A stretch of DNA of 39,633 nucleotides from Anaerolineae bacterium (GCA_025929715.1 JAICPS010000001.1:1-39633), one strand, 5' to 3'; counted from the first letter of the stretch, positions 1-39,633 are shown. A program made the numbers and translations. Notes: generated from the sequence alone by a model not told the origin.

Positions 1-392
1 ACCCACATTTCGGTCTTGCCCAGTTCGTTTCCCTCATGCGAGCGCGCATAGTCGTCGTTCGGATGGACTTGAACCGAAAGCTTGCGCTTAGCGTCCAATA
101 TCTTAATTAAGAGAGGGAACCTGTCCCGCTCAAGCGCCCATTCGCCAAGCGTACCGACGAGTGTAGGGCCTAAATCTCGATTCAATTGGGAAAGTGTTCT
201 TCCGGCGAAGGGTCCGTTAATCACCTCGACGTCGCCATTTGGATGGGCGGCGATTTCCCAGCTCTCGGCGATATTCTTCCCGGCTGGCAGGGCGCGTCCC
301 AGGCGGCTCTCCAGGTTGCGCCCGCCCCAGATGTAATCCTTCAGAACTGGCCTGAAGAGGAGGGGGTACAAAGATTTCGAATTACGATTCAT
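1..392 (-). CDS. manA: Mannose-6-phosphate isomerase, class I (N-terminal ~130 aa; gene continues beyond the window start)
   Basis: Absent from the ORF track because it runs off the edge. My minus-strand translation from the ATG at 392-390 reads [57 protein letters not shown]...[23 protein letters not shown]...ELGKTEMW. This matches the LYPL.F.P....IWGG / SWE / LS.QVHP pattern of bacterial type I phosphomannose isomerases. The ATG lies 11 nt inside the 3' end of glgB. Confidence 0.75.
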
Positions 393-2628
393 CTGTAACG
401 GCATCGCCTGAGTCCGTTATTTGGCTCTCAACGGGCGCCAGGTAAATGACGGCCAAGGGAGGCAGCGTTAATGAAATGGAATGCGGATAACCCTGCCGTG
501 GGGTGGGGGAGCTTGCAATGACGCTCCCATTTGATACGCCGCTACCACCATACTCTTCGCTATCCGTATTTAGGATTTCCTTGAAATTGGCCTCAACTGT
601 TACCGGAATGCGATAGTCGCGTCGCACGACGGGCGTGAAGTTGCAAACCACGACGATCATATCGAGACCATCGGCAGAATGACGGGCGAAGGCCAAAACG
701 CTATTCTGGCTATCACGAAAATCGAGCCATGTAAATCCTTCCCACGAAAAGTCCTCATTGTGCAGAGCCAGACGTTCAGCATACATTCTATTGAGATCGC
801 CAACTAGCTTCTGTAGTCCTCGATGTTTGGAGTCCTGCTGCAAAAGCTCCCAGTCTAGCGCCCGGTCTTCGCTCCACTCGCGCCACTGGCCAATTTCTCC
901 GCCCATGAATAACAATTTCTTTCCTGGATGGCCATATTGATAGGCGTAAAGCGCCCTGAGATTGGCAAACTTTCGCCACACATCGCCGGGCATCTTGTCC
1001 AACATGCTGCGTTTTAAATGGACCACTTCATCGTGTGAAAAGGGTAAAACGAAGCGTTCGGTAAAGGCGTAGAGCATCGAAAATGTTAGTGAGCTGTGGT
1101 GATATGAACGGTGAATAGGATCATTTGACATATAGCGGAGCGTATCGTGCATCCAACCCATGTTCCACTTTAGATCAAAGCCGAGCCCGCCTTTTTGTGT
1201 CTCGTTGGTCACGCCCCCCCAGGCTGTTGATTCTTCGGCTATTGTCAATACACCCGGAAACTGTTCGTGGACGCGGTCGTTAAAAGTACGCAGGAAATCA
1301 ATAGCCTCCAGATTTTCGCGACCTCCATAGCGATTAGCTATCCATTCACCTTCCTCCCTGGAAAAGTCAAGATATAGCATCGAGGCTACAGCATCGACCC
1401 GCAGACCGTCAATGTGGTACTTATCCAACCAGAAGAGTGCGTTACTTACCAGGAACTGGCGCACTTCATTGCGACCATAGTTAAAGATGTAGGTCCCCCA
1501 GTCAGGATGTTCGCCCTGACGAGGGTCGGCATGTTCGTAAAGATGTGTGCCGTCAAAGAAGCCAAGGCTGTGCTGATCCTTGGCGAAGTGGGCGGGTATC
1601 CAATCAAGGAGAACGCCGATACCTTCCTGATGACAGGCATCGACAAAGGCCATGAAATCGTCGGGCGTGCCGAAACGGCTGGTGGGGGCAAAGAATCCGG
1701 TAACCTGGTAACCCCACGAACCATCAAATGGATGTTCGGCAACGGGCAGCAATTCGATGTGCGTATAACCCATTTCTTTGACGTAGGGAATCAGTTCGTC
1801 TATTAAATCACGATATGTAAGCCATTCCCAACCGCTTTTCCGGCGCCATGACCCAAGGTGGACTTCGTATATGGCCATGGGCGCCGAGAACTGGTCAATC
1901 TCGCCTCGGCGGTCAATCCAGTCGGTGTCTTGCCAGTCATATTGGTTAAGATCCCACACGATCGACGCGGTTTTCGGTCGCATTTCGCTGTAAAAGCCGA
2001 CAGGGTCGCTCTTGGCAACCATGTATCCATGATAGCGCGTCTTTATCTCGTATTTGTAAAGCTCTCCTGTGCCTAGGCCGGGAAGAAAAAGCTCCCAGAT
2101 TCCGCTGTCGTGATGTAAGCGCATGGGGTGGCGACGCCCATCCCACTGGTTGAAATTACCAATGACGCTCACACGCGCGGCGCTCGGAGCCCAAACAGCG
2201 AAACGTACGCCATCTACCGCCTCGACGGTCATACGGTGAGCGCCTAGCTGCTCATAAATCCTGGCGTGTGTGCCTTCGGCCAACAGGTACTCATCGTAGT
2301 CGCTTAATGTAGGAGGAAACCGATAAGGATCTTCGTGTATCCGTGAATTTCCATCAAAGTCCATCCAACGCAACCGGTACAAAAGCGGAACCTTTGCTCG
2401 AGGGATAGCGGCTTCAAAAAATCCATCAGAGTGAACTCGGCTCATTTCTATCTCTTTACCGCTCTCCAGAAGCACCACCACTGACTGTACATTTGGTACA
2501 AACGCGCGTACGCTTAAGCCGCCATCCACCGGATGGGGTCCAAGTACAGAAAACGGATCGCCGTGATATGCGTTCACAATCGCTTCAATGGCGCTTGATG
2601 AAACCGTAGGTAGATCGAGATCTAACAT
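382..2628 (-). CDS. glgB: 1,4-alpha-glucan (glycogen) branching enzyme, GH13
   Basis: 748-aa ORF with the typical GlgB layout. Motifs include [29 protein letters not shown]...[32 protein letters not shown] and FVLP.SHDEVVH. Confidence 0.95.
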
Positions 2629-2861
2629 GAATCGTCCTTGTAGGAGATCAAAATTGGACGTATGCTCTGACGCCGGGTCAGAAGGAGTACTGTCGGTAGT
2701 ATGCCTGGATTCGACGAATGGGGCAATTGGCTCACTACCACACTCTTCATGTTTAGTTTAGCTAACATTGTTTAAATTAAGTATAGACTGTTTTGTAGCG
2801 GCATGACCCCTCCTCTTTGGCCCGTCTGCCAATTGGATGAAATCGAAGGAGAATGACCAAT

Positions 2862-5555
2862 ATGCCTGAAATGCCCAAGACCTATGATTTTTCTGCCACG
2901 GAAGAGCGCCTATATCGCTGGTGGGAGGAAAACGGCTGGTTCAGGCCGGAGGCACGCCCTGACAATGCGGAACCATTTGTCATATCCATCCCCCCGCCCA
3001 ACGTCACCGGCGAGCTGCACATGGGCCACGCCATGTTCGTTGCTCTTGAAGACTTGATGATTCGCCGCGCAAGAATGCAAGGATACGCTGCGCTGTGGGT
3101 ACCCGGTACAGACCATGCCGGTATTGCTACGCAACTTCAGGTAGAACGGCAACTTCGGGACGAAGGTACTTCGCGGCGCGAAGTTGGCCGGGAAGTGTTC
3201 CTGCGCCGGACCTGGGCCTGGAAAGAGAAGTATGGTGGCTACATAACCCGGCAGTTGCGGCGCCTCGGCGCCTCTTGCGATTGGACCCGCGAACGCTTCA
3301 CATTAGACGAAGGCCTGAACCGAGCGGTAAATGAGGCATTTGTTCGCCTTTACCGCATGGGTCTGATTTACCGCGGCGAATATCTGGTGAACTGGTCACC
3401 GGGTTTGCAAACGGCCGTCTCGGATCTGGAAGTCGAGTACAGCGAGGAAGCGGGCTACCTATACTATTTCAACTATCCGGTAGCGGGTGGCGACCATATC
3501 GCGGTGGCAACGACGCGGCCCGAGACGATTCTCGGCGACACCGCTATTGCCGTACACCCCGACGACGAACGTTACCACGATTTGATCGGTAAGAGTGCAT
3601 TCGTGCCGATTCTCGGACGGGAGATACCTATCATCGCCGACGAATACGTTGACATGAGCTTCGGTACGGGGGCGCTGAAAATCACACCGGGCCATGACCC
3701 CAATGACTTTGAAATTGGGCGTAAGCACAACCTGCCTATCATCAACGTGATGAATCGTGACGCGACCATGAATGGTGCGGCAGGTCCCTATGCCGGCCTT
3801 GACCGTTTTGAAGCTAGACAGCGTTTTTGGGCTGACATGGAGGCGCAGGGCCTCACACTGCGCCAGGAACCGTACACGTTAAATGTCCCACGCAGCCAGC
3901 GTGGAGGTGAAGTCGTAGAACCTCTGGTCAGCAAACAGTGGTTTGTTAGCGCCGAACCCATGGCGCAACTGGCTTTGGAAGCTGTTGAAAGCGGACGAGT
4001 AAGAATTGTGCCTGAAAGGTTCAATAAGGTTTGGCAGAACTGGTTAGAAAATATTCGGCCTTGGTGCATCAGCCGGCAGTTGTGGTGGGGACATCGCATT
4101 CCGGTGTGGTACGTCGATGGCAATGAAGGCCAGTTTGTCGTTGCCCACAGTGAGGCAGATGCGCATAGGCTGGCGCACCGGCATTATGGCGAGGATATAC
4201 AACTTGTGCAGGATCCAGATGTGTTGGACACATGGTTTTCGAGCGCCCTCTGGCCATTCAGCACACTTGGATGGCCAGAGGAAACCGCAGACCTACGCAG
4301 GTTTTACCCGACAGACGTAATGGAGACCGGGTATGACATACTTTTTTTCTGGGTAGCGCGTATGGTCATGACCGGCACGCTTTTCACGAACGACGTGCCC
4401 TTTCACACCATTTATTTGCACGGTCTGGTTCGGGATGAACATGGTCGCAAGATGAGTAAGACGGCTGGAAACGTGGTGGATCCACTGGAGGTGATCGATG
4501 CCTATGGTACCGATGCCCTACGCTTCACACTGCTCACCGGTGGTTCGCCAGGCAATGACCTCAATCTGTCCCTGGACAAGGTTGGCAGCAACCGCAATTT
4601 TGCCAATAAGATCTGGAATCTTACGCGCTTCATTGTCAAGAACTTGGAGCAGGTCCGCGTTACCGACGTCCCTGCTGCCTCAGAGAGGCCGGAACTAACG
4701 GTTGCAGATAGCTGGATCATGACCCGATTGACGATGACGATAGAAAGTGTGGACCGTTTGCTGGATGGCTATTACTTCGGCGAAGCGGGACGGCAGATTT
4801 ATGATTTTCTTTGGGGTGATTTTGCTGACTGGTACGTCGAGATCGCCAAAGTGCAGTTAGATCGGGGCGGACCACGTGCGTGGCAGACGCTGTCAATTTT
4901 ATACGAGGTACTAGATGCCGGTCTGCGTCTGCTCCACCCTTTCATTCCTTTTGTGACGGAGGAAACCTGGCAGCAACTGCAGCATGCGTTTGGCGAAGCC
5001 AGCTTAAATATTGTTCCCGATTCTGTACGGGAACCAGCGCTGATCGTCGCCCAATGGCCGCGGCCCGGAAAAACGTATGAGGGAGACGCAGCGAACTTCG
5101 AGCGCTTGCGTGAACTCGTGGGGCATATTCGATCGACCCGCGCGGAGTATGATGTGCCGGCCGGCAAACAGGTCGAGGCCTTCATAGCCGCTGGCGCGCT
5201 GGCGCCGTTTCTGGAAGCGCAGCGTGATGCGCTGGTCTTCCTGGCGCGACTTGACGGCGAGCGCCTAACGATCGCAAGCGATCTTCCCGCGCCAGAGCAG
5301 GTTGTCACCATTTCGCTTGGCGATCTTACTTGTTACCTGCCCCTAGCAGGCATGGTCGACGTGGATCAAGAGCGGCAGCGGCTTGAAGGTGAGACGAGGG
5401 AAGTTGACCAACAGATTGCCCGGCTACAGGATCTTCTGAATGGGCCGTTCGCCCAAAAGGCGCCAGCAGAGATTGTGGCGCAAGAGCGGAAAAAGCTGCA
5501 GCGCTTCGAAGCACAAAAGTCGGAGCTTGCAGCGCGTCTGGCTGATTTGAGATAA
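2862..5555 (+). CDS. valS: Valine--tRNA ligase
   Basis: Class I aaRS motifs: PPPNVTGELHMGHA (HIGH) and KMSKTAGN (KMSKS). A C-terminal coiled coil is present (QERQRLEGETREVDQQIARLQ). The ORF opens at ATG 2853, but AGGAG at 2847-2851 is only 1 nt from it and 10 nt from ATG 2862, so I prefer 2862. The start remains uncertain between 2853 and 2862. Confidence 0.93.
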   Translation: MPEMPKTYDFSATEERLYRWWEENGWFRPEARPDNAEPFVISIPPPNVTGELHMGHAMFVALEDLMIRRARMQGYAALWVPGTDHAGIATQLQVERQLRDEGTSRREVGREVFLRRTWAWKEKYGGYITRQLRRLGASCDWTRERFTLDEGLNRAVNEAFVRLYRMGLIYRGEYLVNWSPGLQTAVSDLEVEYSEEAGYLYYFNYPVAGGDHIAVATTRPETILGDTAIAVHPDDERYHDLIGKSAFVPILGREIPIIADEYVDMSFGTGALKITPGHDPNDFEIGRKHNLPIINVMNRDATMNGAAGPYAGLDRFEARQRFWADMEAQGLTLRQEPYTLNVPRSQRGGEVVEPLVSKQWFVSAEPMAQLALEAVESGRVRIVPERFNKVWQNWLENIRPWCISRQLWWGHRIPVWYVDGNEGQFVVAHSEADAHRLAHRHYGEDIQLVQDPDVLDTWFSSALWPFSTLGWPEETADLRRFYPTDVMETGYDILFFWVARMVMTGTLFTNDVPFHTIYLHGLVRDEHGRKMSKTAGNVVDPLEVIDAYGTDALRFTLLTGGSPGNDLNLSLDKVGSNRNFANKIWNLTRFIVKNLEQVRVTDVPAASERPELTVADSWIMTRLTMTIESVDRLLDGYYFGEAGRQIYDFLWGDFADWYVEIAKVQLDRGGPRAWQTLSILYEVLDAGLRLLHPFIPFVTEETWQQLQHAFGEASLNIVPDSVREPALIVAQWPRPGKTYEGDAANFERLRELVGHIRSTRAEYDVPAGKQVEAFIAAGALAPFLEAQRDALVFLARLDGERLTIASDLPAPEQVVTISLGDLTCYLPLAGMVDVDQERQRLEGETREVDQQIARLQDLLNGPFAQKAPAEIVAQERKKLQRFEAQKSELAARLADLR

Positions 5556-5668
5556 TCATCATCAGAAGCTACAATGCCCCTGTTTCAACTTGTCCTGGCT
5601 TCAAGCCACCACATCGTCAATAGGCCCATCGTTCGGCCCATATCCAACTTCCGAAGAGGATCTTCGAA

Positions 5669-8134
5669 ATGGCAACACCCCAATCCCTGAGTGCGGAACA
5701 ACTTTTCCAGCGAACGAATCCTGAACAGTTCAATTTTGACACAACGGCTAATCTCGACGGGCCGGTCACTGTTGTAGGGCAGGAGCGCGCCCTCGATGCA
5801 GTGCGCTTCGGTATCGGCATTCAGCAAAAAGGTTACAATCTTTATGCCCTCGGCCCCCATGGTTTGGGAAAATATGATGTAATAAGCCGCTTCATAGAAG
5901 AACGCGCGGGAGAAATGCCTATCCCCTCGGATTGGTGCTACGTTCACAACTTTGATCAGTCGTACAAGCCCCGTGCCCTTGAATTACCCGCCGGACGCGG
6001 CGTCCAGCTACGCGACGACATGGCACAGCTCCTGGAGGAGCTGCAAGCTGTCCTACCGGCTGCCTTTGAAAGTGAAGAGTATCACGCCCAGCGCCAGGCC
6101 ATCGAAGAAGAACTTAAGGAGCGACAAGAAAGCTCATTTGAAGAGCTGAAGAATAAAGCTCAGGAACGTAATATCGCCCTCGTCCAGACCCCTTCAGGAC
6201 TGGCTTTTGCCCCCATGCGTGAGGGTGAAGTGATCAATCCCAAAGATTTCCTCAGCATGCCTGAATTGGAGCAGAAGCAGGTGCAGGGTGAAGTTGAGGG
6301 TTTGCAGGAAGAGCTCCAACGCATCATGCGCCAGATGCCGCAGTGGCAAAAAGAGACGCGAGATCGCGTTAAAGAGCTGAAAAGAGAGGTGGCAACGTTC
6401 ACAGTAGCACCTCTGTTCGAGGAACTCAATAATAAGTACGCCGATTTGTCAGAAGTTGTTCGTTACCTGGAAAATGTGCAGGCGCACGTCATCGAGAATG
6501 TAGATAATTTCCTGCAGAAGAATTCTGACGAAGAGAATCCGCTGGCAGCGATGATGCGCGGACAGCGCGCTACGAGCCAACCGCCCTCCTTCGTCGAATA
6601 TGAAGTGAATTTGTTGGTCGACAACAGCAAGAGCGAAGGTGCACCTGTTATCTACATCGAGTTACCCACCTATCAGAATCTCATTGGCCGCGCGGAGCAC
6701 ATTTCGCAGATGGGTGCGCTGCTTACGAACTTCACGCTCATAAAACCTGGCGCATTACACGAAGCCAACGGTGGGTACCTAATTCTCGACGCGCTCAAGC
6801 TACTTCAACAACCATACGCCTGGGATGGGTTAAAACGAGCGCTGCGTACCCGAGAAGTAACAATAGAGTCGCTCGGCCAGATGTATAGCTTGATCAGCAC
6901 GGTCTCATTGGAACCCGAGCCAATTCCGCTAGATATCAAGGTCGTCCTCCTTGGTGAACGCCTGCTCTACTATCTACTATCGCAGCACGATCCTGAATTT
7001 GGCGAACTGTTCAAAGTGATGGCCGATTTCGATGACGAGATGGAGCGCAACGCAGAGAACAGCCTCGCCATGGCTCGGCTTATTGCTTCCCTCGTCCAAC
7101 GCGACGAATTACGCCACTTTGATCGAGGGGCAGTAGCGCGTATTCTCGAGTACAGCGCGAGAGAGGTGAGCGATAAAGAACGGCTGACAACGCACCTTGA
7201 AAAGATCACGGACCTGCTGCGCGAGGCGAATTATTGGGCCGGAGAAGCGGGTCGTGATGTTGTCGGGGCGCAAGACGTGCAACGGAGTATTGACGAGCAG
7301 GTAAGGCGCGCCAGCCGGCTCCGCGAGCGCATGCAGGAATCAATTCTACGCGACGTCGTCTTCATCGACACAACAGGCGAGGCCACCGGGCAAATAAACG
7401 GCCTTTCTGTGATTAGCGTGGGTAGTTACATGTTTGGCCGCCCAAGCAGAATAACTGTCCGTGTGCAGATGGGAAAGGGTGAAGTGATTGATATCGAACG
7501 GCGTGTCGAACTAGGTGGCCCTATTCACTCCAAGGGCGTGTTCATTCTCTCCGGATTTCTCGGCAGTCGTTATGCGACGGACCGGCCGCTTTCACTGTCG
7601 GCCAGTATCGTGTTCGAACAGTCATATGCCGGCGTCGAAGGAGACAGCGCTTCATCTGCCGAGCTATATGCGCTACTTTCAGCCCTCGCCGAAGTGCCCA
7701 TCAAGCAGTCATTTGCCATCACAGGTTCCGTAAATCAGCATGGGCAAGTGCAGGCGATTGGCGGCGTGAATGAGAAAATTGAAGGTTTTTTTGACATCTG
7801 CAAGGCACGGGGTCTCACAGGCGAGCAAGGCGTGCTCATTCCGGATTCCAACGTACACAATCTAATGCTGCGCGACGACGTGCGTGAGGCAGTCGCTGCC
7901 GGGCAATTCAGCGTCTACGCGGTGTCCCATATTGATGAAGGCATCGAAATTCTGACTGGGATTGCCGCTGGCGAACTGCAAGAGGACGGATCGTATCCGA
8001 AGGGCACGATAAATTATAGGATTGTGCAGCGTATCGACGAGATGGCCGAACGTCTGCGAACGTACAATACGCCCGCCCCCCAGGATTCTGAGGACGGGCG
8101 CGATCAGAGCCGCGGAGCGCACGAAGAAGAATGA
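5669..8134 (+). CDS. Lon-like protease with degenerate AAA+ motifs and a coiled-coil insertion (LonC-like)
   Basis: The C-terminal Lon S16 protease domain carries GDSASSAELYALLSAL (Ser) and GGVNEKIEGF (Lys). The N-terminal AAA-like module reads GPHGLGKY where Walker A GK[ST] is expected. It reads GGYLILDALKL where Walker B hhhhDE is expected. A charged coiled-coil insert of about 140 aa spans roughly aa 130-270. Confidence 0.8.
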   Translation: MATPQSLSAEQLFQRTNPEQFNFDTTANLDGPVTVVGQERALDAVRFGIGIQQKGYNLYALGPHGLGKYDVISRFIEERAGEMPIPSDWCYVHNFDQSYKPRALELPAGRGVQLRDDMAQLLEELQAVLPAAFESEEYHAQRQAIEEELKERQESSFEELKNKAQERNIALVQTPSGLAFAPMREGEVINPKDFLSMPELEQKQVQGEVEGLQEELQRIMRQMPQWQKETRDRVKELKREVATFTVAPLFEELNNKYADLSEVVRYLENVQAHVIENVDNFLQKNSDEENPLAAMMRGQRATSQPPSFVEYEVNLLVDNSKSEGAPVIYIELPTYQNLIGRAEHISQMGALLTNFTLIKPGALHEANGGYLILDALKLLQQPYAWDGLKRALRTREVTIESLGQMYSLISTVSLEPEPIPLDIKVVLLGERLLYYLLSQHDPEFGELFKVMADFDDEMERNAENSLAMARLIASLVQRDELRHFDRGAVARILEYSAREVSDKERLTTHLEKITDLLREANYWAGEAGRDVVGAQDVQRSIDEQVRRASRLRERMQESILRDVVFIDTTGEATGQINGLSVISVGSYMFGRPSRITVRVQMGKGEVIDIERRVELGGPIHSKGVFILSGFLGSRYATDRPLSLSASIVFEQSYAGVEGDSASSAELYALLSALAEVPIKQSFAITGSVNQHGQVQAIGGVNEKIEGFFDICKARGLTGEQGVLIPDSNVHNLMLRDDVREAVAAGQFSVYAVSHIDEGIEILTGIAAGELQEDGSYPKGTINYRIVQRIDEMAERLRTYNTPAPQDSEDGRDQSRGAHEEE

Positions 8135-8147
8135 CGAGACTAATGAT

Positions 8148-9020
8148 ATGAGCGATGAAGAACAGGACCAGAAAGTTGAGGAGACCGGGGAGTTAGTTAT
8201 AAATCGCATCCTGGTCGCGTTGGATAATTCCACGCACAGCATTGCGGCGCTTGAAGCCGCCGCCCGCCTCGCAGCAACCATGCAAGCGGAATTAATGGGT
8301 CTCTTTGTGGAAGACGTTAACCTGCTGCGTTTGGCAGCCCTGCCTCTTGCAAAAGAAGTGACGTGGCCATCTTCAGCGCGTCGCTCGCTTGACGAAGCGC
8401 GTATGGCGCGCGAACTACATATTTTGGCGTCACAGGCTCGGCGGGCGCTTGCCATCGCTGCCGAACAGGCCGAAGCAGAATGGACGTTTCGGGTGGTGCG
8501 CGGTACCGTCGCCGAAGAAGTTTTAAATGCAGCTCTGGAAGCAGATTTGCTGTCATTAGGCCGCGCCAGCCGTCCGCTTACCAGAAGAGTGCGGCTCGGT
8601 TCGACGGCGCAGGCCGCGGCAGCGCGGTCTGGACGTCCCGTATTTCTGGCGCGCAGGGGAGCCAATCCAGAGCTACCCACTGTTGTCACCTATGACGGCT
8701 CACGGGTTGGCGCCCGGGTACTCGCAGCAGCTGCTCGTATGGCGCAGGCAAACGACAGCAATATCATCGTTCTGATTATGGCGGATGATGCTGACCAGGC
8801 GCCGCAACTTGCCGAGGAGGCTAATAGATGGCTCAAGGACAGGGTCGCTCATGCAGAATATCGATTCCTTCCGATAGACGGTGAGGAAAGCGTCCTCGAA
8901 GTCCTCAAGCAAGAACGATGTGGGCTGGTTGTCCTTGGCGGCGAGACTCATTCGCTTCAAGGGCCGCGGCTCAACGCTATGCTTGACGAGCTAGACTGTC
9001 CGGTCATGCTTGTCAGGTGA
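8148..9020 (+). CDS. Universal stress protein family protein (two USP-like halves)
   Basis: The halves begin RILVALDNSTHSIAALEAAARLA... and TVVTYDGSRVGARVLAAAARMA..., and the protein ends GLVVLGGETHS...LDELDCPVMLVR. I trimmed the track ORF (8022) to M43 at 8148. The upstream part overlaps the Lon-like CDS, whose stop is at 8132-8134. Confidence 0.7.
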   Translation: MSDEEQDQKVEETGELVINRILVALDNSTHSIAALEAAARLAATMQAELMGLFVEDVNLLRLAALPLAKEVTWPSSARRSLDEARMARELHILASQARRALAIAAEQAEAEWTFRVVRGTVAEEVLNAALEADLLSLGRASRPLTRRVRLGSTAQAAAARSGRPVFLARRGANPELPTVVTYDGSRVGARVLAAAARMAQANDSNIIVLIMADDADQAPQLAEEANRWLKDRVAHAEYRFLPIDGEESVLEVLKQERCGLVVLGGETHSLQGPRLNAMLDELDCPVMLVR

Positions 9021-9190
9021 ACTATAGGACCAGCGATCGTCCGCGGTAGATTGTCCAAGCTATGAAGATTCACTGAGAAAGCAGGGGCGCCCTAACGGCG
9101 TTTTACCTGGGTTCGTTCCTTCTGCGCTATAATTCCGACTCTGAATAAAGATGCACAATCTAGAACTATTCTTCTTATAAAAAACTGCTT

Positions 9191-10555
9191 ATGCGCAGAC
9201 GTTGGTTGCTTGTCGTTCTTCTGATCGCCATTCTTGCCGGTGCCACCTCACTATGGCAGCTACCGTCGCTTCTCACGGCTATTCCCAGCCGCTATGTGGC
9301 GCGGCTACCGGCACCGATTCAAACGCTTGGCGCTCGTGAACACATCGAGGTACTACCCACCGCGGCGATAAGTAGCGATATTGATCAGATTTTGGCTCCA
9401 GATTTGGAGGATTCTTCGTCGCAGGCAACCACCAATCCAGTTCCGCCAACGCCAACACCGCCGCCGACGATAGGCGGGCGCGCGACCGTTGAAACGGAGA
9501 ATACTCCTACCGCAACTACAATACCCTCTGCAACCCCCACTGCCCCCCCTACCTCAACGCCCGTCGCTCTGCCATCGGCTCAACATTTAGCCGGCGTAGA
9601 GCACCGCATCCAAACCTGGAATAATTGTGGGCCGGCGACGCTGTCCATGGCGCTATCCTATTTCGACCTGCCGCACACGCAGGAGCAGATCGCCGCTGTG
9701 ATGAAACCTGATCCCGAAGATCGCAACGTTACGCCCGAAGAAATGGAGCTCTACGTCACCGAGAATACTGGGTTGTCTGCCCTCAATCGCACCAACGGTA
9801 ATTTGCAGACGCTGCGCCACTTACTCAGCGAAAATATCCCGGTAATCATTGAGTATGGGCTTGAACCTGAGAACGAATATCGCTGGTTGGAATGGATGGG
9901 TCATTATTTGTTGGTCGTAGCCTATGATGACGAGAAGCAATCGGTGTGGGTGTATGACTCCTGGCCGCGCACCGGCGAAATTCCCGACGAGAACTTTGTA
10001 TTCGAAGAGCTGGAAATCAGCTACGAAGAGCTGGATCGCAACTGGCGACAGTTCAACCGAAACTATATCGCGCTCTTTGAGCCGTTCCAGGCTGAAGTCG
10101 TAGCCAAGATCGTTGGCGAGGATATGGACGATACCGTCATGTGGCGCAATGCACTTCAGACGGTCCAACTTGAGCTTTACCAGGAAGAAGACAACGCCTT
10201 CCTGTGGTTCAACCTGGGAACAGTATTCAACGCTATGGGCGAGTATGAGCGCGCAGCTGCTGCCTTTGACCAGGCGCGCTCCATCGGACTCCCCTGGCGT
10301 ATGCTGTGGTATCAGTTTGGACCCTATGAAGCCTATTATCAGACCGCGCGATACGATGACGTAATCCTACTGGCCGACGTCACGCTAAAAGATCGGCCTT
10401 ATTTTGAAGAGTCATATTATTACAAGGCGCTGGCGCAGATTGAGCTTGGCGACGTCGAACAGGCTCGCGAAAACTTACAGAGAGCGGTCGACTTTAATCC
10501 AAACTTCATGCCGGCAAGTACGGCTCTAGAAGAGCTAGAACTGGCCAGCAATTGA
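9191..10555 (+). CDS. Membrane-anchored C39-like cysteine peptidase domain protein with C-terminal TPR repeats
   Basis: N-terminal TM helix (RRRWLLVVLLIAILAGA) followed by a Pro/Thr-rich linker. Putative Cys nucleophile in QTWNNCGPATLSMALSYF and His in MGHYLLVVAYDD. TPR-like C-terminus (AFLWFNLGTVFNAMGEYERAAAAFDQA...YYYKALAQIELGDVEQA). Confidence 0.7.
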   Translation: MRRRWLLVVLLIAILAGATSLWQLPSLLTAIPSRYVARLPAPIQTLGAREHIEVLPTAAISSDIDQILAPDLEDSSSQATTNPVPPTPTPPPTIGGRATVETENTPTATTIPSATPTAPPTSTPVALPSAQHLAGVEHRIQTWNNCGPATLSMALSYFDLPHTQEQIAAVMKPDPEDRNVTPEEMELYVTENTGLSALNRTNGNLQTLRHLLSENIPVIIEYGLEPENEYRWLEWMGHYLLVVAYDDEKQSVWVYDSWPRTGEIPDENFVFEELEISYEELDRNWRQFNRNYIALFEPFQAEVVAKIVGEDMDDTVMWRNALQTVQLELYQEEDNAFLWFNLGTVFNAMGEYERAAAAFDQARSIGLPWRMLWYQFGPYEAYYQTARYDDVILLADVTLKDRPYFEESYYYKALAQIELGDVEQARENLQRAVDFNPNFMPASTALEELELASN

Positions 10556-10618
10556 GACGCCCTTACGGACCTCTGCTTGCACTATACAAACAGAGTAGTC
10601 CATCCATGAGGCATACCC

Positions 10619-12013
10619 ATGACGACGCGAACAAAGCGAATCATTATCATAATTGCCCTTGCACAGATTCTCCTGGCCCTCGGTGTTTTTGCGCTCCCGA
10701 AGGTAGTCCAGGCGCTTCCTGGCCGCTATCTTGTGCGGCTGCAAAACCATCCATTAACGAGCGGCATCGTCGAACGCATCTCCACGCCATTTCCAAGCGC
10801 CCTGCCAGTTGCCGATGGCAGCGCGACGCGAGCGTCCGTCGCACTCGACGAATTGCCAGAGATTCCCGGATTGCCAGAAAATCAGCAATTGGCCTCCACG
10901 ACCCCAACTGCACAGCCAAGCCCTACCGAAACACCACAAGTAGCCACCACGCCAACCCAGGAAGTTACCGCGCCGCCACCGACCGAGACGCGCACGGCGA
11001 CGCCATCACCTACGCCAACCCCGCTGCCCGAGCGCGTTTTGCTTGAGGATCTGATCACCGTGGTGCAGGGCTTCAATAATTGTGGTCCGGCCAATTTGAC
11101 CATCGCGCTTAATTATTTTGGCGACGACACCACCCAGGAAGTTGCGGCGGCTTATCTTAAACCGAACGAAGAAGATCGTAACGTCAGTCCCTGGCAGATC
11201 GATGAATATGTGAACCAGTTCACAGCACTTCGTTCTACGGTCCACAGCGGCGGAGACTTGGAGATGCTGAAACAGCTCATCGCCGCAGGCTTTCCTGTGG
11301 TCATTGAAAAAGGCTATGAGCCATCGAATGGGACTGGTTGGTACGGTCATTACCTGACGGTTTATGGTTACGACGAAACCGCCGAAGAATTTTACAGCCG
11401 GGACACAAATCTAGGACCTTTTGACGGCAGCCCGCGCGTTGACAGCTATGATGAGTTCAATCACTGGTGGCAACAGTTCAACTATACGTTTTATGTTGTA
11501 TTTCCAGAGTCTGATGTAACAACCGTGATGGACATAATCCCAGACGTATTGGAGGAAGAGGCAAGCATGTGGCAATACACGGCCGAGCTGGCGCGTGAAG
11601 AGATACGGCAGGATCCTGAGAACGTCTTCACGTACTTCAATCTCGGTGTGAGCCTCACACGTCTCGGCGAACTAAGCGGTGATCCGAGTTACTATAACGA
11701 GGCTGTGCGTGCATTTGACCAGGCGCGGGAGATCAGCCTTCCTCCACGAACCCTATTTTACGAACACCGGCCGCTGATGGCCTATTGGAAGGCCGGGCGA
11801 CTGGATGACGTTATAGGATTGACAGACGCCGTATTAGATGTATCGGGCGGCCGCTGGGTAGAAGAGATATTTTGGTATCGCGGCCACGCGCTGGCCACTC
11901 AAGGTGACCTGCTTGCGGCGCATGATGCATACACTGCGGCTTTAGAAGTAAACAGTAACTTCTATCCGGCGCAACAGTCGCTGGACTGGGTTAATTCGTT
12001 GATTAGCGGTTAA
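10619..12013 (+). CDS. Membrane-anchored C39-like cysteine peptidase domain protein with TPR repeats (paralog of 9191..10555)
   Basis: Same architecture as its neighbour: TM helix (IIIIIALAQILLALGVFAL), PT-rich linker, QGFNNCGPANLTIALNYFG, YGHYLTVYGYDE and a TPR-like tail. Confidence 0.7.
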   Translation: MTTRTKRIIIIIALAQILLALGVFALPKVVQALPGRYLVRLQNHPLTSGIVERISTPFPSALPVADGSATRASVALDELPEIPGLPENQQLASTTPTAQPSPTETPQVATTPTQEVTAPPPTETRTATPSPTPTPLPERVLLEDLITVVQGFNNCGPANLTIALNYFGDDTTQEVAAAYLKPNEEDRNVSPWQIDEYVNQFTALRSTVHSGGDLEMLKQLIAAGFPVVIEKGYEPSNGTGWYGHYLTVYGYDETAEEFYSRDTNLGPFDGSPRVDSYDEFNHWWQQFNYTFYVVFPESDVTTVMDIIPDVLEEEASMWQYTAELAREEIRQDPENVFTYFNLGVSLTRLGELSGDPSYYNEAVRAFDQAREISLPPRTLFYEHRPLMAYWKAGRLDDVIGLTDAVLDVSGGRWVEEIFWYRGHALATQGDLLAAHDAYTAALEVNSNFYPAQQSLDWVNSLISG

Positions 12014-12069
12014 CACCGAGGACAGCCAAAATTCCACGAACGCCGACTTGATAAGCAGGAGGCCCATCT

Positions 12070-13632
12070 ATGACCGAACGAGATTTCAAGGTAACATACG
12101 CCACGCTTTCCAGCCCCAGTCCTAAGCTACACGAGATGTTCGACGATGCCGTCGAAAGGGCCAAGGCTGATTTTGGCAGGACTTTTCCTATGTTCATCAA
12201 TGGCGAGGAGCGCTACGCGGACCAGACGTTTACTAAGGTGAGCCCGGTCAACCTCGACCTGGAAATGGCTCATTTTCAGAAAGGGACCGAACAGGATGCT
12301 CGTGATGCCGTCGCAGCAGCGAAGGCTGCGTTTCCGCGCTGGAGCCGCACACCATGGCAGGAGCGCGTAAGTCTGTTGAGAAAGACAGCCGATTTGATCA
12401 GCGACCGGCTCTTCGAGATTGCCGCCATCATGAGCCTTGAAGTCGGCAAGAATCGCCTGGAATCGCTCGGGGACGTCGAAGAGACGGCAGATCTCATACG
12501 TTACTACTGCGACCAGATGGAAGAGAACAACGGTTTCGTCGTGGAAATGGGAAGTGAAGGCGAACGACAGCACAATCAGAGCGTCCTCCGCCCTTACGGT
12601 GTTTGGGCAGTCATTTCGCCTTTCAACTTCCCCTTTGCTCTCGCCGGAGGTCCGAGCGGCGGCGCTCTGGTAGCCGGAAACACGGTTGTGTTCAAACCGG
12701 CGTCTGACACAGCATACAGTGGTTGGCTGCTGACTGAATGCTTGCGCGATGCCGGTTTGCCCGACGGGGTCTTTAATTTTGTGACCGGCGGCGGCCGCAC
12801 TGTTGGCGCGACCATTGCCGAGCATCCTGATATTGCCGGTATTACATTCACCGGGAGCTACGAAGTCGGCATGGACATCTATCGAAAGTTCGCGCAGGGA
12901 AAATACCCGCGCCCTTGTATCGCGGAGATGGGCGGTAAGAATCCATCGATAATTAGCAAAAAAGCCGACCTCGATAAGGCCGCAATGGGTGTGATGCGCT
13001 CGGCGTTTGGCCTTCAGGGCCAGAAATGCTCGGCAAATTCGCGCGTATTCGTCCATGACGATGTGAAGGAGCCCTTTATGGAGAAGCTGGTTTCGCTGAC
13101 CAGTGAAATTCAGGTGGGTGACCCTTCGCGCCGCGAATACTGGATGGGACCTGTCATCAACAAAAGCGCGTATGACGACTTCAAGCGTTTTGTGAAAGAA
13201 CTTGCCGAGAGCGGGCGGCTCGTCTATGGCGGTAACGTAGTTGAAGAAGGCAATGGTTACTATGTGGAACCAACCATTGTCGACGAACTCCCGGAAGACC
13301 ATCCTCTGTGGAAGCAGGAAATGTTCCTGCCCATCGTCACCGTCGCAGAATTTGAGAACCTGGACGAGGCGATGGAAAGAGCCAACGACGTTGATTATGG
13401 CCTGACTGCGGGATTCTTCAGTGAGGATGAAGAAGAAATACAATGGTTCCTCGACAACATTGAAGCAGGCGTCGTTTACGTTAATCGCCCTGCCGGCGCC
13501 ACGACCGGCGCCTGGCCAGGTTACCAGCCTTTTGGTGGCTGGAAAGGGAGCGGATCGACTGGCAAGGCCGGTGGCGGCCGCTATTACGTCCAGCAGTACA
13601 TGCATGAACAGAGCCAGACGGTAATCGACTGA
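12070..13632 (+). CDS. NAD(P)-dependent aldehyde dehydrogenase, 1-pyrroline-5-carboxylate / glutamate-semialdehyde dehydrogenase-like
   Basis: Motifs: SPFNFP, GNTVVFKPAS, FTGS.EVG, general base in EMGGKN, catalytic Cys in QGQKCSA, and a YQPFGGWKGSG tail typical of the roughly 515-aa P5CDH-type ALDHs. AGGAGG sits 6 nt upstream of the ATG. Confidence 0.85.
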   Translation: MTERDFKVTYATLSSPSPKLHEMFDDAVERAKADFGRTFPMFINGEERYADQTFTKVSPVNLDLEMAHFQKGTEQDARDAVAAAKAAFPRWSRTPWQERVSLLRKTADLISDRLFEIAAIMSLEVGKNRLESLGDVEETADLIRYYCDQMEENNGFVVEMGSEGERQHNQSVLRPYGVWAVISPFNFPFALAGGPSGGALVAGNTVVFKPASDTAYSGWLLTECLRDAGLPDGVFNFVTGGGRTVGATIAEHPDIAGITFTGSYEVGMDIYRKFAQGKYPRPCIAEMGGKNPSIISKKADLDKAAMGVMRSAFGLQGQKCSANSRVFVHDDVKEPFMEKLVSLTSEIQVGDPSRREYWMGPVINKSAYDDFKRFVKELAESGRLVYGGNVVEEGNGYYVEPTIVDELPEDHPLWKQEMFLPIVTVAEFENLDEAMERANDVDYGLTAGFFSEDEEEIQWFLDNIEAGVVYVNRPAGATTGAWPGYQPFGGWKGSGSTGKAGGGRYYVQQYMHEQSQTVID

Positions 13633-13649
13633 ACACAAAAGTAAGCACG

Positions 13650-14570
13650 ATGAGCGAGGCGGTGGCTCGCTTTGTTTCCGATGGCAATACAGTGGCCATC
13701 GAGGGTTTTACTGCGTCCATCTGTTTTGCTGCAGCACATGAAATTATCAGGCAGCGGCGCCAGAGGCTGACGTTGTGCCGATTGACGCCTGATCTGGTCT
13801 ACGATCAAATGATTGCAGCCGGGGTCGCCGATGGAATGATCTTTAGCTATCTGGGCAACCCGGGAGTCGGCAGCCTTCACTGCGTGAGACGCGCCATTGA
13901 ACAGGGTGTCCCCACGCCACTTGCTCTCGAAGAGTACTCCCACTTCGGGATGGTCGGGCGCTACATTGCTGGTGCGAGCAAACTGCCGTTCTTTCCATTA
14001 CGGAGCTATTTTGGGAGCGATATCCCCTCGGTCAATCCGCGAATCGCCTTCGTGGATAGCCCGTATGGCGAGGAGCAGATTGCCGTCGTCCCCCCTCTGA
14101 ATCCTGACGTCGCTTTTATCCACGCCCAACGCGCCGATCGGCACGGAAATACCCAGCTCTGGGGCCTTCTTGGTGTACAAAAGGAAGTTTCCTTTGCCTC
14201 AAAAAACGTCGTGATCGTCGTGGAGGAGATCGTCGATGAGGAGACCATTCGTGCTGATCCCAATCGAACGCTCATTCCCGGTCTAATCGTCGATGCCGTC
14301 GTAGAGGAACCTTTCGGCGCTCATCCGAGCTATGTGCAGGGATACTATGATCGTGATGGCGATTTTTATCTGCGGTGGGACGAAATTTCCCGCGATAGGG
14401 AAAGGACCGATGCCTGGCTCGAGGATTGGGTATATGGTGTTCCTGACCGCTCTGCATACATAATTAAGCTTGGTCAGGAAAAGTTAGATAAGCTGGCGCC
14501 AGGCGAGAAGCTCGCACCGCCGGTCAATTATGGTCGCTATGACCAGGCTCAGGACTATGGATCCGTTTGA
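13650..14570 (+). CDS. CoA-transferase, subunit A (glutaconate/3-oxoacid CoA-transferase family)
   Basis: N-terminus MSEAVARFVSDGNTVAIEGFT; internal DVAFIHAQRADRHGNTQ. Its size (306 aa) is typical of GctA-like alpha subunits. Confidence 0.8.
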   Translation: MSEAVARFVSDGNTVAIEGFTASICFAAAHEIIRQRRQRLTLCRLTPDLVYDQMIAAGVADGMIFSYLGNPGVGSLHCVRRAIEQGVPTPLALEEYSHFGMVGRYIAGASKLPFFPLRSYFGSDIPSVNPRIAFVDSPYGEEQIAVVPPLNPDVAFIHAQRADRHGNTQLWGLLGVQKEVSFASKNVVIVVEEIVDEETIRADPNRTLIPGLIVDAVVEEPFGAHPSYVQGYYDRDGDFYLRWDEISRDRERTDAWLEDWVYGVPDRSAYIIKLGQEKLDKLAPGEKLAPPVNYGRYDQAQDYGSV

Positions 14571-15780
14571 CCAAGCGCTGATCCGGCTAGCGCTGGAAGT
14601 TGACAGGCTCATGCCGGGCTACGTAGACGCATATATTGGTCCGCCTGAGCTACGCGCCGAGGTACAAGCGGGACCGAGGAAGGAAACCGGCGCCCTGCTT
14701 GAAGCGCTCGAGCGCTTGCGCGGCAATATTCCGGTCACGACGCACCAGCGCCGAGCCTACCTTACAGCACTACTTAGAGGAATTGACTGTACGCTTCGCA
14801 AGCTCAACGGTGAGCAGTTCGACTACCTGACAGAAGTCGAGTTACTCTACGACATCGAAGCACAGTACATCGACGAAGCGTTGTTCGAGGATGCACTGCG
14901 CATGCTGGATAACGCACTTCCGGGTACTGGCAAGCTTATCGACCGTTTCAACGAACGTAGAAAACGTTACGAACTGAATATCGCTCAGGTCTTACCGCTG
15001 CTGGATATTGCCCGTAAAGAAACGAGGCAACGCACGGAGCAGATAATCGAGCTTGTCGATGGCGAAGATCTTCAAATCCGGTTAACGAACAATCAGCCCT
15101 GGGGCGCTTACAACTGGTACAAGGGAAACGGCCAATCCCTTATAGAATTCAATACTGACATCCCTGTTTTTGCACTCTCCCTCATCTCAACTTTCGCACA
15201 CGAGGGCTATCCGGGACACCATACTGAACATATGCTGAAGGAAGAACTTTTGCTGAGGCGGCTGGGGTATGGCGAGGAGGCGTTGTTTCTCCTTCATTCG
15301 CCGGCAGCTGTAATCGCCGAAGGTATCGCAACCTCGGCCGTCGAGATTATCTTTCCTAAATCAAATGGTTGTGGAGACTATCACGAGTGGAACGAGCAGG
15401 TACTTTTTCCGGCGGCAGGAATTTCAGGAGAGCCGGCGGAACTGATGCGCCAGGTAGCCGACGCGGTGCATGAACTTCGCTATGTCACTGCCAATGCCGC
15501 TATCCTCTTCAATACGTCACAGTTGGACGAAGAACAGACGATAGACTACATCGTCACTTACGCGCTTTCTACGCCCGAGCGCGCCAGAAAATCGTTTGAA
15601 TTCCTCAGCAATCCACTGTTCCGGTCCTATTCGTTTACCTATACACAGGGTTTCGATCTCGTCAAGCGGACCGCTGAGAATGACAGGCTTCACCTGTTCA
15701 AAAGATTACTCACCGAACAAATATTACCCTCGCAGTTAGCCAACGGAACGTGGAAGGACCTGCCGGGAAGCGCGGCGTAA
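14557..15780 (+). CDS. DUF885-like putative metallopeptidase-fold protein
   Basis: Contains FAHEGYPGHHTEH, which matches the HE..PGHH signature I associate with DUF885. The start is uncertain, with in-frame ATGs at 14530, 14539 and 14557. It sits between the A and B subunit genes of the CoA-transferase. Confidence 0.55.
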   Translation: MDPFDQALIRLALEVDRLMPGYVDAYIGPPELRAEVQAGPRKETGALLEALERLRGNIPVTTHQRRAYLTALLRGIDCTLRKLNGEQFDYLTEVELLYDIEAQYIDEALFEDALRMLDNALPGTGKLIDRFNERRKRYELNIAQVLPLLDIARKETRQRTEQIIELVDGEDLQIRLTNNQPWGAYNWYKGNGQSLIEFNTDIPVFALSLISTFAHEGYPGHHTEHMLKEELLLRRLGYGEEALFLLHSPAAVIAEGIATSAVEIIFPKSNGCGDYHEWNEQVLFPAAGISGEPAELMRQVADAVHELRYVTANAAILFNTSQLDEEQTIDYIVTYALSTPERARKSFEFLSNPLFRSYSFTYTQGFDLVKRTAENDRLHLFKRLLTEQILPSQLANGTWKDLPGSAA

Positions 15781-15803
15781 GCCTACTGTCCTGGAGCGAG
15801 TAC

Positions 15804-16562
15804 ATGGATTATTCACCGTCAGAACTGATGATTGTTAGCGCTGCGAGAGCACTCAAGGGCAGTCACGTTGTTTTTGTCGGCGTTGGCTTGCCCAATATCG
15901 CCTGCAACCTGGCGCGCCATAGCCATTCCCCGGATCTGGAGCTCGTCTACGAAAGTGGCGTATTCGGCGCTCGCCCTGCCCGCCTGCCTCTTTCCATTGG
16001 CGATCCAACACTCGTCAGTGGCGCCACTTCTGCCTGCAGCATGGCCGATCTGTTCATGTGCTCTCTTCAAGGTGGTTTGGTAGACGTGGCCCTGCTCGGC
16101 GGTGCGCAGATTGATCGATATGGCAACCTCAATACGACCGTCATCGGTGACTACGCGAAACCAAAGGTGCGTTTGCCCGGTTCTGGCGGCGCGTGTGAGA
16201 TTGCAATCAATGCGAAGTCAACATTCATGATCATGCGTCTGCAAAGACGTGCCTTTGTGGAACGGTTAGATTTCGTTACTAGCCCTGGCCATCTACACGG
16301 TGGCAAGACGCGCGATCCGCACACCTTCCCCGGCAAGGGACCACGCCTCGTAATTACTGACCGGGCGCTGTTCGATTTTGACAACGAATCGCGCGAGATG
16401 ACATTGACTGCGGTCGCTCCGGGCCAATCGGTCGACCAAATAAAGGATGATATCGCCTGGGATCTACGGGTCTCAGTTTCGCTACACGAAATCTCGCCAC
16501 CAAGCGATGAAGAGCTACACCTCATTCGCGTCGAACTCGACCCTAAAGGCCTGTATCGCTGA
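15804..16562 (+). CDS. CoA-transferase, subunit B
   Basis: MDYSPSELMIVSAARAL...VGVGLPN...LVYESGVFG (candidate catalytic Glu in the ESG context)...GGAQIDRYGNLN...GSGGA. I trimmed the track ORF (15750) to ATG 15804, which has GGAG 7 nt upstream. Confidence 0.8.
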   Translation: MDYSPSELMIVSAARALKGSHVVFVGVGLPNIACNLARHSHSPDLELVYESGVFGARPARLPLSIGDPTLVSGATSACSMADLFMCSLQGGLVDVALLGGAQIDRYGNLNTTVIGDYAKPKVRLPGSGGACEIAINAKSTFMIMRLQRRAFVERLDFVTSPGHLHGGKTRDPHTFPGKGPRLVITDRALFDFDNESREMTLTAVAPGQSVDQIKDDIAWDLRVSVSLHEISPPSDEELHLIRVELDPKGLYR

Positions 16563-16594
16563 TTTTTTCCACGACCGCGAATGCAACTTTTCCA

Positions 16595-17920
16595 ATGAAA
16601 CACGCGCATCCCTTCGGTTCCGTATTTTATCGCAAGCTAGACCACAACCGCCCGGTGGTCAGCCACGGTCAGGGCATCTACCTTTACGATGAGACTGGCA
16701 AACGTTATCTCGATGGCTCTGGCGGTCCTCTTGTGGTTAACGTCGGCCATGGACGTTCGGAAATCGTGCAGGCGATGGCCAATCAGGCGATGGCCGTCGC
16801 TTACGCACATGCCATCATGTTCACCAGTGAAGTATTGGAAACGTATTCACAAGAATTGGCCGCGGTCACGCCCATAGAAGACGCACGAATTTTCTTGCTG
16901 AGTAGCGGTTCTGAAGTCGTAGAGGGTGCGCTGAAGCTTGCCAGGCAGATACAAATGGCGCGGGGAGAGAGCGAGCGTCATCTAATCATCTCGCGCTCGA
17001 TGAGCTATCATGGCATGACTCTGGGAGCGCTTAGCGTCAGTGGGCGGCCAGGGCTCCGACGTCCTTATCTGCCTATGCTGCGCGATATGCCTCACATCCA
17101 GCACCCCTACCCTTATCGGAATGATCTCAGCGGGTGTGAGTTGGCCGGGCGGCTGGAGGAAGCTATTTTGGTACATGGTGCCAGCGACGTCGCTGCCTTC
17201 ATTGCCGAACCTATTAGTGGCGCTAGCCTGGGCGCGGTGGCGCCGCCGGACGATTATTGGCCCGCGATCCGCCAGATTTGTGATAGATACGGCGTTCTGC
17301 TCATCGTCGACGAGGTGCTGTGTGGGATGGGCCGCACGGGAAGATGGTGGGGCATTCAACATTGGAACGTGGCGCCCGATATCCTGGTGACATCCAAAGG
17401 TATTGCCGGCGGTTACTTTCCGCTGGCCGCGATCGCCGCGCGCCGGAGCGATATTGACGCGATTGCCGATTCGCTCGGCGACTACAATCACGGCGGTACC
17501 TTCAGTCATCACGCGGTTGGCGCTGCCGCAGGTCGGGCCACGTTGCAAATCATGCATCAGGAAAATCTGGTGCAACATGCAGCGCTCATGGGCGAAGCGC
17601 TCGGTCAGAGGTTACACGCCCGGCTTGGTAATCATCCGTCGGTCGGCGATATTCGTGGGCGCGGCCTCTTCTGGGCGCTGGAATTCGTCCAGAATCGTGA
17701 AACGAAGCTGCCCTTCCCTGCCCGCCAGAAAGTCGCGTGGCGCATATGGGAGAGCGCGTTCCAACTTGGTCTGGTTGTCTATTATTCACAGGGGTGCGTC
17801 GATGGACAAGATGGCGATCTGATTATGATCGGGCCACCTTTAATCATCAGCGAGGAACAGATCAACGAACTGGTTGATCTGCTGGCGATGGCCGTCGAAG
17901 ATACGCTTGCCAATCTATAA
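16595..17920 (+). CDS. Class III (omega-) aminotransferase, PLP-dependent
   Basis: Motifs: GQGIYLYDETGKRYLDGSGG, SGSEVVEGALKLAR, AAFIAEPI.GA, LIVDEVLCGMGRTGRWW and TSKGIAGGY (PLP lysine). Confidence 0.85.
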   Translation: MKHAHPFGSVFYRKLDHNRPVVSHGQGIYLYDETGKRYLDGSGGPLVVNVGHGRSEIVQAMANQAMAVAYAHAIMFTSEVLETYSQELAAVTPIEDARIFLLSSGSEVVEGALKLARQIQMARGESERHLIISRSMSYHGMTLGALSVSGRPGLRRPYLPMLRDMPHIQHPYPYRNDLSGCELAGRLEEAILVHGASDVAAFIAEPISGASLGAVAPPDDYWPAIRQICDRYGVLLIVDEVLCGMGRTGRWWGIQHWNVAPDILVTSKGIAGGYFPLAAIAARRSDIDAIADSLGDYNHGGTFSHHAVGAAAGRATLQIMHQENLVQHAALMGEALGQRLHARLGNHPSVGDIRGRGLFWALEFVQNRETKLPFPARQKVAWRIWESAFQLGLVVYYSQGCVDGQDGDLIMIGPPLIISEEQINELVDLLAMAVEDTLANL

Positions 17921-17949
17921 AATTAAAGGCAGTTAACACATGCTGGCGG

Positions 17950-19164
17950 TCATGGCTGCTCGGCAACAACCAGGATTAAGTCCAACGGCTGACCATCACG
18001 GACCACGTGCAAGGTTACCTCATCGCCAACCCTCGTCGCCAGTTCCAGGTACTCCGACAGATCCTCCCAGGCGTCAATCTCGCGGTCGTCGATGCCGGCG
18101 ACGATGTCGCCACCCACTAACAACTGCTGGTTACCGACGATGACTTCGCGTTGGGCTCCGCGCAGGCCGGCATCGGCGGCCGGTCCACCCCGAAAGAGTT
18201 GAGCCACTAGAATACCCCGGTCGACTGGCAGTTCCAGCGCCTGAGCCAGTCCCGGGGTGATATCGTAACCGAGAAAGCCCAGCCAGGGATGAGGATAGTA
18301 GCCCTGCTCTATCAGCGCCGGAACGATTCGCTTCACAGTGTCTACCGGCACGGCAAACCCAATGCCCTCGGCATCCTGCCGAATGGCGGTATTGACTCCG
18401 ATAACACGCCCACGCGAATCCAGCAGCGGTCCACCCGAGTTGCCAGGATTAATTGCGGCGTCGGTTTGAACCACGTTAAAGATCACATTGTCGTCTGACG
18501 TCTGCAGCGGCCGGCCCAGGGCGCTGATTACGCCTGTAGTCAGCGTGCGATCTAACCCGAATGGATTACCTATCGCTATCGCTCGCTCTCCAACCCGTAA
18601 ATCAGTGGAATCGCCCAGTTCTACCGGCGTCAGTTGTTCCGGGGGCACGTCGATGCGCAACAGGGCTAGATCGTTGGGAGGATCAACTCCGACAATAGTG
18701 GCCTGTACTGTTGCTTCATTGGAGAGCGTGACGGCGATGCTGTCAGCGCCTTCGATAACATGGAAATTGGTAACGACGTGTCCCTGGCTATCCAGGATAA
18801 AGCCGGATCCGGTGCCTTCGCTGGGCACTGCGCCGAAGAAAAAGTTCATCGAGGTGACGCGGCTCGTAATATGCACGACTGCCGGGCTTACGCGTTCATA
18901 GAGATTCGTGATAAGGTCTTCTTCTACATCGACGGGAACCATGAATTCATCTGGCAAACGGGTAGGTGTTGGTTGCGTCGTAGTTCCTTCGTCTGCAGGA
19001 GTTGAACTCTCTTCAAGGGTGATTTCGGGCGACGTCGTGGCCCCAGCCGTTTGCACAGCTTCCGGCGCGGGAGCCGTTGGCTGCTCTCCCAACACGCCGC
19101 ACGCCAGCGAAGAGACAACTACGACGACAACGTAGAACCACAGATACTTTGCGCTTACATTCAT
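17950..19164 (-). CDS. htrA: HtrA/DegP-family serine protease with PDZ domain, membrane anchored
   Basis: N-terminal TM helix (YLWFYVVVVVVSSL) and PT-rich linker. Catalytic triad contexts VVTNFHVI, NDLALLRI and GNSGGPLL. C-terminal PDZ-like segment (GILVAQLFRGGPAADAGLR...GDIVAGID). Confidence 0.9.
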   Translation of the reverse strand: MNVSAKYLWFYVVVVVVSSLACGVLGEQPTAPAPEAVQTAGATTSPEITLEESSTPADEGTTTQPTPTRLPDEFMVPVDVEEDLITNLYERVSPAVVHITSRVTSMNFFFGAVPSEGTGSGFILDSQGHVVTNFHVIEGADSIAVTLSNEATVQATIVGVDPPNDLALLRIDVPPEQLTPVELGDSTDLRVGERAIAIGNPFGLDRTLTTGVISALGRPLQTSDDNVIFNVVQTDAAINPGNSGGPLLDSRGRVIGVNTAIRQDAEGIGFAVPVDTVKRIVPALIEQGYYPHPWLGFLGYDITPGLAQALELPVDRGILVAQLFRGGPAADAGLRGAQREVIVGNQQLLVGGDIVAGIDDREIDAWEDLSEYLELATRVGDEVTLHVVRDGQPLDLILVVAEQP

Positions 19165-19176
19165 GGGAGATTCAGA

Positions 19177-21255
19177 CTACGGCTCCGGATGAGAGCGTTG
19201 TCTTGAACTTGTTCGCCGCAGGCGCACCGTAACACACTGCTCAGCTCCTGGGCCCAGCTCAAACCCATATTTCAAGGCCACTTCAAGCGCAAGCAACCCT
19301 TCGGTAAATTGTACGTCGTCGGGGGCGGGTTCGGGAATCAGTAAAATCTCTTCTTTAGCCGAACTGTTGCGCACGCCAGGACGATCCTGGTCACTTACGA
19401 ATTGCAGCGATTTGCGGCCCTTCGCCAGCACAGAAGTATAGTCAGGCGTCAATTCAGAAACCGTGCACCAATGAAAGTTGAGCGCGTGCTTTCCGCCATT
19501 CTTCCAGACATACTCCACCAGCACGTCCCCGTCCTCAAGTGAAAACGTCTTACGCAGCTTGAGGTCGGACGGCAATTCACGTGTGAACGTAACAGCGTCG
19601 TCGGTCACCGTTGTATCCAACGTGGACCCAGCGTCCCCAGACAGGGCGCCTTCAATCTCAATATAGTCGGTAAGTCCCCTGCGCTGCACAGGGATAGCAG
19701 GTCGCTCGACGGAGTCGTCTAATGGCGGTCGGGTTAACAATTCGTATGGCTCTCGCTCGCTCTCCCAAATCCAGTCTGGCAAGTATTTGCCCATGCGTGT
19801 GGGCGCCGCCTCCGCCGTCAACCGCGCTTCGGGCACAATGGCCTGTGGTCGAAAATCTTCTGGGAACCACATGTTAAGTGGAAGCCCCTTTTGTTCAGGA
19901 AGTTTGGCGTCGCCCTTATATGCCGCTAACCCTACCGCCCGCTGGTTACCTGCATACTGTTTGCCCGAGGTCAGATCAAACCAGTAGAGAAGCCGACCAC
20001 CGTCAGACGTCGTGATAATCAGATTGCGCCCGTCAGAAATAAGCACTTCGTCCTGACCACCGCTCGTTACATCAGTTTGCGCTAGCAAGGCCTTTGGATT
20101 CAGGGCAATCTCGGCTGTGCGAAGGATAGGCAGTGTTGCGTATGCGCCCTCCCAACCCCAATATCCATCACCGCCAATGCCGATACAGCCGAATTCATAC
20201 TGGTGACCCAGGTAGTTTTCAAGGGCCGTTTCGTACAGCAAGCGCACCGCCTTCGTCTTCTTTAGCCTTTTCTCGCTTTCAAGGCGCTCGTTAAATGCCT
20301 GCAACTGCCCACGAATCTCGCCGAAAAATACGCGGAACTTTGACAACTTCTCGGATTCATTATTGAACTCGAACCAATCCTGGTAACCTGGTTCATGGTA
20401 TGGCATCCCGGCATCTTCGATTGCCCGATCCATCCACAACGCGCTGCCATCCGGTATAGGGCTAAGATTACCGGCTGAGGGTGGTGCATTTGTGAGATGA
20501 ATCAGTTCGATTTCAGGTAGTGCTTCCATAATCGTTAGCACCTGGTCGAGACGATGCCACGTCTGATTGGGAACGATGCCCTCCTTCCAACCCCAAAGGC
20601 CCATCGCTTCGGCATCCTCTGCATATGTCAGACAGTGTGAACTTACGTTCGGATGGTCCGAGCGTTTTACCAGATAGGTTTGCAGCTGGCGAGGCCGTCC
20701 GAACCACACCGCAAAGTTAAAAAGGTGGCGCAATAAGTGGTCGTCGTAAAGTAAGGTCAAAATATGGGCGCCAACCTGGCTGGTGACGACCACCGGTTCG
20801 GCCAACCGTGCTTTTGCCAGAATGTGATCCTCGATGAGTGTGAAGCGATAACCATTGCCGGCAATAATCGGCAGCAAACTTTGTCGCCACGTTCGTTCTG
20901 GATTCCAGAAGGTCACCGGAGTAACGCCGAAGACGTCGTGGAGCACTTTCAAATGTAGCTCGATCTGTCGTGCATTGTCCCAGTCATCCGAGGCGTAAGG
21001 TACGTTCTGAGCGTACGTAGAACCAAGCAGTTCGAACTGGCCGGCGCGTAACCCTTCCCAGATCAACTGTAGAGGTTCGGGATCCAGCCACTGCAATGCA
21101 TTTACGAGAGTTCCCGACACGTGGATATTCACCGGGATAGCTGGGTGAGCCCGCAATACGCGTAAAAGCCCTCTGTAACAGGCACGACTTGCTGCTAGCG
21201 AGTATTCAGTCAAGTGTTGGTTGAAGTGGAAGAGAAGGGGAACATGAATTGGCAT
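19177..21255 (-). CDS. Glycoside hydrolase family 57-like protein
   Basis: GH57-like regions are MPIHVPLLFHFNQH..., GQFELLGSTYAQN, FWNPERTW (candidate nucleophile Glu) and LTYAEDAEAMGLWG (candidate acid/base Asp). A beta-rich C-terminal region of about 250 aa has unclear function. The family call is from memory of the GH57 conserved regions. Confidence 0.6.
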   Translation of the reverse strand: MPIHVPLLFHFNQHLTEYSLAASRACYRGLLRVLRAHPAIPVNIHVSGTLVNALQWLDPEPLQLIWEGLRAGQFELLGSTYAQNVPYASDDWDNARQIELHLKVLHDVFGVTPVTFWNPERTWRQSLLPIIAGNGYRFTLIEDHILAKARLAEPVVVTSQVGAHILTLLYDDHLLRHLFNFAVWFGRPRQLQTYLVKRSDHPNVSSHCLTYAEDAEAMGLWGWKEGIVPNQTWHRLDQVLTIMEALPEIELIHLTNAPPSAGNLSPIPDGSALWMDRAIEDAGMPYHEPGYQDWFEFNNESEKLSKFRVFFGEIRGQLQAFNERLESEKRLKKTKAVRLLYETALENYLGHQYEFGCIGIGGDGYWGWEGAYATLPILRTAEIALNPKALLAQTDVTSGGQDEVLISDGRNLIITTSDGGRLLYWFDLTSGKQYAGNQRAVGLAAYKGDAKLPEQKGLPLNMWFPEDFRPQAIVPEARLTAEAAPTRMGKYLPDWIWESEREPYELLTRPPLDDSVERPAIPVQRRGLTDYIEIEGALSGDAGSTLDTTVTDDAVTFTRELPSDLKLRKTFSLEDGDVLVEYVWKNGGKHALNFHWCTVSELTPDYTSVLAKGRKSLQFVSDQDRPGVRNSSAKEEILLIPEPAPDDVQFTEGLLALEVALKYGFELGPGAEQCVTVRLRRTSSRQRSHPEP

Positions 21256-21312
21256 ATGAACAATAACTCACATCACCGTTTCAAAATCATGTATGATCGA
21301 GCAAACGGACTT

Positions 21313-21340
21313 ATTCTATCGTTTAAGTTTCCTAATCCAA
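21313..21340 (-). promoter_or_regulatory. Possible promoter for the GH57-like/htrA genes (TTGGAT - 16 nt - TAGAAT)
   Basis: On the minus strand, TTGGAT lies at 21340-21335 and TAGAAT at 21318-21313. It is about 58 nt upstream of the GH57-like start. Confidence 0.3.
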
Positions 21341-21370
21341 AAATAACGGCACTGCGGCAAGGAGTGGCCG
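21337..21370 (-). terminator. Possible terminator after tilS
   Basis: Minus-strand imperfect hairpin CGGC(C)AC...GUGCCG followed by UUAUUUUUGG. The stem has a bulge, so this is weak. Confidence 0.3.
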
Positions 21371-21394
21371 GGCACGAGAAGCGATTCCAGCCGG

Positions 21395-22855
21395 CTAATC
21401 GGCGCGGACGCAGCGCAATTGAATCACGCGCCGCGTGCCTTCGCTTACACGAACGCGCCTGTCGAGGCGAATCCCCACAAGCCACACCAGGTGATTCTCG
21501 TTAGCCACAATCGGCCAACCGCCACGCAACTGCGCCGGAATCTTTTCGTTAATCATGACGTCGGCGACTTTTACGCTGTGCCCGTGCATCCCAATTGGCT
21601 GTAGCCGTTCCCCGGAACGACGCGTGCGAACCAGCAATGGCGCTGCTCTGTCAGCATCTACATATTCTAGCCAACGAGCATCGTCGCCATCATCGCCGCG
21701 TTCGAACGTGTCGATTTGATTCCGGTCAATAAGCTCAGACTGCAACTGCCAGCCATTCTCAATGGTCACAGCGCCAGGTACAGCGAACTGGCGCAGGTCA
21801 CCCTCCGACAACTGAGGTTGGCCGTGCTGAGGTAGATTATCAACGGCAAATAGGAGTAATGTGTCATACTCCACTTCCAGCAAAATTGTGCCTGGGAGGC
21901 TAGCTCTCGCACCGACCTGGCCGCTGTCCGCAACGATACGCGCCTGCTCGACAGGCACAAAGCTCACGTCACGCAACGACTGGCTGAGCCGCCAGACAGC
22001 CTGGCGCAAGGTGCGCCGGCGCAAACTCAGTGGCAGTTCGCGCCATCGCGCCAGATCGAGACGATACCACCCCTCTCCAGCCGACGTTAAAACTGACGTC
22101 CAGGCAGAAGACTCCTGCCTTTGAAGAAACGCCACGTCGGCGCGCACAACTTCTGCGGTATGCAGCAGGCGCTCTCGTATCCGTGGATTGTATTCTTCCA
22201 GAAGAGGCAATAGTTCATGTCGCAGTCGATTACGGAAAAAGATCGTGTCCTCATTTGACAGATCGCGAACTGGCTCAAGGTCATGGGCAGCGCAATAGGT
22301 TTCAATCTCCGCCCTCGTCACCGCTAACAGTGGCCGCAATAAGCGGAGTTCTGGAAAGCCAGGCACCGTTCCAGCAGGTAACATCCCCCGCAACCCGTTC
22401 AGACCCGTTCCGCGGATGAAATGCATGAGGATCGTCTCCGCCTGATCATCGGCGGTATGGCCAACCACAACGTGACGGATTCCTAGCTCCAGAGCAAAGT
22501 TTCCCAGAAAATTGTAGCGTGCGTAACGCGCAGCCTCTTCCACCGAATAGCCCTCGATGCGCGCGAGCCGTGCGACCTCGACCGTGCCGATCTTGCAGCG
22601 AATGCCCCACTCTCTACAACGCGCAGCCACATACGCTGCCTCTTCAGTGGCAGTCGGTCGAAGCAAATGATTTAAATGTCCGGCAACGATTTGCTCTGGG
22701 TTATGAAGCGCCCCGTAAACCAGTAGATGGAGCAGCGCGAGTGAGTCCGGACCACCGGATACCCCGACGAGCAACACATCGTTCGCCGTCCAGAAAGGGC
22801 GTTCGCTCTCCTGTTCCCAAAGTTGTAACTGATGCTGCACGGCCTCGTGTAACAT
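21395..22855 (-). CDS. tilS: tRNA(Ile)-lysidine synthase
   Basis: PP-loop LLVGVSGGPDSLALL followed by HLNH.LR and GHTADDQAETILM. I trimmed the track ORF (to 22975) to M41 at 22855. The longer version would run through a terminator hairpin and into tRNA-Leu. Confidence 0.85.
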   Translation of the reverse strand: MLHEAVQHQLQLWEQESERPFWTANDVLLVGVSGGPDSLALLHLLVYGALHNPEQIVAGHLNHLLRPTATEEAAYVAARCREWGIRCKIGTVEVARLARIEGYSVEEAARYARYNFLGNFALELGIRHVVVGHTADDQAETILMHFIRGTGLNGLRGMLPAGTVPGFPELRLLRPLLAVTRAEIETYCAAHDLEPVRDLSNEDTIFFRNRLRHELLPLLEEYNPRIRERLLHTAEVVRADVAFLQRQESSAWTSVLTSAGEGWYRLDLARWRELPLSLRRRTLRQAVWRLSQSLRDVSFVPVEQARIVADSGQVGARASLPGTILLEVEYDTLLLFAVDNLPQHGQPQLSEGDLRQFAVPGAVTIENGWQLQSELIDRNQIDTFERGDDGDDARWLEYVDADRAAPLLVRTRRSGERLQPIGMHGHSVKVADVMINEKIPAQLRGGWPIVANENHLVWLVGIRLDRRVRVSEGTRRVIQLRCVRAD

Positions 22856-22913
22856 ATAGTGGTAGTGACGCCGCCAACGTCGAGGACTCGCCCGGCGCCG
22901 GGGTCTGAGGATC

Positions 22914-22944
22914 CTCAAAGAAAAATGGCCCGCCAGCACGGGCC
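22914..22944 (-). terminator. Intrinsic terminator after tRNA-Leu
   Basis: Minus-strand RNA: GGCCCG-UGCUGG-CGGGCC followed by AUUUUUCUUUGAG. It starts 7 nt after the tRNA 3' end. Confidence 0.6.
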
Positions 22945-22950
22945 ACTTTA

Positions 22951-23033
22951 TAGGGCGGGTGGGATTCGAACCCACACGGGGTCACCCCCGGCGGATTTTA
23001 AGTCCGCTGCGTCTACCATTTCGCCACCGCCCC
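22951..23033 (-). tRNA. tRNA-Leu (anticodon UAA), class II with long variable arm
   Basis: Minus-strand read: GGGGCGG-TG-GCGAAATGGTAGACGC-A-GCGGA-CTTAAAA-TCCGC-CGGGGGTGACCCCGTGT-GGGTTCGAATCCC-ACCCGCCCT-A. The anticodon loop CU-UAA-AA and the T-loop TTCGAAT are clear. There is a G1:U72 wobble and no encoded CCA. Confidence 0.9.
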
Positions 23034-23070
23034 AATTGTCACAAATAGCTGCTTACCAAATCACGACGCT

Positions 23071-23100
23071 ATTCTATCACATTCGTGAATAAAACTACAA
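23071..23100 (-). promoter_or_regulatory. Candidate promoter for tRNA-Leu (TTGTAG - 18 nt - TGATAGAAT, extended -10)
   Basis: On the minus strand, TAGAAT at 23076-23071 is preceded by TGA (TGn). A weak -35, TTGTAG, lies at 23100-23095. The -10 ends about 37 nt upstream of the mature tRNA 5' end. Confidence 0.4.
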
Positions 23101-23151
23101 TACCGCTGACCGTAGGCCACATTTCCTAATACGTGATGACATAAAACCTCA

Positions 23152-23180
23152 TTGACTGCCCTCTGGCGCAACGGTATAAT
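23152..23180 (+). promoter_or_regulatory. Near-consensus sigma70-type promoter (TTGACT - 17 nt - TATAAT)
   Basis: TTGACT at 23152-23157 and TATAAT at 23175-23180 with an exact 17-nt spacer. The predicted TSS near 23187 leaves a leader of about 108 nt before the DUF4388 start at 23295. Confidence 0.6.
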
Positions 23181-23199
23181 GCGCTGCCTGAGATACGGT

Positions 23200-23215
23200 T
23201 CGAAACGCGTTTCGA
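23200..23215. promoter_or_regulatory. Perfect 16-bp palindrome TCGAAACG|CGTTTCGA in the leader of the 23.3-33.6 kb cluster
   Basis: Read directly from the sequence. It lies about 13-28 nt downstream of the predicted TSS, a typical operator position. Confidence 0.4.
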
Positions 23216-23294
23216 TGCCACGTGGCTGGGACAGCAGCCAAATCACGAACGAATGGTGCGTACGAATCCGCACCGTTATGCAGGATTCTATGTT

Positions 23295-24134
23295 ATGGCC
23301 CTTAAAGGCAACCTGCGCGATTTTTCCACGACGCAACTGCTAAATTTGATCAATCTGGCGCGAAAAACAGGTACGTTGAGCATTGACGGTCCTCAACCAG
23401 CGCAGTTGTCTTTTCGCGAAGGGAAACTAATTTATGCCTCCCTCGGCAATGGCCAAAATGATCTGGCGCACGTGCTTTTTGAAGCGGGCAAGCTCAATAC
23501 TAAACAATTACAAATAATCCAGAGCCGGGCCGGTCGCACCAGCGACAAACAGTTGGGTCACCTTCTGATTCAGGCCGGCTACGTGACGCAGAGCGATATT
23601 ATCCAGAGTGTGCGGCAGCACGTGCTAGATATTGTTTACAAGCTGTTCACGTGGGCCGACGGGCATTTTCGATTTGATGCCAATCGGCTGCCTGAGCCTG
23701 ACCGAATTACGATTCCCATCGATCTGGAAAGCGTCATCATGGAAGGCAGCCGGCGGCTGAAAGAATGGGAACGCCTGCAGCATGAGCTCCCGAATCTCGA
23801 CGTGGCCCTGCGCTTTACCGAGCGACCAGACGCTCGCTTACGGAACATAAACCTGACCGTTGAGGAATGGCGCGTCGTTTCGTTCGTCAACCCTCGCAAT
23901 AACATCAGCCAGATTGCACGGGCCAATAATCTGAGCGACTTTCAGATTCGCCGGATTGTCTATGGTCTCCTTCAGGCAGGTCTCGTCGAATTTGTCCGCC
24001 AGCAGCGTACAGCGCCGGTGGTAAGCAAGACGAACAGTACGGCGCCGCCAGCGCCAGAACCGGTGGAGCAACAATCGCCGAGCGTAAAGCGCTCAGTCGT
24101 ACATCGTCTGATCGAACGGATTCGGAATCTTTAA
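23295..24134 (+). CDS. DUF4388 (PATAN-like) domain protein with C-terminal winged-helix-like segment
   Basis: N-terminus MALKGNLRDFSTTQLLNLINLARKTGTLSI is the classic DUF4388 opening. The C-terminal LTVEEWRVVSFVNPRNNISQIARANNLSDFQIRRIVYGLLQAGLVEFV looks like a wHTH of the DUF742 type. I chose ATG 23295 (AGGA 9 nt upstream) over ATG 23253. Confidence 0.75.
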   Translation: MALKGNLRDFSTTQLLNLINLARKTGTLSIDGPQPAQLSFREGKLIYASLGNGQNDLAHVLFEAGKLNTKQLQIIQSRAGRTSDKQLGHLLIQAGYVTQSDIIQSVRQHVLDIVYKLFTWADGHFRFDANRLPEPDRITIPIDLESVIMEGSRRLKEWERLQHELPNLDVALRFTERPDARLRNINLTVEEWRVVSFVNPRNNISQIARANNLSDFQIRRIVYGLLQAGLVEFVRQQRTAPVVSKTNSTAPPAPEPVEQQSPSVKRSVVHRLIERIRNL

Positions 24135-24214
24135 GCAATGGCAACAGCGACCTTCGGTTCATGCGAGGCGTTCTGCACTCGCGAGGCTTTCGGCTCTCGT
24201 TACAGGAAACTTTG

Positions 24215-24754
24215 ATGCAAGCAGTCAAAATGGTCGTGACCGGTCCTTTCTCAGCGGGGAAAACGCAATTCATCAGTGCGGTGAGCGAAATCGACGTCGT
24301 GTCCACCGAAAGGCGCATCAGTAGCGCGGCAGAGCAGATAAAGGAAACGACTACCGTCGCCATGGATTTTGGCCGTATTACGGTCGGACCCGACCTGGTC
24401 TTATATTTGTTCGGTACGCCGGGGCAGCGCCGCTTTGACTTCATGTGGGAGATCCTCTCCGAAGGTATGCTCGGCTTCATCGTTATCGTAGACAGCACAC
24501 GCCCCGAAACGTTTCGAGAGGCCAAGCGAATCCTTGAGACCTTTGAAACTTATGCTTCGACGCCGTTCGTCGTCGCCGCCAACAAACAGGATCATTCTGA
24601 TGCCTGGGAGCCAGACGATTTACGCATTATCCTCAGCTTACAAAATGGAGTGAAAGTTCTTCCATGTGTTGCTCTTGATAAAGAGAGCGTCAAGAACGTA
24701 CTGCTCGAACTCCTGTATTCCGTACTGGAGCGGATGGACGAGGAGGATCGTTGA
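24215..24754 (+). CDS. Small Ras-like GTPase, CvnD/MglA-type (COG2229-like ATP/GTP-binding protein)
   Basis: G1 GPFSAGKT, G2 region TTTVAMDFG, G3 FGTPGQRRF and G4 ANKQD. I trimmed the track ORF (24161) to MQAVKMVVTG at 24215, which puts the P-loop at the usual distance from the N-terminus. Confidence 0.8.
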   Translation: MQAVKMVVTGPFSAGKTQFISAVSEIDVVSTERRISSAAEQIKETTTVAMDFGRITVGPDLVLYLFGTPGQRRFDFMWEILSEGMLGFIVIVDSTRPETFREAKRILETFETYASTPFVVAANKQDHSDAWEPDDLRIILSLQNGVKVLPCVALDKESVKNVLLELLYSVLERMDEEDR

Positions 24755-25566
24755 GTTCCATCGTTACCGAGCAGGGAATCCTGCACTACGAGACGATCGG
24801 CCGGGGGCGACCGCTCATTTTACTTCACGGTTGGATAAACTCCTGGGATGTCTGGCGCAAGGCCATGATCGCGCTTGGTAGCAGCGATCGCTTTCGCGTT
24901 TATGCGCTCGATTTTTGGGGCTTCGGTGATTCAGCGAAGGGAAACCAAACGGAACTCAGTCCCTCATTTAGAATCGACAGCTATGTAGAAATGGTGCGCC
25001 AGTTTATGGATACGTTGGGTATACTGGAAGCCCCGATATTTGGCCACTCGATGGGCGGCACCGTGGCCCTAAAGTTTGCGCTGGCCAACGCGGACCGGGT
25101 GCGCAAAGTGGCCGTCGTGGGCTCGCCGATCGTGGGTTCCTCGCTGAATCCCTTTCTCAAGCTCGCCGGTTATGGCTTGATCGCCGACGTTATATGGCGA
25201 TTTCCCATATTGCTCAAGCTCGTAATGCACACGATTCTTGCCGGTGATTCAAAGCAAGTACGAGATATGATTTTTCGTGACGTCAAGCGAACAACGCTCG
25301 AGTCGTTTTTCCGCAGCATCGGCGATTTGCGCGAGACGGATCTTCGCGCGCCTTTGCACGGACTTGAAATGCCAGCGTTGGGCATCTTCGGTGTAAATGA
25401 CAATATCGTTTCCCCGCGTAATGCCGAACTCCTCACTGACTGTGTCACGCACGCACAGGTCGCCTTGATGCATCAATCGCGACACTTCCCCATGAGCGAC
25501 GAACCGGACAAATTTCTTACAGCCATGACCACCTTTTTAGGTGATAATGGCCTGAAAAGAAATTAA
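24751..25566 (+). CDS. Alpha/beta-fold hydrolase (intact Ser-Asp-His triad)
   Basis: LLHGW...ALDFWGFGDS, nucleophile elbow GHSMGG (Ser100, TCG at 25048-25050), Asp in GVNDNIV and His in SRHFPM. The start codon is TTG at 24751, overlapping the GTPase stop (TTGA), with AGGAGGA at 24741-24747. Confidence 0.85.
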   Translation: MSSIVTEQGILHYETIGRGRPLILLHGWINSWDVWRKAMIALGSSDRFRVYALDFWGFGDSAKGNQTELSPSFRIDSYVEMVRQFMDTLGILEAPIFGHSMGGTVALKFALANADRVRKVAVVGSPIVGSSLNPFLKLAGYGLIADVIWRFPILLKLVMHTILAGDSKQVRDMIFRDVKRTTLESFFRSIGDLRETDLRAPLHGLEMPALGIFGVNDNIVSPRNAELLTDCVTHAQVALMHQSRHFPMSDEPDKFLTAMTTFLGDNGLKRN

Positions 25567-25628
25567 CAGCGGGTCCTATTGGGAACGGCGTCCGCCTCCG
25601 TCGAAACTCAACCAGTAACAACCAGATT

Positions 25629-26924
25629 ATGCGCCGAGTAATTCTCCAAGCACAGCGACAGATTCATCCATTCAACGAACCTGCTCGCGATCTCAGAGTG
25701 CAAAACAAACCGCTATGGTTGTGGCAGCGCGACTTGCTTGCGCCATATATCAGCGAAGAAAGAGAGTATCCCAACTGGGAGATCGCGCTGCGCTTTGAAG
25801 CGGACGAGCAGGTAGCGACCCTGGTTCATTGCGACAATCTCTTTTTCAACCAACTTTTCATTGCTGACTTTCTGAACCGAGCGAGAAGCGCAGGTGGTCC
25901 GGTGCGCCTCGCTTTACGCGCCGATGATCCGGCGATTGCCCACCATGTTCAGCCGCTAAGTCTCTCGTTTGTCGAGGAGGGTGACCTGCTATTAGCGGAT
26001 ATGTGGTTTCTACCTCGCGGCGTCGGCCAACGCGAAGATGCGGCGCCATTGGTCATCGCAACCGAATCGCGCGAGCGTGGTTACTACCACGTACCGCCTT
26101 ACATGGCCACGGATTTCGGCGATCTGACCTACCAGTTGCCCCGGAAAGCGTTCATCATCATTGAAAGCTGGGTCCATCTATTTGTCGCCGATATTCTATT
26201 CGGCGTCTTCACACGCGGGGTAAACCAGGAAGATCGAATCAGCGCCGACTGGCGCTACAAAATAAAGATCCTTCTGACGTCGCTCGTTGAGCAGCGACAG
26301 CTTCTTGAGTCTTCCGAGCTGGTGAGAGTTGGCCATAACGTAACAATAGATCCATCGGCGCGAATTCATGGACCGACCGTGATCGGCGATAACGTCACGA
26401 TTGGCGCCGGATCCGTCATCGACAACTGCATTATTGGCAATAATGTAACCGTTTCTCAGGGATGCCAGCTAATGCTGAGCGTCGTTAGCGATGGTTGCTT
26501 CCTCCCGTTCCGCGCCTCGCTCTTTATGACGACCCTCATGGAAAACACCATGGTCGCCCAAAACACCTGTCTCCAGCTTTGCGTAGTCGGTCGCGATACG
26601 TTCATCGGCGCAGGTACCACTTTCACCGACTTTAACATCTTACCGGCTCCCTTGAAGGCCGTGCTAAATGACGAACTTCGCGAAACGAACTTTCTGGTGT
26701 TAGGCGGCTGCGTGGGACACCATTGTCGCCTGAGTTCAGGATTGATCATTCATCCCGCTCGCACAGTCGAGTCAGACGTGGTCCTGCTCGCACGTGAAGA
26801 TCGAAACATTATTAGCCGGAACGTGCCATACGAGGACAGCGACCATTTTCCTTATGCTGAAATGTATCCATATCCACGGCTGTATCCCAGGCGCAACGAG
26901 ACCGAGCAAATGGAAGCGCTATGA
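25629..26924 (+). CDS. Hexapeptide-repeat (left-handed beta-helix) protein with an N-terminal GlmU-like/NTP-transferase-like domain of unknown function
   Basis: Aa 232-385 (nt ~26320-26785) show imperfect hexapeptide periodicity: VGHNVTIDPSARIHGPTVIGDNVTIGAGSVIDNCIIGNNVTVSQGCQL...VVGRDTFIGAGTTF...LGGCVGHHCRLSSGLIIHP. The N-terminal IHPFNEPARDLRVQNKPLWLWQRDLL resembles the opening of 'putative sugar nucleotidyl transferase'/alternative GlmU-like proteins. I see no GxGxR nucleotide motif. Confidence 0.55.
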   Translation: MRRVILQAQRQIHPFNEPARDLRVQNKPLWLWQRDLLAPYISEEREYPNWEIALRFEADEQVATLVHCDNLFFNQLFIADFLNRARSAGGPVRLALRADDPAIAHHVQPLSLSFVEEGDLLLADMWFLPRGVGQREDAAPLVIATESRERGYYHVPPYMATDFGDLTYQLPRKAFIIIESWVHLFVADILFGVFTRGVNQEDRISADWRYKIKILLTSLVEQRQLLESSELVRVGHNVTIDPSARIHGPTVIGDNVTIGAGSVIDNCIIGNNVTVSQGCQLMLSVVSDGCFLPFRASLFMTTLMENTMVAQNTCLQLCVVGRDTFIGAGTTFTDFNILPAPLKAVLNDELRETNFLVLGGCVGHHCRLSSGLIIHPARTVESDVVLLAREDRNIISRNVPYEDSDHFPYAEMYPYPRLYPRRNETEQMEAL

Positions 26925-28051
26925 GCGAGGATAGATTTGCTTTTATTATTCATCCGATAGACGTTCGACGCGATGTAAGCCGCAAATACCCTGCGCTTCG
27001 TCATCTTCCCACGTGGCTGATTGAACTGCTCTCCATCTTTTGCCCACCGTTGTACATCTCAAAGATCAGCGGCGTTCGCTCTAACGCAAACGGGCGCGAA
27101 TTGGAAGGCTGGTTTGTGGCTTGTCCGCTCTCAGCGCGCCTGATGCTGTCGCTGCCGCCAGAGTTCGTTTTTCGCAAGATTATCCAGAGCGGACGGTTGG
27201 CCGAGCGGCTCGGCGCGCGGATTTTAGGGCTTGGCGCATTTACCTCTGTGGTCGGCGACGGTGGTATATCAATCGCTCGCGCTCTGAGTATTCCGGTGAC
27301 AACCGGTAACAGCTATACCGTTGCGATCACAATGCACGCCGTTCGCCATGCTGCGAGACATTTAAAGGTCGATCTCCATGAAGCGACTGTAGCAGTGGTC
27401 GGCGCATCGGGCTCGATAGGGAGCGTCTGTGCCAGTTTGCTTGCCCCCGATGCTAAGCGGTTAATCCTGGTCGGCCGCAACGAGCACGCCTTGCAGCGCG
27501 TTGCGGAGCTATCGCGGCAGGCAGGCGCAGCCGACGTTCAAACAAACACAGAAGTTGCGAGTGTTCGCCAGGCGCAAATTGTAATAAGCGCCACCAACGC
27601 CCTGCAGGCCGTGCTCCGGTCAGAAGATCTACATCCTGGAGCGATCATCTGTGACGTGGCTCGACCGTGCGACGTTGCTCGACAGGTCTCAGAAGACCGG
27701 CCCGATGTTGTGTTTATCGAAGGCGGCGTAGTAGAGGTGCCCGGTGACGTGGACTTTGGTTTTGATTTCGGAGCTCCACCTGGAATGGCTTACGCCTGTA
27801 TGGCCGAGACGATGGCTCTCGCGCTGGAAGGCCGTTATGAGTCCTTTACGCTGGGCAAAAGGCTTGAACCGGCGCAGGTCGCCGCGATTGATAAGATTGC
27901 CGCGCGACACGGGTTCAAGTTAGGTGGTCTCCGTAACCTCCAACAGACTGTATCAGGATCAGAATTTGCTGCCGGTGCAGCGGGCGCGTCCCCTGGCCGT
28001 CAGCATGAGAAGGTCGCCGTCGGCGCTGCCGATTACATCTTAGAATCTTGA
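26921..28051 (+). CDS. Homolog of cyanobacterial long-chain acyl-[ACP] reductase (AAR family), NAD(P)-binding
   Basis: Block-by-block resemblance to S. elongatus AAR as I remember it, written ours/AAR: FAFIIHP/FGLIGH, LGLGAFTSV/ALGGFTSI, TTGNSYTVA/TTGNTHTAY, ATVAVVGASGSIGS/ATVAVVGATGDIGS, IEGGVVE/LNGGVVE, YACMAETMAL/FACFAEAML (Cys293 here, TGT at 27797-27799), RHGFKL/RHGFQPL. The start ATG overlaps the upstream stop (ATGA). Confidence 0.75.
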   Translation: MSEDRFAFIIHPIDVRRDVSRKYPALRHLPTWLIELLSIFCPPLYISKISGVRSNANGRELEGWFVACPLSARLMLSLPPEFVFRKIIQSGRLAERLGARILGLGAFTSVVGDGGISIARALSIPVTTGNSYTVAITMHAVRHAARHLKVDLHEATVAVVGASGSIGSVCASLLAPDAKRLILVGRNEHALQRVAELSRQAGAADVQTNTEVASVRQAQIVISATNALQAVLRSEDLHPGAIICDVARPCDVARQVSEDRPDVVFIEGGVVEVPGDVDFGFDFGAPPGMAYACMAETMALALEGRYESFTLGKRLEPAQVAAIDKIAARHGFKLGGLRNLQQTVSGSEFAAGAAGASPGRQHEKVAVGAADYILES

Positions 28052-28063
28052 GGAAGAGATCTC

Positions 28064-28963
28064 ATGAGCAGTGGTAGAATCTTAGTGGTCGAAGACGATT
28101 TCGATATCTCTAACATGCTGCGCATTTATTTTACGGGACAGGGATACCAGGTCGAAGTCGCCGCTCGTGGCGGCGACGCGTTGGCGATGTGTCGCCGTAA
28201 GCTGCCAGATCTGATCGTACTAGATATTATGTTGCCGGATATGGATGGCTATTCAGTATGCCGTGAATTGCGAATGGCGACACGCACAAGCCACATTCCG
28301 GTAATCTTTTTAACCCAGAAAGACGAGCGTAGCGACAAGATAGCCGGGTTAGAGTTGGGCGCCGACGATTACATTACCAAACCGTTCGACATCGAGGAGC
28401 TCAAACTGCGGGTGCGGAGCGCAATACGTGCGCATCAGCGCCTGAACATGACCGATCCACGCACCGGACTGCCCAGTGGCCGGCTGATAGAAGAACAGTT
28501 GCGCCGCCTAATGCGACGTGATGATTGGACCTTTATTCTTGCGGGGATCGATCACCTGGACATTTTTAATGATGCCTATGGGTTCGTCGCCGGTGATGAA
28601 GTACTTCGCTTCGCAGCGCTGCTCTTTGGCGACGTCCTGGACCACACCGGCACTGAGAACGACTTTCTCGGCCATGCGAGCAGCGCAACCTTTACTATCA
28701 TCACGTATAGCCCGGACGTGGGCGCGCTCGTTTCTCAAATGCGCCGGCGATTTCAAGAAGAAGTGCGTCCGCATTATAACTTTATGGACTCTGAGCGCGG
28801 TAGTGTGGCGCTCCACGATGGCGCCATCGGACCACTCATGACCCTTAGCGTGGGTGTTGTCTCCGGTCGCACGGACAGTTTTGCCGACATTCGCGAAATC
28901 ACAGAGACCGCCGCCGAACGGCGGCGTGCGGAGAGAGAGCCACGGGTCCAGGTCGGACAATGA
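28064..28963 (+). CDS. Response regulator: receiver domain plus degenerate GGDEF domain
   Basis: The receiver is intact: EDD at aa 10-12, phospho-acceptor D54 in LIVLDIMLPDMDG, and K106 in TKPF. GGDEF-fold landmarks are DPRTGLPSGR and GIDHLDIFNDAYGFVAGDEVL. The signature motif reads GHASSATF (aa 203-210, nt 28670-28693) where RxGGDEF is expected. Confidence 0.85.
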   Translation: MSSGRILVVEDDFDISNMLRIYFTGQGYQVEVAARGGDALAMCRRKLPDLIVLDIMLPDMDGYSVCRELRMATRTSHIPVIFLTQKDERSDKIAGLELGADDYITKPFDIEELKLRVRSAIRAHQRLNMTDPRTGLPSGRLIEEQLRRLMRRDDWTFILAGIDHLDIFNDAYGFVAGDEVLRFAALLFGDVLDHTGTENDFLGHASSATFTIITYSPDVGALVSQMRRRFQEEVRPHYNFMDSERGSVALHDGAIGPLMTLSVGVVSGRTDSFADIREITETAAERRRAEREPRVQVGQ

Positions 28964-28987
28964 GCGCCAGCGCCGGAAAGACAGAAT

Positions 28988-31900
28988 ATGTTGCAGAAAG
29001 AACAGCCTCCGGCAGTTGCCCAATTAGAGGCGCTATCCAGGGTAAGTAACCGCCTGGGAGCCACCCTTTTGCTGGACGAAATTTTGAATCTGGTACTGTT
29101 GGAAGCAGTGCAGAACTCTAATGCATCGTGCGGCGAAATCTTGCTCCTCGACGAGAACCAGGGCATTGATGCGACGTACACATTCCCAGGTCCGGCGCCG
29201 GCGACACCACGCCTTAATGAGCAGGTCATAGAGCGGAAGTCAGCTCACGTTTACGCCGTTGCTTCACTGTTGGAGCCAGCACAGGCTAGAGAGCAGCTGC
29301 ACTTCGCGCTCATTGCACCGGTACTTTTCGAGAGTCGCGTCTCTGGACTGATCCGCCTCATCAGCGCCGATCCCAACGGCTTTGCCGACACGGATCTTAC
29401 ATTCGTGTCGGCGCTCACAGATCTTACAGCGCTAGCCGTTGGAAATGCACTGCGCTTCAGCGAATTGAGGGAGCGAAACACGCTGTTACAGCGCCGCACA
29501 CAGCAGATCGAGCATTTCCTGGAATCAAGTCGAGTGTTCCATAGCGAACGACGGCTGGAAGAAGTTTACGAAGAGTTGGTGTATGCCATTCAGGAAGGTG
29601 TTGGCTATAACGTTGTCTTACTTAGCCTTGTCGAAAATACTGGCCAGGGAATGAGCTTGCGACGAGTTACGGCAGCCGGACTTCCGATAGAGCGGCTGAA
29701 AGAAATCCAAAAAACGCCACAATCCTGGCAGGAAGTCGAGAAGTTGTTCTCGCCCAATTTTCGCCTGGGAGGCGCCTATTTTATAGCGCGAGGCACTTCC
29801 AGTGCTGAGGGACTCGGGCTTTCCGTGCCTCACGTTGGCGACCTATATCGATCTCCTCTTGCTCCTAATCGAACGCCACTCGAAAAACTGTGGAATGAAG
29901 CGGATCTCTTTTTCATCCCCTTGCGGGATATGCAGGGCAAACCGCAAGGACTTATCAGCCTCGCTTCGCCGATTGATGGGCTTCGCCCCGATTTAAATAC
30001 AGCGCGGGTTCTTGAAGTCTTTGCCAACCAGGCGGCAAGCGCAATCGAGAACGTGCAGTTATTCCACAATATGTGGGATTATGCCTTGCAGCTGCAACAA
30101 CTCCATAACGTCTCACAGCAGACCTTGCGCGAGCGAGATTTTGATCGACAGTTGGAGATCATTCTCGATGGACTACAAATTGCCGGTTGGCAGCGTGTGA
30201 CGCTGACCTTGCGCGACGAAGCCTTCAAAGTTACCAAACTTATTTCGGCCGGCTTATCGACCGCCGAGCACGACGCGCTCGAGCATACGCTCCTGCCGGC
30301 CGCTATCTGGCGGCAGCGGTTCGGCCATGAAACACTCCAGCAATATAGACGTGGTAATTGCTACTTCGTTCCCGACGACGATCCACGGACACGCCCGGCG
30401 GTCGAAGCCGTATTTCCGGCGGCCGCCCAGCCCGAAACTGACGAACGATGGTCTCCCGGCGGAGTGCTGTACCGGCCATTATTCGATCGAGAGCAGCAGT
30501 TAATAGGCCTGCTGGCGCTCGCATCGCCCGACAGCCATCGACATCCTGACGAAAACGGGCTGCAGACGATAGACCTCTACGCACAGTTCGCCATATCCGT
30601 AATCGAAAGCCATCGCATGTTTAGCGAAATGCAACGGCGCAGCCAGGAGCTCCAAGCCCTTTTTGACGCGAGTAAGGCGTTGTCAGGAACGTTGAAGCAG
30701 GATGCCATTCTGACCGCCATGGGGGAGCATATGCTGCAGGCGGTAAGCGCCAGCGCCTATACAGTCTATGCTCTGACGCGGAACAGGCGCGATACCGTGG
30801 TGCTGCGCAGCGAATCAAAGGTGGGCTGGCTAGACGAAGAGCCGGCCGGTACCCAGAGCCAGATCAGGCAGGTGTCGTTAGCCCAAAAGGTAATTGAAAC
30901 AAGGCGGGCCGCTGCACAGGACTTCTCAGCGCCGTCAACTGGCGCGGGCGCCGAGCAAGGTGAACGCTTCTCGCTGGCTATGTTGCCCCTACCCCTTGGT
31001 GACGAGCTTTTTGGCCTGGTAGAGGTCATTGCGACCAACTCACAGTTTAATTGGACTCCAGACAAGCTCCAGCTGCTGGAAGCTATCGCCAATCAGGCCA
31101 GCACGGCCCTGGAGACTGCTCATCTCGTAGAGGAGTTAGATGATCGCGTCGCTCAACGAACCCGCGCACTGGCGGAAGAGGTTGCCCGCGTTCAGTCTAT
31201 CCTTGAAAGTATGGCGGATGGCGTTCTTGTGGCCGAGGCTGACGGAACCATTTTGATGGCAAACATGCCCACGGCGCAATACTTCGACTTACCCCAAGAA
31301 CGATTGGTTGGTCAACCCGTGGAAAAGCTTAAGAGCCCACATGGTAACGGCGCCGATCGTTGGGCCAACACAGTGCGCATGTGGTCAACGCAATCCGCAA
31401 GCCTTCAACCACACGGCGCTGTAAAGGACCAGATAGAAGTCGGCGCCCGGGTGCTAAATGTCCACGTTTCTCCTGTATTTGCCAACGGTCACTTCTTCGG
31501 CACCATCTCTATCTTCCGCGATATCACACGAGAGGCCGAAGTTGACCGCATGAAAAGCGAGTTTGTGTCTACAGTGTCACACGAGCTTCGTACGCCGATG
31601 ACCTCGATCAAGGGTTACACGGATCTTCTGCTCATGGGCGCTGCCGGAGAAGTGCCCGAACCCCAACATCGCTTTCTGGAGGTGATCCGCAAGAATGCGG
31701 ATCGACTGACGGTCCTGGTAGACGATCTTCTGGACATTTCGAGAATTGAGACGGGTAAGACCGATTTGAAACTGCAACCTGTCGACGTATCACGAATCAT
31801 TCAGCACGATATTGGAGAACACGTCAGAGGCCGCATCCAGCACGAAAACAAGGCGCTCAATTTTTCGATTTCTCTGGAACCGCCGCTGCCACCGGTTCAC

Positions 31901-32353
31901 GCCGATCCTGAAAAAGTTACCCGAATCTTGATGAATCTGGTAGACAATGCCATAAACTACACACCAGATGGTGGTACAATCGAGGTGCAGGCTTTCACGT
32001 CCGCTATCACCCACACTTCGGCGCAGAGTGAGAAAGGTTGCGGAGACATGGTTTGTATCCGCGTTCGCGATTCCGGAGTTGGCATCAGCCGCGAAAACAT
32101 CGAGCGTATTTTCGAGCGCTTTTACCGGGTCGAGGGCGGTAATTTTCAGGACGCGCCGGGCACAGGGCTTGGCCTCCCTATCGTACGCAGCCTGGTCGAG
32201 ATGCACGGTGGCGAAATATCGGTAGAAAGTGAACCTGGTGTTGGTAGCACCTTTACGTTTAGCTTGCCCTGTGTCAATGGGGATAAACACGATCTGACCG
32301 AAATATCAAGCGCGTCCTCATACGACGCCAACGCGAGGAAATTGAGAACATGA
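28988..32353 (+). CDS. Cytoplasmic sensor histidine kinase: four GAF-like domains, PAS, HisKA, HATPase_c
   Basis: No TM segment. Four repeats of about 170-190 aa each end in a GAF-like ...A.Q.A.A(I/L)EN..L... helix plus coiled coil, at aa ~10-165, 170-365, 370-560 and 560-730. PAS at ~735-850 (ADGVLVAEADGTILMAN...ISIFRDIT). H-box SHELRTP with His865 at 31580-31582. N box NLVDNAINYT, G1 RDSGVGI, G2 GTGLGL. Confidence 0.9.
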   Translation: MLQKEQPPAVAQLEALSRVSNRLGATLLLDEILNLVLLEAVQNSNASCGEILLLDENQGIDATYTFPGPAPATPRLNEQVIERKSAHVYAVASLLEPAQAREQLHFALIAPVLFESRVSGLIRLISADPNGFADTDLTFVSALTDLTALAVGNALRFSELRERNTLLQRRTQQIEHFLESSRVFHSERRLEEVYEELVYAIQEGVGYNVVLLSLVENTGQGMSLRRVTAAGLPIERLKEIQKTPQSWQEVEKLFSPNFRLGGAYFIARGTSSAEGLGLSVPHVGDLYRSPLAPNRTPLEKLWNEADLFFIPLRDMQGKPQGLISLASPIDGLRPDLNTARVLEVFANQAASAIENVQLFHNMWDYALQLQQLHNVSQQTLRERDFDRQLEIILDGLQIAGWQRVTLTLRDEAFKVTKLISAGLSTAEHDALEHTLLPAAIWRQRFGHETLQQYRRGNCYFVPDDDPRTRPAVEAVFPAAAQPETDERWSPGGVLYRPLFDREQQLIGLLALASPDSHRHPDENGLQTIDLYAQFAISVIESHRMFSEMQRRSQELQALFDASKALSGTLKQDAILTAMGEHMLQAVSASAYTVYALTRNRRDTVVLRSESKVGWLDEEPAGTQSQIRQVSLAQKVIETRRAAAQDFSAPSTGAGAEQGERFSLAMLPLPLGDELFGLVEVIATNSQFNWTPDKLQLLEAIANQASTALETAHLVEELDDRVAQRTRALAEEVARVQSILESMADGVLVAEADGTILMANMPTAQYFDLPQERLVGQPVEKLKSPHGNGADRWANTVRMWSTQSASLQPHGAVKDQIEVGARVLNVHVSPVFANGHFFGTISIFRDITREAEVDRMKSEFVSTVSHELRTPMTSIKGYTDLLLMGAAGEVPEPQHRFLEVIRKNADRLTVLVDDLLDISRIETGKTDLKLQPVDVSRIIQHDIGEHVRGRIQHENKALNFSISLEPPLPPVHADPEKVTRILMNLVDNAINYTPDGGTIEVQAFTSAITHTSAQSEKGCGDMVCIRVRDSGVGISRENIERIFERFYRVEGGNFQDAPGTGLGLPIVRSLVEMHGGEISVESEPGVGSTFTFSLPCVNGDKHDLTEISSASSYDANARKLRT

Positions 32354-32354
32354 C

Positions 32355-32720
32355 ATGGCGAAAATTCTGATAGCTGAAGACGATTTAGATATCCGCGAAC
32401 TGGTTGTGCTGACGCTTCAATTCCATGGACATCAAGTAATCAGCGCGTCTGATGGCGCTCAGGCCGTCGAGAAAGCACAACAGGGCTCGTTTGACCTTAT
32501 CTTGATGGACGTTCGCATGCCGCGTATGACCGGGTATGAAGCGTGCCGTCGACTGCGCGAAAATGACGCGACCAGGGACACGCCAATCATTTTCCTTTCG
32601 GCGAAGGGGCAGGAAGCCGAGATTCAGGCCGGAATGGACGCCGGCGCCACGCAATATATCCTTAAACCATTCGCGCCTGATATCTTGGCCACGAAGATAA
32701 AGGACGTACTAGGCGCCTGA
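32355..32720 (+). CDS. Single-domain response regulator (CheY-like)
   Basis: KILIAEDD...DLILMDVRMPRMTG...PIIFLSAKG...ILKPF. The ATG lies 1 nt after the kinase stop codon. Confidence 0.9.
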   Translation: MAKILIAEDDLDIRELVVLTLQFHGHQVISASDGAQAVEKAQQGSFDLILMDVRMPRMTGYEACRRLRENDATRDTPIIFLSAKGQEAEIQAGMDAGATQYILKPFAPDILATKIKDVLGA

Positions 32721-32773
32721 TTGATGCAGATTCTTTGTCGAGCTATCTCGGCGTATAGTCGAAAGTAAACAAG

Positions 32774-33565
32774 ATGAGCATCACGACGATCGGAAGAAAT
32801 CTGGTCCACTACGAAGCTCTGGGCCGCGGCAAGCCATTGATTTTCATTCATGGCTGGCTTGGTTCGTGGCGCTATTGGTGGCCGTCGATGCAGGCGCTCG
32901 CCACGCATTACCGCACCTTTGCCCTGGACCTTTGGGGATTTGGCGATTCGAGTAAGGTCAGCGAGAAGTACTCGCTGTCGAATTACATGGAAATGCTGGA
33001 CCAGTTCATAGAAGGCCTGGGTATAGCCGTCCCGGTTGTCATCGTCGGACATGGCCTGGGAGCAGGCGTCGCCATTCGATATGCGCTGCAAAATCCAGAG
33101 GACGTGGCACGAATTGCTCTTGTCGGGCTGCCTGTAAGCGGGGCAGCGCTGAATACCCGCCTCGTTCAGGGTGATAACCTGGCTGCTGCCATCCGCGTTA
33201 CAGGTAGAGCAAGAACTTTTCCCGAGATTGAAGTCGAGCTGAGGAAGAGCGATCCCGTCGCCGTTACCGCGCTTATGGACGAAATGCATCGATCCGACTT
33301 TTCGAATGATTTGCAACAGCTCAGCTGTCCGCTGCTGTTGCTTTTTGGCGGGCAAGATCCCCTCATCCAACAACCCAACGGCGAACATGCAGCCATCCGC
33401 GAAACCGCATTCAATCGCGCATACATTTGCTTTGACTCCTGTATGCACTTCCCGATGCTCGAAGAAACCGCGAAGTTCAACCGGTTGGTGCTGGAATTTC
33501 TGCATAGCGATAATGATCTGCGCAGCCTTTCGCCAAAGAACTATTGGAAACGCCGCACGCACTAG
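32774..33565 (+). CDS. Alpha/beta-fold protein, paralog of 24751..25566, with nucleophile Ser replaced by Gly
   Basis: FIHGWLGSW...ALDLWGFGDS aligns along its length with the first hydrolase. The elbow reads GHGLGAG (Gly94, GGC at 33053-33055) in place of GHSMGG. The Asp (GGQDPLI) and His (CMHFPM) contexts are retained. Confidence 0.8.
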   Translation: MSITTIGRNLVHYEALGRGKPLIFIHGWLGSWRYWWPSMQALATHYRTFALDLWGFGDSSKVSEKYSLSNYMEMLDQFIEGLGIAVPVVIVGHGLGAGVAIRYALQNPEDVARIALVGLPVSGAALNTRLVQGDNLAAAIRVTGRARTFPEIEVELRKSDPVAVTALMDEMHRSDFSNDLQQLSCPLLLLFGGQDPLIQQPNGEHAAIRETAFNRAYICFDSCMHFPMLEETAKFNRLVLEFLHSDNDLRSLSPKNYWKRRTH

Positions 33566-33659
33566 CATACCATTAGCAGACCACGTATAATTTGCCTCCC
33601 CCACAACTTCCTCGGACAATCAGCGCCTCGTAGAAACACGGAATACAAGGAACGAATTA

Positions 33660-34886
33660 ATGGTATTGCGCCGTTTATTTGCACGCTTATTTCTTCTTGC
33701 CGGGATACTTATTGTCGGCTGCCAAACTTCTTCTGCTCCAGGTACCGGCTCTTCGTCCTCGACCATGCCGGCATCACAAGCGACCGGCCTGGCGCCCACC
33801 GCGCAACCCACGCTGGTTCCCGGCGCCGCGACGCCAACCGCGGCGCCGCTGGTCAGTACACCAGATACGGCGCCCTCGCCCGTAGGCTCCCCCGTAACGC
33901 AAGCTGAACCGACACAATCCATACCCGGATTAATCGGACCCGACAATTTCGCGCCCAATGTGAACCCACTAACCGGTCTGGTGGTCGACGATCCTGCGCG
34001 CCTGAACCGGCGGCCCGTCGCCATAAAGATTTCGAATTATCCTGCGGTCGTTCGCCCACAATCTGGATTGAATAGCGCAGATCTCATTTTCGAGCATTAC
34101 GCAGAGGGTGGGGTCACCCGGTTCACGGCCGTCTTTTATGGCAACGACGCCAACCCGGTAGGGTCCATACGCAGCGGCCGGCTAATCGACCTGGAGATAC
34201 CAAAGATGTATGACGCCGCGTTTGCTTACTCGGGTTCTAGCGGTCCGGTGCGTCTCATGCTGCGTGACAGTCCATTTTTTGACCGGATCATTTCGCCCGA
34301 TTTTGGTCATGGTGGCTACTTCCGCGTAGAAGATCCCAACAAGGCCTTTGAACATACACTGTTTACCGATACGGGCACTTTGCGCGCCATTCTCGAGGAA
34401 CGAGGCCTAAATACGCCCCCGCAATTTCAGACGAACATAGCCTTCCATCCTCAGCCGCCTGCCGGCGGCGTCCCAGCCAGCTCCATCGAGGTTCGTTACA
34501 TAGGGACCAATGCCTTCTGGCGCTACGATCCGATTACCACCGGCTACGTACGGTCCACAGATGGCGTGGTCCACGTAGACGCTAACACCGGTCAACAGCT
34601 AAACTTTCAGAATATCGTCGTAGTCGCAGCGCACCACGAAGATACGGACATCCTGGAGGATCTTGTCGGAGGCGGTCACTATTCGATTCAAATTCAAACT
34701 TGGGGCGAAGGTCCGGTTTCTATCTTTCGCGATGGACAGCGTTTTGACGGCCGCTGGCGCCGGGAAAACGCCAACGACATGCTCACATTTTATGACCAGG
34801 AAGGGAATATCCTGCCATTGGCGCCGGGCAACAGCTTCTTTCAACTCGTGCCGCTTGGCTTCACCGGATTGGTCGTGACTCAGTAG
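33660..34886 (+). CDS. DUF3048-domain lipoprotein (YerB-like)
   Basis: Signal peptide with lipobox LIVGC, then a PT/A-rich linker. RRPVAIKISNYPAVVRPQSGLNSADLIFEHYAEGGVTRFTAVFY is typical of DUF3048. Confidence 0.8.
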   Translation: MVLRRLFARLFLLAGILIVGCQTSSAPGTGSSSSTMPASQATGLAPTAQPTLVPGAATPTAAPLVSTPDTAPSPVGSPVTQAEPTQSIPGLIGPDNFAPNVNPLTGLVVDDPARLNRRPVAIKISNYPAVVRPQSGLNSADLIFEHYAEGGVTRFTAVFYGNDANPVGSIRSGRLIDLEIPKMYDAAFAYSGSSGPVRLMLRDSPFFDRIISPDFGHGGYFRVEDPNKAFEHTLFTDTGTLRAILEERGLNTPPQFQTNIAFHPQPPAGGVPASSIEVRYIGTNAFWRYDPITTGYVRSTDGVVHVDANTGQQLNFQNIVVVAAHHEDTDILEDLVGGGHYSIQIQTWGEGPVSIFRDGQRFDGRWRRENANDMLTFYDQEGNILPLAPGNSFFQLVPLGFTGLVVTQ

Positions 34887-34893
34887 GAGTCAC
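34875..34893. terminator. Hairpin between convergent genes (DUF3048 gene / IPK gene)
   Basis: GTGACTC-AGTAG-GAGTCAC overlaps the TAG stop at 34884-34886. Only a weak T-rich tail (CTTATTTGT) follows. Confidence 0.3.
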
Positions 34894-34924
34894 GTCACTT
34901 ATTTGTAAGTTCGTAGCGCGGCTA

Positions 34925-35731
34925 TCAGGCGGTTAACAGAGTGCCTGCCGGTTCTGCGGGGTCAAGCAACACACGACGCAGCCGGCCGGGTTCCAGACCG
35001 GAAAAAATACGGATGGAGAGGCCCTGTCTCTCCTGGAGCAAAGCCAGCATCCCGCGCACCTTGCTATCCATACCACCGGTGACATCGGTGCCTTCCGATC
35101 TTCCCAGCGCATCGCTGACAACGTCAAAATTGGCCGGCGAAATCCGCGATATGACCTCACCTCTTCCATCAAACACGCCTGGTGTATTACCGGCCAAAAG
35201 CAACCACTTCGGCTCAAGCTCCATCGCCAGAAAGCTAAAGACGTCTTCTGTCGAAATGATCGTGCCGCCGCGCACACGATCAAACGCTACATCGCCGTAT
35301 ACTAAAGGCGTCAGTCCCACATCCAGCGCCGACTTGATCGGTGTTGTGGACATCTCCATGAGGCGCCCGTCGCTGCACACTGCAGACGCCGACGGTTGAA
35401 TGCTGACGACCGGAACGCCTGCCTCCAGCAGCGCCCCGCAGACCAGTCGATTGAGACGCGTCGCGGCTGCGCTTACTTCACAGAAGCCCATCCACTGCTC
35501 GGCAGTGACGACCCCATCTCGCGTCTGATGTCTGGCTGCGGCAACGTGCCCGAACGACCCGCTGCCATGGCCGAGCACCAGGCGTAAATCAGGCCGCGCC
35601 GCGCGCGCGATGGCGATTTCTTCTGCCAGCCTGGTGAGCACGTTGTCGCGCACAGATTCGACTGCTGTCTTATCTGTAATCAACGAACCGCCCAGTTTCA
35701 GAAATAGAAGGTCCTGCTTTGTTATTGCCAT
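34925..35731 (-). CDS. Isopentenyl phosphate kinase (amino acid kinase fold)
   Basis: LFLKLGGSLITDKT and LVLGHGSGSFGH match the KLGGS.ITDK / HGGGSFGH signatures of IPK. The size (268 aa) is also typical. Confidence 0.75.
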   Translation of the reverse strand: MAITKQDLLFLKLGGSLITDKTAVESVRDNVLTRLAEEIAIARAARPDLRLVLGHGSGSFGHVAAARHQTRDGVVTAEQWMGFCEVSAAATRLNRLVCGALLEAGVPVVSIQPSASAVCSDGRLMEMSTTPIKSALDVGLTPLVYGDVAFDRVRGGTIISTEDVFSFLAMELEPKWLLLAGNTPGVFDGRGEVISRISPANFDVVSDALGRSEGTDVTGGMDSKVRGMLALLQERQGLSIRIFSGLEPGRLRRVLLDPAEPAGTLLTA

Positions 35732-35739
35732 TCTCCTAA

Positions 35740-36675
35740 TTAGCTCGCCAGACCTCGAACGTTATCTACGGTGACAGCATGGCGCACACCATTGCGTATC
35801 GCTTCGGCGACGACATCAACCGCGATATTAGCCACGACGTCAAATGGAACGTGTCCGATCTTCGCCGTCGCCAGCGCAAAGGTGGTGTCCCCGTCATGCG
35901 TTGTGTGTGCCGGCCGAATAGCAACTGCCAACGCATCGTGCGCGCGCTGGGCAAGGCGATTCGCGGCGATTTTGTCGAGCGGTGCGTTCGTGGCGACAAC
36001 AACAAGCGTTGTATTTGTGCCCAGATTGGCCGGCGGCCGTTCAGGAAAACGTCGATAGCGGTCGCTTTGAGAGATCCACATGCCATCTTTCGAGCGGGCG
36101 CCGGCCAACACCGAGCCGTCGTCATTGACCACGTCACCCACACTATTGACGACTGCGGCGGCGCAGACCTCAAGTTCGGCAACTTCAACGCTCGCCATGC
36201 CGAAGCCACCCTTCATTGACGTCTCGAATCCGGCCCACTTTCCAACCGTCACGCCGGCTCCAACGCCGACGTTACCCTGCGCAACGTCGTTGGCCGAAGC
36301 GTTCTCACAGGCCGCATAGCCCATTTCGGCATTGGGCGTAAAGTTGCCCCGGCTAAAGAACAGGTCATAGACAATCGCCGCAGGCACAATTGGAATCGGC
36401 CGGATTGGCGTGTAATGACCAATACCCCTTTCTGCCAGAAAGCGCATAACGCCATCGGCCGCCGCCAGCCCAAAAGCGCTGCCGCCGCTGAGCATCACGG
36501 CGTTCACATACTTGATCGGCTTATCGACGGCTAACAGTGCGGTTTCACGACTGCCTGGCGCGGGACCACGGATATCAATACCGCCAATCGTGCCCTCTGG
36601 GCAGAGAAAAACGGTGCAGCCGGTATGGTATTCGTGGCTGGTAGCGTGGCCGATGCTGATGTCACAGAATGTCAT
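35740..36675 (-). CDS. P1/S58 (DmpA/BapA-type) Ntn-hydrolase aminopeptidase family protein
   Basis: IGHATSHEYHTGCTVFLCPEGTIGGIDIRGPAPGSRET, MLSGGSAFGL and the self-processing region LGTNTTLVVVATNAPL are characteristic of the family. Confidence 0.85.
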   Translation of the reverse strand: MTFCDISIGHATSHEYHTGCTVFLCPEGTIGGIDIRGPAPGSRETALLAVDKPIKYVNAVMLSGGSAFGLAAADGVMRFLAERGIGHYTPIRPIPIVPAAIVYDLFFSRGNFTPNAEMGYAACENASANDVAQGNVGVGAGVTVGKWAGFETSMKGGFGMASVEVAELEVCAAAVVNSVGDVVNDDGSVLAGARSKDGMWISQSDRYRRFPERPPANLGTNTTLVVVATNAPLDKIAANRLAQRAHDALAVAIRPAHTTHDGDTTFALATAKIGHVPFDVVANIAVDVVAEAIRNGVRHAVTVDNVRGLAS

Positions 36676-36703
36676 GAAGAAAAAACCACCCGAGCGGGTG
36701 GTT
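36676..36703 (-). terminator. Intrinsic terminator after tRNA-Arg, abutting the peptidase start codon
   Basis: Minus-strand RNA: AACCACCC-GCUC-GGGUGGUU then UUUUCUUC, then AUG (36675-36673). The 8-bp stem is GC-rich and is followed by 6 contiguous U. Confidence 0.6.
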
Positions 36704-36712
36704 CATTAAAAG

Positions 36713-36785
36713 CGCGCCCGAGAGGGCTCGAACCCCTAACCTTCTGATTCGAAGTCAGACGCTCTATCCATTGAGCTACGGGCGC
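36713..36785 (-). tRNA. tRNA-Arg (anticodon UCG)
   Basis: Minus-strand read: GCGCCCG-TA-GCTC-AATGGATA-GAGC-G-TCTGA-CTTCGAA-TCAGA-AGGTT-AGGGG-TTCGAGC-CCTCT-CGGGCGC-G. The 7-bp acceptor stem is perfect and the anticodon loop is CU-UCG-AA. No CCA is encoded. Confidence 0.9.
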
Positions 36786-36790
36786 AATCA

Positions 36791-36820
36791 TACAAAAAGG
36801 CTGATGCAGTCTCATCAGCC
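36791..36820 (-). terminator. Terminator-like hairpin between tRNA-His and tRNA-Arg
   Basis: Minus-strand RNA: GGCUGAUG-AGACUG-CAUCAGCC then UUUUUGUA. tRNA-Arg begins only 13 nt after the stem. Confidence 0.5.
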
Positions 36821-36825
36821 TGAAG

Positions 36826-36899
36826 GGCGAGTAGTGGGATTCGAACCCACGATCTTCTGGGCCACAACCAGACGTGTTAACCTCTACACTATAACCGCC
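36826..36899 (-). tRNA. tRNA-His (anticodon GUG) with encoded G-1
   Basis: Minus-strand read: G(-1)-GCGGTTA-TA-GTGT-AGAGGTTA-ACAC-G-TCTGG-TTGTGGC-CCAGA-AGATC-GTGGG-TTCGAAT-CCCAC-TACTCGC-C73. G-1 opposite C73 is the His identity element. The acceptor stem has one U5-C68 mismatch and one G4-U69 wobble. Confidence 0.9.
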
Positions 36900-36920
36900 A
36901 TGTGAACCTGTAATATTATC

Positions 36921-36949
36921 ATAATAAGCACATCGCGGCAAACTGGCAA
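36921..36949 (-). promoter_or_regulatory. Promoter for the tRNA-His/tRNA-Arg transcription unit (TTGCCA - 17 nt - TATTAT)
   Basis: On the minus strand, TTGCCA lies at 36949-36944 and TATTAT at 36926-36921 with an exact 17-nt spacer. The -10 ends 21 nt upstream of G-1 of tRNA-His. Confidence 0.5.
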
Positions 36950-37010
36950 GATGAGCCATAGGGAGCAAAAGCCACTGTTTTTTTGTTCGCTACGCGTCTG
37001 GCCTCGACTA

Positions 37011-37019
37011 TGTTAGAAT
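37011..37019 (+). promoter_or_regulatory. Extended -10 element TGTTAGAAT positioned for a leaderless kinase mRNA
   Basis: TG-T-TAGAAT occupies 37011-37019. The kinase ATG starts at 37026, exactly 7 nt after the -10. There is no Shine-Dalgarno sequence in between and no good -35. Confidence 0.4.
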
Positions 37020-37025
37020 CGCATC

Positions 37026-38243
37026 ATGCCAGAAAACGAAGTCATTCTCAACGGTCGCTATAAGCTCCTCGAGCGAGCGGGTAGTGGCGGTATGGCTACG
37101 GTCTATAAGGCGCAAGACCTGATGCTGCGCCGTCTCGTTGCCGTGAAGTTGCTGCACGAAAGCCTTACGGACAACGAGGAGTTTCTACAACGGTTCCAGC
37201 GCGAAGCACATGCAGCGGCAAACCTTTCGCATCCCAATATTGTAACGGTGCATGATATCGGGCAAGATGCCCATCGTCATTACATCGTGATGGAGTTCGT
37301 CAGCGGACGCACACTCAAGTCGCTAATTCGTGAGTACGTACAGCGAGAAGGCGCGCCGCTACCTGTAGCCCGCAGTTTGGAATTGGCGATACAGATTTGC
37401 GCGGGGATTGGCTATGCCCACCGCGCCGGACTGGTTCATTGTGACGTCAAACCGCAGAACGTGCTCGTGACGCGAGATGATCGCGTAAAAGTGGCGGATT
37501 TTGGTATTGCCCGCGCCATGAGCCAGGCAAGCATGCACACGGCGAGTCTCCTGTGGGGCACACCTCACTATTTCGCGCCCGAGCAGGCAGCGGGCGAAGC
37601 GGCGACGCCCGCGTCTGACGTCTATGCGATTGGCATCATCATTTTTGAAATGCTTAGCGGCCAGCTTCCGTTCGAGGCAGATACGCTGCCCGCGTTGGCC
37701 CTCATGCATTTGAATGAACCGCCACCATTACTCACCAGGCTAAATCCCGCGGTGCCCGTGCAGTTAGAACAAATCATTAACAAAGTGCTCAGCAAAGAGC
37801 CGGCCGGGCGCTATCGAACCGCGGGTCAGTTAGAGCGCATTCTGCGTAGCTACAATGACAGCAGCCGCCAAGATACGGGACCATTCTTACCAATTCACTC
37901 GGTCAAACCGAAAACTGATCTTGATTCGCAACGAACGCCAATGACCTCGGAACGGGTAACCGAGATATTTGAGCGTCCTCTCGTGCATCTCTCACGAGAG
38001 ACACAGCTAGAAGCCCTGATGTCTCAGCCAGCAACAGGCCAGGACTTAGTATTAGCCAACCAGGATACACCACAGCCGTTTCCCCGCTACCTCAACTCCT
38101 CCGCTACCGTCCGTTCTCTAGAGGGTCGCGCAGTTGGAACCACTGATTGGACGGCCGTCGCTCTCGGCCTTATAGCTGTAGGAGCTATGCTAGGATTGAT
38201 CCCTCTATGGTATTTTGTCGCTCGTGCCTGGGGCGTCTGGTAG
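37026..38243 (+). CDS. Hanks-type Ser/Thr protein kinase, C-terminally membrane anchored
   Basis: G-loop GSGGMATVYKA, VAVKLL, catalytic loop LVHCDVKPQNVL (HCD at 37437-37445), DFGIARA and GTPHYFAPEQ. A single TM helix sits at the extreme C-terminus (WTAVALGLIAVGAMLGLIPLWYFV), about 8 aa before the stop. Confidence 0.9.
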   Translation: MPENEVILNGRYKLLERAGSGGMATVYKAQDLMLRRLVAVKLLHESLTDNEEFLQRFQREAHAAANLSHPNIVTVHDIGQDAHRHYIVMEFVSGRTLKSLIREYVQREGAPLPVARSLELAIQICAGIGYAHRAGLVHCDVKPQNVLVTRDDRVKVADFGIARAMSQASMHTASLLWGTPHYFAPEQAAGEAATPASDVYAIGIIIFEMLSGQLPFEADTLPALALMHLNEPPPLLTRLNPAVPVQLEQIINKVLSKEPAGRYRTAGQLERILRSYNDSSRQDTGPFLPIHSVKPKTDLDSQRTPMTSERVTEIFERPLVHLSRETQLEALMSQPATGQDLVLANQDTPQPFPRYLNSSATVRSLEGRAVGTTDWTAVALGLIAVGAMLGLIPLWYFVARAWGVW

Positions 38244-38368
38244 TGCTCACGCCTCATTCGCCACGCCACGGCGTTTTTGCTATACTGTTTGTGTTGTAAG
38301 AGACGGTTCCGGGCAGGCACGAGCAAATGCATTGTTGCTCGCATTCCTCTGTCCCTGGAGGCTTTACA

Positions 38369-39633
38369 GTGAATTCGACAAGAGTAACTCGAGGCTTCGT
38401 CTATTTCTTAATTTTCATCGCCATCATCGCGATCTTGTGGAGCTATAACTCTGCAAGTCCGCCAGAAACAGAGCTTTCTATCAGTGAACTGGCGGCCCAA
38501 TTAAAGAATGGCGACGTCGCAGAACTACAGGTTTCCGGAGACGGGCGTGAGGCGACGGTAATTTATCGTGACAAGGAGCGTTCTGCCGGTTTAGTGCAAT
38601 TAAGTGGGAACGCCTCACTAATGGAGGAGCTTAGCTTCCTGGGCGTTACCGACCAGGCATATAGCGAGCATAACGTTAAGATCAGTAACCAGGAACCGAG
38701 TGAACTCGGCAACTGGTTGAGCCTACTCAGCATCTTTCTTCCAGCCATCATTATTATCGGTTTTATTTACTTCATCTTTCGACAAGCGCAAGGGACAAAC
38801 AACCAGGCCCTTTCATTTGGCAAGAGCCGGGCGCGCATGTTCACGGGCGATCATCCAACTGTCACTTTCGACGATGTGGCCGGAGCAGATGAGGCAAAAG
38901 AGGAATTAGAGGAGATCGTCGAGTTTCTCAAAGAGCCCGAAAAATTCGTGAATTTCGGAGCGAGAATTCCCAAAGGTGTATTGCTTGTGGGGCATCCCGG
39001 TACCGGCAAAACCCTTCTGGCAAAGGCCGTTTCCGGTGAGGCCGGCGTTCCATTCTTCTCAATCGCGGGTTCCGAATTCGTAGAAATGTTCGTCGGCGTG
39101 GGCGCCAGCCGCGTGCGCGACCTTTTCGAACAGGCCAAGCGCCACAGCCCCTGCATCATTTTTATCGACGAAATTGACGCTGTCGGCCGTCAGCGTGGCG
39201 CAGGTCTTGGTGGATCGCACGACGAACGCGAGCAGACGCTGAACCAGATCCTTGTGGAAATGGATGGCTTTGATACCGATACGCATGTCATCATTCTCGC
39301 AGCCACGAACCGGCCTGATATTCTAGATCCGGCGCTGATGCGCCCCGGCAGGTTTGATCGGCGCGTCGTAATTGACCGGCCGGACGTGCGCGGTCGCGAA
39401 GCGATTTTCCGCGTTCATATGCGGGGCAAGCCGTTGGGTCCGGACGTCAAAGTGCCCATCCTGGCGAAGGCCACACCGGGATTCGTGGGAGCCGACATCG
39501 AAAATACCGTTAACGAAGCGGCGCTGCTTGCGGCGCGTCGTAACAGAAAAAGTATAGGCATGAGCGAATTTCAGGAAGCCATCGAGCGCGTACAGTTGGG
39601 TCCCGAACGCCGCAGCCGCATCATGAGCCCACA
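38369..39633 (+). CDS. ftsH: ATP-dependent zinc metalloprotease FtsH (N-terminal ~421 aa; continues past the window end)
   Basis: Absent from the ORF track because there is no stop in the window. GTG start at 38369 with GGAGG at 38357-38361. My translation reads [24 protein letters not shown]...[28 protein letters not shown]...[19 protein letters not shown]...[15 protein letters not shown]...[20 protein letters not shown]. Confidence 0.95.

Follow-up and report, generated by a model that had tools for sequence, protein, structure and literature searches.

A nine-gene operon behind one promoter

The window, a 39,633-nucleotide stretch of DNA from an Anaerolineae bacterium, carries nine co-directional plus-strand genes (23253-33565) downstream of a TTGACT-17-TATAAT promoter. 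The title of its first-pass annotation counted ten genes, but only nine were listed and are present; a tenth, encoding a DUF3048 lipoprotein, follows after 94 nt and had been excluded there. Pfam, NCBIfam or PDB searches confirmed all nine assignments. The features are:

23137-23144, plus strand: TGACATAA motif, 8-15 nt 5′ of the -35 hexamer
23152-23180, plus strand: sigma-70-type promoter TTGACT-17-TATAAT, 11/12 match
23253-24134, plus strand: gene 1, PATAN (DUF4388/PatA_N) protein (PF14332, E 1.3e-29)
24215-24754, plus strand: gene 2, MglA-family small GTPase of the GTPGQ type (Groups 2-5, CvnD-like; ATP_bind_1, Arf and Ras matches)
24751-25566, plus strand: gene 3, ABH1, alpha/beta hydrolase (Abhydrolase_1, E 1.2e-26)
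25629-26924, plus strand: gene 4, Hexa, sugar-nucleotidyltransferase-like plus left-handed beta-helix (LbH) protein (AF2, Foldseek, hhalign)
26921-28051, plus strand: gene 5, AAR/PigE-N-type NAD(P)H thioester reductase, accessory (PigE and AAR profile matches)
28064-28963, plus strand: gene 6, response regulator with REC and degenerate GGDEF (GHASS) domains, REC-GGDEF* (Response_reg 6e-30, GGDEF 5e-10)
28988-32353, plus strand: gene 7, cytoplasmic multi-GAF–PAS–HisKA–HATPase histidine kinase (Pfam)
32355-32720, plus strand: gene 8, single-domain CheY-like receiver (Response_reg 7e-31)
32774-33565, plus strand: gene 9, ABH2, paralogue of ABH1 with motif GHGLGA (31% identical to ABH1, E 6e-42)
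33660-34886, plus strand: gene 10, possible member, DUF3048 lipoprotein (DUF3048 N- and C-terminal domains)
34874-34894, plus strand: best-ranked terminator-like hairpin in the region, located where the DUF3048 gene ends

The junction spacings annotated earlier (80, -4, 62, -4, 12, 24, 1 and 53 nt) are all correct, with stop and start codons overlapping at the two negative junctions (TTGA and ATGA). The near-consensus promoter is likewise present, and relatives keep it: TTGAC[TGC]-17-TATAAT matches at 11/12 upstream of the PATAN gene in 84 of 90 related loci, against 0 of 293 random 250-nt windows. Over the whole region, promoter-like sites do not exceed the number expected by chance (6 against 7.0), and upstream of genes 2-9 no site scores above 8/12. 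A related element, TTGACG-17/18-TACAAT, precedes 32 of 50 loci that begin with V4R or Hexa; the promoter accompanies whichever gene stands first, be it PATAN, V4R or Hexa. The leader 3′ of it is unconserved among relatives, and an Rfam search returned no match to it. When upstream regions were anchored on the -35 hexamer, the TGACATAA motif kept a constant offset in close relatives and was absent from more distant clades; it is a possible regulator site or UP-like element.

Terminator-like matches within the cluster are at chance level (12 against 13.3 expected) and all lie inside coding sequence, which leaves standing the earlier view that no convincing intrinsic terminator interrupts it. The hairpin at 34874-34894 has an 8-bp stem with five G-C pairs and then a T-rich tail; as a terminator it is suggestive only, the scan total being at chance level.

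Upstream, tilS and tRNA-Leu were confirmed. The flanks had been called unrelated housekeeping, and these two identities hold; the unrelatedness of the DUF3048 gene is doubtful, since it is a recurrent neighbour. It lies immediately 3′ on the same strand in 29 of 58 close loci and is divergent, upstream of the PATAN gene, in 8 of 12 loci of other clades. Its product carries a lipobox (LIVGC).

Conserved linkage and two sub-modules

The related loci with which we compared the gene order all come from MAGs or metagenome contigs, and a single order-level group supplies most of the close ones. Contig permitting, 80/80 related genomes show the arrangement PATAN–GTPase–hydrolase–(V4R)–Hexa–(AAR-like)–REC-GGDEF*–GAF/PAS kinase–CheY–hydrolase2. 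PATAN and GTPase genes lie upstream of Hexa in 69/69 evaluable close loci. In 71/71 loci from genomes and 44/46 from metagenomes, REC-GGDEF* comes next after Hexa or after Hexa-AAR; the kinase lies downstream in 57/58 and 29/34, and a hydrolase in 58/58. The invariant linkage is Hexa with the REC–degenerate-GGDEF protein and the GAF kinase, not Hexa with the AAR-like reductase. The conserved neighbourhoods that the first-pass annotation proposed to look for do exist, with genes linked far beyond the window's own clade, and together with the conserved promoter they bear out its self-contained, signalling-rich module.

The operon also comes apart. The one Anaerolineaceae locus examined holds PATAN–GTPase–hydrolase–V4R–Hexa alone, whereas Chloroflexales-type loci hold (V4R)–Hexa–REC-GGDEF*–kinase–hydrolase alone, with neither PATAN nor GTPase within 10 kb. 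The two halves are joined again in distant clades (L084, L091, L146-L171). We therefore propose, as part of an overall reading that we give about an even chance, two separable sub-modules hinged on Hexa. Module A would comprise PATAN, the GTPGQ-type MglA-family GTPase, an intact alpha/beta hydrolase, a V4R/TRAPPC3-fold ligand binder and Hexa; module B would comprise Hexa, REC–degenerate-GGDEF, the cytoplasmic multi-GAF/PAS kinase, CheY (in the window's clade) and a second hydrolase-fold protein.

Gene neighbourhood is linkage, not mechanism, and the arrangement could be inherited synteny of functionally unrelated genes kept together in one lineage. The predominance of one order-level group among the close loci fits this, as do the tilS and DUF3048 flanks, which are syntenic too in about half of them. 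Yet every evaluable locus (100%) retains the core although the flanking genes differ, and in other orders and a second class the sub-modules reappear with wholly different genes on either side. Stop codons that overlap start codons, and a conserved promoter that always precedes the first gene, also speak against it, so that this explanation is largely refuted and very improbable. The operon is strongly conserved and characteristic of the Chloroflexota classes Anaerolineae and Chloroflexia (filamentous Chloroflexota).

Signalling proteins, enzymes and probable pseudoenzymes

The PATAN protein contains a helical insert, a possible C-terminal wHTH (MarR_2, weak at E 0.005) and a weakly scoring MshEN-like motif (24.5 bits; cut-off 38). 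Translation may actually begin at the ATG at 23295, because orthologue alignments open at residue 15. PATAN is an output domain that contacts the type IV pilus motor (bioRxiv 10.1101/2021.06.11.447907); the window contains neither type IV pilus nor motility genes. The longest gene 2 ORF begins at 24161, and orthologues span 177-180 aa. Its P-loop (GPFSAGKT), G3 (FGTPGQRRF, 80/82 orthologues) and NKQD (82/82) read as an intact GTPase of MglA Group 2-5 type, a class marked by GTPGQ and Thr for Arg (PMC4316618). T. thermophilus MglA (3t12) is among its PDB matches, and the cluster encodes no MglB/Roadblock partner. PATAN genes adjoin Group 1/5 MglA genes, so the pairing of PATAN with an MglA-type GTPase is already known (PMC4316618). 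Most relatives add a V4R gene that is missing from the window; the V4R/TRAPPC3 fold accommodates small hydrophobic ligands, palmitate included (PMC10933270).

The gene 6 REC domain conserves its acidic pocket, phospho-Asp and Lys. Its GGDEF domain has neither the GGDEF motif nor an RxxD I-site and is degenerate in every orthologue, with GHAS/T-type motifs replacing GG[DE]EF. Of the kinase's four GAF-like segments, two score significantly and two weakly (about 21 bits), and a search for membrane-spanning segments found none; in orthologues GAF number and length vary widely, up to 3502 aa. Active-site motifs of the CheY protein are conserved in 66 orthologues, and the protein is undetected in most Chloroflexales-type loci. 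Pfam and NCBIfam searches found no DNA-binding domain in either response regulator.

An AF2 model of Hexa (pLDDT 94.2, pTM 0.92) bears out the earlier NTP-transferase-like/hexapeptide call: its best Foldseek matches are ST0452, GMPPA/B, GlmU and eIF2B (E down to 3e-15, probability 1.0), a GlmU/GMPPA/eIF2Bγε fold. In an hhalign comparison with NT-LbH enzymes (prob 99.7%), G9, R13 and K23 are missing. The GxGTR…K nucleotide-binding loop is gone, a two-residue deletion having removed its Gly-rich part, and Phe294 stands where GlmU has its catalytic acetyltransferase His, as read from a profile-profile alignment at 18% identity. Hexa is thus a probable double pseudoenzyme and, since both the nucleotide loop and the acetyltransferase His are lost, most likely a non-catalytic ligand-binding scaffold or regulatory hub. 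A non-canonical active site is conceivable, and the invariant C267, C279, C290, C314, C318, C361, H364, H365 and C366 could serve metal binding or chemistry.

Hexa might instead be a genuine divergent enzyme acting on an envelope component, for example an acyl-/acetyl-transferase or a nucleotide-sugar-binding enzyme; it would then be what the two-component system regulates as its output, with the GTPase module adding further control. Hexa, whose family counts 755 representative clusters, is under very strong purifying selection, with 62-86% identity kept across 80 genomes (80 species) and many invariant Cys/His, and it invariably adjoins a response regulator otherwise lacking an output. Among its more distant relatives, L085, L087 and L088 adjoin Rossmann proteins and L090 lies in a metabolic-looking, non-signalling cluster (radical SAM, cupin, cyclase-like, SDR), settings that tell against the signalling reading favoured below; the L090 cluster would suit an enzyme, as would the recurrent exported DUF3048 lipoprotein. 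Against these points, both domains lack their canonical catalytic residues, no curated NCBIfam enzyme family is matched at cut-off, and consistent linkage to glycosyltransferase or envelope-biosynthesis genes is not seen. We consider this decidedly unlikely.

Gene 5 matches the PigE N-terminal part (E 3.9e-57; 4ppm, 9e-31) and AAR (TIGR04058, E 6e-28; 6jzq, 2e-23), scoring far below the family cut-offs (194 against 850 bits for PigE, 98 against 449.7 for AAR). In 59/60 orthologues both the YACMAET motif with the catalytic Cys and the NAD(P)H motif are retained, and the protein is clearly predicted to be catalytic. It is nevertheless dispensable within the operon: present in 54 of 71 evaluable close loci, it was lost several times independently on the Hexa tree and is missing from the Anaerolineaceae locus and all Chloroflexales-type loci.

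ABH1 and ABH2 find their best PDB matches in epoxide hydrolases, meta-cleavage-product hydrolases and BioH. ABH1 has GHSMGG in 77/81 and GHSLGG in 4/81 orthologues, with the His kept, and in 97/98 loci the hydrolase encoded ahead of Hexa carries the Ser; the Ser-Asp-His triad of ABH1 is intact, and strict catalytic function is clearly predicted. The ABH2 nucleophile is Gly here, with Asp and His retained, so the "nucleophile-less" label is right for the window, but the state is not fixed: orthologues carry S in 26, G in 42, A in 14 and D in 2, a loss of serine in 58/84. These changes are scattered over the Hexa tree, even between near-identical loci; the nucleophile is labile and appears dispensable.

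These enzymes bear on the reading behind the first-pass annotation, in which a hydrolase, a hexapeptide acyltransferase and an acyl-ACP reductase make or modify a lipid-derived, aldehyde-type molecule that the kinase, receivers and GTPase sense or report. Consistent with it are the AAR-like protein's catalytic motifs, its homology to reducers of acyl thioesters to aldehydes (PigE reductase activity, PMC8341465), the strictly conserved ABH1 triad and the hydrophobic ligands carried by V4R/TRAPPC3 folds. When present, moreover, the AAR-like gene always sits between Hexa and REC-GGDEF*, distant clades included. However, the rest of the operon persists in the 17 of 71 close loci and whole clades that lack this gene, Hexa has neither catalytic signature of its fold, and the window encodes no decarbonylase, aminotransferase or other aldehyde-consuming partner. 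The acyl/aldehyde set is not the core, and the reading, borne out only in part, is unlikely as a whole; its conserved, signalling-rich module stands, and the active hydrolase, V4R protein and AAR-like enzyme still allow for the involvement of a small hydrophobic ligand.

Our favoured reading, given an even chance, is a single-promoter signalling operon rich in pseudoenzymes, where a small-GTPase switch would converge with a phosphorelay on Hexa and the output would be non-transcriptional. Most of the enzyme-like proteins lack catalytic residues, which suggests signalling machinery more than a pathway for making lipids. Against this, ABH1 and the AAR-like protein are clearly predicted to be catalytic, so that the operon would also carry out real small-molecule chemistry; the lack of pilus and motility genes in the window and of an MglB/Roadblock partner in the cluster likewise counts against the reading. 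The GAF and PAS domains of the kinase would sense ligands in the cytoplasm; the kinase would phosphorylate two receivers, both without DNA-binding output, and REC-GGDEF* would work on or through Hexa by protein contact. The GTPase–PATAN pair would form a second, nucleotide-driven switch docking on the Hexa hub. A small hydrophobic ligand, produced, trimmed or bound by ABH1, V4R and, where present, the AAR-like protein, may tune the system, and ABH2 may be a non-hydrolytic binding partner of the kinase, by analogy with RsbQ–PAS. Output would be post-translational, possibly related to envelope, polarity or motility because of known PATAN and MglA roles; a link to the adjacent DUF3048 lipoprotein is also possible.

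Comparison with known systems

The whole assembly is apparently undescribed: as the first-pass annotation had supposed, we found no account of such a composition in the literature searched. Like MglA/MglB/RomR and Group 5 MglA modules (Wuichet & Søgaard-Andersen 2015, PMC4316618), the cluster encodes a Ras-like, single-domain GTPase that bears the Group 2-5 signature (GTPGQ in G3, Thr for the Arg finger in G2); its gene lies beside a PATAN gene and is linked to receiver-domain proteins. Unlike them, the cluster has no MglB/Roadblock GAP and no motility genes nearby, and the GTPase's partners, a predicted active hydrolase, V4R, Hexa and a GAF kinase, are not known from any described MglA module.

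PatA-type (PATAN-REC) regulators of cyanobacterial Tax/Pix systems, where PATAN is a protein-binding output domain, similarly combine it with a CheY-like receiver and a sensor kinase. Here PATAN is unfused to REC, has a wHTH-like C-terminal tail and is paired with a GTPase, and MCP, CheA and CheW genes are absent. The actinobacterial conservon consists of a histidine kinase (CvnA), Roadblock (CvnB), DUF742 (CvnC) and GTPase (CvnD). As in our operon, genes for a histidine kinase and for a GTPase of the MglA-family GTPGQ type stand together in one operon; the best Pfam match of gene 2, ATP_bind_1, is a family that covers CvnD-type GTPases. Both lack a DNA-binding response regulator, and a non-transcriptional, G-protein-like output is therefore implied. 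In contrast to the conservon, CvnB and CvnC homologues are absent, the phylum differs, the kinase is a soluble GAF/PAS HisKA protein with two cognate receivers, and PATAN, the hydrolases, Hexa, V4R and the AAR-like protein have no counterpart there.

A hydrolase with a PAS partner is a known bipartite sensor, RsbQ–RsbP (PMC3183031). Our operon likewise sets an alpha/beta-hydrolase-fold gene beside a PAS signalling gene, here with kinase output, and ligand supply or holding is presumed. ABH1 and ABH2 are not RsbQ orthologues, RsbQ being absent from their best 60 PDB matches. RsbQ signalling requires its catalytic triad, whereas the ABH2 serine appears dispensable. Gene 5 is homologous over nearly its full length to cyanobacterial AAR and the PigE N-terminal domain and keeps the catalytic Cys (YACMAET, against FACFAEA in AAR) and a GxGxxG motif; unlike them, it is an optional component with neither an aldehyde-deformylating oxygenase partner nor a fused aminotransferase. 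Hexa has the two-domain fold of GlmU, ST0452, GMPPB, GMPPA and eIF2Bγ/ε, nucleotidyltransferase-like plus left-handed beta-helix, and its degenerate catalytic motifs recall the non-catalytic GMPPA and eIF2Bγ/ε. It differs from this group in its low identity (about 14%), in reaching no curated family threshold, in a ~17-residue insertion in the beta-helix and in the setting of the Hexa family within signalling operons.

A nine-gene operon behind a conserved promoter

Nine open reading frames follow one another on the plus strand of the window.

Genes of the operon, in window coordinates
23253-24134, plus strand: g1, PATAN/DUF4388 protein
24215-24754, plus strand: g2, small GTPase
24751-25566, plus strand: g3, hydrolase ABH1
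25629-26924, plus strand: g4, hexapeptide protein (Hexa)
26921-28051, plus strand: g5, acyl-ACP-reductase/PigE-N-type protein (AAR-like)
28064-28963, plus strand: g6, receiver with degenerate GGDEF (REC-GGDEF*)
28988-32353, plus strand: g7, GAF/PAS histidine kinase
32355-32720, plus strand: g8, CheY
32774-33565, plus strand: g9, hydrolase ABH2

The first-pass annotation had described ten same-strand genes here; the genes are indeed co-directional, but nine are present. Its eight junction spacings, including the TTGA and ATGA overlaps, are all right, and Pfam, NCBIfam and PDB-sequence searches bore out its calls for every domain, with weak scores for the wHTH of g1 (MarR_2, E 0.005) and for two of the four GAF-like segments of the kinase (~21 bits). 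No membrane segment was found in the kinase. Alignments of PATAN orthologues all begin at residue 15 of g1 (MALKGNL…), so the true start may be the ATG at 23295 rather than 23253, which would give a leader of ~108 nt.

A promoter, TTGACT-17-TATAAT, had been proposed ahead of the cluster, and the site is there (23152-23180, 11/12 matches). The region has as many promoter-like and terminator-like sites as shuffled sequence would give, so a motif scan proves nothing by itself, and it is comparative data that show more than chance. TTGAC[TGC]-17-TATAAT (11/12) stands 5' of the PATAN gene in 84 of 90 loci, including clades whose PATAN protein is merely 46–62% identical, and none of 293 random 250-nt windows reached 11/12. 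Internal promoters were rejected, as nothing above 8/12 lies ahead of any of g2–g9. In loci of the Chloroflexales type, a conserved TTGACG-17/18-TACAAT precedes whichever gene is first (32/50 loci). The motif TGACATAA (23137-23144), 8–15 nt 5' of the -35 hexamer, is kept in close relatives and may be a regulator half-site or an UP-like element. The 5' leader also contains a perfect 16-nt palindrome, TCGAAACGCGTTTCGA (23200-23215), of which one half, GCGTTTCG, is all that the four closest relatives retain; the remaining leader is not conserved. A riboswitch or other known RNA in the leader was rejected: only tRNAs pass Rfam thresholds in the window, and a search of 23030-23300 returned nothing meaningful.

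Across loci the operon flanks are less stable than the core. The tilS and tRNA-Leu flank was annotated correctly, with tRNA-Leu(taa) and tilS upstream on the opposite strand. The DUF3048 lipoprotein gene (33660-34886), dismissed with them as unrelated, does lie 94 nt 3' of g9, but its dismissal is doubtful because it is a recurrent neighbour. It is same-strand and directly 3' of the operon in 29 of 58 close loci, and divergent, upstream of the PATAN gene, in 8 of 12 loci of other clades. The region's only good terminator-like hairpin (34874-34894) lies at the 3' end of the gene, so the transcript may include DUF3048 as a tenth gene. Elsewhere in the window, 9191-10555 and 10619-12013 encode tandem paralogues, Peptidase_C39-like plus TPR proteins. 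At 12070-17920, co-directional genes for an aldehyde dehydrogenase, a CoA-transferase subunit, a 416-aa ORF lacking any Pfam match, a second CoA-transferase subunit and a class-III aminotransferase resemble a small catabolic operon with no relation to g1–g9.

Conservation and modular arrangement around Hexa

When one genome per GTDB species was scanned with a degenerate pattern, 389 genomes proved to have a Hexa relative, and the best 80, at 62–86% Hexa identity, were analyzed. All but one are Chloroflexota MAGs, with the labels Ardenticatenaceae, Promineifilaceae, Leptovillus, Leptofilum or Anaerolineae; the exception, L079, has the record title 'Patescibacteria group bacterium'. Every locus used for comparison lies on a contig of a MAG or a metagenome, drawn from the best 80 hits of each scan. 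The search for conserved neighbourhoods that the first-pass annotation had proposed showed the gene order of the window to be shared by practically all of these best 80 genomes (tblastn with the window proteins). PATAN and GTPase genes lie upstream of Hexa in 69/69 evaluable loci and a hydrolase in 67/69; REC-GGDEF* comes right after Hexa or Hexa-AAR in 71/71, with the kinase downstream in 57/58 and a hydrolase downstream in 58/58. Presence was scored by tblastn at a coverage of at least 50%, which very divergent copies can escape, as does the V4R gene of locus L082, found by Pfam below the tblastn threshold.

In most relatives an extra gene separates ABH1 from Hexa. Its ~215-aa product is a V4R-domain protein (PF02830, E 6e-8) of the Zn-Cys4 type, in the TRAPPC3/Bet3 fold family, with a CxxC…C…C motif (for example L008:9330-9986, L012:9334-9984 and L082:9418-9993); the gene is present in 52–53 of the 80 genomes plus many Chloroflexales-type loci. 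In the window only 62 nt occupy the site (25567-25628), with no tblastn trace of V4R; the window lineage has lost the gene cleanly. Across the 80 genomes, 41 loci have both V4R and AAR-like genes, 19 have AAR-like only (the window type), 12 have V4R only, and 8 have neither. On the Hexa tree, a simple neighbour-joining tree, these combinations represent several independent events; the AAR-like gene is therefore accessory.

Beyond the closest genomes the operon comes apart into two modules. In an Anaerolineaceae locus (L082) the cluster reads PATAN–GTPase–ABH–V4R–Hexa and stops there. Loci of the Chloroflexaceae/Chloroflexales type (L081, L086 and ~50 metagenome loci) read (V4R)–Hexa–REC-GGDEF*–GAF kinase(s)–ABH, with PATAN and GTPase genes absent within 10 kb. 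The full set, AAR-like included and often with V4R, reappears in other clades (L084, L091 and L146–L171). In the metagenome set overall, REC-GGDEF* follows Hexa in 44 of 46 evaluable loci. Both modules, A (PATAN through Hexa) and B (Hexa through ABH2), are linked genetically to Hexa. The 80 metagenome loci do not show the LMW phosphatase gene that lies 5' of Hexa in L081 and L086, and it was not counted as a member. The operon kinase is hugely expanded in some lineages, with sizes of 2094 and 3502 residues and GAF hits by the dozen (L084:15199-21377, L091:14525-20809); inside the operon, L091 has an inserted Rce1-like membrane protease gene and L084 an inserted 409-aa gene of unknown function.

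The Hexa family is small (among 1.84 billion representatives searched, 755 clusters reach E ≤ 1e-3 and 38 reach E ≤ 1e-30), and its distant members (25–31% identity) occur in other gene contexts. In a high-GC lineage (L083:2-5847, L089:4751-11370), a Hexa of ~25% identity ends a conserved Ser/Thr kinase(PEGA)–TPR–Hexa series and is followed by an FHA gene in convergent orientation; here too the family stands in a signalling context. Cyanobacterium-like and myxobacterium-like contigs pair the Hexa relative with an adenosylhomocysteinase-like Rossmann protein of ~360 aa, either alongside a divergently transcribed EF-hand protein (L085:9339-12405, L088:26-3083) or with no EF-hand (L087:8889-11302). 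These Rossmann neighbours were considered as hidden AAR homologues and rejected: they match adenosylhomocysteinase NAD domains, and the one tested, from L088, has no similarity to g5 (BLASTP E 0.32). In L090 a distant Hexa relative sits amid a radical-SAM, cupin and cyclase-like set.

Component proteins and lost catalytic residues

In public annotation Hexa goes under 'multidrug transporter' or 'DapH/DapD/GlmU-related'. A first structure model, built on a shallow alignment (20 sequences, ≥67% identity; pLDDT 53), was discarded; adding representatives at 23–55% identity raised pLDDT from 53 to 94, and the AF2 model from the diverse alignment has a pLDDT of 94.2 and a pTM of 0.92. By Foldseek, Hexa shares the NT plus LbH fold with ST0452, GMPPA/GMPPB, GlmU and eIF2B, and hhalign against true NT-LbH enzymes gives a probability of 99.7% (E 1e-26, 353 columns). 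The Pfam search returned no PF00483 hit. Compared with GlmU-type enzymes in hhalign, a low-identity profile alignment, a two-residue deletion covers G9 of the GxGTR loop, Gln stands opposite R13, and Ala opposite K23. The catalytic His of the acetyltransferase loop (…P-H-L-S-Y-x-G-D…) aligns, with moderate confidence, with the invariant Hexa Phe294 (DGCFLPFR). Given the loss of the GxGTR, Lys and His equivalents, both canonical active sites appear to be inactive, like those of GMPPA and eIF2Bγ/ε. Hexa has many invariant Cys and His residues.

Two further domains of the operon lose catalytic residues, the GGDEF and the second hydrolase. REC-GGDEF* keeps an intact receiver, and its GGDEF is degenerate in nearly all orthologues: the motif is GHASS in the window and of the GHA[ST] type in most others, not the GG[DE]EF of diguanylate cyclases, and the RxxD I-site is absent, with TEND in its place as read from the sequence. 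ABH2 had been called nucleophile-less; this is true of the window, which has Gly, and not of the family as a fixed state. The position is Ser in 26 orthologues, Gly in 42, Ala in 14 and Asp in 2 (lost in 58/84), switching even between near-identical loci while Asp and His persist. ABH1 has GHSMGG or GHSLGG in 81/81 orthologues, with His kept, and Ser in 97/98 across all loci.

In the g2 GTPase the P-loop, GTPGQ and NKQD are invariant, with FGTPGQRRF in the window and 80/82 orthologues. Its G3 is the GTPGQ of MglA Groups 2–5, not TVPGQ or DxxGQ (PMC4316618). The G2 region, placed by eye without alignment to MglA, reads TTTVAMDFG ([STAM]TTVAMDFG in orthologues), with Thr in place of the Arg finger. 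The helical PATAN insert of g1 (residues 73–121; window 23469-23615) contains two tandem MshEN/GspE_N-like 24-residue motifs, an echo of the reported PATAN–GspE_N association. Binding of c-di-GMP by this insert is doubtful on its sequence: the NCBIfam c-di-GMP_motif scores 24.5 bits against a cut-off of 38, and the leading Arg is missing. With the GGDEF domain also lacking its I-site, c-di-GMP sensing was set aside as a weak lead.

The AAR-like protein retains YACMAET in 59/60 orthologues, whose Cys we take to be equivalent to AAR Cys294, and an NAD(P)H-binding VGA[ST]G[AS]IG. It is homologous to PDB 6jzq (E 1.6e-23) and scores 98.1 bits against TIGR04058, far below the equivalog cut-off of 449.7. 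Compared with PigE (NF053554), the 376-aa protein covers model positions 52–350 of 837, scores 194 bits against 850, and lacks the fused C-terminal class-III aminotransferase domain. No ORF in the window encodes an aldehyde-deformylating oxygenase.

A signalling reading and comparison with known systems

Most economically, the cluster is read as a signalling operon with a non-catalytic GlmU-fold hub. Module A would comprise a PATAN–GTPase switch, an active hydrolase and a V4R ligand-binder, and module B the GAF/PAS kinase with two output-less receivers. REC-GGDEF* would act on Hexa, the GTPase would dock on it, and the signal would be a hydrophobic ligand. Published precedents support the analogies taken singly. 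PATAN genes neighbour Group 1/5 MglA genes (PMC4316618), and PATAN is a protein-binding output domain contacting PilB and PilC (bioRxiv 10.1101/2021.06.11.447907). V4R/TRAPPC3 proteins bind small hydrophobic ligands (PMC10933270), AAR-type domains convert thioesters to aldehydes (PMC8341465), and a hydrolase with a PAS domain forms a bipartite sensor (PMC3183031).

A bolder mechanism would make Hexa, as a pseudoenzyme akin to eIF2Bγ/ε and GMPPA, together with the TRAPPC3-fold V4R protein and PATAN, a nucleotide-exchange/GAP platform for the MglA-type GTPase, gated by phosphorylated REC-GGDEF*; we consider this very improbable. Eukaryotic GTPase exchange factors use both folds, eIF2B for eIF2 and TRAPP for Rab. 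If true, the platform would place the two folds together on a small GTPase in a bacterial system and tie two-component phosphorelay directly and mechanistically to G-protein signalling.

Named carriers of the operon include Ca. Promineifilaceae, Ca. Leptovillus, Oscillochloris and Chloroflexus, which are filamentous sludge or mat organisms, so its output may bear on filament behaviour. A link to motility by neighbourhood was rejected, as the window holds no pilus, gliding or other motility genes. An anti-phage defence system was likewise rejected, PADLOC returning generic REC-domain hits only (E about 1e-6).

Beyond Myxococcus and Streptomyces, prokaryotic Ras-like GTPases have, to our knowledge, hardly been characterised. 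In MglA Groups 2–5, GAP/GEF partners and catalytic mechanism are still unresolved (PMC4316618). With this operon, one such GTPase gains a set of partners that is defined and widely conserved, and the Hexa family (755 representative clusters) a first functional context. The physical link of this GTPase to a classical phosphorelay turns cross-talk between two-component and G-protein signalling in bacteria into a testable question.

Among known systems, PatA-type regulators differ from g1, a PATAN protein with no Response_reg hit and hence no C-terminal REC. RsbQ–PAS resembles the operon by analogy only, in that a hydrolase gene adjoins a PAS-containing gene; ABH2 lies 3' of the kinase and CheY in the window and directly after the kinase in Chloroflexales-type loci. 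The best 60 PDB matches of either hydrolase do not include RsbQ, and this ranking led us to reject ABH1 and ABH2 as RsbQ/KAI2-type receptors by homology. The operon works like conservons (CvnABCD) and MglA modules, as a non-transcriptional pairing of a GTPase with a phosphorelay. It belongs to neither because Roadblock and DUF742 proteins are absent: it has no CvnB (Roadblock) or CvnC (DUF742) and shares only the kinase-plus-GTPase principle. Robl_LC7 (MglB/Roadblock) was found in none of the nine cluster proteins or the other window ORFs scanned, and a copy could lie elsewhere in the genome. The first-pass annotation knew of no system of such composition, and the literature searched likewise yielded none combining all components. 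The operon is a kind of prokaryotic small-GTPase/two-component signalling operon whose composition is unusual and rich in pseudoenzymes.

Follow-up and report, generated by a model that had tools for sequence, protein, structure and literature searches.

Acyl-thioester reductases and their partners

The cyanobacterial acyl-ACP reductase (AAR, EC 1.2.1.80) works through an acyl-cysteine intermediate, hydride transfer, and release of an aldehyde. The aldehyde-deformylating oxygenase (ADO) is not known outside cyanobacteria, where its gene usually lies next to that of AAR. Glutamyl-tRNA reductase (GluTR, HemA) converts an activated acyl ester to an acyl-cysteine and then to an aldehyde, which is passed to the partner enzyme GSAM. 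PigE, which belongs to the prodigiosin MAP pathway of Serratia, joins in one polypeptide an N-terminal reductase domain and a class-III aminotransferase, which uses up the aldehyde. Relatives of PigE are the TamH-type enzymes of tambjamine biosynthesis, which are likewise reductase/aminotransferases. The 'TAD' domain of the carmabin NRPS pathway is embedded in an assembly line.

We analyzed a stretch of 39,633 nucleotides from an Anaerolineae bacterium (GCA_025929715.1, JAICPS010000001.1:1-39633; hereafter, the window), which carries an open reading frame for a homologue of the NAD(P)H-dependent acyl-thioester reductases of the AAR/PigE-N superfamily. It spans positions 26921..28051 of the plus strand, starts with ATG, and encodes 376 aa, exactly as the initial annotation had delimited it. 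We consider it reasonably likely that this protein is an acyl-thioester reductase of the AAR/PigE-N type that forms a complex with a left-handed beta-helix (LbH) partner, is tied to a signalling module, and does not feed an ADO.

Family placement of the reductase

The motifs that had been read as those of AAR are present. The Rossmann dinucleotide-binding motif VVGASGSIGS (27395..27424, plus strand; residues 159-168) is the counterpart of AAR VVGATGDIGS in the HMMER alignment, with G161, G164, and G167, all invariant in the clade, facing AAR G162, G165, and G168. The presumed acyl-accepting catalytic cysteine, Cys293 (codon 27797..27799, plus strand), lies in YACMAETM (residues 291-298), opposite the Cys of AAR FACFAEAM. 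The latter is numbered 294 in our alignment of 143 family sequences, it is the residue named in the title of the PDB entry of the mutant 'AAR-C294S' (6JZZ), and its equivalent in PigE is C296. A cysteine occupies this column in all 82 clade orthologues and in 135 of the 143 superfamily members. Across these 143 members, AAR and PigE among them, 25 columns are at least 90% conserved, and the reductase has the consensus residue at all 25, including T127, G129, D245, P249, and E296. Residue 186 is an Arg in 79 and a Lys in 3 of the 82 clade orthologues. Three other cysteines, C68, C170, and C244, are invariant in the clade and all absent from AAR.

The structure model of the reductase is confident (pLDDT 83, pTM 0.84), and its top Foldseek matches are AAR structures (6jzu_A/6jzq, E about 1e-23, 346-361 columns). 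TM scores over the full length are 0.71-0.73 when normalized on the query and 0.77-0.80 on the target, i.e. the protein has the three-domain fold of AAR. HMMER aligns residues 13-333 with AAR of S. elongatus (6jzq_A, E 1.6e-23). The two proteins have in common the fold, the Cys, and the GxxGxxG motif followed by an Arg-containing end of strand beta-2. Yet, their identity is 27%, and the reductase scores 98.1 bits against the AAR equivalog model TIGR04058, whose cutoff is 449.7. The initial assignment as an AAR homologue is thus correct as to homology, in sequence and in fold, but not as to identity with AAR itself. The best-scoring curated profile is that of the N-terminal region of PigE (NCBIfam NF053554, 194 bits, profile positions 52-350), although this is far below the cutoff of 850 of the full-length model. 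PigE is also the best sequence match in the PDB (4PPM, HMMER E 9e-31, about 35% identity), sharing the motifs GLG(A/G)FTS, TTGNS, and C-M-A-E-T. Unlike PigE, the reductase is stand-alone and has no conserved aminotransferase neighbour. The second-best fold match is the carmabin TAD domain (9E4U/9E4S, NADH complex; E 2e-17, TM 0.70/0.63), whose sequence matches weakly (E about 0.01, 18% identity) and whose place in an assembly line differs from that of the reductase.

The reductase belongs to the superfamily defined by the AAR/PigE-N fold and by the invariants GLG..T, TTG, GxxGxxG, D..xP, and C.xE. A search of representative sequences retrieved 3,285 clusters of this superfamily, 900 of them at E <= 1e-30. 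The superfamily corresponds to the 'predicted dehydrogenases' of the COG5322 type. In a neighbour-joining tree of 143 members, sampled as 50%-identity clusters, AAR does not join until the root and stays outside a group of 100 leaves that holds the clade of the reductase, and about 100 sampled clusters stand between the reductase and both AAR and PigE. The clade itself is tight (57-73% identity) and occurs in at least 557 species genomes; among the best 80, nearly all are labelled Anaerolineae-type Chloroflexota. The phylogeny proposed in the initial annotation therefore places the protein outside the cyanobacterial AAR clade, with closest relatives whose records are Chloroflexota-labelled. 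On these sequence comparisons, the reductase is a distant cousin of cyanobacterial AAR and not its orthologue. Since it is a non-cyanobacterial member of a large superfamily, the lack of an ADO is the expected state and not an anomaly.

The absence of ADO from the window, as first noted, was confirmed in two ways. Pfam scans of 27 large ORFs revealed no ferritin-like or ADO family, and the 18 ORFs of at least 120 aa that lay outside these scans, mostly nested or antisense, were covered by a six-frame tblastn with the PDB-validated ADO sequence of S. elongatus. Over the window and 85 related loci, which add up to 1.44 Mb, the best hit had E=1.4, and no genomic partnership with ADO (PF11266) was found in any of them. 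One may still suppose a true AAR of the alkane pathway with its ADO encoded elsewhere in the genome, as the fold is that of AAR, the catalytic Cys is kept, and JGI pipelines name some relatives 'fatty aldehyde-generating acyl-ACP reductase'. The gap between score and cutoff, the low identity, the many clusters nearer in the tree, and the lack of ADO around the 85 relatives make this scarcely credible.

Pfam assigns the reductase to Shikimate_DH alone, and the names given to relatives by NCBI and JGI include 'shikimate dehydrogenase' and 'predicted amino acid dehydrogenase', which would favour a dehydrogenase of shikimate, amino acids, or another substrate instead of a thioester reductase. However, the match to PF01488 (40.8 bits) is limited to the NAD-binding domain (residues 146-258), the Pfam scan gave no match to the shikimate-binding substrate domain (PF08501), and the NCBIfam shikimate dehydrogenase model scores 20 bits for a cutoff of 221. 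The shikimate/quinate dehydrogenase AroE was rejected on this restricted match and on its low structural similarity in Foldseek (0.35-0.40 on the query and 0.44-0.53 on the target, rmsd >10 A). Together, AroE and amino-acid dehydrogenases reach 0.34-0.40 and 0.37-0.53, respectively (rmsd about 10 A), where AAR structures reach 0.71-0.80; for ordinary dehydrogenases, TM is <= 0.53 on either normalization and <= 0.40 on that of the query. The invariant Cys293/E296 motif is common to AAR and PigE, but not to AroE or amino-acid dehydrogenases. We thus regard the dehydrogenase reading as very improbable. HemA was also rejected, as there is no full-length match to its model (TIGR01035, 41.4 bits for a cutoff of 209.55, aligned over residues about 130-257 only). 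The NAD(P)-binding domain of GluTR is distantly related to that of the reductase (1GPJ, E 2.6e-6), but its overall architecture differs, and the 50 best fold matches listed do not include 1GPJ. Hence, neither shikimate dehydrogenase nor GluTR, which the initial annotation had considered as potentially better-scoring families, explains the sequence better.

The reductase differs from AAR by an additional C-terminal helix and tail (27938..28048, plus strand; residues 340-376). The helix, at residues 340-357, is semi-conserved (column identity 0.58). The remainder, residues 358-376, is rich in Ala and Gly, unconserved (column identity 0.07), and predicted to be disordered (pLDDT <50), and the length of the tail ranges from 0 to 44 aa across 83 orthologues. 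The extension without AAR counterpart that had been described is therefore real, but it measures about 37 aa past the AAR-alignable core and not about 45. Its Ala/Gly-rich part is a lineage-variable appendage, predicted to be disordered, and not a feature.

The LbH partner protein

The gene immediately upstream of the reductase (25629..26924, plus strand) encodes a protein of 431 aa with a diverged nucleotidyltransferase-like N-terminal domain and an LbH. In the window, its stop overlaps the start of the reductase by 4 nt (ATGA). The same gene is found immediately upstream and on the same strand in 73 of 76 loci, the pairing extends to relatives of 54% and 42% identity, and independent searches for the two families led to shared contigs. 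The fixed partner of the reductase is thus this protein, where that of AAR is ADO.

The Pfam matches of the LbH partner are Hexapep, LbH_EIF2B, and GMPPB_C, but it passes no curated model (46 bits for LbH_EIF2B, cutoff 54). The best Foldseek matches are ST0452, GMPP/VTC1, GlmU, and RmlA, from a weak model (pLDDT 54.5) that is confident for residues 1-145 only. ST0452, VTC1, GMPPA/B, and GlmU have a two-domain architecture; RmlA and IspD, which rank lower, match by the nucleotidyltransferase domain alone. The two-domain architecture is common to non-catalytic proteins (eIF2B gamma/epsilon and GMPPA) and to catalytic ones (GlmU, ST0452, and GMPPB). Unlike these proteins, the LbH partner lacks the GxGTR signature, and hhalign places its invariant Gln311 opposite GlmU His363 in an alignment that covers residues 230-347 only, the nucleotidyltransferase domain being unalignable. 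It thus looks catalytically degenerate, as judged from this one profile alignment and the missing motif. Another difference is a long linker of helical structure (residues 182-226). Furthermore, seven Cys and a His-His pair are invariant, which is not known from the families of eIF2B, GMPP, and GlmU. The invariant Cys and His-His residues could constitute an unrecognised active or metal site. Finally, the protein is paired with a thioester reductase, and the sugar-nucleotide metabolism of its relatives is not its setting.

A conserved, putative operon

The initial annotation had identified the neighbours correctly as a hexapeptide-repeat protein, alpha/beta-hydrolases, and signalling proteins, but had taken them for an unrelated context. 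They form in fact a strongly conserved, putative operon, and nothing else in the locus is as informative. Ten genes follow each other on the plus strand with gaps of -4 to 94 nt, consistent with a single, putatively co-transcribed operon, and their order is kept down to 54% identity. A sigma-70-like promoter candidate (TTGACT-17-TATAAT, 11/12; 23152..23180, plus strand) lies upstream of the first gene, between a tRNA-Leu (22950-23034, minus strand) and the PATAN start, and at the stop of the last one, a hairpin of 8 bp (5 GC) followed by a T-rich tail resembles a terminator (34874..34894, plus strand). Counts of promoter-like and terminator-like sites are not above shuffle expectation, so that the case for these two is one of positional plausibility only.

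The first gene encodes a PATAN/DUF4388 (PatA_N) protein of 293 aa (23253..24134; Pfam PF14332, 1.3e-29), found upstream on the same strand in 44 of the 55 related loci with enough flank. It is followed by a small Ras/Arf-like GTPase (ATP_bind_1/Arf/Ras) of 197 aa (24161..24754) with an intact P-loop (GPFSAGKT), which is upstream in 47 of 60 loci, with 71-92% identity across syntenic loci. The stop of the GTPase gene overlaps by 4 nt the start of alpha/beta-hydrolase 1 (ABH1; 24751..25566, 271 aa; Pfam Abhydrolase_1, 1.2e-26). ABH1 is found in 54 of 69 loci, and its nucleophile motif GHSMGG is invariant (58/58 orthologues). A gene with a V4R domain comes after ABH1 in 34 of 70 loci, and there is none in the window.

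Immediately downstream of the reductase, in 71 of 75 loci, is a gene for a receiver with a degenerate GGDEF domain (28064..28963, 299 aa; Pfam Response_reg 6.3e-30, partial GGDEF 5.2e-10), in which the GGDEF motif reads GHASSATF in the window and GHAGGDNF in the clade consensus. It precedes a GAF-GAF-PAS-HisKA-HATPase histidine kinase of 1121 aa (28988..32353), soluble and without TM-like segments. A GAF histidine kinase is found downstream in all five loci with called genes (L001-L005), and tblastn with the kinase of the window gave a downstream match in most remaining loci. Then come a stand-alone receiver domain (32355..32720, 121 aa) and ABH2 (32774..33565), a paralogue of ABH1, each downstream in 40 of 56 loci. 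ABH2, in which GHGLG replaces GxSxG, is probably non-catalytic; of 41 orthologues, 26 have G at the nucleophile position, 8 have A, 6 have S, and 1 has T. The last gene, which is loosely associated, encodes a DUF3048 protein (33660..34886) whose N-terminus carries a signal-like segment. About 12 of the closest loci have this gene downstream in the same orientation (L003, L006, L007, L009-L011, L013, L014, L017, L018); in the others, it lies elsewhere or is missing.

Such a composition raises the possibility, drawn from gene context and in our view rather improbable, of a small-molecule signalling device: the reductase and the LbH partner would make a signal derived from a lipid aldehyde, ABH1, the pseudo-hydrolase ABH2, and V4R (where present) would process or sense it, and the GTPase and PATAN proteins together with the two-component/c-di-GMP-type proteins would relay it. 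The conserved gene order fits this idea, as do the degenerate GGDEF domain, the occurrence of V4R, a small-ligand-binding domain, and the cytoplasmic and soluble appearance of the cluster proteins. So does the lack of a Ser nucleophile in 35 of 41 ABH2 orthologues, a feature that makes them resemble receptor-type alpha/beta-hydrolases. A parallel is provided by an independent PilZ-SRPBCC-AAR-like fusion, after which comes a 7TM-GAF histidine kinase. However, conserved operons often combine metabolism and regulation without the metabolite being a signal, and among loci that keep the LbH partner, the reductase, and the response regulator, ABH1 is missing at its position in 15 of 69 and the PATAN/GTPase part in 11-13 (of 55-60).

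Other contexts of the superfamily

A thioester reductase accompanied by an aldehyde-handling partner is a theme seen repeatedly across the superfamily. A class-III aminotransferase is the partner in two fusions (P0284 and P0320) and in one adjacent pair (L090). Fusions to the SRPBCC lipid-binding domain occur often, in 11 of the top 150 representatives, and a Chloroflexota MAG has a fused family member in a cluster of the phasin/patatin/SCP2/Fe-ADH/epimerase/DAGAT-type acyltransferase kind.

The latter two observations would agree with a role in bulk lipid synthesis, where an unlinked alcohol dehydrogenase turns the aldehyde into a fatty alcohol that goes into the envelope of filamentous Chloroflexota, as part of wax esters, ether lipids, or comparable components, and the signalling genes do no more than control expression or activity. 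Near-universal presence in the clade also fits a housekeeping function. Yet, neither the cluster of the window nor those of more than 80 relatives include an ADH, a DAGAT/WS-type acyltransferase, an ACP, or a lipid-transfer gene, and the fixed partners are the LbH protein and a response regulator, which makes this role unlikely.

The aminotransferases, together with the top rank of the PigE-N profile, lead to consider conversion of the aldehyde to an amine as in PigE or TamH, all the more since the window has an Aminotran_3 gene (16595..17920, class III) 9 kb upstream and an aldehyde dehydrogenase. But this aminotransferase sits in a separate ALDH/CoA-transferase gene group, from which an HtrA-like protease, GH57, and TilS (opposite strand) as well as the tRNA separate the cluster. 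Moreover, upstream flanks vary between loci, and no aminotransferase was called on either side of the cluster in L001-L005. We thus find this path very unlikely.

Proposed function

We return to the reading that we favour, an acyl-thioester reductase in complex with its LbH partner. By analogy with AAR, whose chemistry is presumed to be the same, the reductase, a soluble protein, probably makes an aldehyde from an acyl-thioester. Cys293 would first take over the acyl group of a carrier thioester, either acyl-ACP or acyl-CoA. The hydride would then come from NAD(P)H in the Rossmann domain, at the GASGSIG motif, and the aldehyde would leave. NADPH may be favoured, considering the conserved Arg186 after strand beta-2, which recalls the 'TARN' of AAR. 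The reductase appears to be translationally coupled to the degenerate-looking nucleotidyltransferase-like/LbH protein, comparable to eIF2B-gamma/epsilon or GMPPA. The two proteins most likely form a complex, in which the LbH protein would be a regulatory or scaffolding subunit or the acceptor of the product. AAR-ADO, GluTR-GSAM, and the fused PigE would be parallels to such a complex. The pair would be co-transcribed with the genes for the PATAN protein, the GTPase, the alpha/beta-hydrolase (-like) proteins, the degenerate-GGDEF regulator, and the GAF kinase, and aldehyde production would therefore probably be controlled by the signalling module, or be an input to it. On the other hand, the conserved cluster contains no ACP, fatty-acid-synthesis, or acyl-activating gene, and synteny with the signalling genes could reflect a shared regulon instead of a shared pathway.

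The conserved pairing with an LbH protein inside a signalling operon is a more interesting feature of this locus than the missing ADO. With low confidence, one may see in the operon of these genomes labelled Anaerolineae-type Chloroflexota an intracellular signalling system not described so far, with a lipid aldehyde or one of its derivatives at the centre. If this were true, the reductase would make the ligand, gated by its eIF2B/GMPPA-like LbH partner, the nucleophile-less hydrolase and/or V4R would be the receptors, and the output would pass through the small GTPase and a relay of the two-component/c-di-GMP type. The independent PilZ-SRPBCC-AAR-like fusion, with its neighbouring GAF kinase, would then be a compact version of the same idea.

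Identity of the reductase

The gene at 26921..28051 on the forward strand is real and opens with ATG; its 376-aa product carries the Rossmann motif VVGASGSIGS at residues 159-168 and YACMAETM at residues 291-298, with the codon of Cys293 at nt 27797-27799, as initially annotated. That annotation took the protein for a homolog of acyl-ACP reductase (AAR) and regarded a better score as a shikimate dehydrogenase-like, glutamyl-tRNA reductase-like, or other dehydrogenase protein as evidence against this. Profile searches show the reverse. The only Pfam match is to the NAD-binding domain of Shikimate_DH (40.8 bits, residues 146-258). In NCBIfam the protein scores highest with the PigE N-terminal region (NF053554, 194 bits, positions 52-350 of 837 in the profile), followed by the AAR equivalog TIGR04058 (98 bits, for a cutoff of 449.7) and hemA (41 bits). 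Among PDB sequences, PigE ranks first (4ppm, E 9e-31), ahead of S. elongatus AAR (6jzq/6jzu, E about 2e-23, residues 13-333) and GluTR (1gpj, 2.6e-6).

An AlphaFold2 model computed from 30 clade members (pLDDT 83.3, pTM 0.84) has its best Foldseek matches in AAR, over the full length (E about 1e-23, TM 0.71-0.80), and the next in the 'TAD' domain of carmabin (9e4u, TM 0.70/0.63). Amino-acid, shikimate, and other dehydrogenases reach a TM of at most 0.53 under either normalisation and at most 0.40 by query length. We then aligned 143 members of the superfamily, AAR and the PigE fragment among them. Cys293 shares its column with C294 of AAR and C296 of PigE, and 135 of the 143 sequences have a cysteine there; E296 is kept in all members except one (142/143), and D245, P249, T127, G129, and the glycines of GxxGxxG are near-invariant. 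At the 25 columns conserved in 90% or more of the members, the reductase has the consensus residue in 25. Taken together, the predicted fold, the sequence scores, and the match to conserved columns make it a genuine AAR/PigE-N superfamily protein whose presumed active site is intact. The match to Shikimate_DH could point to a dehydrogenase that does not act on thioesters, which we find very improbable given the fold matches.

The residue that follows strand beta-2, Arg186, is an arginine in 79 of 82 orthologues and a lysine in the other 3, at a place where AAR has 'TARN'; this suggests NADPH as the cofactor. Three further cysteines, C68, C170, and C244, are invariant in the Anaerolineae-type clade, where AAR has S, V, and I and PigE has M, L, and I. 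C244 lies just before the family-invariant Asp245. These residues could have clade-specific redox or regulatory roles.

The C-terminal tail had been described as about 45 aa long and without counterpart in AAR. There is indeed an extension past the AAR-alignable core, and it is shorter, about 37 aa. A semi-conserved helix occupies residues 340-357 (column identity 0.58; helix 346-356 in the model), while residues 358-376 have a column identity of 0.07 and a pLDDT below 50. Across 83 orthologues the tail ranges from 0 to 44 aa. We regard it as a variable appendage, predicted to be disordered.

A clade separate from AAR, with no ADO in the loci searched

AAR has been studied chiefly as one half of the cyanobacterial alkane pathway. 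The reductase is 27% identical to AAR and 35% identical to PigE-N. When 1.84 billion cluster representatives (clusters at 50% identity) were searched exhaustively, 3,285 related clusters emerged, 900 of them with E <= 1e-30. The best 150 score 205-364 bits against the reductase, whereas AAR scores just 87 bits in the PDB search. In a neighbor-joining tree the window protein falls in a monophyletic clade; a larger group of 100 leaves contains this clade and excludes AAR and PigE, which attach only at the root. This bears out the suggestion that a phylogeny might reveal a distinct non-cyanobacterial clade. Hence, the proposed kinship with AAR holds for the fold and the catalytic cysteine and fails for orthology: by its identity, its place in the tree, and its score of 98 bits, far below the cutoff of the equivalog profile, the protein is not an AAR orthologue.

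Close relatives are numerous, with more than 7,600 matches, of which the top 120 have 56-73% identity and lengths of 358-400 aa. The named ones belong to Anaerolineae, Ardenticatenaceae, Promineifilaceae, and similar taxa. Database labels on relatives include 'shikimate dehydrogenase', 'predicted amino acid dehydrogenase', and 'fatty aldehyde-generating acyl-ACP reductase'. A scan with one genome per species found a relative in at least 557 genomes, and the best 80 of these are nearly all labelled Anaerolineae-type Chloroflexota.

The absence from the window of the aldehyde-deformylating oxygenase (ADO) was confirmed. Pfam identified no ADO or other ferritin-like family in 27 of the large ORFs of the window, and six-frame tblastn covered 18 further ORFs (120 aa or longer), most of them lying within or antisense to the scanned genes. 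With an S. elongatus ADO query validated against PDB 4quw_A/6jzu_B (507 bits), the best tblastn match in the window and 85 related loci (1.44 Mb in total) had E=1.4. Since the reductase belongs to a non-AAR clade with an Anaerolineae-type distribution, this absence is expected. It is no anomaly, and the surprise first attached to it disappears. The shared fold and cysteine would fit a true AAR whose ADO is encoded elsewhere in the genome, but in view of the tree we give this very little credence.

A conserved gene cluster

The reductase gene lies in a cluster of ten genes from 23253 to 34886, all on the forward strand and separated by -4 to 94 nt. Its start codon overlaps the stop codon of the upstream gene (ATGA), which encodes a protein with a nucleotidyltransferase-like domain and a left-handed beta-helix (LbH; 25629..26924). 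In the related loci with enough flanking sequence, an LbH (hexapeptide) protein of 424-440 aa is found directly upstream on the same strand in 73 of 76. Directly downstream is a receiver-GGDEF protein (71/75; 28064..28963 in the window). Other upstream genes are also frequent: the alpha/beta-hydrolase ABH1 (24751..25566; 54/69), a Ras/Arf-like GTPase (24161..24754; 47/60), and a PATAN/DUF4388 protein (23253..24134; 44/55). Further downstream, the loci of relatives encode a large GAF-PAS histidine kinase, a stand-alone receiver, and a second alpha/beta-hydrolase (40/56). A gene with a V4R domain, a small-ligand-binding domain of the 4-vinyl-reductase type, stands between ABH1 and the LbH gene in 34 of 70 loci (e.g., L003, 7968-8612) and is lacking in the window and in locus L001. 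The entire arrangement is kept in a relative at just 54% identity (locus L094), and the LbH-reductase pair at 42% (locus L088). One carrier of the cluster is a MAG of Anaerolinea thermophila (locus L045). The neighbours of the reductase are not incidental. With so many signalling genes in the arrangement, one might see in it a dedicated lipid-aldehyde signalling system, a reading that we consider unlikely although it is the most serious of the alternatives.

A strong sigma-70-like site (11/12) occurs at 23152-23180, just 5' of the PATAN gene and past a minus-strand tRNA-Leu, and a hairpin with a T-tract where the DUF3048 gene (33660..34886) ends. Such sites are no more frequent than in shuffled sequences, and only their positions therefore hint at one long operon. 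The cluster proteins have no convincing transmembrane segments. No riboswitch or other regulatory RNA was identified in the cluster, as Rfam at the gathering threshold gave only three tRNAs. PADLOC gave only generic receiver-domain matches, and we rejected an anti-phage defence system. The tRNA-Leu(taa) (22950-23034, minus strand) marks the upstream boundary of the cluster. It overlaps the 5' end of the TilS ORF, mechanically listed at 21395-22975 on the same strand with a GTG start at 22975; the real start must therefore be further downstream.

Several proteins of the cluster depart from canonical motifs. The second hydrolase, ABH2 (32774-33565), has GHGLG instead of GxSxG at the nucleophile elbow, and of 41 orthologues just 6 have S at the nucleophile position, against 26 with G, 8 with A, and 1 with T. 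It is probably a pseudo-enzyme or a ligand-binding protein. Its paralogue ABH1 has GHSMGG in 58 of 58 sequences; the PDB and NCBIfam matches of ABH1 are generic (epoxide hydrolases, BioH, PcaD, PHB depolymerase) and hence allow no specific assignment. The receiver-GGDEF protein has the motif GHASSATF (clade consensus GHAGGDNF; canonical GG(D/E)EF) and only a partial Pfam GGDEF match, and is probably not an active diguanylate cyclase. A 331-aa ORF without Pfam match, antisense to the receiver and ABH2 genes (32624-33619, minus strand), is most likely spurious in this GC-rich region.

Upstream of the cluster, a separate group of same-strand genes (12070-17920) encodes an aldehyde dehydrogenase (12070-13632), two CoA-transferase subunits (13650-14570 and 15750-16562) with a 416-aa ORF without Pfam family between them (14530-15780), and a class-III aminotransferase (16595-17920). 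The dehydrogenase and the aminotransferase could be thought of as aldehyde sinks. We rejected them because they belong to another gene group, with opposite-strand genes in between, and this group appears not to be linked to the reductase cluster. A PigE-like route to amines through the distant aminotransferase is accordingly hard to credit, as no aminotransferase was called in the flanks of loci L001-L005 either. The window also has a tandem pair of paralogous genes (9191-12013), each encoding a Peptidase_C39_2 plus TPR-repeat protein (454 and 464 aa).

The LbH protein

The LbH family is more conserved than the reductase (67-86% identity in the top 120) and shares contigs with it. Pfam identifies Hexapep, LbH_EIF2B (46 bits, for a cutoff of 54), and GMPPB_C in the 431-aa protein. 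Its AlphaFold2 model is of low quality as a whole (pLDDT 54.5), and only the N-terminal alpha/beta domain (residues 1-145) is predicted with confidence. The top Foldseek matches, to be read at the level of architecture given the poor model, are two-domain proteins with sugar-1-phosphate nucleotidyltransferase and LbH domains (ST0452, VTC1/GMPP, GlmU), and lower ones, such as RmlA, consist of the nucleotidyltransferase domain alone. Where nucleotidyltransferase-LbH enzymes have the GxGTR loop, the N-terminus reads VILQAQRQIHPF. In hhalign comparisons with E. coli GlmU only residues 230-347, the LbH coils, align, and the catalytic His363 of GlmU lies opposite the invariant Gln311. These sequence and model features are most simply read as those of a regulatory or scaffolding subunit whose catalytic function has degenerated, comparable to eIF2B-gamma/epsilon or GMPPA. 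In the beta-helix, seven cysteines (C267, C279, C290, C314, C318, C361, and C366) and the pair His364-His365 are invariant and could form a metal or Fe-S site, so that the protein might instead have an unrecognised active or metal site. Residues 175-226 form a hydrophobic helical linker. The NCBI name of the family, 'multidrug transporter', is apparently a mis-annotation.

Other partners in the superfamily

Among the top 150 representatives, 29 carry a common unannotated N-terminal domain of about 300 aa, 11 a SRPBCC/START-like lipid-binding domain, and several a fused class-III aminotransferase with additional GNAT/FemAB or AMP-ligase domains. The ~300-aa domain, which has the N-terminal motif S-x-G-S-S-K-R-D-H-K, has no Pfam or PDB relative. 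It is encoded by a separate adjacent gene upstream of the reductase in locus L050 (8971-9882) and downstream in L090 (4773-5678), and is fused to it in P0260 (residues 1-304; L087, 6453-8537). These are the only loci examined where we found it, and neither the window nor the Anaerolineae loci with the conserved cluster have it. The domain looks like a second, uncharacterised partner of the superfamily.

In L087, from a Chloroflexota MAG, the 694-aa fusion lies in a cluster of neutral-lipid type (195-10924), in the order phasin, PHB_acc_N, patatin, SCP2, Fe-ADH, NHL-repeat protein, patatin, fusion, NAD-epimerase-like protein, and acyltransferase/DAGAT. This may be a fatty alcohol or wax-ester route. 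For the window, with its different set of neighbours, bulk synthesis of fatty alcohols, waxes, or ether lipids seems to us rather improbable. The stand-alone member of L090 is 48% identical and flanked by an aminotransferase and a SRPBCC protein. In L092 (715-5189), a 781-aa PilZ, SRPBCC, and AAR-like fusion is immediately followed by an overlapping 7TM-GAF-HisKA histidine kinase, an independent tie of an AAR-like reductase to c-di-GMP and two-component signalling. The association with c-di-GMP and histidine-kinase signalling arose at least twice. Given the variety of fusions and neighbours, the theme of the superfamily is therefore a thioester reductase whose partner differs between lineages and either handles or regulates a hydrophobic aldehyde.

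Proposed function and implications

The best-supported explanation, which we hold to be probable though well short of certain, is an NAD(P)H-dependent acyl-thioester reductase partnered or controlled by the LbH protein and co-expressed with a signalling module. An acyl group would be loaded onto Cys293 and released as an aldehyde in a reaction dependent on NAD(P)H. The LbH protein, to which the reductase is translationally coupled, would form a complex with it or control it, and the reductase would be expressed, and probably regulated, jointly with the GTPase, two-component, and GGDEF module. Homology, fold, catalytic residues, synteny, and the lack of ADO in the loci searched are direct results of the analysis; the chemistry, the cofactor, the complex, and the regulatory link are inferred from them.

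The enzyme class is already known, and automated pipelines label some relatives as acyl-ACP reductases. The Anaerolineae-type clade, its obligatory, putative pseudo-nucleotidyltransferase/LbH partner, and the conserved signalling operon appear to be undescribed. With 3,285 representative clusters at 50% identity, the catalytic scaffold of AAR is far more widespread than the cyanobacterial alkane pathway, and it is combined with ADO, aminotransferases, SRPBCC lipid binders, the ~300-aa domain, or, in the Anaerolineae-type clade, the presumably degenerate nucleotidyltransferase/LbH protein. For bioengineering, this represents a large untapped pool of predicted soluble, ADO-independent, aldehyde-forming reductases. 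Chloroflexota are abundant in sludge, sediments, and hot springs. The clade occurs in at least 557 species-level genomes of this phylum, and correcting the labels 'shikimate dehydrogenase' and 'multidrug transporter' would give a testable handle on a piece of lipid or aldehyde metabolism in the group. The conserved operon deserves to be followed up and can be tested: if its context is functional, it may link lipid-derived metabolites to GTPase, c-di-GMP, and two-component signalling in filamentous bacteria.
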